Assembly (NCBI RefSeq): GCF_030686945.1
Contig: NW_027122668.1
Location: 60,099-124,098, forward strand
DNA length: 64,000 nucleotides
Origin: Centruroides vittatus
Lineage: Eukaryota
Direction: 5' to 3'
Shown here: positions 1 to 64,000 of the stretch, in pieces
How the letters are laid out: every line of letters begins with the position of its first letter
How positions within the stretch are numbered: position 1 is the first letter of the stretch
Program-made: the position numbers and the translations under genes
Notes under the pieces: generated by a model
The model's database searches: none
Seen by the model: the letters and a program-made list of their open reading frames with translations, nothing else
What the model was told of the DNA's origin: nothing

Positions 1-952
1 TGAAGTGCAGTTACGGAAGCAAAAAGATCAGTTTTCTTTTAATTCGTTGATGTCTGTTATAATGTGGAAATAGAACAAATAAAACAAGTAAGTTCTGAGG
101 TTTCTAAATCCAGTGAGAATTTGTATCAAATAGTAATTGGAATGAAGATATTTCAGTTTGTGCTGGTATACAATTGACGTGTTCAATTTGCAGATAATTT
201 GGTCCATAATTTCTGTCATTAGATCTTCTATACAGATAGTATTATATATATATATATATAAGTGATCATGGATTTAAAAACTTTGCGAAACAAGATTTTC
301 CAATTTGTAAAACCTTGTTTTGATGTCCACCCTCTCCATTTCCAAAAATTTCAGCTTAGCGTAGTAACTGAGAGGGAATCAATTAAAAAGAATTGATGAT
401 ATTTCTGAAAATATCTTCAGAGTGTTCACTATGAGTTTATTAGGAAGCGTGGAAATGAAATTAAGAGTCATACGGTTTCAGTACGAATGATTATCCGAAG
501 CGCCTAGGACTCAGACTTTCCTGTCAATCAGATTTGAAGTCAAGCAGAAACCGAATGGTTTTGAAATGCATTTTAAGATTTTTTCATTTATTCGTGTTCC
601 ATTTTATCAATTTGAAAGTCGCGATTTAGTAAAATAATAACTTTTCTGTACATTTCTAAACAGTTGTACCGGACAAGCTTAAAACACTACAGCGCATATA
701 CAATAGTGTAGCAGCTGAATAAACTAAAATTCAAAATAGTTATCAATCGCAACACATCGTTTTATACCTGGCTCTTGGGAACAGCTTTAATTGAACTTTC
801 CAACAGCTGCTTATTGTCAGACCCCTAATCCTGAAAAAAAGCTTTCGCAGTAAATCCAATTTTTCCTGATTCATTGATGTGATTCATATTTGTGGGAATT
901 TCCAATTGCGGTTCAGAAAAATTTGTTACATGCATGGAAAATGGATCGTTAA

Positions 953-1057
953 AACTTCAGTCTACCGCTTTGAGATCGATTTCGGGTTGTTGAAGAACCC
1001 GGGGCAATCTGTACCTGGTATGTCAAGACAGTCCGGCAGCCCAAATTGTGGATCTTC
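953..1057. repeat. ~105-bp conserved repeat, copy A
   Basis: ~93% identical to 4569-4675: TCTACCGCTTTGAGATCGATTTCGGGTTGTTGAAGAACCCGGGGCAATCTGTACCTGGTATGTCAAGACAGTCCGGCAGCCCAAATTGTGGAT. Confidence 0.7.
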
Positions 1058-1890
1058 AGAAACCGACGATGGGTAAGATCAAAACGGTCCTCCAAAAACA
1101 AAACAAAACAAAAAAATCACCAGCTGCCATATTGCAACTGTGATAAAATATACGATGAGCACGAAGATCTTTAATTGATAATCTTAGAGATTAGCATACT
1201 GAAATACGAGCGAGATTTGTGCGCAGATAATTTCTTACCATAATAAATTTACACAGATTTAACAGAAAAATTCATCACAAAAGCGATTATTGATGCGAAT
1301 GTGTAAAATTCCATTTAAACCATGCAAGTTGTGATTACCAGAGCCCCTTCGGCCGCCAATTTAAAGCGTTTTAATCTTCAAAATTGGCGTTTCCACTTTC
1401 CGGGACGAGGACCCAGGGGTTGGATTTTGGGAAGCGAGTGTTCGGGTTGTTTCATTGTGTCGAATTACACAGAACGAGGCGCTTGACATGTAAGTGCATG
1501 AGTGCGAGAATTCGAGTAAAGGTTAAACGGTGTATATCTTCGTGTACAGTGATGTTATGTCTGTGTTTTGTATGTGTGTGATCAAAGAACGTCTTCGGCA
1601 TGTCTATAAACAGAAAAACAGTAAACTGCGATACGAGAATAAGACGTGTTAAAAAATGAAACGAAAGAGTTCTTACCATCAGAGATTTCGGAAAATATTC
1701 ACATGTCCACTTGGTCTTCTTCGTGGTAAAGTTGGAGAGGGAGAAGGATCTCCCTCCCAAATGTTCCTACAATGCACAAAGACAGTGAGAAAAGGAGAAA
1801 TTGATTCATTTATTACCTAAGGTTAATATTATTACCTTTATCAGACAGTCTTTCTTCCCGAACAGTGTTATGAGAAGAGCGAAGGACCTG

Positions 1891-1923
1891 ACCTAGACTA
1901 GCCTAACCTAACCTACCCTAACC
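1891..1923 (-). repeat. Interstitial telomere-like (TTAGG)n degenerate run (CCTAA on plus)
   Basis: ACCTAGACTAGCCTAACCTAACCTACCCTAACC gives about 6 degenerate CCTAA/CCTAG units. TTAGG is the canonical insect telomeric repeat. Confidence 0.55.
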
Positions 1924-1969
1924 GGAAGCTCAATCCTCGTAACAGCTGTTTGGGAAGAAAAGTCGGCCG

Positions 1970-2125
1970 AATGTCGCGTCCGGTGAAGAAACGTGTCACG
2001 TCCGGGTGGTCACAATCGGGAGTCAAATCCGTTGTCGTCGACCGAGTGTCACGTTCGGGAGACAAGTCCGTGGGTCACGTCCGGGAAAAGATGTTGAGTC
2101 CGGGTGAAAAGTGTCTAATCCGGTA
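1970..2125. repeat. CG-rich degenerate tandem array of the GTCACGTCCGGG(n) motif
   Basis: GTGTCACGTCCGGGTGGTCACAATCGGGAGTC..GTGTCACGTTCGGGAGAC..GGGTCACGTCCGGGAAAAG..GAGTCCGGGTGAAAAG. At least 5 related units of ~25-30 bp. GC content is far above the window average. Confidence 0.55.
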
Positions 2126-4568
2126 AAGATTAAATAGAAAAAAAATTAATTAAATTTAAGGTTTTAGTTTAAATGTTAGTATGACAAGGAAAAAAAAATT
2201 AAAAAACCTCTTGCCTTCTTATACTACGTTTGTAAATTGAAACTAAAACCTTAAATTTAAATGATACTTCAGAAATAGCAAAGGAAAAAGTCGTTCAGAT
2301 CTCTTGCGAAGCGACGCTTTTTCCTTTGCATCCTTGCCCACACCGAACGAGACGATCCCACTCGTTGGAAAAGAGAGGAATGATCGAAACATTCCTCCCC
2401 TCCCAGTGCAGCAAAAATGATGTCAACATGGAGACATTTCACTTTTTGGAACAAGTCCGAACAGCGAAATGCCTCCTCTCCGTTCAACGCGGAACAGAGA
2501 ATGCTGTCGACACCTTTTATTCTTGAAGTCGATCCCGTGAAGAAAGAACCCCTTTCGCAATTGATGGAAGAGAGTTCCTCTCCCCGCTCAAAGGGGGAAA
2601 AGGCTCTCTCTTCATCCATTGAGGAAGGAGAACGCCCTTCACATTTCTTCATCTTGTTGGGCCGCAGCCACCGCCAAAACCGCCAGTCCTTCATTCTGTA
2701 AAGAAAGAAAAAATATATATATATATACTGTATATTAATGGGATTCGGATATACTTAATGCAGAAAAAGTTCACGACAAATCGGAATTCGAATAGCTCGC
2801 GTTAGATCCTACCGGAAATTGCTAGAACGTTCCAACTGTATTTGCAGTAGAGACGACCGACCCGGAACGAAGAAACTCTCTTACGTGTAATTTGTATTTG
2901 TGCGACAGAAAATTAAAGACACGCATGCGCGTAGCCATGCGGAAAAGGCACTCGAGCCCAAGTCGTAACAAGTCTTTCGTTCTAGAGCAATTTACCCTAA
3001 CGTGTACCGTACGTCACATAAACGCAACGACGGCACTTAAAAGGGTTTCGTGCGAAGAAATTGCAAACGAGTCGAGCAAAACACAAGACAAACGTACGAA
3101 GAAGCGAAACGTGCCCACAGCCCAATTCGACATTCGGGACACGAATGTTTAAGTGGCACAAAGCATTGGCAGAGGGTTACGTAAGTGTGGAAGATCGACT
3201 GCACTCGGAAAAGACCACCTCGTGGAAAGAGACAAAGAGCCTAAGGAAAGGAATTCTCTGTGTCCAGCCTGTACACATAACTGTTAAGTGTATTAGTATT
3301 AGATGTGTTTGCAGACAATTTAATTCTGGCAAAATAAGCCATTGAAAAGCGTTGTAACTAATACATAAATTGCATGGAGAAGTCGGAGGTCAAAGGGCGA
3401 AATTTTTGACCTGTCCAAGGAACATCCCATGCTTCAGAATACGGTCTCCGTCCATCAATGTTACCAGAGTATATTTTAGTTAAATTACGAGGAATTCGTA
3501 TTTAAAGTTAGTATTAAATAATTTTTAATTAAATTTCTATAAATAATCTTTATTCTTTGACCGTGTTTATAAAATATAAATGAATTAATTACGAAAATAA
3601 ACCAATGAGCAAATACTTAATCCATTTACGGCCTTCGGTCGCATTCCAATGTGGCGGCTCGTTTAAAAGCAAGATTTTCTATAATCGAACGTCCTCTTTA
3701 CCTCGCCTCCCCAAAACTAGAACAAATCGTTCCTCTCGTTCGTCCAGTATTCTCCGATTGACCGACAGCGCAATTTTTACTAAATTTCGTAATATTTCGT
3801 TTATCCGACGCCATTTTAAAAGCGGTTACGTGACGTCATCGAACGTTGGTTATATGAAATATGCGCGTTATAGTTTAGTTACGTAAACGTTAATTAAAGT
3901 GACTTATATATTAAATAAGCGAATTTTATGAATTTACCTGCCCCAAAGAAAATATCGTGTACGTATTCTACACCAAGGAATCAAAATATTATAGTTGTTC
4001 TTGTACGGAAATGGAGAAAAGTGATGGGCCTACTTCTCGAAACGACCGATTTAATTTTCTTTTTATAGCTGTTGTTGAAGCAATTTCTGATAATGGAAAA
4101 TACTACAATATGTGGGAGGCAGATGTTGATCTCTTCTTGTCGACGCCACCAGGACATGTTTTAGACTATTAGCCGTTTGCATGCTACACATCAATGCTAC
4201 TGCATACCTATTAGAACCGGCCCCGAGTCGTTCCAAGCGAGACTTTGTCGGCCTCTCATCGATCTTTCTTATGTGTTATATGAAGCCTATAACCTATGGC
4301 CCAAGTTTGGTTAGATTTGTTGAAATCCGGTCGTGTTAGAAATAATTGGCCATTAAGATCCTAAAACGCGTCGTGATCAAAATGGTGTCGATTTCTCACC
4401 GAAATAATATATTATGTAAGGGATATGGTACATTGAAAACCAACTAAAAACAATTTATGTGCAAGTGTCCTGCGTGCAATAAGAAACTGTTTATACGGAA
4501 GTGTCGCTACTTGTTGTACTTTCAACACCTGGTATAACAAGGTGACGGCCGGATGTTTGAGCTGTTAA

Positions 4569-4675
4569 GACTTCGGTCTACCGCTCTGAGATCGATTTCA
4601 GGTTGTTGAAGAACCCGGGGCGATCTGTACCTGGTGTGTCAAGACAGTCCGGCAGTCCAAATTGTGGATTTTTAG
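4569..4675. repeat. ~105-bp conserved repeat, copy B (260 bp upstream of the BMS1 ATG)
   Basis: Direct repeat of 953-1057 with ~7 substitutions. Confidence 0.7.
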
Positions 4676-4936
4676 ATACTTTAAAAACTACTCCTTAATT
4701 TTATCTCTTAATAAATTAATGATAAAATACATTTTGTATTTATTAATAATTTATTTATTATTTAAAAACTGTTTGTTTATTTATGTGAAATGAAATTTTT
4801 TTTAATATTAAAATCGCCGTTTACATCCGTCAGAGGGCGCGTTTACCAACGACCGCAATGGCCGAACACGTGTGCTAAAACGTGAGTATAGCTTAATGTT
4901 GGTTGTTATTCGTAAAGAAAGATACAGATCTTAAAA

Positions 4937-7900
4937 ATGTCGGAAACGAAGCAAGAAAACAAGCCACATCGTGTGGCACATAGTGGGAGAAAAGCAGAAA
5001 AGAAGAAAGCAAAGAATCCCCACGTTCAAGACATGACTGCACAGCAACGAAATCCCAAAGCTTTTGCCATTCAATCTGTTGATAAAGCAGCAAGGAAATT
5101 TAGAAGAAAAATGGATATTCAAGAGAAAAAACATCATATACCACTTGTCGATCGAACACCGTTGGAACCACCTCCAATTATAGTTGCTATTGTTGGTCCA
5201 CCAAAAGTTGGTAAAACTACACTTATGAAGTGTTTGGTAAAGAATTTCACTCGTCAAACGTTAACAAATATCAAAGGCCCTGTAACGGTAGTATCAGGAA
5301 AGAAAAGAAGATTGACATTGATTGAATGCAATAATGATATCAATAACATGATTGACATTGCTAAAATTGCAGATTTGGCATTATTGCTTGTGGATGCAAG
5401 TTTTGGATTTGAAATGGAAACTTTCGAATTCCTTAACATATGCCAAGTTCATGGTTTTCCAAGAATTATGGGCGTACTGACGCATTTAGATGTTTTCAAG
5501 AATGCAAAAGCATTAAGAAGAACAAAGAAACAAATGAAACACAGATTTTGGACCGAAATATATCAAGGTGCAAAACTGTTCTATTTGTCGGGTATGATTC
5601 GGGAAGAATATTTGAAAACTGAAGTTCACAATTTGGGAAGATTTATCTCTGTTATGAAATTTAGACCGCTTCAGTGGCAGACATCTCATCCGTACGTTCT
5701 TGTTGATAGAATGGAAGATTTGACTAATTTAGACATCGTTCGAAAAAATCCTGTTGTAGACCGCTGTGTTTGCCTGTATGGATATACCAGAGGAGCACCT
5801 TTAAGAAATAAGAGTCAAGTACATATTCCAGGATGTGGTGATTACCTAATTAAGGAAGTAAGTTTATTGCCTGATCCTTGTCCTCTACCCGATAAAGAAA
5901 AACGTCGATCTTTAAATGAGAAGGAACGTTTAATATATGCTCCGTTATCAGGAATTGGTGGAATAGTTTATGATAAAGATGCTGTTTATATTGAACTAGG
6001 TGGAAGTCATTCTCATACACAAATAAGATCACAACAACCATCTCAAGATTTAGTAAAAATATTAGTTGATACTGAACATTCTATAGACAGTAAAATGGCT
6101 GCCAGTGAATTCAGTTTATTTAGCAATACTAAACCATTAATGGAAGAAGAAATGGACGATTTTCTTAATGAAGATTCTAATTGCAAAAATACAGAATTAA
6201 CTGAAAATAATAGAGAAACAGATAACAAAATACATGAAGAACATACAGAAATTCAGACAGATGAGGATGAAGAAGAATCTGAGAATGAATCATTTATGGA
6301 AGAGAAACCAGTAGATGATGATGTTGTTAATACAAACACTTCTGAAAAATATGCTTTTGCTGACAGTGATGATGATCTACAGTGGGATAAAGATGATATA
6401 GAAAACAATGATGTTAGATCAAAACAGAAAAAAGTAACTTTTGAAGATGATGACGACAAAGAAGAGGAGGAGGAGGAGGGATGCTTGAAATGGAAGGAAA
6501 ATCTGGCCCAGAAAGCAGCTGATACATTTTATGAACGCCAGAAAGATACTAGAAATCTGCATAAACTTGTTTATGAAAATGATCTTTACCAAGATGACGG
6601 TGATAAAGATGATGATGATGATGATGATGATATTTTGAAAGAAGTGAAAAATGATAAAATGAAATCATTTTTAAATGGTAGTGATTGTTCGAAATTTCAA
6701 ATTCCAGTAATGCGAGATTGGCAAGATGAAAGTGTAAGTGATTTCATTAAAGATTGTTTCAGTGTTGGTAAACTGGGATCAGAGGATGATATGATTGCAT
6801 CATCTGAGAAGGATGATGAATTGTTTGGTGATTTTGAAGATCTTGAAATGGAAGATACTGGCAATAATAAAGAAGACGAAAGTGATGATAGTGAAGGTGA
6901 AGAAGAGAATGTAGAAAAGAATGAAGATAAAAAGGAAACAAAAACACCAGAAGAAAAACGAATGGAAAGGAAACGCAAATTGAAAGAAATGTTTGATTCG
7001 GAATATGATAACAAAGATGGAAAATCGTATTATGATACTCTCAAAGAAGAATTGGATCAGCAAGCAAAATTGAACAAAACTGAATTCGATAACATGACTG
7101 ACAATCTGAGAGTGCAGTATGAAGGTTATCGACCAGGAATGTACATCAGAATAGAATTAGATAACATACCCTGTGAATTCGTCACTCATTTTGATCCATC
7201 TTATCCAGTAATTATAGGAGGATTATTAAAAGGAGAAGATTCTATGGGATATGTACAAGTTCGTTTAAAGAAACATCGTTGGTATTCAAAAATTTTGAAG
7301 ACTCGTGATCCTCTAATCATATCATTAGGTTGGCGCAGATTTCAAGTTATGCCTCTTTACTCCATTCAAGATCATAATGCAAGGTATAGGTTATTGAAAT
7401 ACACTCCTCAGCATCTTCATTGTTTTGCTTCATTCTGGGGTCCAATAACACCCCAAAATACTGGTCTTATTGCCGTCCAGTCAGTTTGTGATATTAAACC
7501 AGGTTTCCGAATTGCTGCTACTGGGGTTGTGTTAGGATTGGATAAATCAGTAGAAATAGTGAAAAAGTTGAAACTTTGTGGATATCCATTTAAAATATAT
7601 CGAAAAACAGCATTTATCAAAGACATGTTTCATAGTACGTTGGAGGTAGCAAAATTTGAAGGTGCAGCAATTAGGACAGTCAGCGGGATACGTGGACAAA
7701 TTAAAAAAGCCATTCGTTCACCCGAAGGTGGCTTTCGTGCATCATTTGAAGATAAAATATTATTAAGTGATATCGTATTTTTACGTACATGGTATACCGT
7801 TACAATTCCGAAATTTTATGCAGTTGTGACGTCATTATTACTACCACCCGCACAAAAAGCCAAATGGCAAGGAATGAGGACAGTTGGACAGTTACGTTAT

Positions 7901-8299
7901 GAAAGAGGTCTTCATGCAAAAGTTTCTCAAGATTCTCTCTACACTCCTGTCGAAAGGAAAAAGAGGCATTTTGCTCCTTTAACTATTCCTCGTGACTTAC
8001 AGAAAGAATTACCGTACAGAGATAAACCTAAACTGGAACCCACAAAGAAAACTCCGAGCATCCAAAGTAAGAGAGTGGCAGTTATATTGGAACCACACGA
8101 AAGAGAGGTTGCTAATTTAATGAAAACAATGTCTGCTGTTCATAATGAGAAGATAAAAAGAGAGAGAATTAATATGTGGTTAAGAGTAAAGGCACACAAG
8201 AAAGAAAAAAGAAAATTAGAAGCAAAACAACAACAAAATCAAAGACAGTTGAAAAAAAGAATTTTTCGTATTTTGGGAAAAATTAAAAATAAGAAATAG
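4937..8299 (+). CDS. BMS1: Ribosome biogenesis protein BMS1 homolog (GTPase), apparently intronless CDS of 1120 aa
   Basis: Uninterrupted 1120-aa ORF. The N-terminus carries the Bms1 GTPase core: IVAIVGPPKVGKTTL P-loop, LTHLD, FWTEIYQGAKLFYLSG. Acidic internal low-complexity region and basic C-terminus are typical of BMS1/Bms1p. Length is comparable to fly and human orthologs. Confidence 0.9.
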   Translation: MSETKQENKPHRVAHSGRKAEKKKAKNPHVQDMTAQQRNPKAFAIQSVDKAARKFRRKMDIQEKKHHIPLVDRTPLEPPPIIVAIVGPPKVGKTTLMKCLVKNFTRQTLTNIKGPVTVVSGKKRRLTLIECNNDINNMIDIAKIADLALLLVDASFGFEMETFEFLNICQVHGFPRIMGVLTHLDVFKNAKALRRTKKQMKHRFWTEIYQGAKLFYLSGMIREEYLKTEVHNLGRFISVMKFRPLQWQTSHPYVLVDRMEDLTNLDIVRKNPVVDRCVCLYGYTRGAPLRNKSQVHIPGCGDYLIKEVSLLPDPCPLPDKEKRRSLNEKERLIYAPLSGIGGIVYDKDAVYIELGGSHSHTQIRSQQPSQDLVKILVDTEHSIDSKMAASEFSLFSNTKPLMEEEMDDFLNEDSNCKNTELTENNRETDNKIHEEHTEIQTDEDEEESENESFMEEKPVDDDVVNTNTSEKYAFADSDDDLQWDKDDIENNDVRSKQKKVTFEDDDDKEEEEEEGCLKWKENLAQKAADTFYERQKDTRNLHKLVYENDLYQDDGDKDDDDDDDDILKEVKNDKMKSFLNGSDCSKFQIPVMRDWQDESVSDFIKDCFSVGKLGSEDDMIASSEKDDELFGDFEDLEMEDTGNNKEDESDDSEGEEENVEKNEDKKETKTPEEKRMERKRKLKEMFDSEYDNKDGKSYYDTLKEELDQQAKLNKTEFDNMTDNLRVQYEGYRPGMYIRIELDNIPCEFVTHFDPSYPVIIGGLLKGEDSMGYVQVRLKKHRWYSKILKTRDPLIISLGWRRFQVMPLYSIQDHNARYRLLKYTPQHLHCFASFWGPITPQNTGLIAVQSVCDIKPGFRIAATGVVLGLDKSVEIVKKLKLCGYPFKIYRKTAFIKDMFHSTLEVAKFEGAAIRTVSGIRGQIKKAIRSPEGGFRASFEDKILLSDIVFLRTWYTVTIPKFYAVVTSLLLPPAQKAKWQGMRTVGQLRYERGLHAKVSQDSLYTPVERKKRHFAPLTIPRDLQKELPYRDKPKLEPTKKTPSIQSKRVAVILEPHEREVANLMKTMSAVHNEKIKRERINMWLRVKAHKKEKRKLEAKQQQNQRQLKKRIFRILGKIKNKK

Positions 8300-8386
8300 A
8301 TTTAAGTTATTTTTAAATTAAATATTTGTTTAAAAAAACTACTTTTTAACATTGTTTAAGGAAATATTTTATTTTTTTTTTAAGAA

Positions 8387-8392
8387 AATAAA
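8387..8392 (+). promoter_or_regulatory. Candidate polyadenylation signal AATAAA ~90 nt downstream of the BMS1 stop
   Basis: AATAAA hexamer lies in AT-rich 3' flank. Position is plausible for the BMS1 3'UTR. Confidence 0.3.
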
Positions 8393-9576
8393 ATAATATT
8401 TTGTTGATTGATGTGAGATTTTATGATAATACTTCAATATATTGTTTGTAAGATTAGATTGAAAGTTATTTTAAAACAAATGTTGTTGAGGAAATATTGA
8501 CAATTCTTAATGGCAATACTGAAATTTATATAACAAACATTAGGTTAAACATATAGTCTCTGTAATTTAAGGAATTCTCATAATAAACACATAATATTGT
8601 CAAAATTAGAATACAGTTTTAATAATCTTAATCTAATTATGCATTAAGATGCATTTTTGGAATAGTTATGCAAATCTTTTTATATCAGATGTTTCGGGAT
8701 AATATTTTGAATAGAGAATGTATGCAGTCTTAGAGAAAGGATTGAAGCAGTCCTTGTTTAGAGACTTTTACAGACTGCTAGAGCATGCTATTGGCAATAA
8801 ATAGACAATTATATAAGATGACATTTTAGGTTAACTACACAGCCTTATATTCTACCTCAGTGATGTGACCACTCTATTAGATATCTTTAGCCTGCCACTG
8901 TGGGGAACAGCTCTATAGTTTATTGTTGATACTGTGCAGTATTTCTGTTGAAGTTGCCTGTATTGGGTGTAACTATAGCTGAAGAAATAATTTGCTGTTA
9001 ACTAATCAGTATGTATCAAAATTAAGATTGACACAGGTTTGTATGTTTTATTTTTTACTAGGAAAAGAACTTTAGGAATTGACAGTTTCTGTCAGTTCCT
9101 GCAAAGTTCTTTCCCTAGTAAAAAATAAAACATACAAACCTGTGTCAATCTTAACTGGATTACATAACAAATTTATCACTTTATCATCAAAGGTGACTAC
9201 TGTAGTGACAAAAATTAGTAGTATATATTTCATCACTTTATTTGAAAAGAAACTAGGATATAAAAATAAAGGCACTGTTATGGTCTTGAAATGTGTCTTG
9301 CCTTTAATGGAAGAATGATGTTTACATGTAGATCCAAATTTATGCTTAAGTTATAGCCTTTCAGAAGTACAAATTCTATTATTAAGGAAGATAATTTGTG
9401 CGTTTCAATTTACTGGTTATTTCTGTGTAAACATTTGTAAAAGATGTTAAAAATAAGTCAATAATCTGCAAGACCTATAAATCTCAATTCATTAATGGAA
9501 CAAACTTTTCTTTACAAAAGAAATAAAAACTGATGACTTCAGTTTGTGAGTAATCTCGACAGTATAATCAAATATC

Positions 9577-10080
9577 AAGATCCCACCAGTGGTCGAGTGG
9601 ATAAAACCACCAAACACTGGTAGCTGGTTACGGGTTTGTGCCTAGCCAAGTGGAGTTTTCCAGATTTTCTTTAGGTTTGTAACACCTAAATAAGGGCCAG
9701 TGGTGCATTATCCTAAGATAAGGTGACCAGAAATCCCTGGTTTTGCCAGTTTTTAATGTTTGATTGTAGAATCAATCTTTGGATAGAGCAATTTCATTAG
9801 CATGTCAATATAATAACCAAAGTTTGACCAGTTTTAGGTCCCATTTTCACTGATTCTGAAATGTGTCCTAGTTGTATTGTAAATATTATGGTTAATTGAC
9901 CTAACTTCAGAAAGGGGAATTGCCTGGGAGCCCCAAACCAATGCTTTATAAGAAAATTTTTCCCAAAAAACCCTTGAAGAAAAATGTCTGAAGTAAACAC
10001 TACATGGGGCCCATGAAGTTATAACACGCCACTGATAGGGGCCAGTTTCCCATAAAAGACCTCCTGGGAAACATCAACTA
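9577..10080 (+). mobile_element. SINE-like repeat, full-length copy (~500 bp)
   Basis: Head is GATCCCACCAGTGGTCGAGTGGATAAAACCACC..GGAGTTTTCCAG. Tail is GATAGGGGCCAGTTTCCCATAAAAGACCTCCTGGGAAAC. Both segments recur at 11041-11232 (inverted, internally deleted) and 48166-48350. Confidence 0.5.
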
Positions 10081-11040
10081 TGTGTCACATTACCATCCAA
10101 ATGAATATTGAATCATTTATTATTCATTCCTGTTTATGACTATATCAAACTTGAAAGTCGTCGTTATTTTAATTTCCTGTAAAAATAGTCTTGACAATCC
10201 AGAAGAACAAATTTTCACTTTAGGAGGATACAGGCGGATTGAGCACAGTTGAGCAAAAGCATCATGTGATGAAGCGGCCAGCTCGGGATCTCGCGTGAAA
10301 ACAGTCATGAGTTGTGACTTTCGGAAGCTCCTACTCGTCACTGAAATTCTATCAACCAATATGAGATTTTACGTTTTCCCTTATTTCTCTCGGTCTTGTT
10401 CATTTCCCCTAAATTTAGGGGGAAACTCCTCAGTAGTAGTCATCACTACACATCGCTCTCTGTTGTTCAAATGCTCTCTGTTGAAGCTTTTAAAATCTGG
10501 TGTTTATTCTTGTTTATTAAATCACATGCAATTTCCTGTGACATCGTGGAAACAGAAAACAGGATTTTATTTGTATCTATTGTGACAAGGAATTTATTCA
10601 TTGCTTTACTTTGAAAAGGTATTTGCAAAATATATACGATGACAAATTTATAGATGAAGGAGTTTAGTTGCTTTAGTGGTAAATTAAGATGTAATTTTTT
10701 AGGAAAATATTATCTTTTCATTGGAGTGTTGACTATACATTTACAATATTTGTATAAATTGTTGGTAATACACCAAACTCCTGATTATCTGTGCTAATCA
10801 GTGCATAGAAAACCAGGAAACTACGGATAATCCAACATAGCCCTCTAAACTAAAAAAAACTATTCAGAGGTTTCAAATGAACTTCAATACAGTTGAAATT
10901 TACAACAGTTATAACACAATGTAAGTGTGAGTCCCAAGTTACAGAAGCTGAAATGTATATTTAACCAATAAAGATAAAATGTAGATTTCTTCTATGTACC
11001 TCTATTGTATTGTAGGATTGGATTGTTTGTATATGGCAAC

Positions 11041-11232
11041 GTGACACAAGGGCGATCTGCCAAGGGGGACGTGCCTCCTGGGAGGACTCTCTATGGGAAA
11101 CTGCCCCTATTTAGATGTACAAATGTGAGAAAACATGGAAAACTCCATGTGGCCGGCCCATCGGTTAGGTGCAAACCCACAACTATCAGTATTCGGTGGT
11201 TTTATCCACTTAGCCACTAGTGGGCTTTTAAT
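11041..11232 (-). mobile_element. SINE-like repeat, internally deleted inverted copy
   Basis: The reverse complement matches the head and tail of the 9577-10080 copy (GGTGGTTTTATCCACTTAGCCACTAGTGGG, GGGAAACTGCCCCTAT). Confidence 0.5.
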
Positions 11233-11900
11233 TTTAGGACTAGTACAATATATTTTTTAAATCTGCTGTTTATAAAATAATCCAAGACTAATGACTCACC
11301 TCACTTCTGTCTGTTAGAATTGACATTTGAAGGAAGAAAGAAATGCTGAATGTTGCTTATGATACTTTGTCATTTTACAGTAATTATAATATTTTGATGA
11401 TGCATGGATAACAGGGAGTTTGGTGTATTTATTATAGAGTATATAACAATTATAGCAATCTGTATTCCCTTTAAATATATATCTACCTTACTAATGTTGA
11501 AAGTTCAACCACTTTAAAATTTGTTTATAGTTAAAATGAGGATTTTTCAGCCAATATTCTGAAAAATTGATCATCATCATGGTATTTATCATCATTATCA
11601 TTGTGTTTTGCAGTACATTGTATTCCTAGCTTATAAATGTTAAGGAACCAGAGTATTTTTATTTACAGAAATACAGCATATATCAGATTTGCCAACTGTC
11701 CGTCAAGAAAATCATATAAACAGACTTGAATTTCTCTCTAAAACTAACAAAATTTTCCCTAAAATATAAAATATTACTCTTGACAATCCAGAGAAACAAA
11801 AATTTTTACTTTGGCATGCAGGCAGTATGTGCAAAATTGAACAAAAGCATCATGTAATAAAGCAACCTGCTCAAGGTCTTGCTGTCAGATTCTCATTTAA

Positions 11901-13210
11901 CCCTAGATAACTAAACTTAATTCTCAGTTACATTATAATTACACATTTGTCGAGCAGACCAAGCATTAAAAAACATTAATATCAAAAAAAATTGTTTAAT
12001 AAAAATAGGAACTTGTTACATGGCACAATAGTATGGGTAAGTAGGAACTAAATAAGAACAAAATATTTAGGAAATAAAATTATACACAGTTGCTACTTAT
12101 GTTTACATTATGGGGCTGCAAATTGCATTCTTGCATTTCTTGCAATGGTGTTTTGTCATTCGTCGAGCTTTCGATGGACATAAATAGCATATTTTACGCA
12201 GATTCAACATAGAATGAGTAGGAGCTTCTACACTGGGCACATCACCTAGAATATTTTGAATCATGGTTCTGATATCACGCCTCAAATTCATCGTCTGTAT
12301 CTGCTGTTGTAGCCAGAGCTCCATGAGTTGGTCTCCCATCTTCATAAAGAAATCTTGCCAAGACATCGGATTTATTTTTGTTTCTAATGTTATTAGAGAC
12401 CTAGGTGTAGACAACCACTTAGGTTCATTTTTTCCATATAGAAATCGGGTAGTTGGCTGGAGAACACGTGGATTGCTATTAAGAGTATTTGAGTTTTGAA
12501 TCTTATTTACGCTGATATTCTCACCTTGAGAGTCATCTGATTTTATTTGTGTTCTTTGCCTCTTACTAGGTCGTATGTGATCGTCGTCAGACTCCGAGGA
12601 TCTACTCAACAAATCGGATTCACTGCTAGTGTGCTAGTGTATTTCCTCCTCTAAATTATCCTCAATTTCCCGAAAATGATTCGTCAGATTCCTCCCCATA
12701 CTCGTCTTCCGTTTCTGAATTAATCCATTGTTTTATCTGTTCTTCTTGTCTCCTCAAATCCATCTAAAAATAAAAAACATAGGATATGAGAATAATAAAA
12801 ATATATATATAACAAAAACGAAAAAAAAGACGATCATTGTACCAAAAGTACACATTATATCGCCAGTCTTCAATTATTTCATTAAACATATACTCAAATA
12901 GATATAATTTATCCTGAATATATAAAAAAAACATTCTGTACCTATAAAACAATAAAAATAAATGTAATGTACTGTACATACCTTTGCAACAAAGTTACGT
13001 AGTAACTAAACTTTCATCGAGCAGACAACAGGGATGGCCATAAGTCAATTTCTAATTGACGTGTGAACACAATTGCATTACACACTGCACTGTTTATTCA
13101 AATTATTAAGGTAGAAAAAGAATGACCGGAAAAGGGCACGGCGAAGTTTGTGAACTTCACTTTCGAGCGGAGGTGCGTCGTCGTGTGGACAAATGATTAG
13201 TTATCTAGGG
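11901..13210 (-). mobile_element. Internally deleted piggyBac-like DNA transposon (non-autonomous, 1310 bp) with intact TIRs and TTAA target-site duplication
   Basis: Left end is TTAA|CCCTAGATAACTAAAC, right end is GATTAGTTATCTAGGG|TTAA. These are perfect inverted termini of the CCCTAGA type, flanked by TTAA on both sides (11897-11900 and 13211-13214). The internal ORF has piggyBac N- and C-terminal homology. Confidence 0.8.
12103..12612 (-). CDS. Remnant piggyBac transposase ORF (N-terminal acidic region fused to the C-terminal Cys-rich domain; DDE core deleted)
   Basis: 169 aa. The N-terminus SESDDDH...RFLYGKNEPKWLSTPRS resembles the piggyBac N-terminus (..RGKNKHCWSTSKS..). The C-terminus CYLCPSKARRMTKHHCKKCKNAIC matches the piggyBac CRD (CTYCPSKIRRKANASCKKCKKVIC). 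No catalytic domain lies between them. Confidence 0.7.
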   Translation of the reverse strand: MLSRSSESDDDHIRPSKRQRTQIKSDDSQGENISVNKIQNSNTLNSNPRVLQPTTRFLYGKNEPKWLSTPRSLITLETKINPMSWQDFFMKMGDQLMELWLQQQIQTMNLRRDIRTMIQNILGDVPSVEAPTHSMLNLRKICYLCPSKARRMTKHHCKKCKNAICSPIM

Positions 13211-13729
13211 TTAAGTTTTTCCCCTAAATTTGACAGAACTACATTGGTATCACTGCCATATATATATCAAAACAAAATGCAAATGTATTGTTGCTTTCTA
13301 TACATATTTCTACATATTCCTTTTCCTAATTTAAATATTCTATTATTATTAACAAAAATATAATTTTTGTAATATTGTACTGTGCTGTTATTATTCAGAA
13401 TATACATAAATATATTTTATACATTTCTGCCTGAAAAGGTGTAGGTGTATGCAGCCAGGGCCCCAAGAAAATGGAGAGTTGTCGATACAAAGCCGATTTT
13501 TGGGCCCCCTTTCAGAGATCCTGCTTATACAAATAACGTAATGATATTAGCCCGTTCATTTTCATTTGACCAAGTTTTAACCCAGCATGAACGTTTTCAC
13601 TTCGTATATTCTCACCAGCTATAACAAGATTATCGCCTTTTTTCTTTTATTCATTCCAGAAAAGGAACTGCTTGCCATTTTAATAAGAAAAGTGACTAAA
13701 ATTCCGTAAATACTCTGTAAATTGTCGGT

Positions 13730-13744
13730 AAACTCGCGAAAGTT
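13730..13744. repeat. Target-site duplication (left copy) TAAACTCGCGAAAGT of the LINE insertion
   Basis: Identical 15-mer at 14597-14611. Confidence 0.75.
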
Positions 13745-14596
13745 TTATTAAAGTTTAAATATATACATCACTTAGATGATGATAATCATCTATTTTCATA
13801 CATAGCGTATCTGACAGCATAAGAAACACATATACATCGATTAGGTCTATACATTATTATTCATAACTATTTACATTTACTGTTATAAGGTAAAAGGTCT
13901 GTACATTAGTATCACATTATTAACATTTACATAACCCAAGCCAACAAACTCCATCGTGGAGTGCTAGGGTTAACCCTAAGAAAAGCAGATAGACATGAGA
14001 CAAATTGTCATTCATCATTAAAGATGAACTCCTCACCATTATGTCTCCATATATAATCTTCCGTCCCCTTGTAATATTCCTTCCACTCATTTTCACTTAA
14101 TGTCTCATTATCATACTTAAGTTTTAGCTTCGCTTCCTCTCTTATTTTGTTAATTATTATTCTAGAGCTAATTTTTCTTTTATCGAAAATTGCTAGACAT
14201 CTGGCTTTCCATAAGTGTCTTTTCGTCAGTCCAACCATCCAGTTCATCAGATACGAACTTTGATTTCTTATTTTATAATTAATTTGATACTTAATATTGA
14301 TCCACTCTAATTTTACCCTACAAATACGATTTACCCATGACCATACCGATCTCGCAGGGTTACATTCATAAAAAACATGGATAATTGTCTCATCCCTTCC
14401 ACAAATAGAGCATCGAGCATTACGACGCCTGTGGTATCTACGTAAATAATCTCTCGTCATTACTACATTCAGTAGAATTCTCCACGATGTCTCTCTCCAT
14501 TCAGATGGTAGTATATTAATATTTTTCCATACAGCAATCCAGTTTATATACTTATCCTTCACACTTTCACTAGTGCATTGTTTGAACAAATATTTA
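13745..14596 (-). mobile_element. 5'-truncated non-LTR retrotransposon (LINE) 3' fragment, ORF2 C-terminal zf-RVT-type (C-terminal zinc-binding domain of reverse transcriptases) tail
   Basis: ORF 14008-14589(-) carries WRILLNVVMTRDYLRRYHRRRNARCSICGRDETIIHVFYECNPARSVWSW (zf-RVT CCHC pattern C..C..ET..H.F..C). The element ends in an A-rich tail (..TAATAAAA) on the minus strand. It is flanked by a perfect 15-bp direct repeat. Confidence 0.75.
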
Positions 14597-14611
14597 TAAA
14601 CTCGCGAAAGT
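14597..14611. repeat. Target-site duplication (right copy) TAAACTCGCGAAAGT
   Basis: Identical 15-mer at 13730-13744, bracketing an 852-bp insertion. Confidence 0.75.
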
Positions 14612-15304
14612 AGTCAAAAGCAAACAGAAACACGCGTTTTCGACTTGGAACACCCACGAACAATGTGACCACGAGAATACGCGCGCGACTCAGTCGCGGT
14701 CGCCTGTGCGGCTATAGTGTGACCATGGGACACGTGCGATTAATTTACTCGTGTGTTGAAAAAGTTAAAATATATATAATTTATTTTTTATATCAAACTA
14801 ATTTTTAAATTTTATTTATAATTTTGAAAGTGGGGTTATTTCGTTTTCAATTCTGAATCAATTTCTATTAATTTTTGGCTCCTAATTATGCCCGAAAGAG
14901 GACGCTGTAGTAGATGTAAACACGTGTTTATACACGTGTAAGTTCAAATATTTGATTCTTAGTTAGTATTTAAACGTCTTAAATATTGGCGTAGCCAATT
15001 AAATTGAATAATGCAATGGTGTGGAACGTGAAATTTCTTTAAAAATCCACTTGCAGCCATCCAAAACATAACGAAAATGACGAATTAAAAGTATATAAAT
15101 GCAACAAACTCTAGAAAATTGCAATATATCCTGTTGATAATTATCTCTGCAAAGCTTTTCTTATAATTTTATATAGTAAGATAACTTATCAAATTAATTA
15201 TCATTGAAAATTTGACCTTGATAGTTTGACTTAAAATTCAACAGTAATCTAATCTTGTTAACTGTCTTAAATTCCAGCTAGGAGTTTTAATAAAAATAAC
15301 CAAA

Positions 15305-15385
15305 ATGGCAAGTGTAATAGAAACTCTTAAAGTCAAAGATGTAAGATTTCCCACATCTCTTTCCTCAGATGGAAGTGATGCAATG
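15305..15385 (+). CDS. ENOSF1: ENOSF1-like (L-fuconate dehydratase / mitochondrial enolase superfamily member 1) exon 1
   Basis: Translates to MASVIETLKVKDVRFPTSLSSDGSDAM, matching the ENOSF1 N-terminus (VRDVRFPTSL..GADAM). GTAAGT donor at 15386. Confidence 0.85.
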
Positions 15386-15450
15386 GTAAGTTTATGTAAT
15401 TTAATAATATTATTACACTGTAATTTTAAATGACGCTATCATTATTTTAG

Positions 15451-15553
15451 CATAAAGATCCAGACTATTCTTGCGCCTATGTGATATTGATTACAGATAC
15501 AAAATTAGAAGGACATGGCTTTACATTTACTTTGGGTAAAGCTACAGAAGTAG
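15451..15553 (+). CDS. ENOSF1: ENOSF1-like exon 2
   Basis: HKDPDYSCAYVILITDTKLEGHGFTFTLGKATEV matches human HTDPDYSAAYVVIETD..GCGITFTLGKGTEV. TTTTAG acceptor, GT donor, phase consistent with exon 3. Confidence 0.85.
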
Positions 15554-15627
15554 GTGTGTATTTTTTATATGTTTTTATAGATTTGTTAGTTGCAAATTTT
15601 AGATATTCAAAAATGTTTGTCAAATAG

Positions 15628-15743
15628 TTGTATGCTGTATTAATGCCTTAACCCCAATTGTTGTTGGAAGAAATTTGAATGATATATTTTCAAATTTTGC
15701 TGGATTCTGGAGAGAACTTACTAGTGAAAGTCAGATGAGATGG
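15628..15743 (+). CDS. ENOSF1: ENOSF1-like exon 3
   Basis: VCCINALTPIVVGRNLNDIFSNFAGFWRELTSESQMRW versus human VVCAVNAL...FYRQLTSDGQLRW. AG acceptor, GTGAGA donor. Confidence 0.85.
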
Positions 15744-16355
15744 GTGAGAAAACTATGTTCATTGTATCGTGTAATTTTTTAAGATTTATGTTATTTTTCT
15801 CTGGAAGTAATATGAAACGATTATAAAATGATTTGTTTATTGAAACTTCATTAAATTATTCAATAATAAATAACATGTTAACAGTAATTGTAAATTGTTC
15901 TGCCTCACTTCTATTAGATACTTATATTTTTCACATAGAACAGTGGTTCTCAATTGGTATGCCATGGTACTGTACATTGATTGCTATCACTATAACCTTT
16001 TAAATTCTAGCAACATATTTAAATTAATACAAAACTGATAATGTTTTTGATAGTTTTAAAAATGATCTTCATCAGGCACATTCAACAAACTGATAATTCA
16101 AACAACAATTTGGAATTCCATTCAAAATATTTTTAACTACAATGCTATTGGGTAAAAAATCTTGATGTGGTTTATATTAAAACGCATACAATAGTAAATT
16201 TGTGTTATATGTCAACGTACATTAAAAAGCAATAATGAAGTCAATCAAAGGAGACATATTTACAAGTCTTTATACTAATTCATAGCATATTTTCCTGCAC
16301 ACAATATTGAACAAGTGTCTTTATGGTTAATTTCCTTGCTCTGTAGAGCAGATTT

Positions 16356-16900
16356 TTAGATCACAAGCTGTTTTCTGTTTCTCGGAAGGTCTGTGTTGTG
16401 TATCTTCTGCATTTGTTTCCTTTGGAAGTCAACTGCCACATCATTTTTTACTGTGTATACTAATAGAACTGTTACCGAAAAATCACCTTTCCTTATTGTT
16501 AGCTGAGACTCCATTATCCTGATACTAATGGCATCTACCATGGCTCTGACATATTCTAATTCTTTGTTGAAGCAATGGTTGATGATTAGGATAGGATTCA
16601 GTATACTGCAGGAACACATTGTGGGTCAATTGATACCTTATTGTTCCCGATTAGTTCTTCGGGCATTTGGAATTCTTCAATAGATACACAACGTAGAGCA
16701 GTTTTAGTCATCTGCTTGTGTAGACTATTAAACGTTTTATTGTATGTCCTCCTTGAACTCATTGTCTCACTTTGGTAGTTTGTCATTGCTTTGTACAATA
16801 GAATACTTATGTATTAACCTTGCAATTGTTATAGTTGAATATCCATACTTGGATGCCAACTTTTGTTTATCAATATCCTGGAAATGGTACACCTATTGAA
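16356..16900 (-). mobile_element. Degenerate Tc1/mariner-like transposase fragment (HTH region) inside an ENOSF1 intron
   Basis: A minus-strand frame reads KLASKYGYSTITIARLIHKYSIVQSNDKLPK, which is HTH_Tnp_Tc3/paired-like. Downstream is PILIINHCFNKELEYVRAMVDAI. The reading frame is broken by stops. Confidence 0.3.
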
Positions 16901-18891
16901 AGTAACTGACACAGAAATTTAGATTGAATTGATGTATAGAATTATTAAAATAATACAAATAAATATATTTTATTGAATGTGTTTTATTAAAATTTGAGTA
17001 AATTGAAAGCATTTAATCTAATTCCATATTTGGTAATATTACTTTCCTAGCTCTTATTGGCAATCCAGCAAAAAAGGACCCCTTCCGGAATTTTACATTT
17101 TTGGGTTCAGAATGCCTTGAAACATTGAGAAATGCAAAAAAAATTATGGGTAATTGATGAGACTACGTCGCATCTCTAAAATCATGCTGCTGTCAACGGC
17201 TGCACACACACCTTAGAGGTATGAAGAAGTATATGTCAGGAGTTGCAATTTAGCACAGAGTATTTTGTGCCCAAATCATGCGCACACAAAATAAACCAGA
17301 CTTGTAGGTAGTCAGGGGACTGAGAACAGGGTCAAAAGAAAATACAAAATGCCGAGACTGTTTCTACAAACAGCTTTGAGTGCGAGATTTGTGCATATGA
17401 TGCTCATACTCTCCAAGATATCTCAAAAATGACTTCATTGTTTTACTTTTTTTTTTATGCATGGATGTTAGTATGTGTGTGGGGCAAAATTTTGTTCACC
17501 CTTTTTGAAGCTTAATAAATCCCATGCTTTTTGTCAAAAATTTCTTAAATTTGGCATGGGGGTTTGTTTATTAGGGGGATTGATGCTATTAAATTTTGGT
17601 GGTTAGAAGTCGAGGGGATGGGGAGATAATGGGGGTCGTGTGTATCTCCAATAAGGATGAACTTAATGACAATTTTACTCGTTATTATCAATTTCATATT
17701 TTCATAAAACTCATCCCTACTCTCAAAATTAGGCTTTTTGCCATTTTATAATAGTTAAAAATATAAAAAGTTTTTTAATAAAATATGATAACAGATGGTT
17801 CCACCAAATTTTAAATGTTGCTGGGAAAGTTGAGCAACTTGTTCCTAGTTTATTTTTTAATTTGGATGCAATTTTATAAACAGTAAAACCTGTCCAAAAC
17901 AGAACCTAAATAACATGAAAACCTGCCTAAATGGGAAAAATTCTTCAGAATGCAACAATTTTCTATGATAAAAAAAAAAAAGTCCATCTGAAACAGAAAT
18001 CTGTTAAACAAGAAATAATATTCAGTACCACGCGAGTCTGATTTACATAGATTTCACTGTATATTCTGTATTTTCAAATAGTTGGTTTATCCCTTTATCG
18101 TCACAATTAAAATTAATATCCAAAACTGAAAATCCTAACAGAAGTATTCAGCTTGCTATTGCATTTATTTTATTCCCAAATTTATCCAAATTATGATCAC
18201 GATTTTCACTTTTTAATTATTAAACAGAACCTACCGAAATAAACTAAAGAAATTTTTGTTTATTTTACCGTAAACACAATGCATTTAAATGTACCACATC
18301 AATTCAAATTTAGCATTATGTATTGGTAAAGATAAAGTAGTAATATCTTTACCAATGTTTACGTTTGAAAAACCACTTTTACATATTTTATGTACAGTTA
18401 AAATGAACAAAAACAAAAGAAACAAAACAACGAAAAAGAAAATCTAAATTATAGAAGATAATAATATAATTACATATTTTAGTTTGAGATACAGGACAGC
18501 TTGCGTAAACTCTGCTTAATATGATAATGACATATCGTAAATTCTAGCGTACAAGTTGACTTCAATATTTTCACTTCAAAATTCTGGTTCAGGCCTGTTG
18601 ACTCTGTATAAGTTGGCCCAAAGCGGACGGTAGGCTACTGATAGGCTAGATCTGAAATGTGGATGTGATTTTCTTTAGTTTTTAGCTAGTTATAACAGGT
18701 CCGAGCACCACCTCTTTCCACGCTACTCTATTCTGTGCTATGATTTTAGTTTCATCGCTTCAAAAATAAAGAATGATAAATATTATATAAATAGATTTAT
18801 GTATCGTTATTAATTAAACAAAATAATTCTTTTAAAAATATATTAGAATTATAAATTTTAAAATATGTATGCGCTGTTACATTTTTTATAG

Positions 18892-19005
18892 ATTGGACCA
18901 GAAAAGGGTGTTATTCATCTAGCTACTGCAGCTATAGTGAACGCTTTATGGGATTTATGGGCTAAAATAGAGGAGAAACCATTATGGAAATTATTAGTTG
19001 ATATG
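18892..19005 (+). CDS. ENOSF1: ENOSF1-like exon 4
   Basis: IGPEKGVIHLATAAIVNALWDLWAKIEEKPLWKLLVDM is a near-identical block to human IGPEKGVVHLATAAVLNAVWDLWAKQEGKPVWKLLVDM. It follows a 3.1-kb intron. Confidence 0.9.
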
Positions 19006-19074
19006 GTAAAAATCTAATTCATAAATTTTGATAATTATCTTTCATTTTTCTTATGATTTATGTTAAAAATACAG

Positions 19075-19115
19075 GAACCAGAAAAACTTGTTTCTACAAT
19101 TGATTTCAGATACAT
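19075..19115 (+). CDS. ENOSF1: ENOSF1-like exon 5
   Basis: EPEKLVSTIDFRY(I) versus human DPRMLVSCIDFRYI. ACAG acceptor, GTAAGA donor. Confidence 0.8.
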
Positions 19116-19660
19116 GTAAGAATGTTTTTTTTTTTTTTTAAAGTTTAGTAGAGATTAATCTAATTATATAATTTTAAATTTATGCGTAAGACGTTTCAAT
19201 AATCAATTATTTCAAAATAAAAGTATTGAATATGTATATCTGTTACGATTTGTTTATTATAACATTTATATGCACAAATATTGTGTAAAGTACAGACAGT
19301 CACATCTGCAAATTCACAAGATTTGTGTTTGTGAATCTAGGTTACTAGTTGCACTTTGAGTGATGGTGGGTTTGCACGTCTTCAGTTTTGCAGTGAACAT
19401 TATCTGATAACTTATAATCTTCGTGTGTTGTGTATGTCTTGTGAATACCCTATTGCAGGAGTCTCCAGCCTATTCTGAGTCCATATGAGCCATAAAAATC
19501 TGAGGGGCCAGGAACAAAAGCTCTATTGTCAGAGGTTAAGATTTTTTTATTTCTGAATAATGATAGGCATAAAGCAATGTGAAATTTTCAACTAATTATT
19601 CAAAAGAATATCAATAAAATTGAGAATAAATTTTATGGCACCCAATACTAATTACAATAC

Positions 19661-20029
19661 AGTAGAGAGTCGTTTATCTGAACACTTTCCAGTCGGACTG
19701 TGTTGTGCTGAATCGAACTTTTTTGATACTAGATTTACTTCTAAAGTATAATTTTAATGTTTTTATATTTTTCAATATATTTATTTTGTTTGTACAAAAT
19801 ATAGAAATAATTTTTAATGATACGATAGCCTCGGTTATTATTATTAAAATTTTCGTTAGGCTTAAAATCGACGAAAATTCAACACGAAGTGACACGCAAC
19901 GGAGAAAAATTTCAACATTGGACAGGTTAATATATTTTTTCGTACATAATCAGTTATCCGAAAAATCAGTTATCCAAACAACCTCAGTCCCCAGTTGATT
20001 CGGATAAACAACTCTCTACTGTACATACA
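19661..20029. mobile_element. Tc1/mariner-type MITE (TA TSD, ~24-bp TIR CAGTAGAGAGTCGTTTATC..)
   Basis: Left end TA|CAGTAGAGAGTCGTTTATCTGAA, right end TTCGGATAAACAACTCTCTACTG|TA. Confidence 0.55.
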
Positions 20030-21118
20030 TTCTCGACATAAGTTCTTCCAGAATTTAGGCATTTATTGTAATATGGCATTATTTTCTGTATTCCCTGATC
20101 AAAGAAATTTGCCACCTTGGAGTTCAATCATCCACAAATGTCATGCATCAGTTCCACATTGGACTCAAAATGCTATCCCCCAACCATACCTACATTTTTG
20201 GGAACATGAAAGTCATTCAGTGCAAGGTCAAGGCTACAGACAGGGTGATCAAACAACTCCCGTTAAAACTGTTGGAGCAATACCTGTGTGTGTGCATTGC
20301 CGTGGACAAGAACTATGCCCGAGGACAACATTCCTCACCTCTTATTATGAATCACCCATCAGTTTTTTTAGTATTTCACAGCACACCTGTGAATTATTAG
20401 TAATCTAAGGTTCCATAAAATCTGTTAGCAACACTTATCCTTTAGCAAATCTAACCTGACTGTGTTCTTCAGCTTGCAAAACGTGGATAACACCATGCAC
20501 CTCACATTTGGTGGAAACTTTGATGACGATCCATATTCCCATCTATACTGTACAGCAAGCACTTAACAAAATGTCCAACCGCACGGTCAGCCGTGAGTCA
20601 ACATATCACTGTTTATTTCTGCGCATGTGCCAGGTTGCTGCAATAAGTGATGCAGCCGTGCCAGTTTAACAGAGGTTAACTTACAAATAGACCTCATTAA
20701 ATGCATTTAAATTATTAAATATTTATTTTACAATGTTTCAATGATATTCTTCTGTTGTTGTCAATATTCACCGTATAATTTTATTTAACAACTTGAAGAT
20801 TATTGAATTAATTTGCCTAGATTCGAATCCATGTCAGAAAACTTAAAAGATTTTCATGTGTGGTCTGTCAGGCCCTGTCTCTCATCATTATTCTCCGACC
20901 ACACCATTGTGGACTTGATAGTACCCATGATGGAGATGGAAGAAAGGACTTCTTAATGATTATATTCAAAATCATTAAATTTATGCAAAATTAATTGTAT
21001 TTGAGTATAAAGTAATTGAATACTTAAAGTATTATCTGCATAAAAATTGCTTGCTTTATAAAATGTAAATTTTAAATGATTCAATAGAAGTTTTAATGAT
21101 AAATCTTGTTAATTATAG

Positions 21119-21150
21119 AACAGATGTTATAACCAAAGAAGAAGCTATAG
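21119..21150 (+). CDS. ENOSF1: ENOSF1-like exon 6 (microexon, 32 nt)
   Basis: (I)TDVITKEEAI versus human ITDVLTEEDAL. Phase matches the flanking exons. TATAG acceptor, GTAAAT donor. Confidence 0.7.
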
Positions 21151-21232
21151 GTAAATATTTACTGTACTAATTTTTTTTATATTTTAAATTGAAATATTTA
21201 CTAATATAATTAAATATATATTTTTTTTTTAG

Positions 21233-21271
21233 TTATGTTAAAAGCTCAGTATGATTCTAGAAAACAAAGAG
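21233..21271 (+). CDS. ENOSF1: ENOSF1-like exon 7 (39 nt)
   Basis: VMLKAQYDSRKQR fits the ENOSF1 ILQKGQIGKKEREKQ segment. Poly-T tract plus AG acceptor, GTAATT donor. Phase is consistent with exon 8. Confidence 0.65.
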
Positions 21272-23285
21272 GTAATTATAATAATTAAAAATAAATATAT
21301 TCTGATAAATTATATAATTAATTTTAAATATAATTATATGTAAATTATTGATAAACTAGCAGATAAGCTCGGTGTTGCTTGGGCAAAAAGTAAGATAGAG
21401 ATATCGATGATTAAGATTATTACATTATAGCCAATCTTGCCTATTTTCACAGAATGCAAGAATTAGGTCCCCCTATTTCCAGACTAATTAGAGACTTTTT
21501 ACATGGGTCTAAAAATATGTTCGATTTCTTGCAAAAATGCAAAAAACCACATCTGCACCTGTAAATCTTGCACGTCACTTTCTTTTAACACTTCCATTGT
21601 TAACACTTCTGTGAGATCCCGGGGAGGTAAGAGGAAGTCGTATCTCCCTTTCCGGCGACTCGCTTGTCAAGGATGGCTGTTATGTTGATGGCGCGTTACG
21701 CAAGTGGAGGAGGAGGAAGGATGGGGTCGACGATAAGGCAAAGCGGACAGTCAAGAAAGACGCCATTTTATAACAAAACAAGATTTATTAAAATCGAAAC
21801 GAACAAAACTACACTTCTACCCTCATATACAAAAGGGGGTCCGGAGAGAGAGAGTTTACAAATTTTTGTTCATACCTCTATAAATTTCATAATAGATGGA
21901 GTCTGGTGAATGGAGTCGTAGTCTGGACACTGGCACTTAAAAACTTAGGAACTTTTTGGGTCCGGTCGATGGCGCAGTGCACGTCGTACTGGAGAGCCCT
22001 TTAAGGGGGGAAGGAAGCACCTTTTATAGGTTTTTGATAAGAAAACCGGTCACGTGATCAACAACGGATTGCAGTTAGGGCCATGGGTGTTCCCGGGATT
22101 CAAAACAAACGACGAGCTCGGACGCTAACTGTAAATTATCGTGCAAGTTGATCTACCGACTGCAAGGGAATAATGTCTTATTGACAGATAGGGGACGATA
22201 GTTGCCAGTCAAGGGTCAACATTTTTTTGGTTATGGAATTTTCTTGATTAAGCAGTTGTATATCAGGAGTGAAATAATTTAGAAATGTAGGGGTTTAACT
22301 TCCAGATTTCACATTTCCATTCTTAACGCTTCCATTGTTAACAACCTCTCCCCGCAGGAGAATTTCGAAAAATTGTAACTTCTTTAATTTAATTTTTAAA
22401 TTATTAAATTTTGTTATTCCTTTGTTAACTAAGTGTCTTTGGTTTCATTCATGACAAGATATCCTATCACTTACTCACGTGTCTCCCTACTCAGATAGAA
22501 TTTCTAAAAGGAGGGCTTTAAGCTAATATAAATTTTTATCGTGAGTTAAACCATGTAATAATAGTTGAACTGGTGTCAGTTCTGACAAGATCGCGATTTT
22601 TCTGAATCTTGATCTACGTAAGCTCGAAAAAGCCATCCTTAGACGATAGAGATCGGATTTCGCAGATCTGTGCAGCTTAAGTGGTCATTTGGGATTCTCC
22701 CCGTGACCCTCGGCTTATCTCGCAATAACTTCAATCAAGCATGTGTCTATTAGGACTTCAATTTGAAAAAATTGTAGTCCTATAAATTCCCACTATCATC
22801 TGTCTGTCTTTCCTTAATTTTGAGAATAGTGTTAGATAAATGAAATTCAAGACTGTATGGAAAGATTAGGGGACAGGAGGCTCCAATTAACTATATCCAA
22901 TGAAACTGGAGGTTACGTTATATGATTAAAAATTGCAGCCCAGCATTGTGATGATGTCACCATAAATAAATGCTTGTTTCTTTTTATATTTTTTTCTATA
23001 TTAAAAAGAAAATTGATAAATAATTATTTTATGTTACAATAAATATTTAAATTCCAATAAGAAATAGAACTCACTGTGTGCAGCGTTACCAAATATTTTC
23101 CTTCCGAGTGCTTTCAACGAGTGTATTTTTGTCGTCTTCAGGCGAATAAGAGGAAAATATTTGGTAATGCTGCACACAGTGAGTTCTATTTCTTATTGAT
23201 ATTACTTGGCGTGAATAGCATACTAGACTATATATTTAAATTCCATTCCATAATGTATGTAAAAAGTGTATTTATTTAATTCTAG

Positions 23286-23368
23286 AGGAATATTTATCGA
23301 AAGTGGGTTATCCGGCTTATACTACAAGTGTTGGTTGGTTAGGATATAGTGACGAGAAAGTGAGGAAG
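23286..23368 (+). CDS. ENOSF1: ENOSF1-like exon 8
   Basis: EYLSKVGYPAYTTSVGWLGYSDEKVRK versus human MLAQGYPAYTTSCAWLGYSDDTLKQ. The donor is the non-consensus GTTCGT. Confidence 0.8.
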
Positions 23369-23514
23369 GTTCGTAGAATTGTATTCTTCATTTCTCTTTC
23401 AGTTTCAAAAATTTTATTAACTTTGATTGTTGGAATGTATTACATTAAATTATATTAATACTAAAGTTACTTATTCTTAATTATTTATAATTACTGGTAT
23501 TTCTTCTTAATAGT

Positions 23515-23549
23515 TGTGTAAGGAAGCAATGGATAATGGATTTACCAAG
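23515..23549 (+). CDS. ENOSF1: ENOSF1-like exon 9
   Basis: LCKEAMDNGFT(K) versus human LCAQALKDGWTR. ATAG acceptor, GTGAGT donor. Confidence 0.8.
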
Positions 23550-23641
23550 TGAGTACAATTTTAATATATTTAATTTTTTCAAATTTAAATGTTTATAACA
23601 ATTTTGAAGTAGATCTTTTGAAACTGTATTATAAGAAACAG

Positions 23642-23850
23642 GTTAAGGGTCGAGTTACACACAGTGACCGATGGGGCAGTGATATCGATAAATATCACAC
23701 ATAGCCAATCAGAGTTTCATCTGCGACCCGTGATCTGTATTCTGTCAATCATACAAGTGTCGTAGATGAAACTCTGATTGGCTATGTGTGGTATTTATCG
23801 ATGCTTACCGTACTGTGCCGGCACACTGTTGTGTGTAACTCAACCCTAAC
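23642..23850. mobile_element. MITE with ~23-bp TIR GTTAAGGGTCGAGTTACACACAG
   Basis: The right end reverse complement is GTTAGGGTTGAGTTACACACAAC. The internal region is itself palindromic (GCCAATCAGAGTTTCATCTGCGAC.../...GTCGTAGATGAAACTCTGATTGGC). Confidence 0.55.
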
Positions 23851-24849
23851 GGTTTCATGTATTGTTAATATTTTATGGTGACAATTTGTTACACTACAGA
23901 GTTATGCAAAAAAACAAAAATTATTATTTATTATATGTTTGTTTATTGAGTGTTTAATTTATTAATATTGTATAATTTTGTTAACTGTACATGTGTAATT
24001 TATAGTTTCCATGTGCCTGCAAGACAAACAATATGAAAAAATGTTAGTTGATGTTCAGGTTCTATTTATGAGAGAAATGTTTTGTTCATAGAGAACAAAA
24101 CATTTCTTTCTGCCCAAAGAGGACGGTTATGTACTGTCAAAAGTACTTGCAAAATAAATTACTTTTACTGTAACACCGATAGACAGTTGTATGCATTCTT
24201 TTTCTATTAATATTTGGCATGTGTTACTATTTAAAACTTTATTACTGATGGTCATTAAATAACAGAAAACATTACTTCAATAAACATTTTTGCTACCGTA
24301 CAAGATTGTATATAGCTGATTGAGTTATGTATGTCAATCCAATTCAAACTTATTAAAAATTTTTGCTTCAAGAGCAATTTCAATTAATTATATTCTGGTT
24401 TAAACTAGTTAAGAGTATATTCATAATTTACTTTCAAAGGTTTAGTATTTTTATTAAAGTTGAGTTTTCATATTATAGATTAATAGATTATATTTCATAT
24501 TATAGATTATGGACTGCTGTTGTTTGAAATTTTACAAAACTATTCATGAAGCATCTTTGATTTTACACAGATTATCGTCTAGATCCACATGGTAACATTA
24601 AACAATATATAATAATACGGTAGAGTTCCGAAAACTTGACCTAATGTGGACCGAAGGGTGGCAGAGTTTGTGAAAATGCTGGGTTATCGGGAATGGGGTT
24701 AAAAAGAATAAGTACGAGTGTTTCCTCAGAAAATACTGTACTGTACTTGTATGTATTGTTTGCTTGAGAATACAACAGAGAATAAACTGCCCAAATACCA
24801 TTAAACAAAGGAAAAGTATGTACTTCATGAAGGCATAGAGCCTTTACTA

Positions 24850-25260
24850 CATGAAAATGAAAATTAATGAATACACAGTGTACAGTAATTTATCTGATAA
24901 GACAGACCTCAGAAAAATACATTGAGGCATAAAGCTGTCTATAATGAAAATTAACCAGCCGACTTTGCAAAAACTGGCTACTTTTTTTAAAAGAAATGCA
25001 TAATGTCCTGTTGTCTTCTCGCACTGCACTCTGCGTTTTGCTGCTTCATCACAAAGACGACGAAGGAACAGTAAGTCCATTACCGACACACCTTGTTGTT
25101 CAAAATACTGAAGGGTGGTTTCAATAGCCTTTAGTTCCTCACTATGTGATATTTTAGGAGCTTGTACGGTGGAGTCTCAACGTCAATGTCTTCATCATTT
25201 TCCAGCATTTTTTCATTAACTGTGACAGCAGCAATAATTTCTGCATCGGACATAATGCGC
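24850..25260 (-). mobile_element. Degenerate pogo/Tigger-like transposase C-terminal fragment (frameshifted)
   Basis: Minus-strand translations read RVWRIMSDAEII...NDEDIDVE (acidic), then EELKAIETTLQYFEQQGVSVMDLLFLRRLCDEAAKRRVQ. They resemble the C-terminal helices of Tigger/jerky proteins. One frameshift. Confidence 0.3.
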
Positions 25261-27276
25261 CAGACACGTGGTGGAGGAGTGGGAGTGTGGCTGAGTTATC
25301 CAGACTGCCAGGTTATCGAGTGCCGAGTTTTTGGGACTACTGTATATTGTTACAGAAATAGAATATATTTTTTAAGGGCACTATAGAATGTCTGTCTGTT
25401 CTTCGTAATCTCGAGAACGGAGTTAGATAAATGAAAATCGAGACCAAATATGGAAAGCTTAATGGCCGGAGTCCCAATTAGCTATTGATCCGGACCAGAA
25501 GTCACATGATTTCAACTCAAAATTTTCTTGAGAACAGAGTTAGCTAGATGACTGGCATGATTCAATTGTTACAAGGAGAAGTGTGATATATGGGATAAGT
25601 CACTATTAAAATTCAGATCATATATGGAAAGCTTAGGGACCAGAGATCCAGATTAACTATACACGAATCTCCAGTATGAACCATAAGTCGTGATTATTTT
25701 AAAAAATTAAACGGTGAACTAAAAATTGTTGGCTGGCATTGTGACAATGTCACGAAAAATAATTGTTTGCATTATTTATTATTTATTACTACTATAAGAT
25801 TCCTATATGCTTGCTTACAGAACTGAAACAAAAACTAACTTTTTATGTCCCTGACAATATATATTTAATTTCAGAGAGAAGAAAATGATTGGTGAATTAG
25901 AATTTTGACTAATTAATCATTTTTGTCCTATGAGAATTGAAATATATGCACTGCCCTAATAATCTATTTATATAATCAAGACAAGTTGATAATAATAATG
26001 ATAATAATCAGCGCATAGCCCAAACGGTTAGGAGTTGAAAGTTGAAATTTGGTACACAGTTAGTGTGCATTCTCGTGACGTACCCTAAGAAGGGATTTTT
26101 CGAAATTCCCACGGGGAGAGGGACAGGATTAAGGCTTAACACTTCCATCAGCAGTGGAATTGTTAAGAGAAAGCGACGTGCATGACACAGATGCAGTTTT
26201 TTCATTTTTGCGGGAAATTGAACATATTTTTAGACCCATCCAAAAATTCTCTAATTAGTCTGGAAACAGGGGGACCCAATTCTTGCATTCTGCTAAAACG
26301 GGTAAGGTTGACTATAATGTAATAATCTTAATCTTCGCTATCGTTACTTTTGCCTGAGCAGTGCCATGCCTACCTGCTAGTAATAACATAATAATTACAC
26401 TTTATTAATATATGTGGATTGTCCTTTAATTTATTTATAATTATTATCTGTAACTGTGGGAATTTATAGTACAGACTGCCCTCAACTGTTGAACATCTTC
26501 ACTCTTTTGTAAATAATTCTTTTGTATCCCTAAATCATGTTTTATATTCCAAATTAGGACTTTTGTACACTAAAAAATCTAACAAGGTAAAAATTTTGAT
26601 TATTTTTTTAGCTAGTCTAAGTGTGAGAACCTGGAGGCCATCTGACATGTTTTCCCACATTTAAAGGAGATTTAATTAATTTTGTTTTTATTATTTAAAA
26701 ATGTTGAGAATTTGCTTTTTCAAAATAGTCATTAAATTCTACTTTACTTTTGAATTTAGTTAATGAGGGAAAAGGAACTTTCTTTTCTGTTTGGCATTTG
26801 GTTGAACTTAGATCATTTCCCTCGATTATCTTATCGAGGGAAAGTTGTGACACATCTTGCGGCGCAATTCACCCCCAGTTCCTGTCACATGGTGTTTCTT
26901 AATAACTCCTCGTTGGAGGAGATTCGGATTATAAAAGTCGAGAACACCAAATTTTCGGGGTTTGTTTTCGTGTATATTACCTTCCTAGCGCCACTCGGAT
27001 TAAATTAAACTAACCACTTTGACTAATTTGAGTCTGTCAAATGGTTAGTTTCTTATTTAGAACTGACAGGACCCTGATAGTTTAGAGGCAGAGATTTTAC
27101 TGTTCTCTCCACCCACTCACTTTAGCAAAAACTATGGGATCTCACATAAGTATGAATTTATTTTGAAATTAAAAACAGTATTATAATTAAATATCCATTT
27201 TTTACTTTTACTTTAAGAAAGCTTAAATATTACAATGAAATTTTCTAAATATTTAAACAAAGACTTTCTTTCATAG

Positions 27277-27364
27277 ATTCAAACTTAAAGTAGGAGTGGA
27301 TATAAATGATGACAAAAGACGATTAACTCTTATGAGAAATTTGATTGGACCAAATAATACTTTG
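27277..27364 (+). CDS. ENOSF1: ENOSF1-like exon 10
   Basis: FKLKVGVDINDDKRRLTLMRNLIGPNNTL versus human FKVKVGADLQDDMRRCQIIRDMIGPEKTL. It follows a 3.7-kb intron. Confidence 0.85.
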
Positions 27365-27550
27365 GTAAGAATTTTATAACATTTCATTATTATTAATATT
27401 TAGCATGAATGAATATAACTTCGTTTAACAATTTCTTTAATACCAAATTGAAAACATGGTTTAGATAATAATACACACAGTAAATCTCCACTTTACAATT
27501 ACTTACTGTATAAAAATAGAAACATTTTTAAGCCTGATAGTTATATTAGC

Positions 27551-27776
27551 GAGGTTGAGGCCGAAGTTTTAAACGTGAAAACGTGTACGTTGGACGTTCA
27601 GCACCACTTTTCTGTAAGCCTAGAAGTTTGACAATGGCATTTGGAATATCGAGCATGATCTCACTGACTTTCTAGACACCATTGTCAAACTTCTAGGCTT
27701 ACAGGAAAGTGGTGCTGAACGTCCAACGTACACGTTTTTGCGTTTAAAACTTCGACCTCAACCTCACTATTTACTC
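27551..27776. repeat. Foldback MITE (~105-bp arms) inside an ENOSF1 intron
   Basis: GAGGTTGAGGCCGAAGTTTTAAACGTGAAAACGTGTACGTTGGACGTTCAGCACCACTTTTCTGTAAGCCTAGAAGTTTGACAATGG is inverted downstream. Confidence 0.7.
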
Positions 27777-28002
27777 ACATATTGCACTTGCTCCCATGGC
27801 AGCTACACTTGAACGGCATCTTGATGGTGTTTTGAAAGTACTCAGATGAAAAAAAAAGAAGAAATTAACTGAAAGTGTTTTAATGTTATGTTTCTGTGGA
27901 GGAAGTAGAGTTAGATTACTAAGGTTTAATGAAAATAATCAAATAAATTCAATGTATAACCTAAGTTTTAATATTTTAATTATAAAAAGTATATTCTTTT
28001 AG

Positions 28003-28137
28003 ATGGTTGATGCCAACCAATGTTGGGATGTTAATGAAGCAATTAATTGGATGAAACAACTAAAAGAGTTTAATCTTTTATGGATTGAAGAACCAACAAG
28101 TCCCGATGATATTTTAGGACACGCCACTATAGCTAAG
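28003..28137 (+). CDS. ENOSF1: ENOSF1-like exon 11
   Basis: [45 protein letters not shown] is a near-identical block to human MMDANQRWDV...[20 protein letters not shown]. Confidence 0.9.
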
Positions 28138-29151
28138 GTAATATTAATTTTTTCTGATCTGTATGTGTGAATTAATGCGATATCTTAAAGCTTGGCACCG
28201 TACTGTGATATTACAAGGATCAAACCAGTACAGTACATTCGGGCAACAAAAATTATCCTCCGACGTAATATCTTGCTTCAGCGGGAAGCTGTCTACAAAT
28301 ATATTCTGCACGGATATACTGTTATACGTACTGTTGATATAATGATAATATAATGCATTTTGAAAATGATAATTAAAAAAACTAATATATTATGTCAGAC
28401 ATTAGTTACTGTCATCAATTTAAAAAATACAAGAATAATAAAAATACACACAGAAAAATATCTTTTATCATCATTGTTTTCAAAGTAGAAAATTCAGATA
28501 AATGCCTTGAATATAAAGTAGATTCTCATTAATCTTCAAACTGGACACTAGTCTCCATCTGATTCCTATTTAAATCAATATAAAACTTTCTTGGTAATTA
28601 GAACTTTATTGTGCCACCTCCTATTTATTGAAATCAAAAGCATGTACTAGTAGATTTTATTTCAACTGTATGGAGTTTGTCAATTCATTCTAGTGCCAAA
28701 ACAGCTTGTTTTTGAATAAATTTATCGGCAATAAATGCTTGTTATAGTTTATATATTTGTCTGCGAGGACTGGGCTTATTAATAGGACGTATTTGCACTG
28801 GTGTTCTGGTTTTTGCAACTGAGGAAAAACCAAAATGCCAGTGCAATACGTCCTATTAATAAGCTCGGTCCTTGTAGACAAATATATAACAAATTGTAGA
28901 AAATAAGAACAGATGCATATGAATTAGCTTGTTACAGTGTTTTTCATAGCCTTTTGGTGGTTATAAGTCTCATTTTAGGATACCCTGTTTATACTTTTAT
29001 GTTTTAATTAACTTGTAAAGCATTAAAATGAGAATTGCATGCATTACTAAAATACATTTTTAAAAATTTGACACATTCTTGAGTCTTAAATTAATAAAAT
29101 CAGTTTATTTTGAAAACAGAATGACAACAATTAATTATAATTAAATTCTAG

Positions 29152-29323
29152 GCACTAAATCCATTGAAAATTGGTGTAGCAACTGGTGAACATTGTCAAA
29201 ACAGGGTAATGTTTAAACAGTTCATGCAGGCAGGAGCCTTACAATTCTGTCAGATTGATTGCTGCAGATTGGGCGGTGTTAACGAAGTAATAGCAGTATA
29301 TATTATGGCTGCAAAATTTGGAA
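29152..29323 (+). CDS. ENOSF1: ENOSF1-like exon 12
   Basis: [57 protein letters not shown] versus human ALVPLGIGIATGEQCHNRVIFKQLLQAKALQFLQIDSCRLGSVNE. Confidence 0.9.
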
Positions 29324-29411
29324 GTAAGTAAATTTTAAATAAATTTTTAGAGGTTTGTTTGAATAGAAAAAAAAAAATTTATTTTCCATTCTTTCCCTTT
29401 TAAATATTCAG

Positions 29412-29511
29412 TTCCAGTATGTCCTCATGCAGGAGGAGTTGGTCTCTGTGAACTAGTTCAACATATTGCAATGTGGGATTATATTTGCCTAAGTGGAAAT
29501 TTAGAAAATAG
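29412..29511 (+). CDS. ENOSF1: ENOSF1-like exon 13
   Basis: (I)[32 protein letters not shown](R) versus human [34 protein letters not shown]. Confidence 0.9.
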
Positions 29512-30528
29512 GTAATTGATTTTAATAATAGGTGTTGTGGATAAACTAGTTTTAGTTATTTTAATTTTGAAACAAAGTACAGTGGTAAACCAAACGATTG
29601 CCAGATTTTCGGCTACTTTACCGCTACTATTAATGATTAAATATTATGTAATTTGGTACTAGAGGGATATGTTAAGTGCCATCTCTTTATTAAATTTGTG
29701 TAACTGGCAATGCATCTGCACGGAAAGCGGGAGTTACAGGTTTGAGTCCTACTCTGATCTGACATTTATGCCTATGTTTTAATTTTCTTATCTTATTCTT
29801 CACTTAGAGAGGGTAAGATGGTACTAGGGGCATCGCCAGGATCCTCCTAGTTAACTCTGTCCAGTATAGGAAAAATATTATTGGAGACTGTAAATTAAAT
29901 TGATTATTTATTTATTTACATGAAGTAAGTTTATCACACATTTTTTAATGAAACCAAATGATTACTGGATTTAAATCAAGCTACTCTACCCCTAATAATA
30001 ATAATTAAATATGAAGTAATTTGGTACTAGAGGTAGACTTATTAAATTTAATAAGAGATGGCACCTAATAATTATAATTAAATTAATATTTATTAAATAA
30101 TTTAGAATATTCTGGAAGAAAAGGATCCTCCCAGAACAAAAAAAAACCGCAGATGCATCGCCAGTTAAGCTACTTGGATTTCCATTTGATGCCTTGCTTC
30201 AAAACATAGATATAACCATCCGCAGTTACTTATGGCATCAACTGGGGACACCTACAGTACCTCTAGTATTTAATTATTTATAGTAGCAGTAAAGTGGCCT
30301 GACTTATATCTGACAATTGTTTGGTTTCATTATAAAAATATTCGCTTTCAGATGTTAACAATTAAAAAAATAATGAAACAAACATATACATCACGTATTA
30401 TATGTGAACACTATTTCTTGGATAAAATGAATATTAGGAAATGCTCAGACAAAAGCATTAAATGACAAGGAAAGATTTGTTTCTAGTGATTCTTGATGGA
30501 AATTAAGAGCGATCAATATAAATTATTA

Positions 30529-30753
30529 GGTTAATGTTACCTTAGGTGCCAAGATGGCTGCTCGTCTCTGATTCCAGCAAGGAAACAGTGGGACGCACGT
30601 TCTAACCTAACCTATTCTAATAAATTACCATAATTATTAGCAACCAAATTATTAGAATAGGTTAGGTTAGGTTAGGTTAGAACGTGCGTCCCACTGTTTT
30701 CTTGCTGGAATTAGAGACGAGCCGCCATCTTGGCACATAAGGTAACATTAACC
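30529..30753. mobile_element. MITE (hAT-like, 8-bp TSD AATTATTA), TIR GGTTAATGTTACCTTAGGTGCCAAGATGGC, internal (TTAGG)4
   Basis: A near-perfect ~100-bp inverted repeat. Flanking AATTATTA appears at 30521-28 and 30754-61. The core carries AGGTTAGGTTAGGTTAGGTTAG. Confidence 0.7.
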
Positions 30754-30852
30754 AATTATTATTTGGAAAGGCTGATTTTATTCTGAGTCATTCAAGCACT
30801 ATTTTAAGAGAAACAAATTCAGATTATTACAATTGGGAATTTACTTTAATAG

Positions 30853-30934
30853 GATGATTGAATATGTGGATCATCTACATGAACATTTCAAGGTTCCTAT
30901 AAAAATGAAGGATTCTAATTATTTAGTTCCTAAG
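30853..30934 (+). CDS. ENOSF1: ENOSF1-like exon 14
   Basis: MIEYVDHLHEHFKVPIKMKDSNYLVPK versus human VCEYVDHLHEHFKYPVMIQRASYMPPK. AG acceptor, GTAAGA donor. Confidence 0.85.
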
Positions 30935-31222
30935 GTAAGAAAACTTGTTAAATTTTAAGAACATAAAGTATTACCTAAAATTTCATAATATACAGATTGG
31001 AAATTGTTCCAAACTTTTAGATTTTCAGGTGTAACTGTGTTTACTTTTATCAATTATTAATTCAAAAAGAAAAAAATAAGGTTATGACTGATCTATTTAT
31101 GTAAATGAAACAACGTTTTCTACTAATAACTGTTACAAATTGATTAAAAAAGCTAATATAGTGAACTACAACAACAATAATGGTGATAGAAATTTTTTAA
31201 ACAATTTTTCTATATATATTAG

Positions 31223-31324
31223 GAACCAGGTTACAGTGCCGAGATGAAAAAGGATTCTTTAGAAATGTACGAGTATCCCACTGGTGTAAAATGGGTGGAA
31301 TTACTTTCCAAAAAGTCGAATTAA
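31223..31324 (+). CDS. ENOSF1: ENOSF1-like terminal exon 15 (includes stop)
   Basis: EPGYSAEMKKDSLEMYEYPTGVKWVELLSKKSN* versus human DPGYSTEMKEESVKKHQYPDGEVW. The 15-exon model sums to 440 codons; human ENOSF1 is 443 aa. Confidence 0.85.
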   Translation, partial: EPGYSAEMKKDSLEMYEYPTGVKWVELLSKKSN

Positions 31325-32748
31325 TTGAAATTGTTTATAAAAAGATGTGTATGTCTAGTCTAGAAGAGAAATTAAGTAACAGAATAGTTGCGTGTAAAAT
31401 TACTTTAATCCATGTTGGTTGAACAAGTATTATGTTTTTATTCACTATACATTAAATTTAATGAGTAGCAATTGTGTGTAAGTGTTATGAATTTTGATTT
31501 CTATCTTGATACACTTCTAGAATATTAAATCACAAGTTCAAAAATGCATTGATAATATTCACGCAGTGTATATGCTAATTACTATACTGTGAACATTTTC
31601 ATTACATCATCACTTTACAAACTTTTAATAAGGTGATATGCATTCAAGAACTATTCACTGCTTATTAATCTAAGACATTTTTGTTGTCAAAAATCATATC
31701 CTAACTATAAAACAGGTTTTGGGATCATATCAATTATAAACATTCCATTGTCGTTAATATTTACTCAGCAAAGCTATTCAATTCTCCTGTACTGAAAAGA
31801 ATGTGCAAGAAAATGTTGATTCTTGAAACGTACAATCATCACACCTCTAAAATTTATTTATTTTAGTTTACAGTGCAATAAACTTTTGAGTATAAATAAC
31901 TAGCTTAACTGACAGTAAATTGCATTATTATTATGAAGAAGTTATTCAACTGTTACTTCTGAATTGGTCTGTGAAAACAGGAAAATTAAAAGACTTTTTA
32001 AAAGTTACATAAAAATATAAGTCTCCATTACTTCAAATTGAAGAAACTCCTGGGAAATGTCGTCTTTATGACTTTATGCAATATTTTAGAGTATTTAAAA
32101 CAAAACATTGCATTTTATAGAAATTAAAAAAAATAAAGTTTATTCAAAAATCATTGTAAGATAAATCACTTGAAGATATCTTAACTCCAAACAGCACATG
32201 ATTAACTGTTCTGCTATGTTATAGTCATGAAAAATATATAAAATTAGATTTTAGAACAAAAGTGGATAAACTTTTGCACCATTTGAAATGATATAGACTG
32301 ATAAAAATTATCAATTTGTTCTGCATTCATTGATTGTGGAACACAAGATGATATAGATATAACAATTCGATTTTGCTTCTGTAAATTTTCTTCAATTAAA
32401 GCCAAACTGTCCATAACTATAGCTTAAATTCCACGCAATCAGCAGCGCCCGTGTGCAATACCAATTATTCCGCCCCTGTTTAACTAAGACTACCTACACT
32501 GAGCTTGCCAGCAATACCAATTTGCCGCCCGCGTGCGGTGGGCCTGCATGCAATGGTTTCCAGTTTACAAAAATTGGATGAAATAACTGAAAAGCATATT
32601 GAATATTTTGAAAATGAAACATACAAGAACTTTGTTAACTACACAAATTGTTTATTGTTAAAATTATAAATATATAAAATTTAAATAAATTTTATTTTGA
32701 GTATTTTAAGAAAGTTCTCAATGATTTTTACTAGAGAAATTTTGTATT

Positions 32749-32922
32749 CTATATGACACTATAATATATTTGACGATTTTCAAAAAATTCTTGAAACTTT
32801 ATCAAGTTATTATTACATTCGGTAGGATCGAACAGAGGTAATTCTCCTCCGTAATCGGCTGGAAGATGTCGAGGATCGATGTATTTATGTAAAGATTCCA
32901 TACCAGAACTATGGAGATGGAC
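32749..32922 (-). CDS. CRAL-TRIO protein terminal exon 5 (includes stop)
   Basis: VHLHSSGMESLHKYIDPRHLPADYGGELPLFDPTECNNNLIKFQEFFENRQIYYSVI* contains the CRAL-TRIO C-terminal motif (ih.hg...L...i....LP.eyGG). The 5-exon model gives 273 aa. Confidence 0.8.
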   Translation of the reverse strand, partial: VHLHSSGMESLHKYIDPRHLPADYGGELPLFDPTECNNNLIKFQEFFENRQIYYSVI

Positions 32923-32993
32923 CTAAACATTTTAAAAATTTATATATATTACTGAATGGTTAATTGTATATATTTGGACAACACTATCCTTAC

Positions 32994-33104
32994 CCTTTTC
33001 TTTATCTTGTATGGAATAAATGGGTAGAATGCCATATAAAATGCATGTACAAATTTTCCAATATTAACTACATGAATTCCTTTAAATTTAACTGGGAGAG
33101 ATTG
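32994..33104 (-). CDS. CRAL-TRIO protein exon 4
   Basis: QSLPVKFKGIHVVNIGKFVHAFYMAFYPFIPYKIKKR matches the CRAL-TRIO block YPerlkkihfvNaP.if..lw.l.kPFl..k...K. GTAAGG donor. Confidence 0.8.
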
Positions 33105-33180
33105 CTGAAATGAAATATGTATACGCATTAATTTATAATATACTTTTTATTATAAATATATTAAATGAAATTTTACTTAC

Positions 33181-33374
33181 AAATAATAAAGAAATTATGG
33201 CATGAACTGTACTTGGTGTTAAGTGCAGAAGATGCCTCCACGATAATGTTTTAGCATCCAAAATCAATACAAAACCATTAACTTGAAGTAAATGTCCTGT
33301 TAATCCTGCATCTAAGAACAGCAGGAGACCTTTTATAATAGTTTTGAAAGACATTTTTGAAGGATCCCAATAAG
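33181..33374 (-). CDS. CRAL-TRIO protein exon 3 (lipid-binding domain)
   Basis: (P)YWDPSKMSFKTIIKGLLLFLDAGLTGHLLQVNGFVLILDAKTLSWRHLLHLTPSTVHAIISLLF matches the CRAL-TRIO core (WDPsk..qvnG.vvivDlkGls..hl). Phase joins exon 2 to give GIGRCPYWDP. Confidence 0.8.
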
Positions 33375-35238
33375 CTAAGGGAAACAAAACTATATATAAA
33401 CATTTCTCGGTTTAATTATGAGTAATTATTAACAGATATAATAAAATTTCTCAATGAGTAACACTTGATTATCAGTTCCATGTTAACAAATTATAGCTAT
33501 TTTATCAACTCAATTATCTAATATGATCTTTACATCAATTTTGATTATCAAAATTGATGTAAAGTATTGATAATTTCAATTAGAATCTTCGTGTGGATTT
33601 CATCTTTTGCAGTTGGAAGAAGACCTCTACAATAGAAGAAACTATTGCTTTTAATGGAGCAATAAATTTAATAACATTTAAGCTATTTTTAACTCAAAGA
33701 ATGTTACTATTATTGCAGAAATTGGCAAAAAATCAAACAATTACTGGCTCAGTTTTTTTTGTGTAAATTCTATGTAAGGTTTTTTTTTACGTAAAAATTT
33801 TCAAAGTCTATATAAATAAATAAGATACTTAATATTACAATGTTTCAATTTATATTTTAATTTCTGAATTGTTCTAATATAATGTAGTGACATCGTGATT
33901 ACTATAACGACAATCTTACAATGTGTTATAATATGGCTAATCATCTGCAAAATATGGAAAGTAAATAGTTTATTTTCATTAAGATGGGTATCTTGATGTT
34001 TGAATCTAATGATAAAAAATTAGTGAGGAACGCTTGGTTAGAAAATTCTCTTACGTATTTGTGATAAAACGGTAATGAAAATAAGTGATAATGAATATTT
34101 AGTTATCTTCAATATCAATGAGATATTATGATTAAACAAACAAGATTAGCTTCTTAGGACAGAAGTCACTAAACGCACATCTCATAGATTCCAAAGTAAA
34201 TATCGTATGTAGTCTATTTTTTGTTTTTATTAATTTTATTGGCTGTCATTTGAAGATATATATTGTGGCCAGTGCCGTAACTAGCCATTCCTGTGCCCTG
34301 TGCAAGAATTTGCAATTAGGCCCCTTAATTAATTAGATTTTGGAAAATAATAAAACAAAATACATGCATTTTGGGCCCCTTCCAAGTGGGCCCTGTGTGG
34401 ATGCACCTGTTGCACCTGCCTAGTTATAGCACTGATTGTGGCTATTTTGAAAGATAAAAAATAGCATTAACAAAATGTACAATGAAATTCTAATTTTATA
34501 CAAAATTGAAAAGCTGTAAATAGCAATACGATAGATTTCAGTGAACATAATTATGTAACAATGCTACTATAACATCAACATATGATCAAGTGCCAATGGA
34601 ACCCAATGCTCAAATTAATGTTAAGACTTACAGCTCATTAAATACGAAAAAATATTCTAAAGAGACTCCTAACGTGGTTAATGAAATGTCACTAAAGTAA
34701 TGATATATTAAAAAAATGTTAAGATCTACATACAACTGATTAAAAAATATTGTATTTGTTTATGAAGTGTATATACTTTGATCAGTGTCTAAATATTTAG
34801 CAATTTATATCTAAATCTTGAAACTTATCTTGTATCTATGATGATTGCCTAGTCTAGGCAAATCTTATGAAAAATTACAAATTAGATACAAGTAGTTATG
34901 AAAAATCAGACATTACAAGTGTCAATAGAGGGAAGTCATTTTTTAAAGTGAGAATGGAATCAATGCCCCTTTGGATACTAAGTTGAATTCTTTACAACTA
35001 TATTTTAATATATAATTATTGATATATTATCATATCAATCATTTTATCAGGACTTTAAAATAAAAACAAAATGTACAGTACGTATTTAAAATAAAATATG
35101 TCAGTTTAAAGGTAACAATTATATAAATCTGAACAATCCTCCAATACAAATAATCTACAGATGTGCGTAATGCTACTTCTTAAAAAGTTTTGTACGAATT
35201 ACTATTATAATTTTAATTGTAATTTTTACTATACTTAC

Positions 35239-35478
35239 GACATCTACCAATTCCCACAATTTGCCCTTTGTCATCAGTATGAGTAAAATATCCATGTACT
35301 TTCATATCAAGGTATTCCTTCATAGCTAATGGACTATAATCTCCAAATACATCTTGATTCTTTTGTCTCGACGATAAATAATTTTTTAATAGTTTCAATG
35401 CTCTTTCTCTTTCGAACTTTCTAGCTCTGAGGAAACTCAGGAGGAACATGTCGTCTAACGGACAGTTTATGTTTTGCT
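35239..35478 (-). CDS. CRAL-TRIO protein exon 2 (CRAL_TRIO_N region)
   Basis: EQNINCPLDDMFLLSFLRARKFERERALKLLKNYLSSRQKNQDVF...HTDDKGQIVGIGRC. This is the textbook CRAL_TRIO_N motif FLLRFLRARKFdverA. CTTGCAG acceptor, GTAAGT donor. Confidence 0.8.
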
Positions 35479-35626
35479 CTGCAAGATGTATGGAATTAAT
35501 TAATTGAAACTACTTAACTTACATGTACAGTACATATCCGAATTAATTATATGCTGCCATTCTGCATTTCACGTAATCAAAAATCTTTTCGTGGGTAAAT
35601 TAATTGAACATTTATAAATCTCTTAC

Positions 35627-35729
35627 CTATAACGATATTTCTGAAGGTTTCCAGTTCATTTTCGTTCCAAGAAGTATAATCTTTTCTTTCTTTTTTACTA
35701 AAATCTTGAAAAAGCTCATCTACATCCAT
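35627..35729 (-). CDS. CRAL-TRIO domain protein (alpha-tocopherol transfer protein-like / clavesin-like) exon 1 with putative start
   Basis: MDVDELFQDFSKKERKDYTSWNENELETFRNIVI. An in-frame upstream TAA makes this the first ATG in frame. GTAAGAG donor. Confidence 0.55.
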
Positions 35730-36116
35730 CACTTTAAATTCTTGAAAATAAATAAAATCATTTTATTTTATGGTTCAGGCTGTTTCAGCTTTACTAAACA
35801 ATCAAAAACTTGAAACTTTTAAAGTAATTATTACAAAAAATGTTATTAATACCTAATTTTCATACTCTATTGTATTGCAATTAGATTTATAACACTTATA
35901 CCTTGAAATTTGGATAAGGAAGCCATCGAAAGAGTTCTGCCTTCCAACTGGTAAATCTATTGATTAATTCTGTCAAAATGATTTTGAAAATGATCAGGTT
36001 TCAAACTTTGCACTTCACTTATCAGAAATATTATAAATTATCTCTGTTGCTTTTTTTCGGTGCTGATATACAACTTAATTCACGTCACTGTTTATGTGAA
36101 TCTTTTATTTTTGTGC

Positions 36117-36283
36117 AGAGACAGTAGACCCCCCCTATAACTCGGGTTCCTATAACTCGGATTCGTATAACACGGCGAAAAAATTGCGATCGTGTTCATA
36201 TAACACGCTAAGAGAGACTCGTACAACACGGAATTCATATAACGCAGAACGTATTACCATGTTATAGGGGGGTCTGCTGTATT
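36117..36283. mobile_element. Small MITE, TIR ACAGTAGACCCCCCCTATAAC
   Basis: Terminal inverted repeat of ~21 bp. Internal TATAAC-containing degenerate repeats. Confidence 0.45.
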
Positions 36284-39200
36284 TTCACTTGGATAGAATT
36301 TTTGAGGATCCTGTAAGTGATTTGAATCACATGCATGTGTTTATTGCTGATCTTAATTTACATAAATGGGATCTTAAAGATATAGTAATCAAATGAAACT
36401 ATTGTATATTTTGATATCACACATTGCTTTTGCATATCTACTCGTTTGCATGGTAATTTGTGAGGATCCTACAAAGTAATAAAATTGTCTTCCTGAAATT
36501 ACCAGTGATTTATTTATTTATTACAAAGTACCAAGTTTTTAGGATAACTGTAGACTAAAGTTAACTCCACTATTATATAAAGAAGCAAATAATTTAATGT
36601 AGTAGTAAATACAAAAAAAGCAATCAAGCTTAACAAGTCATCAGGAATTAACATTAAAAATTGCCATTGCGTTGATTTGCATGATAATTTAGCATGGAAA
36701 ACAAGTTATAATTTTTATTTCCTGTTTTCTAGATATTATATTTTGCGATGGATTTAGAAGCGTGTAGAGAACAGACACACTGACGTTCTATTTTATATAC
36801 ATAGATAAATTGTATAAAATTGTATTCATAATTTTTGAAAGTTTTATTGTATTACACATCTATAATAAGATATTATTTATAAACTTAGGTTGAAGACCTG
36901 ATATGTAACTTTTTTTAATAAAATTTATAGCAATAAATAGTTTAAATATCGAATAACATTAAATTCTTTCGTCTAATTAATATTCTAATAAAAAACATCC
37001 ACTAATTACGATAAAAAATGCTTATAAAAAAAGTAAAAAAATAACAGTTTAAAACATTAAAACGAATTTCTTTAAGTCTTGTAATATATCACAGCACTAT
37101 CTCTTGAGTTTCTTGAATAGGAAACATGTCTGCAAAGGAAGAAACAAAAATAAAAAACATTGTTTTAAATAATACTTCGTATATACATTGAAATTAATCA
37201 TATATTAAAATTTCAAATACCATGATTATCAAACATTTAGCCATAGAAGTGCATGAAGTGCTCAGAGTTTCTTCTCTCCTGGATTCTTGGAAACTAAATT
37301 TGTAGATATTAATTGTTTTATAATCAGTTTATTTAATCTCAATGAACCATGACCTTTAACTTCAAAGTAAAAAATATTCATAATTAATGTCAATGTTCGT
37401 TTAAACGTGATTGCCAATAAGAACATTTATTCGACAACCCCGTTTTACCGTATTTGTTTGCCTCGTATTAATAGAAATTGGATTTATTTAACTAGATATA
37501 TAATTCTGTAGCATTACTGGCTTTCTATTGTTTAATAACATTCATACATATTCGAGTATCAATTCAAGTGCAAACCTCTCTACGAAGTCAAACTTCGTAT
37601 CCGGTTCAATAGTACAGATGTATAGTAAATTAATTTCACTTCCTTGTTTTTATAAACAGATATTTCAGGCGATATCATTGCAGTAAGCACTATATAAAAG
37701 CTTCAACAACACATACTCAGATTGTTTATTTAGTAGATAGACTGAAACCATAGGGCATAGAGTAAATAACTTATAAAAAAGAGAGAGAGATAATGTTTGT
37801 TTGCAAGTATCAGAAGTTCCTTAGATAAACTTACGACTTCCCAGTTCAAAGTGCTTTTGTTTTGTTTTAGCCTAATTTCGAAAATTAACTTCCTGTACAG
37901 GTACTGAACAAATTCCAATTCTTAGCAAGTAAACCAGTAGGATTTTGTCTCAGAGAAGAGCAAAATAAATGCTATATAGATCAATTCATTCATTAAAACC
38001 ATCATTCTTGAACGGACCTTCGTGTATCTTTATCAAAATTCATGTGAGAATCCCAATAGCACAGCTCCTGTACACGGCTTAAAGGAGGACCACGATCCGT
38101 ACACAATTGCTCTAAAGCATTGTTATTAGAAAAACGAACAGAGAAGAAAACAAAGCAAATCTCAAGAGAATCAATTGTCCTCCGATTTTCGCCTCTGTTT
38201 TGCTTAAGGATGATTTCTACTGAGGATTTCATGCTTATAATTTGATATTAAAATTTACTTATTTTGTTATTCACGTATCATAATCGTAACCATATATATT
38301 TTAATCCTTTCCATCCTAACGGTACTAAAAAGGGCCTTTCTTTCCCACCCTCCATGTGTTCAGCTAGGCACACAATGCAGTGACTAGATGGTGAGGGATT
38401 GAATCCAATGTATATATGACAACTGTAGGCCTATACATTATCCCGTATGCAAGCCAAAATACTGTATAGTCCTATTGGTAATTCATATTTTAGAAGGAAA
38501 AATTTTTTTTATTGTAAAATCGTAGAGAAAACGTGCAAGAGTTCGTATAACACTTCTTATACATCCATGGTAAAAAAGAAACGAAAATGGTGCCATATTT
38601 AAAATTTGACCGAATCGTCAATAGATGGAACTGCTGAAGCGTTATATTAGCGCCATTTATTGATAAAATCACTAAAATTACAGGTATTGTTTATTGATAA
38701 TATCAACAAACACAGCTGGATGGCCGAAGCGATAAGGTTTGGATCCCCAGAGCATCAGCTTGCAATTTGCTTGTTACAACAAGCTTTACAAGTTCGTAAC
38801 TTGTAAAGCTTGTAACAACTACAAGCGTTTTATGCAGTAAGGCTTTAGTGAAAAGGCCATTTTAATGCCTTCAGAGAGGGGGAGAATTTTAAAAAGTTGC
38901 AAACCCAGATGATATCATGTTCGATCATCCAGTTTTATCACAAAAGCTACTTTTGTATTCTATTAATTATGAGTAACCACAACGCTGTTTCTAAAGTGTA
39001 TCGCGTCCACGTCAGGCCTACTTTTTGAACCCCTTAGAAGTACCACAAGGGCACACACATAGACTAAAATAACGTAATGCAAGTGTTAACACTTGGATCG
39101 TTGAAAGTTTGCTTTCAACAATGTTTTGTTCCATTTTTGTAATTTCATAGTTCAAATAACACTTTTAATTGGGAATGTATTGGAAACTCCTTCAAAACGA

Positions 39201-39690
39201 TGCTTGCGTGTGGTGCACACCCTGCACCAAGGCCGTCGACAGGGAAGGAGAACTGAGGATTTTTCCCCGGGCACGGAGAAAACCTCAATATTAAACACTA
39301 CGATCTCTTTACATTATACAAAACAAGCTGTGTATGCCCTGCGTTGCTTGGGTCTTTCAAAGGGTGGAGGGTTAGTGAGGTGAATTGGGAGAGGGTTCTA
39401 AAAACAATGGTCTTAGTAACTAAAATGTACATTTATTTACCTCGGTATTTATAATAATGAAACTGCAAAACAAAAAAATTGCTCGAGTGTTTGTCCCATA
39501 GACTTAACATGTACGATATTTTTGCCACTTCACTTCTGAACCATTGTACCTTTCTCAAATCTCTCTTCAGCAGCATCGTCTACAGGGTCTACTTGAACTA
39601 TATTTTTACCTCCAGCCATTTACTCAAAGTATGACAAACTGAAACCCTCTTTTAATTAATAAGTTATATAGATAATTGCAAAGTAAAAAT

Positions 39691-41030
39691 TCACTTACCT
39701 CTATGAGAATCCTTATGTAAATCTCTAATATCATAACAATGCAAATGTTCGCACAATTCTCGGAAATTTTCAGTGTGTCTGGCAATAGATGATGATAATT
39801 TATTCAAAATTCCCTGTATTCTAGGTTTGTTTTTCGGACTGAATTGAATTAATTCGTTCTCGTATTGTCGACGAATTCTTATGAAACGTTTCCGTTTATC
39901 TGTGTTTAACATAGAATTTGATATTTTACGAATTATATTTCTATCTACCTAAGAATGAGAGCTTATACATTCACACACACAACGTCCCTCTAATGGTTAC
40001 GTTTTAGCTGTATTAAAAGGCGCTTTACTAGGCCACGCAGTCTTTCATTAAACAGAAAGCTGAGATATATTTTAAGGACTTATTAAATTTGGAACATATA
40101 TACAATTATTCGTGATTAAGTCGATTTAAATATAGGAACCGAATCAAGAACATGCAGCTATTCAAACCTGTTTTAGCCATTCTAAAAATATAGCTCTGTT
40201 AAATCACTACCCTTATATTTATTTATATTATAGTAGCCCTATAATGAAATTTACATAATACGTATAACTGCCATCTCTAAACAGCGGCCATTTTTAATTA
40301 CGAAATAATCTCCAAAACTACGCTCCCGTCAGTAGCCATTTTTTGGAGATTTTGCTGTATATCGCTTAAACAATGTTTGTATATTAGAAAGGGCCTACCT
40401 GCTCTTAAAACAGTCCAAATCTTCAATAATTCGAAACATTCACTTTTAACTGTTAATCTGTGCAATCTTCTTATTGAACAATGGGCGTCAAAAGAAAATA
40501 CACCCAAACTTTTAAAGTCTTCTCTTAGCATTTCGATGACAACGTTTCCATAAGGCAAAGAAATCATTTTTGAACGTACATCATATGCCTTGGCGAAATC
40601 GATTAAGACCATTTTAAACAGGTTATCTTCCAGAAACTTGAACTTAAATATAAATTATTTTCTAAAAGTTTCTCCATAAATACATTACAAAAGTCAATAA
40701 TTAATTACATACCACGACATTACTCCTCAATCTTGTCCATGGTAACGCAGTTTTTATGAACTCCATATTGCTAATTAAGAGCAAGTTTATTGAATTTCTT
40801 GTGACGTGCGTATGGTAACTTGGTTTCGAATAGTTTATCAGTTCCTATTTTAATATAATAAAATTAATTATTTTAAAAAAATAATTCTAAGATTTAGACT
40901 AAAAAACTGAACTTACTGTAATTGCATTTCTTTGAAGAGCCATTGATCTATAAACGCCTTCCGAAACCACTAACTTACAATTCTTAAGGGGTTTACAATC
41001 ATTTAGAAATGAAGCTACTCGGATCTCTTA
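39691..41030 (-). pseudogene. Diverged reverse-transcriptase-like remnant, copy 0 (RT motifs 1 and A recognisable; frameshifts)
   Basis: Minus-strand translations carry GVYRSMALQRNAIT (motif 1, like YRPISLL), VLIDFAKAYDVRSKMISLPYGN (motif A, like LDFxKAFD), and a distal block FIRIRRQYENELIQF...CEHLHCYD. The segments are in different frames. Confidence 0.4.
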
Positions 41031-41152
41031 AACAAAAAATATTGTTTTAGTCATAATATTTTTTTAGTGTAGACGAATAAATAAAATATAGAGTACAAGA
41101 CGTAGTAGTAGATCAACGAATTTATATCATAAATGAAAATCAAAGGTATTGA

Positions 41153-41336
41153 GATGACGCCATTGGCGTAGCCAGGGTTTTGTTATGGGGGGCCTAGTAG
41201 AGGCTGTAATTTTCTGGGGATGGGCACAAGGTTAACTGGAGGGGCCGCGCTGTAATTTTCTGGGGAGGAGCACCAGGTTAAGTGGGGAAGCCGTGCCCAC
41301 CCATGCCCCTTCCTGGCTACGTCCATGGATGACGCC
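41153..41336. mobile_element. Small MITE-like element, inverted termini (GAT)GACGCC...CGTAGCCAGG with two internal ~50-bp tandem units
   Basis: GACGCCATTGGCGTAGCCAGG at the left is inverted at the right (CCTGGCTACGTCCATGGATGACGCC). The internal unit GCTGTAATTTTCTGGGGA appears twice. Confidence 0.45.
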
Positions 41337-42257
41337 CGTTTTCAAAATTGCTTAAATTTGTTGAATCTTTCCTGTATTTTATTATTTCAAACTACCGTAC
41401 ATTTACTTTTAGTGAAATAATTTCATTAAAATTGTATACTTTTGAAATTAATATATATTAACAAAACTAAATATAACGTTCAAGGGTGGGTTTGCGAATT
41501 GATGCGTTAAATATATAATAATATTAAAAATTATTATTAAACAAATTTAAATACTTGATTCGATTATTCTAATTTAATATATCGAATTAATGTGTTAAAA
41601 CATAATACAAATAACTTTACTTAGATTGGTATTGCTAATGCCTCTTAAATTTCGACTTGTAATGTGATTGGCTTGCATGTGTGCCGGGTAAAGATCTCCC
41701 CCCTCAGTAAACAATGCTATGCACTATAAGAAAATTGTAATTAAAATCCGCATAAATATATATATTTAATTTTAAAAAATCCATCATGTTTGGTATTTCT
41801 GAAAACCGCATCAAAATTCACTGAGGTATAAATTTTTAATGTTGCTCTTGATTTTTGGTTCGTCCTATACTTTTCTGCTTAAAGTTTACATTCAACTTTT
41901 TCAAATGACGAATGAAATAGAATTGAAACGTCACAAAATATTTCGCATGACGTAAAGATCGGGTCTGCTGTTGTAAAAAAAAAAAGCGCGTCTGGATACG
42001 TGGGTTCTGTTCCATCATCCAGCCAGTCCATTGTGGGCTTGATCCTCACATAAGCCACAATGGGATCATAATGTGAGCCAAACACAGTGGGCAATGAGGG
42101 CCTAGCCTTTTTTCCTTACCTCACGATGGATATAGGAAAAGACCTCTTATTGCCCAAGGTGGTTAAAAAGAGGAAAAATTACATATTTTAAAATTAATCT
42201 ATTATTTCTAACTCTTGTTATTATGAGATATATCAATTTGTTTTACAATAAATATTT

Positions 42258-43240
42258 CTACATACCTGATTTACATTCCCGGAAAACGTAACTAGGATCG
42301 TAACAATCGAAGTTATATACCACGTCACTCAATACTTTTACATCTAGTCCATGTACCATTTTTAACAATTTTTGTATCGTTTTAATTAATTTGTTATAAA
42401 CTTCGTTTTTATGTTTATCTCGAAGTGGTTCAAACGTTTTTTCAATGTCATCTAATTTTAAAAACAAATTAAGAAGAATGAGTTAATGTTACCTTAGGTT
42501 CCAAGATGGCGGTTCGTCTATGATTCCAACAAGGAAACAGTGGGAGGGAACGCACGTTTTCCTAAACCTAACCTATTCTAATAAATTACCATAATTATTA
42601 GCAACCAAATTATTAGAATAGGTTAGGTTTAGGAAAACGTGCATCCCCACTGTTTCCTTGCTGGAATCAGAGACAAGCCGCCATCTTGGAACCTAAGGTA
42701 ACATTAACCGAAGAAGGTATAACACAATAAATTACAGCGGCAGTTAATCTGTAAAAGAAGGAATTTCAACTTAAAGTTTCGTACGTATTTTGAAGATAAT
42801 GCAAAACTTGATTCTCTCTATTAATTCTTCATCCGCTACTACTTTAAATTGGTTGAACCAAAAAAACATTTCTACAAATTCTCGAACGTGGTAATCTTGG
42901 CTGGCTGAAGGAAAGAAGGTGAAGTACTTAAATTCCGCTTTGAATGCATCGAACTTCAGGGCAAAATCCAGTAGGACAAGTTTAAAAAAGTGATCATCCA
43001 AGTGATCATCCAACTGTTCCCACTTGAAAATATTAAATATATGAATATTACAAAGATTTATAACGATCACTTAATTTTCAAACGAAATTCATACCATAGT
43101 TTCATGTTCCATGTTAGATAGTTGCTCTCTCAAGAGTGATTCCATATTGTCGATCATAATTAAAGTAAGGATAATTTTCATCTTATTTCTGTCGCTTAAA
43201 TTCAGGAAATGACTATTTTCGTATAATTCCTACGAGAAAA
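42258..43240 (-). pseudogene. Diverged RT-like remnant, copy 1
   Basis: SHFLNLSDRNKMKIILTLIMIDNMESLLREQL, then FFKLVLLDFALKFDAFKAEFKYFTFFP (motif A-like), then a distal block LDDIEKTFEPLRDKHKNEVYNKLIKTIQ...FDCYDPSYVF. A stop lies immediately between the blocks. Homologous block-by-block to copies 0, 2 and 3. Confidence 0.4.
42482..42709. mobile_element. Second copy of the GTTAATGTTACC MITE family
   Basis: Same TIRs (GTTAATGTTACCTTAGGTTCCAAGATGGCGG...). Flanked by the imperfect duplication GAAGAAT/GAAGAAG. A third truncated copy sits at ~46147-46200. Confidence 0.65.
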
Positions 43241-44595
43241 ATTTTATGTTAACATTAAATTTGCGTGTCTGAACGGTTGATGCTAGGCCTTCGTATAGCT
43301 ATAAATTCAAATTTTATTAAGAAAACAACAATTAAATGCCACGTTTAACCATTTTAAAAATTAAATAACAGTCATAAGAAAAAGTTTAAAAAAAAAAAGT
43401 ATCTAGTAAGGGCTCTTGCTCTACTTTCTGGCACTGGAACGGGTTTACAAAATAACTTTTATATTATTAATTATTATAAAAAGGCAAAAAGTGCTTAATT
43501 TTAATAGTAGAGACGAGTTTTTAAAACTATTGTAAATGTCAATAACAATTAAAATTTTCATTAAGTTCAAACCCATTTGATGAACCACTCTACCTCTTCA
43601 CTCCTTGAATTGCGTACGCCACAATACGCATCAACCCTCTTATATACAAGCTACCACGCCAGATTTTGTTTCCTACGTTCAATTGTCGAGATGTACAAAA
43701 AAATACACGGAAAAAATTTTACATAATTACACATAATTTTACATAATTACTTTCTCGTGTTATTAAAGCCGGGAAAGTAAAGTTAATGGGCATGCGTGTG
43801 TAATCACAAATGCTCACATGCTTAGCACTCGACACAGATGCTCGGGTATGCAGTTCCATAGACAGGCCCTCGAGAATACACCTGTAGAAGAAACGGGACG
43901 ATGTGACTTACGAATATTGTGAGAAAGCAAAATATCTTCCATTAAACAGAAGAATTTTTTGAAAAGACTGTAATTATTTATTTATTTTACTAAATCAGCG
44001 GCGAATCTAGCTGAACCCAAAAGGGGCTAACTCAAAACTTTACAATATTTGAATATTTAATAAGAATGTTTCATTAATAAGTGTACGATGAGTGTATTTG
44101 CCGTCACATTTGATTCCTTCAAATGAAACAACTCAGACGTATAATTCAAGTATGTGATTTATTGTACACATGACAATTTACAGCCACAATACACTCGACA
44201 CTGAACAACTGCCTCTTTCGTTTAGAAGTACAGTACCCTTCCTTTGTCCTGTACAGTAGCGTCCTACTCTCTCTCAAAATTTTCAGTGTTTCCACTACAG
44301 TTTGTTTCATTTCAAGGAATCGAATAAATGTTTATAAAAATGACATTTAGATGTTTAAATAAATAAATTTTAACGGGTTTTTATGTCAATGTGAAGGAGT
44401 TAAGCCCCTGTAGCCTTGTGGATCCGCTCTTCTAGCCTTTCGCCCATAACCCGAGATAACTCGGGCGTGAGCTTTAAGAAGCCCTCAAAAATGACTTATA
44501 ACTTTTCCAAAAATGTATGGATCAGCATATATACATCGTTATCTATGATCTATGCAAATTTCATGAATTATTTTGGCCGCGAAAATATTTTATGG

Positions 44596-44760
44596 CGATT
44601 TTTTAATTCGTCTAACTTCACTCAGACTCTATTAAATCATAACACAAAAAACACCTTGATGCTGAGAACGTTTAAATTTAATCAAAAACAAACGTTTTCG
44701 GCCCACTCCATGAGCCATCGTCAGGCTAACTACATTCGAATATAATTTCGAACAAGCAAT
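44596..44760. repeat. Single-arm relative of the 52716-53052 foldback family
   Basis: Shared strings include CACTCAGACTCT, CTGAGAACGTTTAAATTTAATCAAAAACAAACGTTTTC and TTCGAATAT(A)ATTTCGAACAA. Confidence 0.55.
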
Positions 44761-45187
44761 TTCAAATTGAAATAAACTACAAAAAAAGAACTCACGCGCT
44801 ACGCTGGATAACGTAAACCAAAACTAATATAAACAACATAGAAAATAATAAAATAAAATATGTTAATGTTACATGTGTACATTGTGAAAATCTATAGTCT
44901 ATAGATTTTCACAATGATTTTAATTAAACTAGAATTAAATTTAAACTAGATTTTTTAATTAGATAATTAATCGCACTATTGTTTTTTAAATTCCTACTAT
45001 TAGTTCACACTCTCCCTATATATATATATATCTTGTTCAAATTTTCAATCGTTAATAAAATACTTTTTATTCATCCACTTAGGTTCAAATACATTTTTTT
45101 AAACTTGTAGTGGATGACACTTGATGTTAATACAGTTTTTTCAAATATTAATTCATTAATTAAATTTTATTATTGGTTAATATTACC

Positions 45188-45500
45188 TGTGGTATCGAAG
45201 ATGGCGACGGGGAATTTTTCCCCTAGATACTAGACGGCGACAGGAGGAAATTGTTTTTTCCCTACGTTCGAGATGGCCACGTTTCCGGTAATCTCGAATC
45301 AGATTCACGAGTGATAATCTCGAATCAGATTATCGAGTGATAATTTGGAAGCAGATTAACAATGGATAATTTCGAAGTAGAATACAGAGTGATCTAAACG
45401 TTAGGGGGCGAACCCGTACTATCTTCGCATTATGCAAATAAATAAATTTCCCCGTCGCCGTCTAGTATCTAGGGAAAAAAATTTCCCTAGTAGGAATTGA
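45188..45500. repeat. Foldback/MITE with CCCTAGATACTAGACGGCGAC inverted arms and internal ~24-bp tandem repeats
   Basis: GGGGAATTTTTCCCCTAGATACTAGACGGCGAC at ~45215 is inverted at ~45455-45490. The loop carries 3 copies of (T)CGAATCAGATTA(T)CGAGTGATAAT. Confidence 0.6.
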
Positions 45501-48165
45501 CTTTAAAAAAAATTTTTTATATTACTTGTTTTATGGGAGTTTTATCAAATTAATTAAATCGTTCCAAACTTCCATTTGACCGATTTGACTTTGGTAAAAG
45601 TTTTTAAAACTCTATTGGATATTATTATGACATCAGCAGGTTTTTTTGTTTTTTATTCAGTAAAACTTTTTTCCCATACCTTTTTTTCGGTCCCCTCGTG
45701 TTTTAATAGCAAAAATATCGAAAATATTGTGTTATATTTGAACAGATGCGGTAAAGTTAGCTCCTCTCCGGTTTATACCAATATTCCCCTGAAGCATGAG
45801 AACTACCCGGGAAAGCTGACACCAGCTGTTCTCAAGGACAACCGGTTGGTAAACAATGTAGACTGCACGTGTGAAATTTCACGCCTTATTAAATGAAATA
45901 ATAATAATCCGTGCAGCTATATTTTTCAAATAAAATCATTCATTTTAAATTATTTTTAATTTTTTATATAGTTTTTCTGTAAAAACACTTTTTGGGGGTG
46001 TTTATTTCGCGGCAATTATTTCCCGGCAAATTTTTTTACTAATCAGATTCGCATTTGAATGGGAATAATTATTTAATATAAAAAATAAATTACTTGGGGG
46101 TTTTCCAAGCGCCATTCCATGAGGAACAAAGTAACGAAGGAGTTAATGGTTAATGTTACCTATGGTTCCAAGATAGCGGCTCGTCTCTGATTCCAGCAAA
46201 TAACAATTTAAACAATTTTCTGACTAATATAATTAAAATTATTTAAACTTACAGTGAGGGCTTTTCTTTTTAACATGTTGTTCCCAATAGCCATTTTATG
46301 CTGCAAAGCGTATATTATTTCCATTTTCTTAGGTACAACTAATTTATATTTTTTAGGCAATACGACGAAATGCTGAATTTCACTTTTGCGTATTTTAAAT
46401 GAGTAATACAACACTAACAAACGAGCTGAAAAATAAAATGATTCATTTAAATTATTTTCAAAATTTATTTCTCTAAATTCTTTGTAAAATATATTTATCG
46501 CGATAGCTTAAAAAATACGTATTGAAAATTTGGGATTTTCATTTCACAATCACATAACTGCTAACTTGATCTTATCAATGTCGTCTATTCAGAAGCTCGA
46601 TCGAGACCAAAACAATATCCATCACGCAAAACGTGAAAAAATGCAGCAGCTCTGAAAGAGGCGATTGGAACCTATCACAGCTGTAGACCATGCCCACAGG
46701 ATTAAAATGCCAAATGGTGATCTATATGCAACCCTTCGCGAGATACAGCCCTCTGAAAGCAGCCTATCTGAACTTTTAAATACTGGGGTAAAATTTAATC
46801 AAGTAACAACAGCCGAAACTGCACTTCTGGATGTATAGTTCTTACGTCACTATTCATAAAGATGAGGTGTGAATTCTCGGGTATTCATTGGTGATAGTTC
46901 CACTTATCGATAATTTTTTAAACTAATGTCCCTCTTGTCAAAGAACTCCCATGCTGACAATACTTACCATGCAAACTGCATTTCACTCCAATAATTCTCC
47001 CATCTTTTTAAAATTTTCAGATTTTTTATGGTCTTTTTGCCCACTATGTATTATACACGGACTGTTTACTACACTGCTATATCTCACGAAAGACCATCGG
47101 TTAGTTTGCCTTTTTTTAAATCCTATTGGCATGGTATACAGCTCTGGTAAGGACGTATCGCCTCATTCGAGAGCTGCAATTTTACTCATACATCAAAAAA
47201 CATGAAAGCAAATCAAACTTTTGACAAATATACAGGATTAATTAAGATGCACAACTTACACGTAAATAAGAGTTAATACATAATTTTTAATTTTTAATTA
47301 ATATATTTAAATACAGCCAACTTACGAATGTTAATCTTTCCATTATGAAAACAATACATTCTTTTAAATGCGTAACAATACGTTTCACGAACTTTAGCGG
47401 GTTGATTTAAGATGGCAGATTCCATTTCATTTCTAAAATTGTCAAAAACATGTTCATTTATATTTCTCTTGTTTTCTAATTTTGGTATGGAGTTATAAAG
47501 CTTTAAAATTGCTTCCACTAATTGCGTAGTATTATTTTTCATTATCTTAAATACATAAAAGTGCAGAAATATTTTATAAAAATCCTGTAAAATAAAATTT
47601 TTAATTAAGAATTATGGTTTTATTTTAAATATATTAACAATATTACTCACTTTAATATAACTTCAAAGTTAAAAACACTTAAAATGCACTCTTAGTTAAA
47701 GGTCACCTTCTCCCTTCGCACAAAGATTTTATAACTTTTCCATCCCTCTGGAATTATTCGACATTAATTAAATATATTTTTTAAAATATATTTTAATTTC
47801 GTTTATTTAAATAAATATTTTAAATAAATTTTACTGACATTTGTAGTAAAATTGACGGTAATTCAAATACAAATAATTTTAAGTAGTTAACGATATACTT
47901 TGGTCTTTCCAAAACCGTATTAATATAAAACCGTATCAAAATAAAAGGTTTATTATATAATATTAATAAATAATTAATAAGAATAAGTGTATTTATTAAT
48001 ATCTGCTTTATAAAACTGAATTTTGGCATTTAAATATTGAAGCTAAGTAATTGAATGGATGGAATAAGGCAACGCAATACTTGGACGATTTGCTTCCCAG
48101 GAGGACTTTTATGGAAACTGTTCCCTAATTACATGTTACATATGTGAAGAAAACCCGAATGATCC

Positions 48166-48350
48166 TACATGGATGACACCCGATCCAGTGTTCGGTAGTT
48201 TTATCCACTCGGCCACTGGTTTAGCGGATATACAGATTCAAGGTCTGTTATATTTAATCTTTGCTGGATTAACCAGGCCAGAATCGAATATGTTTTCAAT
48301 GAGCCAGGAGCGCAAGATCACTGTCACGTTGTTGGGCGTGTGGGGATCGT
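48166..48350 (+). mobile_element. SINE-like repeat, third partial copy
   Basis: GGTAGTTTTATCCACTCGGCCACTGGTTTAG resembles the head of the 9577 family. Confidence 0.4.
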
Positions 48351-49976
48351 TTTGTTTCAGTTTCAAAAATCAATTTTGTAAAAGCCATGGTTTTTTTCGT
48401 GGTTTTGTGATGTTAGGTGTTTGTGGGAATGTGTTTTTGAAGTCTTAATCAACAAAACTACTCAAAATATATCGTTTTTATTTATTTATAACGAAAACAA
48501 AAAAGTATTACGTTTTAGGAATTTTTCAGGAAAAAATCGTCAACTTTAGAAGCGCATTTTACAAACTGTAGACAAGTCTGTTGCTATCTAAGCTCTTATT
48601 CGCTTTCTTGTATGTGTCTTTTAACAGTTTCAACTAATAAATGTTTAGTTACCACCCCCGGGCCATAAATATTTCAGTGTTTCCAAAAATACACCCCCTA
48701 AAATTGTAGATCAACTAGAGGAAAAAAGGCAGATTATTGGCAGATAACATCGATAGTAAACTTTTTTTACACTGTAATTGGTTAATTTCTTTGTCTGTTG
48801 TTAGATCCACCCGTAAAAACAATTGCCGGAAAAATTCCTGCAAAATGCCATGCACCCGCAGACTACCACTTCGAATTATGTAAACAATCGCTATAAAATC
48901 GCATGTTTTAATCGTTCTTTCACTTCTAATTTGCTAATGAAAAAGTGTTTGACAGTATTTAGACGAATAAACATGTTTTCAAAACCGTTTAGTCATAAAT
49001 ATTCCCGGGAAAGTCCACCTTTCAAACTTTTAATGCTAAGTCTATGGGTGACATTTTTGCCGTTAATTGGCTTTGAAAATCCTATTTATTCGCCTTCTAT
49101 GCTCCAATTGATCATTTCTATCATGACTGACCCGATATCAAGCAATGAACGTTCTTTCAGAACCATAACTCGGTTCCACCCCTCGGTTAGTCGCTCTAAT
49201 TAAACTTCCTCCGTTAGGCGTGCAGGGTACCACGGTTACCCCCTGAACTTCAGTGTGGCTTCCTGTAAAAAATTTTTCTCGCACAAATTTGAAATTTTTT
49301 AGTGCGATCTTCAGTACTTTGAAGGAAGGTACTGAGGACGTTATTTTTTAGCATTTAATAGATTAAAAATACACTGACTTAAAAATGGCTGGGGTACTCC
49401 TGCACCCCTTGCAGGTAATTAAAAACAATGGTAAGAAAATTTTGCCCGATCGCATTGCACGGAACCGTTAGTGACGAGTATTCAAGAAGTTGATTAAACT
49501 TGTTGCTACTTATAGAGATTAAAGTTAACGAATAATTAGAGTTTAAAATCCCTCAAGAAGTTAGAATGAACACGATAGGGGGGAAACTACAAGAAATCAT
49601 GTTGAAATTCTAAAGCTGCATATATATTCGTAATTCGTAAAGTCATATACCTCATTATTTAGGCCATGCTATTCAAAATGAAATATCTGTTTTAGTAAGT
49701 GGCATAAAATCAGAAATCAAGGAAATTATAATGAAAGCAAAATATTTTTCGATAAATTTCGACTGCACGCCGGATGCCACTCAAAATGAACAGATACATT
49801 TGTAGTAAGAATTCTAAATGTTGACACTTCTGATGTTTGAGTTCGAGAATTAGTTTTTGGATGTTATCAGACACTGCAGATTTATAAAGGGTGGGAAAGA
49901 AAGTCACTTAACACCTCTGCTACAAAATATAGAATGTACTCAAAGTTAATTCGTTCATGTCAGGAGCACATTAGAC

Positions 49977-50013
49977 CAATGGGAAACAGATTAACCGCTC
50001 GGCCACCTCGTCG
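49977..50013 (-). pseudogene. Truncated tRNA-Ser(GCT) pseudo-copy (5' acceptor/D-arm joined to part of the anticodon stem)
   Basis: The reverse complement GACGAGGTGGCCGAGCGGTTAA|tctgtttc|CCATTGG matches tRNA-Ser positions 1-22, then shows an internal deletion/replacement. It marks the outer end of the left inverted-repeat arm. Confidence 0.6.
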
Positions 50014-50385
50014 TATTCTCACTTTTCGATACATGCATTTTCACCAATCTCTCCACAACGGTTGGCACCAATTAGAATATTGGCTGCAGTAGCATGACTA
50101 ATGATCGGGAGCGATGACACTTACCATAATTAATAACCCGAGAGACTATGCCAAAGCGTCAACAATTCGTCTCGGTAAACACTGAAGGATTTATTTCAAA
50201 TTTCGCAATATGCCGACTTTTTTTGTGTATTTCTTCTTACATCTGATTTGCCGAATGCCAACGTTCCGAAACGATGTAATGCTGAACGCTCAAAATGCGA
50301 AACCTAACCAGCAGTAACATTACTAAATAAACGAATTTGGCATAAACAAAGTACTTCACGTACGTTTGTAGATTTTTCGTTCGCT

Positions 50386-50468
50386 CCGTCGATAGCTCAG
50401 GTGGTAGAGCGGTGGACTGTAGGGGAGTAGTTATCCATATGTCGGTGGTTCAAATCCGCCTCGACGGA
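50386..50468 (+). tRNA. tRNA-Tyr (anticodon GTA) with ~10-nt intron
   Basis: CCGTCGATAGCTCAGGTGGTAGAGCGGTGGACTGTAG[gggagtagtt]ATCCATATGTCGGTGGTTCAAATCCGCCTCGACGGA. Acceptor stem CCGTCGA/TCGACGG, GTA anticodon in a 7-nt loop, intron immediately 3' of position 37, T-arm GGTGG-TTCAAAT-CCGCC. Near-identical to vertebrate and insect tRNA-Tyr. Confidence 0.9.
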
Positions 50469-50473
50469 GGAAC

Positions 50474-50479
50474 TTTTTT
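50474..50479 (+). terminator. Pol III terminator T-run downstream of tRNA-Tyr
   Basis: T6 run 5 nt after the tRNA 3' end. Confidence 0.6.
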
Positions 50480-51534
50480 ACCCTTGTCTCTGTGATAGAA
50501 GGCAAACATTATACGAATTACTGTAATTCTGAATTGCACAATTCAATGTGTTTCGAAGAGAAACAAATGCAAAATACGCGCCCTGGGGCCTTAGTCTCGA
50601 GTTTTTCGTGTTTCAACTCCCAACGTGTCACGTGGTACCATCTCGCACACGGACGTCAAATCGGTAATCTCGAGTTATAACTCCTGTCTCACCATGTGAG
50701 TTGCTACTCACGTTGAGTCGAGCATGTGAGATCGCTACACGAAAGTGAAAATGAATTTGCTGTTCTGATCGCAATCGAAGCATTAGAAAAAGCTGAAAGA
50801 CGTTATATAAGAAGGCAAAGAATTTTTCGACCAGTTATTTAATATAATTTATATTATTATTATTATTTTTAATAATACAGTAATATAAATTATTAAGAGT
50901 CTCCTCTGCATCCATTTAATGTTCACTGATCAAAACTTTATAGCAGTTTGTATAATTTTGAGTATTATAATCTTTTTATATTAATATCAACTGAACAGGG
51001 ACTATTCCGATAGTCCGAAATGCATTTTGATTATTTCATAATAATTTTTCATTTAATCGAGTTTTAATCGAGTTTACATCCCTTTTGTTTTATTAAATGT
51101 ATAGTACTACATTGATACCTGAATATTTGTGCTTATTATCACTGGTGTGATAAGTCCTTATTATCTACCCCACATTAGTAGGTATTTAATTAATTTAATT
51201 AAACCAAGGGCTAAAACAATTCTTTGTAATAATTGAGCCGTTTACAGGACAAATCGACTAACTCCATTTGTAAATCCTTAATATAATCGTCATTATTTTA
51301 AAATTTTTCACGTAACTAATTTTATATATCGTTATATTAAAGCATAGCTTTAATATAACGATATATAAAAATATATTCTGCAATGTTTATTTAAATTGAA
51401 AGTTTAAAGGGAATTTTAAAAAATAATTTATATTATCAATTTTTATACTTTTTGTTTTGTGGAGTTAATCGATTTGGCAAGTGAGCCGCTCAATTCACGT
51501 CGATTTGTTTACCACTTGTTACTGTTAAGTTGAT

Positions 51535-52245
51535 TGGTTGAATCATTATACCGTACGTTTCTATATTCAACGGTTGACTCAACAGTGAGAAGAAAACGTT
51601 TCTAAATGGACCGTCGAGTTCTCCGTTGAGACTAGTGACGTCAGCGCTGTTTTACCGTTGAGCTCAACGGTCTCAACGACCTGAAAGACCGTTGAGTATT
51701 CAACGAACTAACATGGCAGCTTCCACGAAAAAGTAAATTTCGCTTATAGAAACTATTCATTCGCTCTTGCTGTGGATGCTGTAATAGCGGACAGATTAAT
51801 GAACGATCTGTATATAATAAAACATGTGATTGCATGATTGTGTTGGATAATTTGGTCAATATTGAAGTATTAAGATTTTTTTTTCATTTGTCCAAAATTG
51901 ATTACGACCGATATTTGGCTCTCTTTAAGTCTTCCTAATGATATAAATATTCAAGAAATTAATTAAAATTATTAAAGACCAAGTATACTAGAAAATGATA
52001 CAGATAAGGGTTCATTTGAATAAAAGAATTTATTCGAATAGTGGATAAGCGAGTTACTTTAATTATTTAGCAAAACAGGCACAATCGTTGCCTTCTCTTT
52101 AATTAAGTCGGCCATCATGAAAAGTGCCCTTTCAACGGAAACGTTTTTTTTTCTACAAAACGTGACCTCAGATCGTTCAACGGAGGGACTCAACGGAAAA
52201 TTCACTGTTGAGTCAACCGTTGAATATAGAAACGTAAGGATAGTC
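51535..52245. mobile_element. MITE-like element with subterminal CCGTTGAG/CAACGG repeats in inverted termini
   Basis: TACGTTTCTATATTCAACGGTTGACTCAACAGTGA at 51536-51570 is inverted at 52196-52245. There are multiple CCGTTGAG copies inside both ends, and a TGACGTCA motif at ~51627. Confidence 0.5.
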
Positions 52246-52715
52246 GCAAACCCAGATGCATTGTAAATAATCCCATCGTGCTTAACGACACGCGTAAACA
52301 ACTGAATATCACCTACTTCCGCTCGCCTTTCAAGTTCGCTCGAAGGGTCTAACTCGAGACTACCGATTATGTGAGTAACACAAATGAGTTCAATGACGTC
52401 AGTTCGAGTACAACACGAAAAACTCGAGACTAAGGGCCCTGCATGAAATGCCGTATAATAGGGGAAGGTGGTGCAAGATGGGGCCATGGATAAGACGGGG
52501 ACGTCTGTTTATTTGTGGTTAACGTGCTTTCATCTAGCTGTTATTTGAGGAACTAAATGTCAACCTCAAAAGGGATCACGGGACGAGAGAACGTCCGAAC
52601 GGCTCTCTTTGTTCGGAAGTAAGACAGTTTTCCATGTTTCATCAGTACTTTATCTAATTTTACGCCCGCTACAAAGTTTCTACAAAATAAGTATTATTGT
52701 GAACTTTTACATTAC

Positions 52716-53052
52716 CATTCTCCTATTCCCACTCAGACTCTTTTAAATTGTAAAACAAACACACCTTAACGCTGAGAACTTTAAATTTAATCATAAAAAC
52801 AAACGTTTTCAATGGGACATCTTCAGGTTAACAACATTCGAATATCAATTTCGAACAACCAGTTCAAATTAAAATAAATTACAATAGAATTCACGCGCGA
52901 TACTGAACTATTGAAATTTATTTTAATTTGAACTGGTTGTTCGAAATTGATATTCGAATGTTGTTAACCTGAAGATGTCCCATTGAAAACGTTTGTTTTT
53001 TTTGATTAAATTTAAAGTTCTCAGCGTTAAGGTGTGTTTATTTTACTATTTT
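52716..53052. repeat. Near-perfect foldback (hairpin) element, ~165-bp arms, loop centred at ~52895
   Basis: CACTCAGACTCTTTTAAATTGTAAAACAAACACACCTTAACGCTGAGAAC...TCGAACAACCAGTTCAAATT is mirrored exactly on the other side. A single-arm relative lies at 44596-44760. Confidence 0.75.
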
Positions 53053-53405
53053 ACATTACCTTTTAAAGATATTGTGGTATTCGAAGTAATCTTTAAGACT
53101 GAAATTGTTTAGTTTTGAAATAAAGTTGACCCGTGTTTGCAGTCAGTATGAAAAGTGCACGTTGGGCAAGATGGTGGAAGCAAGATGGTAGGGGCAAGAA
53201 GACCCCATCTTGACCAAGGTTGGCCACGAATTCTGCTGCTGGCTAGAGGCACTGCAATATAGTGCAGTGAACTAGTTTTAAATTTGTTGTCTGATAATTC
53301 TATATCATCTTTTCGAAAATATAAAATAATAATTTTAAAAATGATCTTTTTATAGCAAATGAAATATTCCACTCTTAAATCATATCTAACTGTAATAAAT
53401 TTATA

Positions 53406-53856
53406 CAGTATACCGTATTTCACGGACTATAAGACGCACCCTAATTTTTAAGCAATTTTTTTAAAAAATAACATTTTTACCATTTTTATTATTAGATTGC
53501 AAAGCCAGACTAAAGAAAATTTTCTTAGTTTATAAAACCGAACTGACCTTTAAAATTCCTGAAAATCGTCATCTGAACTTTCTTCTTTTTCCTCTTCGTC
53601 ATCATCGTTGTCCTCTTCATATATAAGACGGTCTTCACTGCCATCGAGAGCGTTACTTATGCCGCACTTCTTGAAAAATTTAACAATAATGTCTTCTCTC
53701 ACTCTAGACCACGACTGTTTTATCCACTGACACACTTGTTTGATTTTAAATCAAACACTGGACATTTTTATATTAATTTCCAGTATAAGACGCACCTGAA
53801 TTTTGGAGGCAATTTTTCGAAGAAGTGCTTCTCATAGTCCGTAAAATACGGTATAC
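53406..53856 (-). mobile_element. pogo/Tigger-derived MITE (451 bp) with TA target-site duplication, retaining the transposase C-terminal coding tail
   Basis: Termini are TA|CAGTATACCGTATTTCACGGACTATAAGACGCACC...GGTGCGTCTTATACTGG...ATAGTCCGTAAAATACGGTATACTG|TA. The internal ORF 53550-53735(-) reads CQWIKQSWSRVREDIIVKFFKKCGISNALDGSED plus an acidic tail. That is the conserved pogo/Tigger transposase C-terminus. Confidence 0.65.
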
Positions 53857-54565
53857 TGTATTACTTTATTATTTATGTTTTTACGTTTTATTTTATTTAT
53901 GAAAACATTTTTTAAATTTAAATACGATCTTAACAAGAAATAAAATGTCAGATAACAATTGAAATAAAAATTTTTTCCACGAAAAAAATGTCGTCTGCTT
54001 ACAAAATAGCGAAACTGAGCATGCGCGAAGTGACAGTATCGTCTGGTAAAGTAAATACGAGTAAGTTCAAACTTTTATATTTATTTATTCGGAAAATAAT
54101 AATAAATGTAGCCGTTGTGATAAATGGGCACACTGTTCTTGTACCAATATTGAAGAAAACAACATTTTACCGTTTTAATTTGTCCTTTTTGTATATAAAA
54201 ATAATATCCCCATCTTACCCTTTGAGTGGGGCAAGATGGTGCATTTTCATATAATTTAAAAAAATTAAATTTTCTTGTTTTTAAAAACGTTTTTCAAAAA
54301 ATAAATTTTGTATTATATATTACCAAATGTTGTAGTTGCTGAGAATAAAAAAAAAATATTGTTTTCATTAAAGTGGCTGCCATCTTATGACTTTTCAAAC
54401 CTTAACGTCCTCATCCTGTCCTACCTTCCCCTATACGTAGTATTTCGTCTGCAACAGGAAAAAAGTATTCAGGAGGCGTATTTCGCATTTGTGTCTCTTC
54501 GAAACACCTTAAATTGTGCAATTCAGAATTACAGGAATTCGTATAATGTTTGCCTTCTATCACAG

Positions 54566-54571
54566 AGACAA
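54566..54571 (-). terminator. Pol III terminator (T-run on minus strand) after the second tRNA-Tyr
   Basis: A6 run on plus is a T6 run immediately 3' of the minus-strand tRNA. Confidence 0.55.
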
Positions 54572-54575
54572 GGGT

Positions 54576-54658
54576 AAAAAAGTCCTCCGTCGAGGCGGAT
54601 TTGAACCACCGACTTATGGATAACTACTCCACTACAGTCCACCGCTCTACCAGCTGAG
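54576..54658 (-). tRNA. tRNA-Tyr (GTA) second copy, intron-containing, convergent with the first
   Basis: Reverse complement reads CCGTCGATAGCTCAGCTGGTAGAGCGGTGGACTGTAG[tggagtagtt]ATCCATAAGTCGGTGGTTCAAATCCGCCTCGACGGA. It differs from the + copy by 3 substitutions. Confidence 0.9.
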
Positions 54659-55040
54659 CTATCGACGGAACGAACGAAAATTCTACAAACGTACGTGAAG
54701 TACTTTGTTTCTGCCAAACTCGTTTATTCAGTAATGTTGCTGCTGGTTAGGTTTCGCATTTTGAGCGTTCAGCATTACACCGTTCCGGGACGTTGGCATT
54801 CGGCAAATCAGATGTAAGAAGAAATACACAAAAAAGTCGGCATATTGCGAAATTTGAAATAAATCCTTCAGTGTTTACCGAGACGAATTGTTGACGCTTT
54901 GGCATAGTCTCTCGGGTTATTAATTATGGTAAGTATCATCGCTCCCGATCATTCGTCATGCTACTGCAGCCAATATTTTAATTGGTGCCAACCGTTGTGG
55001 AGAGATTGGTGAAAATGCTTGTATCGAAAAATGCGATTAC

Positions 55041-55122
55041 GACGAGGTGGCCGAGCGGTTAAGGCGATGGACTGCTAATCCATTGGGTTATACCCGCGTG
55101 GGTTCGAATCCCACCCTCGTCG
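55041..55122 (+). tRNA. tRNA-Ser (anticodon GCT) with long variable arm
   Basis: GACGAGGTGGCCGAGCGGTTAAGGCGATGGACTGCTAATCCATTGGGTTATACCCGCGTGGGTTCGAATCCCACCCTCGTCG. Canonical class-II tRNA-Ser(AGY), followed by a T7 run. Confidence 0.9.
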
Positions 55123-55129
55123 TTTTTTT
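55123..55129 (+). terminator. Pol III terminator T7 after tRNA-Ser
   Basis: TTTTTTT directly abuts the tRNA 3' end. Confidence 0.6.
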
Positions 55130-56556
55130 CCCTCCGCCTACGTTTAGATGGAGCTGTGCTGTCTCTAATACAGTACATCAAAGAGTTGTTTTGAATGAAC
55201 TGTTTTATGATTATCAGTGAGTGATTTTATTTGTATATCTATTTCATATACTTATATACGGAATTCTCGTAAAATCCGAGTAAAAGAGGGTCGCAAATGG
55301 AGAATGTTTAAGCTTTAGTGTGACTGACGTAGAATGGTTGACCATAATGGATCGTTTTTGACGTTTTTAACATGCAGAATGATACTGTCTTCTAATACTG
55401 CCAAATTTTCAACATGTCCTCGATAAAGCAATTTCGTTTGGACACACTTTTCAAGTATCATCATAAACGAAACTTTTTTGGTGTTTTCAGCATCTAAAGT
55501 ACAATAGTGGTGAGTTTGGTAACATCCATTTTCTTATAGAAATGTCTTCTGCATATCATGAAATGTCACCATACCAAATTTAGTTGAATTTCAACTGCTA
55601 AATCTCTCTCGAGACAACGTTGAACAGCTGTAATTACAATAACCTTGTATATTAATAATTCTTTTTCTTAATAAACCTACAGTATATTAAGAAAACAATG
55701 AAGAGTTTGTCTATATGAAATTAAAATCGAATTTCTTACCATTTTATAGTTCCACGAATTGCAAAACGACAATAAAGATATTAATAAGAAAACATTTTAT
55801 TATAAACAACAAGATTTTTCTGTTGACAAAAATATGAAGTGACTTCATTGAAAATATATTTACATTGATTTACATAATATAAAATATAATAATGCGATTT
55901 TATAAAATTGATTTCGTTGTCAATTAGTTAAGAGATTGGATTGATAAAACACTTGACTCGATGCTTCCCGATATGCCAAGCAGAGGTGTCGCCCAAGAGG
56001 TCTTCCTGAGGCCGGTTTCCCTCTATTTATATTTAAGCACGTGAAGAAAAATCGGAAAACTCCACGCGCCAACCCGGGCACGTGGAGTTTTCCGGGTGAA
56101 CCTACTTTGCTTATATCTTCAGAGGAGAATCATTTGTTGTTATTCCCATTATAAGCGACCGTATCTGGAATTACGTAAACCATTTTTAAAAAACACGATT
56201 ATAACAATGTATTTTTAACATAAAATTCAATTTACCTTTTAGAATTTACATTCCAAACTTTCAGTTGATTATTACAATTTTAAATATTGAAACTTCTGAT
56301 ACACGTTGTACGTATCAACAACTGTAAAGAATTCATTTAAAATTTGCATAATATATTTCTAAAGTTAATTTTTTATAAATTTAAATTTAATAGTAAATTG
56401 TAATTATTTATAAACAATTATGTGATACATTTTTCTAATTTTACATTGATTTATTCATAGTCCAAGTTACTGAATGAGTAACAGCGATGTAATTAATCAT
56501 AATTAATAATTCATAAACATAATTATTGCACCATAATTAAATTTTATACGTTTTTA

Positions 56557-57341
56557 CTATAATTGGCCCATATTTTTCCCAGGAAAGTTCAAAATATTCC
56601 TCAACTTACCGGATTGGCAATCATTAAATACATCCAAGATCACATAACATTGCGGCTTATACAGTTTAATGATATTCTTCACGGCATGATTTAAGATTTT
56701 ACGAAATTTTTCTATCTTTTCTGATAGCATAAGGGGATTTATTCCATAATTTAATAAGCGATGATGATATCTCCTTCGAATTATATGAATATTCCTCGGA
56801 TGATACGATCTTATGTTTTCCGTTTCGAGATCTATAAAATACAATTAAATTACATCAAGTTTGATTAATCACAAGAAAGAAAAGTAAATAAACAAATCAC
56901 CGTGTTCCAAAAATATCCAAATCTTCAAAATTTTTATAAAAAGCTTTCCAAATTCCTTATAAAAATTGTTAACTAAGTCGGATAGTGTCGTTATATTGTT
57001 GACAAATTCCTCGTGTTTGTCATCAACTATGGACAAAATGACGGAAGCGTAAGAGAAATCGATGAAATTTAAATGTTTCTTGTACTTCAGGGCAATGTCT
57101 ACATAAGCTAACTTGTACAGATTTCTTTCACTAATCAGCAACTTTAACATGAGAAAATATAAAATAATTCATTTTATTTTGCTTCGAAACAAATTAAAAT
57201 ATTAAAGATATTTACCAAATCTGTTTCAAGATCCTTTGAAATGACGTTCCTAATCAGTTGCATATTTTTAATTAGTTGAATGTTTATAATGTCTATCATG
57301 TAATTCATACACAAAAGTTTCGTCTGATGAAGTTTTATTAT
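56557..57341 (-). pseudogene. Diverged RT-like remnant, copy 2
   Basis: MIDIINIQLIKNMQLIRNVISKDLETDL, then LYKLAYVDIALKYKKHLNFIDFSYAS (motif A-like), then NIHIIRRRYHHRLLNY...KPQCYVILDVFNDC. Same block order as the other copies. Confidence 0.4.
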
Positions 57342-58378
57342 CTAAAATATACAAAAGTTAATTCATTACTAAAGTATTTCACACTATATTTGTATTGCGC
57401 GATATGTTTTTTAATGTTTATTATTTAATATGTACAAAAGTCTTTATTAAATTATGGTGCATTAATATTTTCGTTAACTGTAATATCAGGTCATTTAAAA
57501 AGGTGTTCTCAATGTTTAATGTCATCACTTGAAATATATAAGGCTGGGTGAAAAATAACTAGGCATTGATAAATCACTGTAATTACTATCTGTCTAATGC
57601 AAATATGATGAAAATTATTTGTCTTATACCATGTTGAGTGCAAATATAGTTGAAATCTTAAATATAGACACCGGCGCCATCAACTAATAATACGTTCCTC
57701 GGATCGTGTTGTGAATGAATGGACACTTCTCTGTGAGTCTGCAGTCGAATCTGTAGCCATTTTAGTTTCAAATGACAATTCTGATTGTTTTCGGCCGAAT
57801 TGTGGCATGGTGTCTTTCACAGTACGCTACTATTTCTACACTGCAATCACTGATTTCCATACCTGATAGCGTGCAGCAATCTGCGCTCCTCCCGAACAGA
57901 CAAATGGTCGGCTATCTTTTGTGCCACTGAGCGTGTAATTTCACTCGGTCACTAATAATAATAATAATACTTTATTAACATAATAGGCATAGCTTGTTAC
58001 AATGGGGGTATATATAATTCCAACAATAACCAAAATGTAAGCGAACATCAGATAACAATATTGAATGTTAACTTCCTGTTTTGACATTATAAAGGATTTC
58101 ATAAATTTATATTCATGATTTGTTTGACATTGTTGTATAAAAGTATAGATTTCTCTAGTGGTAGCTTGATCAAATTTGCTATACATATTACTTTCGTTTT
58201 TTTACTTATCACTTAAACCGCTAATGGTTTTCAACTCTGGTCTTTCTTCCTTATCACAATCATAGAATAAATGCATTTTAGTTAAAAAATTTCCGACACC
58301 AAGGACATATAGTGTGTGCAAATTCTATGAATTTATCTTCTATAATTAAACCTTTATGATTGAGTCTCAGCTGTGTAA

Positions 58379-60480
58379 ATTTTTTTTTTTTTTAACTTTA
58401 AATGCTAGATTAAGAAAATAGTAGTTGTTAACATAAGGGTAATGAAATAGTTTGTTATAATAAAACTTGTTATTCTTTTTCAGCACATCCTCAGTATCTT
58501 GAACAACGGAATACTCTATGACTCTATATATTACTTGATTAATTAATTTGCTGATTGTTATTTCTGAGGTAATCGATGACTAGGTCAATAGAAAAACTAT
58601 ATCCATTCAAAATTAGGGACAGTTGCGTTATCCAATTTCGATTTATATTTATTCTCTTTGATCTGTCATCTAAGGCAATTAATTACAAGTCTTATAGATA
58701 AATCTTCTGTGTTTATGATCTTTTGTAGCCATTTAATATATCCTTTAACCAAGACTGTGTTTAGCTTAAATCTTTTGAATTCTAAACGAGGTACACTTTC
58801 TGGCGTTTTATATTCTAATTGGTACAATTTGCGAATAAAAATATTTTAGATTTTTTCTAAATCGTTAAATTTGTTTCGAGTCCAAATTGGAGCAGCATAG
58901 CACAACGCGTATAACACTACATAATTAAATAGTAGAAAGTGGGTCCTATTATTTATCATCTTCGCTTTGCAAAATAAGGTTATTAAATTATTCATCAGAT
59001 TTATAGACTTTGCAACAATGTATCTGTAGTATTTATCAAAGGATAAATTATACATCCATGTAATTCCCAAAAATTTATTTTCGTTGAGGATTTTTATTTT
59101 TTCATTATTGATGTAGAAAGACATAGCTTTTTTTCGACAATCTTGTCCCATTTCTGAAGATCATAACTTCGGATTTACTAAAGTTTATTTTGACTTTTAA
59201 ATTATTTAAGTTTAATATCCACGTTTCAGTGATGCCGATGACTATAAAATATTTTGTACTTGTGGTATGCAATTTACTTCTAAGTCCCTGACAATTCCAA
59301 AAGCTAATTAAAATTTCGTTAGGTTTGATCGTAGCGGCCGATGCACTATTCTCAATATCGCTGTAATTGACCAACTTTGAATCATTGTCAATCTTATTTA
59401 TATCGTTATAATCTATGCAAACAGTTTCCTTGATATTAGATAGTATATTTGTTGTTGTAACTATGTTTTTTGTGTTAGACTGATAGTTTGATCTAAAAAT
59501 AGATTAATTGGTATGATTTCATTGGTGTACATGTCAAGAGTATATTTGAGATTATTTTTAATGAAATGATCTTCTCTAGTTAATATTCTTGTGTCCGCCG
59601 AAAATTCAGCTTTGATTTTATTAATGAGGTGTCTTCTTCTAATTCTGGATCTATAGCATAAGTCTGACTTCATAAAAATTTTATTAGTCTCGTTTTCCAA
59701 GTTGGATTTTTTCAGCCAAAATTTTTTTTAAATGAGATTTCTGTCTCCGACCGATGACGTAGTTATTTTTATTACTTGGTCTTTTAAACCACTTTTTCCT
59801 AATTGAATTAAATTGTCAATTTCTATATTCTTAAAGAATTCATTGTGTCAGAATTGGATATTATTACTATCATTATAAATTATTATTACTATCATTATAA
59901 ATTCTGTCCAATTCAAATTCGAACGTACCTTTTAAGTTTAGGCCCAACTTTGTTTTGTCTTCACATATTTGGATTTTATGTTCAATGGTTTTCACATCTT
60001 CTTTGGTTCTGATATTATTTTGTTCTATACGGCTGATTTCGTATTTAATTGACCCAATTTCCTGGTTTAACAGCTCAAATTTCCTTTGAATTAAGTCGTA
60101 AATTGACTTGAGCGAGTACTTCGGATCATTGTCGCTTGTTTGATCAGACTGATCCGATGATTCGAAGTAATCAATAATCTTGGATTTTTTCGTTGTCTCT
60201 CTATGATCTTTTATCTTTTCTTCAATTATATTTTCTTCACTTATTAAATCCATTAATTGACTCGTATTTTCTGAGCTTTGAGCAATTACCTTTTTCAGTC
60301 GTCCACGCCCCTTCTTTTGCATAACTGATTGGCTTGTACTTGGCGGAGAATGTTGCAACGGGCCCGGATTTGTTTCCACACCGGAAATTATTAACAATAA
60401 TAGTATCAAATTCAATGAAAACGAATTCATCATGAGACTGTTAAACGATTGGTATCGTATTTTAAAACAAACAATTTGTC
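58379..60480 (-). mobile_element. Internally deleted non-LTR retrotransposon (ORF1 with N-terminal 2A-like peptide; APE start fused to RT C-terminal region; poly(A) tail)
   Basis: ORF1 at 59873-60433. ORF 59105-59374 has an APE-like N-terminus (ISFWNCQGLRSKL...ITETW) that runs directly into the RT distal region (KINFSKSEVMIFRNG). ORF 58846-59151 carries the RT thumb region (KFLGITW..D...VRP-like). The T14 run on plus at 58379-58392 is a poly(A) tail on minus. 5' and 3' boundaries are approximate. Confidence 0.55.
59873..60433 (-). CDS. LINE ORF1-like protein with N-terminal hydrophobic tract plus a 2A-like GVETNPGP motif, followed by a coiled-coil region
   Basis: MMNSFSLNLILLLLIISGVETNPGP (motif nt 60359-60382). 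The downstream region is Lys/Glu-rich with heptad-like segments (LLNQEIGSIKYEISRIEQNN), as in LINE ORF1 proteins. Confidence 0.55.
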   Translation of the reverse strand: MMNSFSLNLILLLLIISGVETNPGPLQHSPPSTSQSVMQKKGRGRLKKVIAQSSENTSQLMDLISEENIIEEKIKDHRETTKKSKIIDYFESSDQSDQTSDNDPKYSLKSIYDLIQRKFELLNQEIGSIKYEISRIEQNNIRTKEDVKTIEHKIQICEDKTKLGLNLKGTFEFELDRIYNDSNNNL

Positions 60481-61149
60481 ATAGCACTTGTTTAACACTC
60501 TGAACCAAAAAGTCACCAGCACCGACGATGGTTTACAGCGCCCCGGATGACTCGGTCACTATCCATACCAACCATGCGAAAATTTTAAATTCCATTGATT
60601 GATGTATATGCACACAAATTTTATTATTACAAAAATTATAGCGATTTCTCTTTACCTAGACCTAGTTACTTTCCACCCATCCTTATATATATATAAACTT
60701 ATATAGAGAAAAGATATATTGCTACTAATGTATTCTATAATAGAGAGTAACTTATAAAAACCTCTACAATTATTTTATTTTCAAGATAAATTGTTACATA
60801 AAAATGATTTTCATTCATTATAACTATAAGTATTTAAAAATTACTAACCAGTAATGACTTTTCCAACAAATCTATTGACTTGAAAATTCTTCTAGAGATT
60901 AATAGTTTTCCCAAATTTTCTCTGGAATCTTCAGATAAAAATTTATTATGGTTTTTATAAATAAATGAAAAAACATATTAAAATAATTAATAAATTAAAA
61001 GTTTTACTTAAAATGGCTGATAGTATTTTAATTAAAATTATGTATACACTGTATTTTTTAATTGGCCTATCAGTGAACGTTTTAACTGTTTTACATAATT
61101 CTGCAGAGACGTAGTCTCAATAAAAGGGTGTCTGTGCGAACAAACACTG

Positions 61150-61908
61150 TTCTGGGTGATTAGACATGGCGGCAAGAAAGATCACTTAGTTTTTTCAAAT
61201 TTTTACCTAATAAGCAGTCGTAGAAAATATCTTGTGGGCAATAACAGACGAATTTATCTGCTAAATCATTCAATCCCGCATCATCCAAATCTCGCAGAAG
61301 TTCTAAGAGTTCATCGGCGTATAATAGAAACAATGATTTAAAAGCTTCTATAAACCTACGAATTAATATATATTCCTCTTCTGATTTCTTTCCTGAAAGA
61401 TCATCAGATAAATATTAAGATTCGATCATAAAATTTTTGTATTAATTAATTTTTGAATCTTTCTTACCCAATTTCGAAGACTTGCAATATTTTAGTACTG
61501 AAATGTAACTGTTAATTCTGAGTTTCTTGAATTTGTTACAACATGGTATTAAATATTTAATTATTTTAAAGAATTTTACGATGTCATCGTCTCCTTTCTG
61601 GTAGGGGAATAAGGTAAAATGTTCGAATTTGAACTTATTGTCAGCATATTTGAATGCGAAGTCGAGTAATACGAATTTGAAAAACTTCACTTCATCCAGA
61701 GTTCTCTAAAAATTATTTAACGGGTTAATTTATCAATTGTTTTTAAATTTTACGAGTAAACTTTATACTCACCAAAAATTCGGAATTTATATATTCTGTA
61801 GAGAATTCATGAACAAAAGATTCAACGTTTTCTATCATACTCATTGTGATAAAACATTTCATTTTATTCTTGTCATTCAGGCGCAAAAAATAGGAGCTTT
61901 CGGACATT
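61150..61908 (-). pseudogene. Diverged RT-like remnant, copy 3 (best preserved)
   Basis: SYFLRLNDKNKMKCFITMSMIENVESFVHEF, then KFVLLDFAFKYADNKFKFEHFTLFPYQKG...KYLIPCCNKFKKLRINSYIS (motif A through the FRVRVNGS-like region), then EEYILIRRFIEAFKSLFLLYADELL (YADD-like). Segments are separated by short GT..AG-bounded gaps of 67 and ~65 bp. Confidence 0.4.
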
Positions 61909-63559
61909 GCCTAAAAATGAACCTTACCTACTTAAGATTATTTATTAAATTTTTGCATACTTATTATGTATAAAAATATTACTAAATTCTAAAATATACT
62001 CATGTATAATCACACGATAAGAGAGTATTGAGATATCCGCTTTCGAATTTGGTCCTTTTTTTGAGCGTGTTCGTCATTCGATTCACATTCAAGCAAATTA
62101 AACCGATTCCTGAGAATAGTACTGAAATCAGCTTGATTTACATGGCTATGATGTTTGGAACATGCAAAGCACTTCCCATTATAAAAATGAGACAATCCGG
62201 ATGAAACTCGAATCCGGACTCTAGGAGTAAGCCGATGCCCTGACTACAAGGCCATTTAAACATATTTTAGCATTCGGTAGAGAAATTATAAAACAAATTC
62301 AGTTACTAGACTTAATTTGCAACTTAATTGCAAAAAACCAAAATGATGTCATTATTACAAATGCTAGCATATCACGTAATTTGCAAATAATGGAGAAAAT
62401 GTCTAATGTTGAAGCAGAGATAAAGAATTAATAACATTATTAATATATAACTTAATTTAATTTTAATTAAAATAATAATTTTGTGCGAAATTTGGGCTAT
62501 GATAGGTTCGTATACTAATGAAGGAATTAATATTATGGAAGTGCCTCTAGTTGTTACATAAGAAATTTTTTAATTTCAAATTAATACGTGTGACATGAAT
62601 AACTACAGATTATATCTGTCAACTACAATATTAAAATAGGAAAACTTACAAAATATATTTTTCTTCGGAATTTTTTGCATCGAAGAATTCCAGGAGATCG
62701 AATGGATTCCAAATTCGATTTCTTAATAACGTATAAAAGTTTTAAATTTGCTTCTGTATTAACTTCGGATTCATTTTCAGAAACATAATTTTTTTCCTCG
62801 GATTCCGTGTCCGAATCGATGCTCTCCTCCTCCATATCATCTTTAAAATGAAATCAAATTGATTATAAATACGTATAAAAGATTAAGCAGAAATACTCGC
62901 ATTGGCCAAGTTAAAAACAACCAAAATTTGAATTGTAATGTTTGTGTTTATTTCTTTCTTCCCAGTCAACCACTGCTAGTTGCCTGGAAAGAAATACTGT
63001 TTATACTAATGTCACCGTGAAAACTCTCCGTGCTGGTAATCTGCTATCAAACTATACAAAGTTTAAACCTTGTATAGTTTGGCAGTGAAGGGAAGTGTAT
63101 TAACACCTAAATAGCGACTCGTGAAAGTTCTCCCGGGAGGCACCCCTCCTTGACAAATTGCCACGTGTTGCCCACCAAACTAACAACGTAATTAAATGCC
63201 ATACGGGTTTTACAAGTGGACAATCGTGTTTTGAGGAATTGAGGAACAAAATTGCTTGTATTGGCCCCCTCTTCCACTCATTTCATTTTGTCAGTCTAAT
63301 TTCATAACACCCTGTAAAATGTAAGAGTTTATAATAAAACATTCCTGAAAAATCTTCATTATTCGCCTTACTCAACTTTAAAATTTCGCTATTTTAGTTT
63401 TATATTTACGTTTTTAGTAATTCGGTATTTAATTAGTGTTACTTTTTGGCCTTTTTTTAAATAATAAAAAATTAATGTGTGTTTTGTGTATATAATTATA
63501 ATTTAAAAAATGTAAATGCTCGTAACAAGTAAAGCCGGATGCACACATGCGGCGCGGCA

Positions 63560-63900
63560 AGGAAAAGCGGCAGAATGACGTCACTTTTAATTATTATGCC
63601 TTTGTGTCCTTAATTATAGCTTAAATTTATCTTTGTATACTAAGTACAGTACATTTATCAATTAACAGGACTTATTATACTGGAAAATTATGGATGCAGA
63701 TATTTAGTCTTACTGATCAGAAATATTATAAAAATAAAAAATATAAAAAAACTAAATAAAAAATATTATTTCTGATCAGTAAGACTAAATATCTGCATCC
63801 ATAATTTTCCAGTATAATAAGTCCTGTTAATTGATAAATGTACTTAGTATACAAAGATAAATTTAAGACGTCACTTTTTCTCGCCGCAGAAGTCGATTTT
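63560..63900. repeat. Foldback element with ~150-bp perfect arms and ~30-bp AT loop
   Basis: CCTTAATTATAGCTTAAATTTATCTTTGTATACTAAGTACAGTACATTTATCAATTAACAGGACTTATTATACTGG...CTGATCAGAAATATTAT is mirrored after 63760. Outer GACGTCAC motifs appear on both sides. Confidence 0.75.
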
Positions 63901-64000
63901 GTGCCGCTTTTCTCGTGCTGCAAAAGTTGGCTGAATTCTATTTTTGGCGGCGACCGCCGCCAAGAGACGTTTCTATCAGCCAATAACAGTTCGTCTGGTT

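Follow-up and report, generated by a model that had tools for sequence, protein, structure and literature searches.

The window analysed here, a stretch of 64,000 nucleotides from Centruroides vittatus contig NW_027122668.1, very probably carries at positions 11901–13210, on the minus strand, a non-autonomous copy of a ~2.48-kb piggyBac-like transposon, shortened by an internal deletion, decayed by mutation and lodged in the nuclear DNA of the scorpion. The element is an ordinary genomic fossil with one unusual feature, namely that all of its identifiable relatives are found in moths and butterflies. The evidence tips slightly towards a history in which a family otherwise known only from these insects crossed between Lepidoptera and a scorpion lineage and, once C. 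vittatus and C. sculpturatus had separated, left at least this copy in a segment specific to the former. The features of the element and its surroundings are listed in Table 1.

Table 1. Features of the piggyBac-like element and its host segment (positions in the window; 5' and 3' in transposase sense)
Feature	Position	Strand	Remarks
Context segment, ~4.5 kb, repeat-rich, carries the element	9068..13560		absent from the orthologous C. sculpturatus locus
Left-flank short repeat copy	11775..11872	plus	partner 10186-10284, 76% over 101 bp
3' flanking TTAA	11897..11900		
3' TIR CCCTAGATAACTAA	11901..11914	plus	
Right-end sub-terminal repeat	11926..11965	minus	core CATTTGTCGAGCAGAC at 11944-11959, 44-59 from 3' tip, 29-nt spacer
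1-nt deletion in Cys-rich domain (TTTGCAG-CCCC) and out-of-frame tail	12080..12122	minus	ancestral stop TAA at 12080-12082
Open frame, 176 codons	12103..12636	minus	bounded by TAG (12634-12636) and TAA (12103-12105)
Internal deletion junction ACACCTAG / GTCTCTAAT	12398..12401	minus	~1,152 bp missing, codons 124-508
Native transposase start, ATG and 32 codons (MDLRRQEEQIKQWINSETEDEYGEESDESFSGN)	12662..12763	minus	ended by frameshift-induced stop
Putative 5'-UTR intron, 218 nt	12764..12981	minus	GTATGT...TTTTTAG, 79% A+T, ends directly before ATG
Left-internal sub-terminal repeat copy	12993..13026	minus	core GTCTGCTCGA at 13017-13026, 185-194 nt from 5' tip
Left-end sub-terminal repeat CATTTGTCCACACGACGACG	13176..13195	minus	16-35 from tip; inverted partner of 11944-11959
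5' TIR CCCTAGATAACTAA	13197..13210	minus	perfect match to opposite end
5' flanking TTAA	13211..13214		presumed target-site duplication copy

Element boundaries and terminal inverted repeats

Without the flanking TTAAs, the element measures 1,310 bp. The string TTAACCCTAGATAACTAA at 11897–11914 and its exact reverse complement at 13197–13214 form an 18-nt pair with 100% complementarity, in agreement with an earlier note on this DNA that had described perfect termini, TTAA flanks and the same length. The terminal inverted repeats (TIRs; CCCTAGATAACTAA / TTAGTTATCTAGGG) match at 14 of 14 positions, beginning with 5'-CCC and ending with GGG-3' as is characteristic of piggyBac elements, and the CCC...GGG inverted repeat on which the earlier reading depended is therefore present.

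Homologous elements with the same ends were identified in four other genomes: in Pectinophora gossypiella (L001), as full-length copies of 2.47–2.48 kb in L007 and L008, and as a 1.32-kb copy in L002. Similarity breaks off exactly at TTAA/CCC...GGG/TTAA and the flanks are unrelated, with TTAA standing on both sides here and at all four of these insertions. The sequence of the 5' TIR is identical in L001, L002 and L007 and differs by one mismatch in L008. Within the 64-kb window, the element is present as a single copy. The sole other near-match to the TIR, at 20397–20410, was attributed to chance because it contains two mismatches and has no TTAA. Scans for tRNA genes and Rfam families across 8800–14800 returned no matches.

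Internal deletion and the full-length relative

Alignment with the full-length element in L007 places sense positions 1–817 of the scorpion copy at L007 27–855 and sense positions 816–1318 at L007 2008–2510. The reconstructed L007 transposase comprises 615 aa and contains the DDE_Tnp_1_7 domain (PF13843) at residues 152–505 (E=2.9e-71), whereas residues 124–508, including the whole catalytic domain and its three Asp, are deleted in the scorpion. Since this domain is present in L007 and absent here, the copy is a derivative of a piggyBac member and is not autonomous. The parts that were kept are the 5' region, the first 123 and last ~106 transposase codons and the 3' UTR, and the repaired scorpion protein is 58% identical to the L007 transposase over residues 1–123 and 67% identical over residues 509–614. 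The Pfam piggyBac model is confined to the deleted domain, so that Pfam searches with the 169-aa ORF of the earlier note and with the repaired 228-aa protein yielded no piggyBac family match; a FYVE zinc finger, below threshold, was all they returned. The proposed loss of the DDE catalytic core, and the assignment to the piggyBac superfamily as an internally deleted, non-autonomous element with intact termini, are both confirmed by these comparisons together with the TIRs and the homologous termini.

A deletion shared ancestrally by the scorpion and Pectinophora copies was considered and rejected: the 5' breakpoints are only a few codons apart, and the 3' breakpoints differ by 52 nt, that of the scorpion being further in. 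The junctions in L002, Mythimna and Chilo are clearly different, and the breakpoints differ in every species. Interrupted gap repair after excision is the usual origin of internally deleted derivatives, and the deletion described here presumably arose in this way. The copy itself would have integrated at a TTAA through transposase-catalysed insertion.

Sub-terminal repeats, putative intron and possible mobility in trans

Three sub-terminal repeat copies were identified inside the TIRs. The left-end repeat forms an inverted repeat (I1) with the right-end copy (71% over 31 nt) and is kept in Pectinophora and L002. The left-internal copy forms a direct repeat (D1) with 11926–11959 (76% over 34 nt), and its core is conserved across species except for a single T/C variation. 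In comparisons with the relatives, the sub-terminal repeats were found to be conserved. Their spacing is asymmetric, with one repeat 1 nt from the 5' TIR, another 29 nt from the 3' TIR and the third copy internal. This arrangement resembles that of Trichoplusia ni piggyBac, in which the repeats occupy positions 17–35 (LE, a 19-bp repeat), 180–196 (LI) and 45–63 (RE), compared with 16–35, 185–194 and 44–59 here (PMC5861402). The three sites therefore correspond in placement to those that the T. ni transposase binds, and a corresponding function in this element is putative.

Directly upstream of the native ATG, a putative 5'-UTR intron was delineated. L001, L002 and L008 share its GT/AG boundaries and the adjoining exon sequence, and its interior does not align.

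Because the terminal and sub-terminal repeats sit as the T. ni transposase-bound sites do, the copy could be mobilised in trans, which is plausible given its intact cis elements. Excision and re-insertion would depend on the same nucleus also expressing a cognate full-length transposase. Protein homology searches found no source of such a transposase among annotated Centruroides proteins; transposable element genes are often masked before annotation.

Host locus and insertion site

The segment around the element sets C. vittatus apart from C. sculpturatus. At the orthologous C. sculpturatus locus (L006), only ~24 nt separate the conserved flanks and the whole of 9068–13560 is missing, while the flanks on either side of the segment are collinear and 79–94% identical. 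Dispersed scorpion repeats, which also occur at ~48091–48220 of the window and in L006, form a mosaic across the segment. Direct and inverted repeats lie within it, and at its left edge 64 nt of the flank are duplicated in inverted orientation.

The flanking sequence had been described earlier as a repeat with a paralog at ~10140–10420, which was suggested as an empty-site reference. A paralog was indeed identified, though for the left flank only: the two copies (Table 1) lie 1,589 bp apart, both within the 4.5-kb segment, and a separate 14-mer match is located ~110 bp beyond the 101-bp alignment. The alignment ends ~25 bp before the insertion site, a ~90-nt indel is present, and the paralog has no TTAA at that place, so that the site is not crossed and the copy was discarded as an empty site. 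The C. sculpturatus locus is equally uninformative on the target-site duplication because the whole stretch is missing there. For these two reasons, duplication of TTAA at the present site is presumed from the behaviour of the family.

The absence of the entire segment, rather than of the element alone, from C. sculpturatus raises another reading, in which the element was a passenger in a segment that was inserted, duplicated or rearranged in C. vittatus, or that was present before the two species separated and was lost from C. sculpturatus. The repeat mosaic and the inverted flank duplication at the left edge are in line with such a history, which we regard as unlikely though plausible. The boundaries of the element, on the other hand, are clean TTAA/TIR junctions, which imply that it once transposed into the sequence now directly adjoining it, wherever that sequence resided at the time.

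The window also contains a BMS1 ORF at 4937–8299. A homology search matched it over 100% of residues to the C. vittatus protein XP_067140076.1, which marks this scorpion as the host.

Lepidopteran relatives and candidate horizontal transfer

All named relatives of the element, found through protein annotation that samples Lepidoptera heavily, are lepidopteran and belong to Pectinophora, Mythimna, Chilo, Spodoptera, Parnassius (two species), Euphydryas and Melitaea aurelia. Family members include LOC126369782 (Pectinophora gossypiella), PYW08_014324 (Mythimna loreyi) and unnamed proteins of Chilo suppressalis, Parnassius apollo, Parnassius mnemosyne and Euphydryas editha. Among the family contigs (L002–L005, L007 and L008), L002, L004, L007 and L008 carry no species name. 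An exhaustive profile-free search of 1.84 billion representatives returned no closer non-lepidopteran named relative, and the observed distribution of named relatives is patchy, consisting of Lepidoptera and one scorpion.

Excepting the interior of the intron, the whole 1.3 kb aligns with the Pectinophora and L002 elements at ~70–77% identity. Over the short alignments on which the comparison for horizontal transfer rests (74 codons, ~250–500 nt), nucleotide identity is 67–76% between the scorpion copy and its relatives and 67–72% among the relatives, and third-position divergence is 0.34–0.42 and 0.43–0.58, respectively (74 codons). The scorpion copy thus nests within lepidopteran diversity, which, together with the lepidopteran identity of all named relatives, suggests horizontal transfer. 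The family may have reached the scorpion lineage from Lepidoptera or via a vector shared with them, and predator–prey contact or a shared virus or parasite could have provided the route. No viral vector was found when viral and metagenome contigs were scanned for the 18-mer TTAACCCTAGATAACTAA; the matching loci (2 and 7, respectively) were ascribed to chance because nothing else of the element matches beyond 18–22 nt.

An unlikely alternative is that the family is of ancient arthropod origin and descended vertically in scorpions, with the lepidopteran bias arising as a database artefact. Transposable element genes are rarely annotated in arachnid genomes, four related contigs come from samples without a species name, and selection for transposition may conserve the ends and coding parts. 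Against vertical descent, the non-coding ends of the scorpion and moth copies are still ~70% identical, and the scorpion copy is no further from the lepidopteran copies than those are from each other, being closer at third codon positions. The search of 1.84 billion representatives likewise speaks against it. The conserved housekeeping protein BMS1 provides a further yardstick, as the scorpion sequence is only 49–54% identical to the listed insect orthologues. The N- and C-terminal parts of the transposase, compared with L007, exceed this at 58–67%, including the poorly conserved N-terminal 123 residues at 58%.

Decay of the coding remnant

The native start region matches the N-termini of P0001, P0002, P0007 and L007. 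Its ATG (12763) opens a 33-codon ORF in a frame different from that of the fusion, and relative to the other family members an extra G in a GGG run within 12665–12676 represents a 1-nt insertion that causes a +1 frameshift after codon 32. The fusion frame takes in an N-terminal remnant, which reaches ...KWLSTPR, then the deletion junction and a C-terminal remnant whose Cys-rich domain is truncated. No ATG occurs in it until codon 91, which leaves 87 aa, and for ~ten codons past the junction it does not follow the ancestral frame. A 1-nt deletion, causing a -1 frameshift, cuts the Cys-rich domain after the fifth Cys, so that five of the eight zinc ligands are left and the counterparts of H585, C590 and C593 drop out of the open frame; at the C590 position, Ser stands even when the frame is repaired. 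An N-to-C-terminal fusion ORF of 169 aa had been reported previously. The acidic N-terminal part and the peptide CYLCPSKARRMTKHHCKKCKNAIC are indeed encoded on the minus strand, but that length had been counted from a TTG under the bacterial table, and the frame spans 176 codons between stops.

The ratio of differences at codon positions 1+2 to those at position 3, over 74 indel-free codons, is 0.47–0.58 between the scorpion and its relatives and 0.23–0.33 among the relatives, which indicates relaxed constraint on the scorpion remnant. Judged from its sequence, the remaining coding region is a pseudogene, as it carries the +1 frameshift, a TAG stop, out-of-frame codons and the -1 frameshift that truncates the C-terminal, DNA-binding Cys-rich domain. 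The element would make no functional protein and would be unable to move by itself. The assembly was produced from PacBio CLR reads (PMC11304958), and the three 1-nt indels, two of which fall in G runs, could be assembly errors. Even then, the TAG stop, the Cys-to-Ser change at the C590 equivalent and the ~1.15-kb deletion would remain.

The opposite view, that the fusion frame is a functional gene without the DDE domain, either an end-binding regulator or repressor of transposition comparable to the P-element KP or a domesticated gene, is very improbable and largely refuted. In its favour, the frame is open across the junction for 176 codons, comparable N–C fusion ORFs occur in several Lepidoptera, and the 261-aa ORF of Pectinophora runs uninterrupted between its ATG and its stop codon and encodes the Cys-rich domain in full. 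Such recurrent fusion ORFs are expected from ascertainment bias, since protein databases display only the derivatives that keep an ORF, and the breakpoints differ from species to species. The earlier description of an in-frame fusion ORF is overstated for the scorpion: translation from the native ATG would follow a different frame, a TAG lies ahead of the open frame, which has no ATG before codon 91, and the post-junction stretch departs from the ancestral frame. Its zinc finger is without three of eight ligands, with a fourth substituted even after repair, and the substitution pattern is that of relaxed constraint. An exact look-up of eight possible ORF products in a collection of 15 billion proteins found none of them.

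Lepidopteran contaminant DNA mis-assembled into the scorpion contig would fit the lepidopteran affinity of all named relatives and the error-prone CLR reads behind the assembly (PMC11304958), but it is scarcely credible, as the element is embedded among dispersed scorpion repeats, has C. sculpturatus-collinear DNA to its left and right and is only 67–76% identical to any known lepidopteran copy, and the animals used for RNA sequencing ate crickets, not moths (PMC11304958).

Relationship to known transposon systems

The scorpion element shares several features with members of its own family, including the position of the intron, the sub-terminal repeats, 67–76% nucleotide identity over the ends and coding remnants, and a tendency to form ~1.3-kb N–C deletion derivatives. 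It differs from the lepidopteran copies in its arachnid host, its own deletion breakpoints and a more decayed coding remnant. No published name for the family was found, and literature searches on the TIR strings CCCTAGATAACTAA and CCCTAGATAAC returned nothing relevant. CsuPLE1.1 of Chilo was considered as a member and rejected on account of its different TIR (CCCAGATTAGCCT).

The founding member of the superfamily is the T. ni piggyBac (IFP2). Besides the repeat positions, the two elements share the TTAA target and CCC...GGG termini of 13–14 bp, and the C-terminal part of the scorpion protein matches residues 502–583 of the T. ni piggyBac structure 6x67 (E=9.5e-7), including the C5HC2 cross-brace zinc finger (residues 559–582). 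Identity reaches only ~35–40% over the C-terminal 80 residues. The TIR of T. ni piggyBac is CCCTAGAAAGATA, whereas that of the present element is CCCTAGATAACTAA, and the repeat core is GTCTGCTCGA here and TGCGT in T. ni. Furthermore, the family of the scorpion element has a putative 5'-UTR intron, and the scorpion copy lacks the residues equivalent to ~103–500, including D268, D346 and D447.

Internally deleted non-autonomous elements are represented by Ds from Ac, KP and other P-element derivatives, human MER85 and bat npiggyBat. As in these, the cis ends are kept, the catalytic region is deleted and transposase is needed in trans. In size, however, the scorpion element is no MITE, and the 64-kb window contains one copy of it.

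Significance

Taken alone, this is a routine transposon annotation of one dead, deleted piggyBac copy. The comparison with its relatives, in turn, defines an apparently unnamed piggyBac-like family, characterized by the TIR CCCTAGATAACTAA, a full length of 2.48 kb that includes a putative 5'-UTR intron, a transposase of 615 aa and T. ni-like left-end, left-internal and right-end repeat sites, whose near-intact lepidopteran members could be candidates for new transgenesis tools. In the scorpion, the element may be of use for marking lineages or populations because its segment distinguishes C. vittatus from C. sculpturatus. It also represents a candidate horizontal transfer from insect to arachnid, or the reverse. 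If full-length copies, or copies with the same junction, occur elsewhere in the scorpion genome, the family, the termini of which are already defined in full, would provide a documented case of piggyBac transfer between insects and arachnids.

Element termini and internal deletion

TTAACCCTAGATAACTAA is found at 11897-11914 and its exact reverse complement at 13197-13214; once the TTAAs are excluded, the scorpion element measures 1,310 bp (11901-13210). Elsewhere in the 64-kb window, the sole near-match to the terminal inverted repeat (TIR), at 20397-20410, has two mismatches and no adjacent TTAA, and was rejected as chance. Both termini are thus genuine and exactly located, in agreement with the intact, TTAA-flanked 1310-bp element described in the earlier note.

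Protein searches brought up short proteins from Lepidoptera and fragments of contigs, and the DNA behind these matches provided comparator elements, including one from Pectinophora gossypiella (L001) and three on other contigs (L002, L007 and L008). In all five insertions, the scorpion copy included, similarity is bounded exactly by TTAA/CCC...GGG/TTAA and the flanks are unrelated. The ends of L007 (TTAA followed by CCCTAGATAACTAA) are identical to those of the scorpion element. Joining its two ORFs across a single frameshift gives a 615-aa transposase with DDE_Tnp_1_7 (Pfam) at residues 152-505 (E=2.9e-71), whose motifs ITVDEQL, ITMDNWF and GAVDTVDQ are assigned by homology to the T. ni catalytic positions D268, D346 and D447 (PMC4273485, PMC5381638). 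With perfect ends and one frameshift, L007 is the closest to an autonomous element among those found and a possible reconstruction template.

At the DNA level, sense positions 1-817 of the scorpion element equal L007 27-855 and positions 816-1318 equal L007 2008-2510, so that ~1,152 bp are missing at the junction ACACCTAG/GTCTCTAAT (window ~12398-12401). The indel-repaired scorpion protein aligns with L007 transposase residues 1-123 (58%) and 509-614 (67%), with no alignment between. The loss of the whole catalytic core reported previously was borne out.

Features of the scorpion element and its comparators
Feature	Position	Strand	Observation
L007	L007 27-2510 (Logan ERR13948509)		2,476 bp between TTAAs; full-length element
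L008			2,469 bp; full-length; one mismatch in each TIR
L001 (Pectinophora gossypiella)			1,363 bp; short derivative
L002			1,320 bp; short derivative
Native ATG	12763	-	opens MDLRRQEEQIKQWINSETEDEYGEESDESFSGN, stop at 12662 (three-frame translation)
Upstream part of next frame	to TAG 12634-12636	-	ends ...EIEDNLEEEIH (three-frame translation)
176 open codons	from TAG 12634-12636 down to TAA 12103-12105	-	three-frame translation
+1 G in GGG run	within 12665-12676	-	frame shifted after codon 32 (relative to Pectinophora, L002)
TAG stop	12634-12636	-	sense codons in relatives
Frame past junction	~ten codons past junction		open frame SLITLETKIN; ancestral VSNNIRNKNK in another frame
Further 1-nt insertion	within 12361-12373	-	brings register back
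1-nt deletion, TTTGCAG-CCCC	within 12106-12122	-	frame ends ...AICSPIM*
Left-end repeat copy	13176-13195		1 nt inside 5' TIR, positions 16-35 from tip
Right-end repeat copy	core 11944-11959		29 nt inside 3' TIR, positions 44-59
Third, internal repeat copy	12993-13026		near 5' end; core 185-194 nt from tip

Coding remnants and deletion derivatives

What is left of the coding sequence is on the minus strand. Its structure was read from three-frame translation, and lesions were called by aligning it to the elements of Pectinophora and L002. The 169-aa in-frame fusion ORF of the earlier note proved to be a TTG-started product of bacterial-code ORF finding; the earliest ATG within the 176-codon frame is codon 91. 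No domain was recognised in a Pfam search of this ORF. Its C-terminal half aligns with residues 502-583 of the T. ni piggyBac transposase 6x67 (E=9.5e-7) and also matches 5lme, the structure of the isolated Cys-rich domain. The T. ni domain, a cross-brace C5HC2 zinc finger, coordinates zinc through C559, C562, C582 and H585, and through C574, C577, C590 and C593 (PMC5861402). The scorpion open frame keeps the first five Cys, the last three zinc ligands are gone, and the C590 equivalent is Ser even with the frame repaired.

Across 74 indel-free codons, the ratio of position 1+2 to position 3 differences was 0.47-0.58 between the scorpion copy and its relatives, as against 0.23-0.33 among the relatives, a more even spread that fits neutral decay. 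Because the published assembly was built on PacBio CLR reads (PMC11304958), the three 1-nt indels could be assembly errors; even so, the gene would be disabled by its stop codon, the Cys-to-Ser substitution and the ~1,152-bp loss. The fusion frame is thus open by accident and is not a gene.

Derivatives of ~1.3 kb or similar were observed in Pectinophora, Mythimna, Chilo, L002 and the scorpion, with a different junction in each. The Pectinophora derivative (L001 4001-4786, CM044457.1; annotated by NCBI as LOC126369782) encodes an intact 261-aa ATG-to-stop N-C ORF with a complete Cys-rich domain; a DDE-less DNA-binding product would be more plausible here than from the scorpion copy. Such recurring N-C derivatives could be taken to mark a selected repressor. 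We do not read the recurrence as evidence of this, since protein databases reveal only ORF-keeping derivatives, and for the scorpion copy the idea is contradicted by its lesions. Internal deletion derivatives are a familiar outcome of interrupted gap repair.

Cis-acting sites

Besides the 14-bp TIRs, the scorpion element carries a sub-terminal repeat (core GTCTGCTCGA / CATTTGTC), whose blocks rank with the best-conserved non-coding sequence in the cross-species alignment. The three copies match in position the T. ni sites at which the Cys-rich domain of the transposase leaves a footprint, namely the left end (LE, 17-35), left-internal site (LI, 180-196) and right end (RE, 45-63) (PMC5861402), and by this analogy they are putative transposase-binding sites. 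A 218-nt stretch at 12764-12981 (79% A+T, GTATGT...TTTTTAG) ends right before the ATG; its boundaries and flanking sequence are kept in L001, L002 and L008 and its interior is unalignable, and it is read as a putative 5'-UTR intron. The known cis requirements all appear intact, so mobilisation of the scorpion copy in trans is a possibility rather than a demonstrated property.

Host locus

An intronless 1,120-aa ORF at 4937-8299 (+) is 100% identical to C. vittatus BMS1 (XP_067140076.1), a ribosome biogenesis GTPase that clusters with its C. sculpturatus orthologue; in L006, the orthologous C. sculpturatus locus, it is likewise one uninterrupted ORF (10001-13366). Because it is intronless at such a size in an arachnid, it may be a retrogene replacing or accompanying an intron-containing parent.

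L006 is collinear with the window at 4677-9067 (94%), 13561-13743 (79%) and 14732-15816 (91%), and ~24 nt stand in place of window 9068-13560. This 4.5-kb segment, specific to C. vittatus in this comparison, encloses the element together with its immediate flanks and the paralog proposed earlier as an empty-site copy (~10140-10420). The segment holds pieces of dispersed scorpion repeats, also present at window ~48.1 kb and elsewhere in L006; it is therefore genuine scorpion DNA rather than contamination. The paralog match comprises 101 bp at 76% (10186-10284 against 11775-11872) and a 14-mer ~110 nt beyond; the alignment stops short of the insertion site, where the paralog has no TTAA. Duplication of the TTAA at this locus is thus presumed; the element may have inserted in situ or been carried in with the segment, and the segment itself may have been gained by C. 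vittatus or deleted from C. sculpturatus.

Exactly on the left edge of the segment, 64 nt of conserved flank are duplicated in inverted orientation (9010-9073 and 9103-9166, 91% complementary, 29-nt loop). This sequence is single-copy in C. sculpturatus, and the arrangement points to a boundary rearranged by fold-back or template switching. Inside the segment, ~100-nt inverted copies of a dispersed repeat (9571-9670 and 11128-11235, 79-85% complementary) lie 1.5 kb apart, with more copies at window ~48091-48220 and L006 ~3181-3351 and 4878-4957. This may be a SINE/MITE-like family; tRNA and Rfam searches gave no match. Another ~1 kb of the window (13744-14731) is likewise specific to C. vittatus, with ~77 nt in its place in C. 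sculpturatus; its 193-aa ORF (14008-14589, minus strand), in which a zf-RVT domain was recognised (E=6e-10), is a 3' fragment of a non-LTR retrotransposon.

Relatives and possible horizontal transfer

The species-named relatives from the protein searches are all lepidopteran: Pectinophora gossypiella, Mythimna loreyi, Chilo suppressalis, Spodoptera exigua, Parnassius apollo, P. mnemosyne and Euphydryas editha. The contig L003 (run ERR13605516) derives from Melitaea aurelia. No arachnid proteins were found among the transposase homologues, although the searched database includes Centruroides proteins. In short alignments at both ends, nucleotide identity was 67-76% between the scorpion copy and the others, equal to or above the 67-72% among the others, and third-position differences over 74 codons were fewer between the scorpion and each relative (0.34-0.42) than between relatives (0.43-0.58). 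The poorly conserved transposase N-terminus is 58% identical between the scorpion and L007, and the conserved scorpion BMS1 shows just 49-54% protein identity to the insect orthologues listed. This pattern fits what horizontal transfer would predict and seems hard to square with >500 My of vertical descent. On these sequence comparisons, we lean modestly towards horizontal transfer of the family between Lepidoptera and the scorpion lineage. Scans of viral and metagenomic collections with the terminal 18-mer returned isolated chance matches only, and therefore no vector was found.

A Spodoptera exigua homologue (P0008, 306 aa) annotated as "cytochrome c1" is a chimera: cytochrome c1 accounts for its first ~160 residues, and what follows is the N-terminus of the transposase of this piggyBac family. 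It is probably a gene-model artefact from an insertion in or beside the gene.

Overall, the scorpion element is an ordinary, decayed, non-autonomous piggyBac derivative; the central reading of the earlier note stands, and its fusion-ORF gene and empty-site copy do not. The mildly interesting point is the arachnid host of a piggyBac family that is otherwise lepidopteran among its named relatives.

Follow-up and report, generated by a model that had tools for sequence, protein, structure and literature searches.

How did two tRNA-Tyr genes come to point towards each other across a transposon-rich spacer in the scorpion Centruroides vittatus, and which of the two copies came first? The window analysed, a stretch of 64,000 nucleotides, is nuclear DNA of this species, and its BMS1 open reading frame matches the C. 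vittatus protein at NCBI with 100% identity. A sequence-only reading had described an inverted duplication of tRNA genes in this window, and this observation is confirmed by alignment and BLAST. The left arm (49991-50585, 595 nt) is 95.3% identical to the reverse complement of the right arm (54470-55062, 593 nt), with 567 matches in 595 columns, 26 mismatches and two 1-nt indels (arm-versus-arm BLAST E-value 0.0). The two arms of about 600 bp that had been proposed are thus real, with the correction that the left one starts at 49991 and not at 49977. Their divergence (JC 0.045) is evenly scattered along the arms, the longest identical run being 99 nt (P = 0.15), and no further copy of an arm was found by BLAST within the window.

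Each arm carries an inward-pointing tRNA-Tyr(GUA) gene, at 50386-50468 on the forward strand (Rfam tRNA model, 56.1 bits) and at 54586-54668 on the reverse strand (58.8 bits). Rfam returned the same coordinates as those first proposed for the left gene, while the right gene had been placed 10 nt off, at 54576-54658. ARAGORN run without its intron option mistook the Tyr genes for Leu and Thr; with that option it called tRNA-Tyr(gta) twice and agreed with the three tRNAs of Rfam, i.e., two Tyr genes and one Ser gene. The 10-nt introns lie at the canonical site (50423-50432, GGGAGTAGTT; 54622-54631, TGGAGTAGTT), and T6 terminators follow at 50474-50479 and 54576-54581, respectively. The intron sequences had been given correctly, but the gene copies differ at three positions and not at one, all of them in loops or the intron; those outside the intron are a G/C difference in the D-loop (50401/54653) and a T/A difference in the variable loop (50440/54614). 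For the spliced sequences, the predicted pairing and energy are identical. Since neither copy has lost its cloverleaf, internal promoter boxes, canonical 10-nt intron or T6 terminator, both are probably transcribed and spliced. The net effect of the duplication would be one additional tRNA-Tyr gene, apparently intact.

The polarity of the duplication can be read from the second tRNA gene. A complete tRNA-Ser(GCU) with a long variable arm occupies 55041-55122 on the forward strand (Rfam 66.5 bits; ARAGORN Ser(gct)), as had been claimed for the right arm, and is followed by a T7 terminator at 55123-55129; it and the right Tyr gene are divergently oriented, with 372 bp between them. The left arm holds only a dead stub of this gene on the reverse strand (49991-50012), which comprises nucleotides 1-22 (22/22 match) and ends at the D-loop TTAA. 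Because the whole Ser gene follows the right copy only, where the arm runs unbroken into the remainder of the gene, the right arm is probably parental and the left arm derived. The left Ser gene had been interpreted as one whose middle is deleted, which rests on a single 7-mer, CCATTGG, the only sequence common to both sides in a search that found no significant Ser similarity beyond nucleotide 22 of the stub. Among random 40-mers drawn from the window, 4.2% reach a match of this size (chance P about 0.04), and truncated is the better description.

The spacer between the arms is 3.9 kb long, and about 75% of it is recognisable transposon sequence. Directly adjoining the left arm on its inner side is TE1 (50585-52439), a non-coding element of 1.85 kb with terminal inverted repeats (TIRs) and without a Pfam domain. 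Its 28-nt tips (GGGSCCTTAGTCTCGAGTTTTTCGTGTT; 27/28 match) are found within the window at these two places only, and its 95-nt terminal inverted repeats are 72% identical (50585-50677 versus 52350-52439). Nested in TE1, a MITE-like element detected by inverted-repeat search and BLAST (51551-52239) has 38-nt TIRs identical at 37 of 38 positions (51551-51588 versus 52202-52239, 97%); the figures first reported for the nested repeats of the spacer were close to these two pairs. An inverted-repeat search also placed a foldback MITE at 52745-53051, with a 20-nt loop and a related half-copy at 44582-44806 (BLAST, window). It had been described as a perfect foldback of 337 bp, whereas it measures 307 bp and its arms of about 143 nt are 93-95% complementary. 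Further to the right, an AT-rich palindromic repeat (53277-53964; 163-nt inverted match, 69% identity), of which weak copies occur at 60901-60998, 3516-3601 and 46013-46089 as well as in C. sculpturatus L002, hosts a pogo-derived MITE of 453 bp (53406-53858). The earlier assignment of this MITE is borne out by its TIRs (CAGTATACCGTATTT..., 24/25 match, no other site in the window), its TA/TA flanks and a 61-aa remnant of a pogo/Tc5-type transposase C-terminus on the reverse strand (53550-53735). This remnant has 803 relatives in the representative library, of which the full-length P0163 and P0247 have DDE_1 and HTH_Tnp_Tc5 domains, and it is the only transposase trace in the spacer.

Once TE1 is set aside, inverted homology is found at both edges of the spacer. 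It resumes at lower identity 5 nt past TE1 (52445-52483), and its partner lies 23 nt inward from the inner end of the right arm (54409-54446). The 41-column alignment of these inner stubs (52445-52483 versus 54446-54409) has 30 of 36 ungapped columns identical and two indels, and its score of 17 was not reached by any of 2689 random windows (6.6 +/- 1.3). The stubs are significantly more diverged than the arms (6/36 substitutions and two indels versus 26/593 and two). The motif ATAGGGGAAGGTRG occurs exactly only at the two stubs, in opposite orientation, with one further site at 22188 at two mismatches; about 15 nt beside the right arm (AATACTTTTTCCTGT) are absent on the left. The segment 52442-54451 is a putative transposon (TE2), as suggested by its imperfect terminal inverted repeats, its nested MITEs and the clustering of GCAAGATGG, all four occurrences of which in the window fall inside it; no second copy of this candidate was found.

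We hypothesize that the locus is a local inverted segmental duplication that arose by fold-back or template switching and added one tRNA-Tyr gene, an explanation we favor with moderate confidence, the mechanism being inferred from one locus in one genome. The parental unit would be the right arm, a head-to-head Pol III pair of tRNA-Ser(GCU) on the forward strand and tRNA-Tyr(GUA) on the reverse strand. A 595-bp stretch that begins about 115 bp downstream of Tyr, spans this gene and the intergenic DNA and ends at Ser nucleotide 22 would have been copied in reverse and now lies 3.9 kb to the left, carrying a second, apparently intact tRNA-Tyr and the dead 22-nt Ser stub. The most likely route is a fold-back or U-turn template switch in replication or break repair, in which the nascent strand may have turned at two short inverted repeats that had diverged by then (52445-52483, 54409-54446), leaving the older transposon-derived segment of about 2 kb that they bound as the single-copy loop or spacer. 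The flanking Tyr-Ser DNA would then have been copied backwards for about 600 nt until, just beyond the tRNA-Ser A box, the strand left its template and became attached to unrelated DNA; at this junction (49990/49991), no microhomology was found. TE1 would have inserted later, at the boundary of left arm and spacer. Non-coding DNA of C. vittatus and C. sculpturatus, which is 79-88% identical, has diverged 3-4 times as much as the arms, thus the duplication would be younger than the split of the two species, provided that there was no gene conversion. The sequence-only reading, which had suggested a palindromic tRNA locus formed by hairpin-mediated duplication, named the right class, an inverted duplication at the DNA level, and an origin by fold-back or template switching would fit the single-copy spacer and the edge homology.

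The position of TE1 at the boundary of left arm and inner repeat (within about 15 nt) counts against the fold-back, which has to treat it as a coincidence. Gene conversion between arms is a familiar process in inverted repeats and in multi-copy tRNA genes, and a history built on it, which we regard as possible though not probable, accounts without coincidence for the fact that identity falls from 95% to about 80% precisely where TE1 inserted. The locus would then be an old palindrome, already present before the C. vittatus/C. sculpturatus split and held similar by gene conversion, whose arms measure at least about 655 nt. TE1 would later have landed within the left arm, about 60 nt short of its inner end. 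Exchange between the arms would have continued over the outer 595 nt (concerted evolution of the Tyr genes), and the inner stub, severed by TE1, would have drifted to 73-83% identity. This fits about as well as a fold-back origin, and with 17% substitutions (wide confidence interval) the stub has diverged to a similar degree as non-coding DNA between the two species (12-21%). However, TE1 looks young to judge by its tips and the TIRs of its nested MITE, which is unlikely if it was present during about 20% stub divergence, and the even arm differences, without a long identical tract, give no sign of recent partial conversion. We consider it unlikely that a fold-back around a loop of just a few to about 30 nt first produced a nearly spacerless palindrome, and that the 2-kb element and TE1 then inserted into its fragile center, with further MITEs nesting inside these two. 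Only about 20-30 nt would separate the arms once TE1 and 52442-54451 are removed, and the same spacer has a second TIR element at a palindrome center, the pogo MITE in 53277-53964. Yet there is no clear target-site duplication around 52442-54451, where only the self-complementary TGCA is common to both ends, and the central element seems older than the arms (terminal repeats 73-83%, three nesting levels, internal repeat 69%).

The long terminal inverted repeats and the transposon-rich interior could also suggest a mobile element, a 5.1-kb composite or foldback transposon carrying Pol III genes, with a tRNA-Tyr in each 0.6-kb terminal inverted repeat. This idea, raised in the earlier reading, is highly improbable. 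Inspection of the sequence at 49991/55062 revealed no target-site duplication or flanking direct repeat; the arm termini are tRNA sequence and not transposon ends, and the right one lies inside an intact tRNA-Ser extending past the repeat, so that insertion would need exact rebuilding of the gene. There is no transposase beyond the 61-aa remnant of the nested MITE and no second arm copy in the 64 kb, and exact matches were absent from viral and metagenome collections (one scan each, one motif per collection). We give equally little credence to a false inverted duplication from chimeric reads or a misjoined haplotype. The assembly was built from PacBio CLR reads corrected with Illumina data (PMC11304958), and palindromes can come from missed-adapter reads. 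Such cases, however, usually lie at contig ends and have near-identical arms without a spacer, whereas here 28 differences separate the arms, TE1 lies on just one side and makes the 3.9-kb spacer asymmetric, and the gene in which one arm stops is present in full in the other.

Among known systems, composite and foldback transposons share with this locus long terminal inverted repeats around a variable middle; the scorpion locus differs from them in having no target-site duplication or transposase, termini in a host gene and a single copy in the window. Sex-chromosome palindromes are an example of arm-to-arm gene conversion, with arms of tens of kb to Mb and identity above 99.9%. As in such palindromes, the inverted arms here are far more alike than the neighboring sequence and enclose a non-duplicated spacer, but they are 0.6 kb long and 95% identical, and conversion here is only a rival reading. 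The locus is an ordinary kind of local gene duplication. Like the clustered nuclear tRNA genes of eukaryotes, as in the Arabidopsis clusters (PMC10701932), it shows local duplication of DNA with its flanks, slight divergence giving isodecoder variants, and truncated gene pieces at the duplication edges, although the units there are many and arranged as tandem, direct repeats and this is a single inverted pair.

Compared with human fold-back inverted duplications (PMC3907307) and yeast U-turn/ODIRA events (PMC4689423, PMC10766183, PMC11790251), the scorpion event is tiny (0.6 kb copied) and interstitial, and no terminal deletion, dicentric chromosome or triplication accompanies it. Rather than an event observed de novo, it is a relic of evolution in one genome, and its spacer later gained at least one further transposon. 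It shares with these systems the inverted copies around a single-copy spacer of a few kb, the short inverted homology at the spacer edges and a second junction with little or no homology. In the events mapped in human patients, spacer length ranges from 766 bp to 70 kb, with a median of 3.4 kb, and the inverted homology at the edge of the spacer consists in some cases of two diverged interspersed repeats (Hermetz et al. 2014, PMC3907307); the yeast fold-back works with diverged, widely spaced inverted repeats, being suppressed only by heterology beyond 25% (PMC10164571).

The locus is an inverted duplication at the DNA level, and the two inverted arms recognised by the sequence-only reading are real: the alignment of 49991-50585 with the reverse-complemented stretch 54470-55062 spans 595 columns, of which 567 match, 26 are substitutions and two are 1-nt indels (95.3% identity). 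The substitutions comprise 13 transitions and 13 transversions (Jukes-Cantor distance 0.045) and are evenly spread along the arms, the longest identical run being 99 nt (P = 0.15). No further arm-like sequence occurs elsewhere in the 64-kb window, and the arms are separated by a single-copy spacer of 3884 bp (50586-54469) that contains no internal arm copy. No direct repeat flanks the arms, i.e., there is no target-site duplication; the flanks read ...GGGAAACAGA before the left arm and GGCGATGGAC... after the right one. A chimeric six-frame query built from the right arm found no match in a set of 5.8 billion proteins, which is a weak negative result of unproven sensitivity, since a chimeric query of the exons of a CRAL-TRIO gene in the window and flanking ORFs was also empty (no match at E <= 1e-10) and is equally weak. 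Exact-product look-ups for C. vittatus BMS1 and three ORFs in or near the locus returned no match, nor did exact-pattern scans of metagenome and viral collections, each with a single motif.

Each arm carries one tRNA-Tyr(GUA) gene, at 50386-50468 (+, Rfam 56.1 bits) in the left arm and at 54586-54668 (-, 58.8 bits) in the right, and a tRNA-Ser(GCU) gene lies at 55041-55122 (+, 66.5 bits), all three being above the Rfam tRNA gathering score of 29 bits. The left gene and both strands had been read correctly from the sequence, while the right gene lies 10 nt away from where it had been placed. ARAGORN miscalled the left Tyr gene as Leu and the right one as Thr, because its packaged run disallows introns; once the intron option is switched on, it identifies both as tRNA-Tyr(gta), in each case with a canonically placed 10-nt intron that follows TGTAG, and the remaining gene as tRNA-Ser(gct). 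The introns, GGGAGTAGTT and TGGAGTAGTT, are as previously read and begin one nucleotide 3' of the GTA anticodon (position 37/38), which is the site given as canonical in PMC4090602; the eukaryotic intron lengths given there, 6-133 nt, include the 10 nt seen here.

The Pol III signals read from the sequence of both Tyr genes consist of an A box, TAGCTCAG(C/G)TGG, and a B box, GGTTCAAATCC, and a TTTTTT terminator follows 5-6 nt after the left gene and 4-5 nt after the right gene. The copies differ at three sites, i.e., at position 16 in the D-loop, at the first base of the intron and at position 45 in the variable loop, and not just at the intron base noted previously. All three differences fall in loops or in the intron, the spliced sequences have the same predicted pairing and energy, and the acceptor, D, anticodon and T stems, the A and B boxes, the intron and the T6 terminator are kept in both genes. 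This suggests that both are probably active and could supply two slightly different Tyr isodecoders. No selective constraint on the Tyr copies is detectable, as they differ at three of 83 nt, compared with 23 of 510 nt in the rest of the arm.

The Ser gene at 55041-55122 is a class II tRNA with a variable-arm insert in the Rfam alignment and a GCT anticodon; it is complete and ends in a T7 terminator. Its left counterpart consists of exactly nucleotides 1-22, does not qualify as a class II tRNA and is a dead fragment. The proposal that the left Ser gene had lost its middle is unproven, as it rests on CCATTGG, the sole other string common to the Ser gene and the left flank, and a 7-mer match of this kind is equalled by 4.2% of random 40-mers (P ~0.04); the safe description is truncated after nucleotide 22. 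A 92-nt tRNA-Arg(tcg) called by ARAGORN at 2328-2419 (-) has no Rfam tRNA match even at E <= 1 and is probably a false positive.

Recognised elements cover about 75% of the spacer. At its left edge lies a 1.85-kb TIR element (50585-52439), hereafter TE1, which begins exactly where the left arm ends on its inner side. The 28-nt tips of TE1 agree at 27/28 positions and are found nowhere else in the window, its longer terminal repeats are 72% identical, no coding capacity was found in it, and it contains a nested MITE-like element of 689 bp whose TIRs match at 37/38 positions. The foldback MITE at 52745-53051, previously described as 337 bp long and perfect, has 307 bp and arms that are 93-95% complementary. 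A half-copy (75-78% identical) of the region 52684-53051 is present at 44582-44806; as the shared part begins 60 nt upstream of the foldback, the repeat unit of this family extends beyond the hairpin. An AT-rich palindromic repeat (53277-53964), of which C. sculpturatus and other parts of the window contain weak copies, has in its centre a 453-bp element (53406-53858) with CAGTATACCG... TIRs matching at 24/25 positions and TA/TA flanks. The 61-aa ORF remnant in this element has 803 relatives and matches the C-terminal end of proteins whose full-length members carry DDE_1 and HTH_Tnp_Tc5 domains, which confirms the pogo-derived MITE recognised earlier from the sequence; the other spacer ORFs have no Pfam domain.

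Five nucleotides past the end of TE1 the inverted similarity to the right side resumes, between 52445-52483 and 54446-54409, the latter lying 23 nt inside the inner end of the right arm; about 15 nt adjoining the right arm are without a left counterpart. The alignment score of these stubs (17 against 6.6 +/- 1.3) was reached by 0/2689 random 70-nt windows, which is significant for the position, and is unremarkable when judged against the whole region. The core motif ATAGGGGAAGGTRG occurs exactly at these two sites only, in opposite orientation, and with two mismatches at 22188. With 30/36 ungapped columns identical and two indels, compared with 567/593 and two in the arms, the stubs are much more diverged. 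Four copies of GCAAGATGG occur in the 64 kb (52473, 53166, 53180 and 54231), all of them between the stubs, where they could represent the subterminal repeats that an old transposon carried. Because the stubs are inverted and the GCAAGATGG copies are clustered between them, the 2-kb sequence 52442-54451 is probably an old TIR element, of which no second copy was found. Degenerate GCAAGATGG copies in opposite orientation were also seen near 53205, 54207, 54378 and 54420.

The window has a G+C content of ~32%, i.e., AT-rich eukaryotic DNA, and comes from an assembly (JASCZU000000000) built of PacBio CLR reads, deposited under PRJNA937744, and Illumina reads; the paper on it does not mention tRNA genes (PMC11304958). 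Its uninterrupted ORF of 1120 aa at 4937-8299 encodes the ribosome-biogenesis GTPase BMS1 (Pfam), with 100% identity to the NCBI C. vittatus protein, which is encoded on a contig of 575 kb. BMS1 is also a single uninterrupted ORF in C. sculpturatus (10001-13366 of the stretch compared), and in the tick Ixodes scapularis it is a multi-exon gene of 44.5 kb (1001-45526 of the tick locus); the contrast suggests intron loss or retrocopy replacement in the scorpion lineage. The stretches 9154-13561 and about 13743-14732, with an ORF at 12106-12633 and a zf-RVT ORF at 14008-14589, respectively, are without counterpart in the orthologous region of C. sculpturatus and probably represent transposons that inserted in the C. 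vittatus lineage only. A compact CRAL-TRIO (Sec14-like) gene of five exons with canonical GT/AG sites was reconstructed at 32749-35729 (-); it may be unannotated, because its exact 273-aa product has no match in a collection of 15 billion proteins. The 186-aa ORF at 59873-60433 (-) starts with MMNSFSLNLILLLLIISGVETNPGP, which by eye resembles the 2A-type 'NPGP' ribosome-skipping motif, and the run of short ORFs around it (58.8-59.7 kb) has no Pfam match. The ORFs at 42774-43070 (-), which has no match in the Pfam scan, and 61445-61705 (-) have in common the motif VLLDFA(L/F)K…F(K/E)(Y/H)FT(F/L)FP and are probably members of a single family of dispersed repeats.

The age of the duplication was considered against C. 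sculpturatus, for which 23 kb around BMS1 on scaffold KZ494992.1, ~42 kb from the orthologous site of the arms, was compared. On this scaffold of GCA_000671375.2 BMS1 occupies 218,890-222,255 (reverse strand), which places the expected counterpart of the arms at about 172-177 kb. In the region compared the BMS1 ORF and its flanks are 94% identical between the species, and the non-coding blocks are 79-88% identical; set against the arm distance of 0.045, the two species have thus diverged at neutral sequence three to four times as far as the arms. This leaves a duplication that postdates the separation of the species, or else arms that were homogenised. Identities of 95.3% in the arms, 73-83% in the inner stub and 79-88% in interspecies non-coding DNA form a pattern that would be compatible with arm-to-arm gene conversion.

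Several identities of the locus were rejected or judged very unlikely. A transposon with long TIRs, or the composite transposon carrying Pol III genes that the sequence-only reading had offered as its alternative, does not agree with the lack of a flanking direct repeat or with a right boundary that lies inside an intact, continuing tRNA-Ser gene; moreover, the termini consist of tRNA sequence, a transposase is lacking and the window contains no other copy. The TTAA that ends the left arm could point to a piggyBac-type insertion, but the sequence flanking it is no piggyBac end, and the right Ser gene is uninterrupted. An integrase-type tRNA attachment site was dismissed on the grounds that the Ser gene is partly repeated in inverted rather than direct orientation. 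An assembly artefact is very unlikely, given 28 differing arm positions, an asymmetric spacer and one arm truncated relative to the other.

Three versions of an inverted duplication fit the data, and the hairpin-mediated palindrome proposed earlier is right in kind, with its detail unproven. We favour a fold-back or U-turn template switch at the old inverted repeats that bound the 2-kb element, by which this element would turn into a single-copy loop and about 600 nt of its flank would be copied backwards, stopping 22 nt into tRNA-Ser, just past the A box. Once TE1 is set aside as a later insertion, inverted homology is present at the spacer edges (the stubs), and the architecture of spacer plus edge homology matches fold-back duplications, the spacers of which range from 766 bp to 70 kb with a median of 3.4 kb and which include three cases where a diverged pair of LINEs or SINEs lies at the edge (PMC3907307). 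The architecture agrees with yeast data as well, in which widely spaced repeats support fold-back and suppression appears only with heterology beyond 25% (PMC10164571). Fork stalling at tRNA genes is documented in work cited in PMC11790251. The fold-back does require that TE1 landed by chance at the boundary between arm and stub. Close behind stands an old palindrome from which TE1 would have severed an inner segment of 60 nt, with the outer 595 nt kept similar by gene conversion. In this version the place where identity drops needs no further assumption, but the matches of 27/28 in the tips of TE1 and 37/38 in its nested TIRs make the element appear too young. The third version, a palindrome almost without spacer that later received transposons in its centre, is disfavoured by the absence of a clear target duplication and by the decayed appearance of the central element.

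If the favoured fold-back is extended, a replication U-turn at diverged terminal repeats left by an old transposon might copy the neighbouring Pol III genes backwards until the fork runs into the transcription complex of a further tRNA gene; here the duplication breaks off just past the Ser A box. We consider it unlikely that this is a general route of tRNA gene gain in transposon-rich arthropod genomes. Were the route recurrent, many inverted tRNA pairs in such genomes would be expected to combine an inner junction at transposon repeats with an outer junction at a truncated tRNA.

The locus provides an account of how one scorpion tRNA-Tyr copy was born, as a cleanly resolved small inverted duplication with one breakpoint inside a tRNA gene and the other adjoining transposon inverted repeats. 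Its use for annotation in Centruroides lies in two Tyr isodecoders, one Ser gene and one Ser pseudo-fragment, and it could serve as a data point in a genome-wide survey of tRNA family expansion. Taken alone it carries little weight, opens no new question and represents no new kind of system, as local inverted and tandem duplicates of tRNA genes, with transposon pile-ups alongside, are commonplace in animal genomes.

Follow-up and report, generated by a model that had tools for sequence, protein, structure and literature searches.

StopGo-type, or 2A-like, motifs near the N-terminus of LINE proteins have been described in elements of the L1Tc/Ingi, Rex1, L2, CR1 and Crack types (Odon et al. 2013, PMC3708506). 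In these elements the motif resides 40-80 aa into ORF2, mostly where an ORF1 is missing; activity varies from copy to copy, some copies decay, and the motif has been proposed either to down-regulate translation or to separate the products. The sole ORF1 case, L2A-1_NVe (aa 72-102), is inactive. 2A-like peptides preceding the coiled coil of ORF1p-like proteins have been reported in five species of tick and in one limpet (PMC13405545, corresponding to bioRxiv 10.64898/2026.06.17.732966), the proteins being made of a coiled coil, an RRM and a C-terminal domain. Protein abundance was lowered in 70% of the ORF1p cases tested, and the presence of at least three Leu residues at positions -19 to -10 correlates with such reduction (PMC13405545). 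A preliminary description of the DNA analysed here had referred to N-terminal 2A-like peptides in APE-type LINEs of several invertebrates. Such peptides do exist, but the N-terminal ORF1 placement does not apply to the 2013 survey, in which they are almost always in ORF2 (PMC3708506), and the ORF1p precedent is the 2026 preprint on ticks and the limpet (PMC13405545). Outside transposons, a 26-aa leader located at the extreme N-terminus of a sea-urchin immune-receptor protein, SpNLR2A6 (MDGFCLLYLLLILLMRSGDVETNPGP), recodes with an efficiency of about 80% (Roulston et al. 2016, PMC4981915).

The aspartate at p12, or position -7, is essential in canonical viral 2As. The D12A change abolishes the activity of F2A, and no substitution of D12 is tolerated in two viral 2A peptides subjected to deep mutational scanning, one of which is P2A. 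In RNA viruses as a whole, glycine at p12 is as common as aspartate (1,207 versus 908 octapeptides), and functional D12G variants had been confirmed by earlier work (PMC12846837). A class X peptide carrying G at -7 exhibits 97% StopGo activity (bioRxiv 10.64898/2026.09.24.754024). Chimeric upstream contexts are often inactive. Given the requirement for D12 in canonical viral 2As, glycine must depend on an appropriate upstream context in order to function. Leu-rich upstream stretches ending in (A/G/S)G with G at p12 are recognized as a class, "motif 5", which is associated with p15 = P (PMC12846837).

The window, i.e. the whole 64,000-nt stretch of Centruroides vittatus DNA under analysis, hosts a peptide of this type. 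The preliminary description had placed the octapeptide GVETNPGP at the N-terminus of a minus-strand ORF, and both the sequence and its six-frame translation agree. The ORF (59873-60433, minus strand, 186 aa) has its ATG at 60433-60431, starts MMNSFSLNLILLLLIISGVETNPGP in the window sequence, and has MMNSFSLNLILLLLIISGVETNPGPLQHSPP as N-terminus. Its first 25 residues, M1 to P25 (MMNSFSLNLILLLLIISGVETNPG|P; 60359-60433, minus strand), make up a leader plus a predicted StopGo peptide, as suggested by sequence, conservation and Leu count. The core octapeptide, a non-canonical one conforming to G(V/I)ExNPGP, corresponds to residues 18-25 and to codons 60382-60359 of the minus strand, NPGP itself to 60370-60359. 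The bond predicted to be skipped falls between G24 (60364-60362) and P25 (60361-60359). The leader has 16 residues ahead of the core. These include a 10-residue hydrophobic tract, LNLILLLLII, with a mean Kyte-Doolittle hydropathy of 3.3, and six Leu residues at -19 to -10, against four or five in the relatives described below (4-6 across scorpion leaders). As p12 is G, the window sequence falls outside the classical D(V/I)ExNPGP pattern, and fits the expanded (D/G/C/N)(V/I)ExNPGP core (PMC12846837) as well as the non-canonical -7GxExNPGP+1 core (PMC13405545). Upstream of the core, the leader supplies the hydrophobic or Leu-rich context expected of StopGo peptides, in which some 10 or more residues precede the core and the overall length is at least about 18-22 aa. 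Positions p13 and p14 are V and E in the window, the relatives reading G(V/I)E(P/S)NPGP.

The ORF sits at the 5' end of an insertion that can be delimited with precision. An exact 12-bp direct repeat (TAGTGACCGAGT on the element strand) is found at 60550-60561 and at 57943-57954. The first copy is 6 nt upstream of the start of 5' UTR homology with two other elements, L001 and L002; the second directly follows a trinucleotide-repeat tail. What identifies the repeat as a target-site duplication (TSD) is its position, immediately flanking the conserved 5' end on one side and the (TAT)5 tail on the other, a 12-mer match alone not being decisive. The 5' UTR is 116 nt long (60434-60549, minus strand), as established by aligning the 5' ends of the window copy, L001 and L002, and the C. 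sculpturatus copies share its GC-rich start, GGGGCGCTGTAAACCATCGTCGGTGCTGGTGAC. The 186-aa open part of ORF1 (59873-60433) is supported by phmmer, by alignment, and by tblastn of aa 7-190 of L001 ORF1 onto 60424-59879. Besides the leader with the 2A-like core, it contains KKGRGRLKK, an AT-hook-like segment that has decayed, as well as an acidic linker and a coiled coil. The frame is closed by a 22-bp tandem duplication (59859-59902), detected by a repeat search, by alignment, and as a tblastn gap between ORF1 aa 190 and 206; about 15 ORF1 residues are missing at the junction. Downstream, on the same minus strand, a frame-shifted and stop-interrupted remnant of the ORF1 C-terminal part, including a putative RRM-like and a C-terminal region (59491-59865), was recognized by tblastn of L001 ORF1 aa 206-332 and by frame translations; it reads IQLGKSGLKDQVIKITT...RNLI*KKFW...DLCYRSRIRRRHL...

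The same-strand APE and RT fragments previously noticed are real, as assessed by tblastn of L001 ORF2. The APE endonuclease N-terminus (ISFWNCQGLRSKL...VIGITETWI; ORF2 aa 15-110) maps at 59200-59407, and the C-terminal end of the RT domain plus the region after it (KINFSKSEVMIFRNG...NKFLGITW...YAAPIW; aa 786-971) at 58609-59194, on the minus strand as well. Between the two pieces ORF2 aa ~86-785, about 700 aa, are deleted. A further minus-strand remnant at 58124-58537 (aa 1002-1139) corresponds to the ORF2 C-terminus, with its Cys motif (CPWC...). The poly(A) tail formerly assigned to the element must be discarded. The A13 run near 58390 is internal to this last ORF2 remnant, where it codes for KKKK aligned to FNVKKFF of intact L001, and the element ends instead in trinucleotide repeats. 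The 3' UTR (57955-58123, minus strand), defined from the sequence, terminates with a 15-nt (TAT)5/(ATT)n tail at 57955-57969, which is the true 3' end. The last ~40 nt resemble, by eye, the segment following the ORF2 stop of L001 (...GTAACA.GC...GCCTA.TAT..AATAAAGT), the MAFFT alignment of the 3' ends being poor. No second copy of the element was found within the window by self-comparison. A BMS1 ORF, also residing in the window, exactly matches XP_067140076.1, in keeping with C. vittatus as the source. The window copy is dead, a relic with a large internal deletion; with ORF1 disrupted and the greater part of ORF2 lost, its leader has no function.

An apparently intact relative, L001, was identified in C. 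sculpturatus (KZ494901.1, ~86.6-91.3 kb). ORF1 (332 aa) and ORF2 (1152 aa) are both open in L001, and the 2A-like core is perfect. ORF2 contains Exo_endo_phos (6.6e-7) and RVT_1 (2.9e-27) Pfam domains, and matches human LINE-1 ORF2p with E = 8e-24. By these homologies, the window ORF is the N-terminal half of ORF1 in a family of two-ORF, APE-type non-LTR retrotransposons. This settles a doubt raised in the preliminary description, namely that the ORF might not belong to a retroelement. The fused Gnomon models P0002 and P0011 would point to a single-ORF organization; this was rejected, since ORF1 and ORF2 of L001 are in different frames, with stop codons between them. Pfam searches detected no domain in the window fragments nor in the intact L001 ORF1. 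The ORF1 profile retrieved only generic coiled coils among PDB sequences, and Foldseek run with a low-confidence ORF1p model gave no significant match. The family is so far known only from Centruroides. The nearest ORF2 relatives outside the genus, found in metagenome or Logan contigs, share about 25% identity; the ORF1 proteins accompanying them carry PHD/RNase H or GDSL-lipase domains, and no 2A motif. These features hint at a CR1/L2-like group.

Relatives of the window ORF1 were retrieved by an exhaustive phmmer search, a word-indexed search having given none. All matches are Centruroides ORF1 proteins (E from 2e-31 to 8e-9), and this, together with the tblastn results, upholds the earlier view of the ORF as an ORF1-like product. 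A profile search made with the ORF1 alignment listed at least 8,000 low-complexity candidates, among which only three were family members, all already known. The motif survey accordingly covers eight relatives, a small sample; all are from Centruroides, and align colinearly with the window ORF1 at 31-47% identity. Six of the eight retain NPGP, in register with that of the window. Five of these six (P0002/P0011, P0003, P0004, P0008) share the (A/G)G(V/I)ExNPGP form, the full leader of P0008 being taken from its locus, L001; in P0001 the motif is kept as MLELNPGP. NPGP has been lost in P0005 (NPSP) and P0006 (NPES), and P0007 lacks the leader. The loss in two of eight relatives and the MLELNPGP variant suggest that decay is tolerated in single copies, as expected for dead transposon copies.

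Could the motif be fortuitous? NPGP alone is unremarkable in this respect, as 0.13-0.18 occurrences per window are expected by chance, and an AT-rich ORF might host one accidentally, or else derive from an endogenous RNA-virus polyprotein rather than from a retrotransposon. Such origins can be dismissed with near certainty. When the window is translated in six frames, NPGP occurs only once. The expanded core (D/G/C/N)(V/I)ExNPGP is expected ~7e-5 times per window, and was absent from all of 300 Markov-simulated windows. The motif recurs at one column in the homologs just described. It is enclosed by the TSD, with a conserved LINE 5' end at a distance of 116 nt and homology to ORF1, APE and RT downstream, and homology to viral proteins was not seen. 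Centruroides homologs, aligned motif, L001 domains and tblastn remnants thus jointly refute a chance or viral fragment. The preliminary description had allowed for a coincidence, and had suggested looking at other family copies, which speak against it.

Conservation within ORF1 is not uniform. In the N-terminal half, leader and core are the best-conserved segments, with mean pairwise identities of 0.69 and 0.70, respectively, against 0.33 for the linker. Codons are informative as well. When the window copy is compared to L001, the six constrained codons of the core show four synonymous differences (at G, P, G and P) and no nonsynonymous one; the two nonsynonymous differences in the core both involve free positions of the motif (V/I and x). 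Changes of this kind at constrained codons point to selection acting on the peptide, not on the nucleotide sequence. The scorpion consensus can be written ...LL(I/L)(I/M)(A/S/G)G(V/I)E(P/S/T)NPGP, and p15 is P in most Centruroides copies. In every copy having the region, a Met is located 14 residues downstream, just before an AT-hook-like KRGRGRPRK. Glycine is at -7 in all family copies endowed with a full leader. The alternative between natural variant and decay mutation, left undecided in the preliminary description, is hence resolved in favor of the former; decay from D to G is rejected, and glycine at -7 is, on the sequences compared, the usual state in the Centruroides family.

How do the scorpion leaders relate to the systems outlined above? 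They share with those of ticks and limpet a 2A-like peptide located before the ORF1p coiled coil and a Leu-rich upstream helix, and with the ticks a chelicerate host. The host is however a scorpion (Buthidae), and neither "scorpion" nor "Centruroides" occurs in the text of PMC13405545. As phmmer searches with the window ORF1 find only Centruroides proteins, there is no detectable homology to tick ORF1p, at least over the N-terminal 186 aa. N-terminal 2A-like leaders on LINE ORF1 proteins are therefore not new as such, and Centruroides represents a further case, which extends their range from ticks and the limpet to scorpions. The elements surveyed by Odon et al. also carry a StopGo-type motif near the N-terminus of a LINE protein, and some of their copies likewise decay. 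In Centruroides, in contrast, the element has the classical two-ORF layout, with the motif at residues 18-25 of ORF1p and G instead of D at p12. The sea-urchin SpNLR2A6 is near-identical in design, being a 25-26-aa leader at the extreme N-terminus with a hydrophobic L/I core, SG and VETNPGP, but belongs to a host protein, and its core, SGDVETNPGP, is one residue longer, with D at p12.

Viral motif 5 (Li et al. 2026, PMC12846837; also class X3 in bioRxiv 10.64898/2026.09.24.754024) is fitted residue for residue by the scorpion consensus. Viral motif 5 sequences are internal linkers in RNA-virus polyproteins, whereas in scorpions a cellular transposon ORF opens with the peptide, which takes up its first 24-35 residues. 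Selection maintains the G(V/I)ExNPGP register within a cellular transposon family too, besides RNA viruses. Glycine at -7 and (I/V)ExNPGP are also shared with class B 2A peptides, Wxxx(L/V)xxEG(I/V)Ex(N/H)PGP (Rao et al. 2025, PMC12338488). The upstream region of scorpion leaders is however Leu-rich as in class A, and the Trp present in some copies is at about -26. Membership in class B was rejected, as Ile is found at -15 in the window, and Trp occupies the corresponding position in none of the family copies.

The data are best accommodated, with good probability, by the notion that a conserved StopGo/2A-like leader opens the ORF1p of Centruroides APE-type LINEs, serving as a cis-acting translational throttle or processing device, and that this leader survives in the dead copy of the window. 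Its makeup is a hydrophobic Leu/Ile-rich stretch leading to (A/S/G)G, this G being position -7 of G(V/I)ExNPG|P. In intact members such as L001, the ribosome would start at the ORF1 AUG, and the leader would then be released. Translation might resume, giving an ORF1p which starts with Pro (PL(P/S)RSPQ...), or might not, in which case less ORF1p would be made. Any read-through fraction would yield ORF1p with a hydrophobic N-terminus resembling a signal sequence. A throttle or processing device acting in cis on ORF1p is the most likely role of the leader. No published recoding test of any Centruroides sequence was found in the literature.

The resemblance to a signal sequence deserves consideration. 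The leader might mainly be an ER signal sequence, or a membrane anchor, for ORF1p, conserved for targeting rather than recoding, with NPGP just lying in the polar C-terminal region. The layout would suit such a function: a short N-terminal region is followed by the LNLILLLLII tract, small residues (SG/AG) and VET|NPG. The latter is precisely the signal-peptidase site that SignalP predicted in SpNLR2A6, a recoding-dead mutant of which sent the reporter to the Golgi and to secretion (PMC4981915). Yet signal peptides neither need nor normally conserve an exact E-x-N-P-G-P, and these residues have been kept through synonymous changes among proteins sharing only 31-47% identity. Moreover, the ORF1p of a LINE has to associate with its own RNA in the cytosol and gain access to the nucleus, and pure ER targeting would be without evident rationale. 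A leader meant mainly for targeting is thus quite improbable. In a weaker version the leader would be dual-function, as SpNLR2A, skipped chains remaining cytosolic and read-through chains entering the secretory route.

Inactivity should be considered as well. Many near-consensus LINE 2A-like sequences are inactive or weak in vitro, including most of those from CR1 and Crack elements (Odon et al., PMC3708506), and of 580 contigs derived from reverse-transcribing elements, no more than 43 (7.4%) carried a 2A peptide that was highly active in HEK293T cells. The window copy and two of its relatives are clearly decaying. The leader might accordingly be an inert relic, inherited from an ancestral 2A-like sequence of a virus or of another LINE and endowed with little or no recoding activity. 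Against this stands the finding that constrained core residues and leader register have been preserved, with synonymous substitutions in the core, among proteins diverging by 53-69%; this would be unexpected without selection in active lineages. The intact L001, with both ORFs open, has a perfect core. An inert relic seems therefore unlikely.

It is conceivable, though doubtful, that instead of simply marking a site of cleavage the leader acts as a regulatory switch, the balance among resumption, drop-off and read-through setting dose and location of ORF1p, and hence the rate of retrotransposition. Resumption would again provide ORF1p beginning with Pro. Upon drop-off, the leader would behave as an upstream ORF in frame with the rest, and ribosomes might reinitiate at the Met at +14; read-through would leave ORF1p bearing a hydrophobic anchor of the SRP type. 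Stress or eEF2 activity could perhaps shift the balance. Under this reading, arachnid LINEs would host a self-restraint device whose register falls short of the classical SGD(V/I)E core by one residue. L001 could serve as a model to study the role of a StopGo peptide at the very start of ORF1p. As a practical corollary, several Centruroides gene models, annotated as "PF3D7_1120000-like" or "uncharacterized" and in some instances truncated to a MAGIEPNPGP start, are LINE ORF1 sequences.

The GVETNPGP octapeptide noticed in the preliminary description resides at the start of a 186-aa minus-strand ORF (59873-60433), opened by an ATG at 60433 and having MMNSFSLNLILLLLIISGVETNPGPLQHSPP as N-terminus; the coding nucleotides are 60382-60359, as originally reported. 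Across all six reading frames of the 64-kb window, NPGP occurs only at this site. From the window composition (32% GC), a bare NPGP would turn up 0.13-0.18 times per window, and the expanded StopGo core (D/G/C/N)(V/I)ExNPGP about 7e-5 times; the latter appeared in 0 of 300 windows simulated with a first-order Markov model. The motif is confirmed as real and a chance match is ruled out; derivation by chance or from a virus is refuted, and has next to no probability. A short upstream ORF of 6 codons (ATGACAAATTGTTTGTTTTAA; 60484-60464, minus strand) resides inside the 5' UTR, about 30 nt before the ORF1 start.

A word-indexed homolog search with the window ORF1 gave no match. Searched exhaustively with phmmer, 1.84 billion representative proteins yielded 8 true relatives (E 2e-31 to 8e-9, 31-47% identity), found only in C. 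vittatus or C. sculpturatus; a ninth match (P0009), a repetitive bacterial-type protein, was spurious. In alignment A1 the relatives are colinear with the window ORF, from the leader through a conserved PL(P/S)RSPQ...MQK(R/K)GRGRPRK segment and an acidic linker to a coiled coil. The locus of one of them, L001 (C. sculpturatus KZ494901.1), hosts a complete element, in which a 5' UTR precedes a 332-aa ORF1 (7947-8945) and a 1152-aa ORF2 (8987-12445) set in a different frame. ORF2 carries Exo_endo_phos and RVT_1 domains, with similarity to human LINE-1 ORF2p (E = 8e-24) as well as to R2 proteins (1e-23). These features make the family a classical two-ORF non-LTR retrotransposon of the APE type, and the assignment of the window ORF to a retroelement is borne out. 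NCBI gene models mis-annotate the family. P0008, the model of L001, takes an internal Met as its start (MAGIEPNPGP) and has 22 coiled-coil codons of 7947-8945 spliced out. In the Gnomon models P0002 and P0011 ORF1 is fused to ORF2, and the single-ORF reading drawn from them is an artefact, since the L001 ORFs lie in different frames. The name "PF3D7_1120000-like" given to several models is due to low-complexity similarity. In P0005 (XP_067138478.1), a C. vittatus model annotated as "chromatin target of PRMT1 protein", a decayed LINE leader with the N-terminal half of ORF1 (...LLLIAGIEPNPSPLPRSPQQ...) is flanked by stretches rich in Arg and Gly; Pfam FoP_duplication (Friend of PRMT1) matches the stretch on the C-terminal side. 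The model reflects either exonisation of a transposon fragment or an error of annotation.

The copy in the window was mapped by placing L001 proteins onto the sequence. ORF1 residues 7-190 correspond to 60424-59879, residues 206-332 to 59865-59491 (frame-shifted, with one stop), and ORF1 is closed by a 22-bp tandem duplication (59859-59902). The APE and RT fragments described downstream on the same minus strand were recovered as ORF2 remnants, residues 15-110 at 59407-59132, 786-971 at 59194-58609, and 1002-1139 at 58537-58124. About 700 ORF2 residues are deleted, so that the endonuclease ITETWI joins directly onto the end of the RT domain. A 12-bp exact direct repeat (TAGTGACCGAGT, element strand) is found at 60561-60550 and 57954-57943. 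The upstream copy lies 6 nt before the start of 5' UTR homology (GGGCGCTG...) with L001 and another C. sculpturatus copy (L002), the downstream copy directly after the (TAT)5 repeat closing the 3' UTR; the element therefore spans 57955-60549 (2,595 bp). The poly(A) tail formerly assigned to it is not a tail, as the A13 run near 58390 encodes KKKK within ORF2. The element is full-length at the 5' end, deleted in the interior, and dead, and is the only copy of the family found in the 64-kb window.

The motif is shared by other family copies. The leader is intact in P0002 and P0011 (...NRLSLDLIIILLIIAGVEPNPGP), P0003 (MWIFVNRLILELIICLLLIGGIEPNPGP), P0004 (...LDLIIMLLIIAGVESNPGP) and L001 (MEKTEYSLMLKLIICLLLMAGIEPNPGP). 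NPGP is retained in P0001 (MAMLELNPGP, a truncated model or a variant), decayed in P0005 (...NPSP) and P0006 (...NPES), and P0007 has no leader. Mean pairwise identity is 0.69 over 14 leader residues and 0.70 over the core, against 0.56 in the next 20 residues, 0.33 in the linker and 0.54 in the coiled coil. At the 8 core codons, window and L001 are identical at 2, differ synonymously at 4 (GGT/GGA, CCG/CCA, GGC/GGT, CCG/CCT) and nonsynonymously at 2, both at free positions of the motif (V/I and x). Such a pattern marks selection acting on the peptide. In the window copy, part of a dead element, the motif has no function. That the motif of the family is an inert inherited relic is unlikely, as the constrained core positions changed only synonymously, and the intact L001 element carries a perfect motif. 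The comparisons show a conserved, selected StopGo-type peptide, formed by the first 24-35 residues of ORF1p in this two-ORF LINE family. G at -7, for which a decay mutation had been considered, occurs in every copy having a full leader, and decay is rejected. A Met is found exactly 14 residues past the predicted skipped bond in every copy having the region, and could be a reinitiation site. It is directly followed by an AT-hook-like K(R/K)GRGRPRK segment (Met and segment at ~60322-60284, minus strand, and ~8067-8100 in L001), decayed to KKGRGRLKK in the window copy. Pfam AT_hook weakly matches P0001 (E = 0.031), and ORF1p could bind nucleic acids through this segment.

The form G(V/I)ExNPGP is recognised among StopGo cores. 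Among 131,941 representative RNA-virus ORFs, 1,207 octapeptides have G and 908 D at this position (p12), and functional D12G variants were confirmed in earlier work (PMC12846837). The scorpion consensus exactly fits the viral "motif 5", a distinct class which is L-rich upstream, ends in (A/G/S)G, and has G at p12 along with P at p15 (PMC12846837). StopGo activity reached 97% in a class X peptide that likewise has G there (bioRxiv 10.64898/2026.09.24.754024). F2A activity is abolished by D12A, and two viral 2A peptides subjected to deep mutational scanning, P2A being one, accept no replacement of D12; the function of G therefore depends on context. In design the window leader, one residue shorter, almost equals sea-urchin SpNLR2A6 (MDGFCLLYLLLILLMRSGDVETNPGP), a 26-residue extreme N-terminal leader which recodes ~80%, and acts as a signal sequence when recoding is disabled (PMC4981915). 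The scorpion leaders may likewise be pure or dual signal sequences, a quite improbable reading, as the exact conservation of ExNPGP speaks against a pure signal. StopGo is probably at work in intact members, where the nascent leader, wholly within the exit tunnel, would block Gly-Pro bond formation and be released; translation would then either resume, yielding ORF1p starting with Pro, or not, lowering ORF1p output, and read-through chains would have a hydrophobic, signal-like N-terminus. L001 is an intact element on which this function could be examined.

The precedent invoked for LINE 2A-like sequences exists, but those of Odon et al. 2013 lie 40-80 aa into ORF2, and their sole ORF1 case was inactive (PMC3708506). 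The ORF1p precedent is a 2026 preprint describing nine 2A-like clusters in five ticks and a limpet, which always lie N-terminal to the coiled coil in ORF1p-like proteins. Protein abundance was lowered by 70% of its assayed ORF1p peptides, and reduction correlated with at least 3 Leu at -19..-10 (PMC13405545), where scorpion leaders have 4-6. The 2A/ORF1 interpretation is on the whole supported, with corrections for the tail, the ORF1 versus ORF2 precedent and the dead copy. In the literature searched, no link between Centruroides or scorpions and 2A-like sequences was found; 2A-like LINE ORF1p leaders are of a known kind, and the scorpion host and the G register are new. The nearest ORF2 relatives outside Centruroides (~25% identity) reside in metagenome or Logan contigs, and their ORF1 proteins differ (PHD/RNase H, or GDSL lipase); two of these loci were scanned and have no 2A motif. 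These results hint at membership in a CR1/L2-like group, and at lineage-specific acquisition of the leader.

A 193-aa ORF (14008-14589, minus strand), in which a zf-RVT domain was detected (E = 6e-10), represents the C-terminal end of another non-LTR retrotransposon that is not related to the family with the 2A motif. The window also hosts an intronless 1120-aa ORF (4937-8299, plus strand) for the ribosome-biogenesis GTPase BMS1 (RIBIOP_C and AARP2CN domains), identical to XP_067140076.1 of Centruroides vittatus (striped bark scorpion, Buthidae). BMS1 genes with a single exon are out of the ordinary in arthropods, and this one may be a retrogene. Predicted tRNA genes are Arg-TCG (2328-2419, minus), Leu-TAG (50385-50469, plus), Thr-AGT (54585-54657, minus) and Ser-GCT (55040-55123, plus), the last two <500 bp apart.
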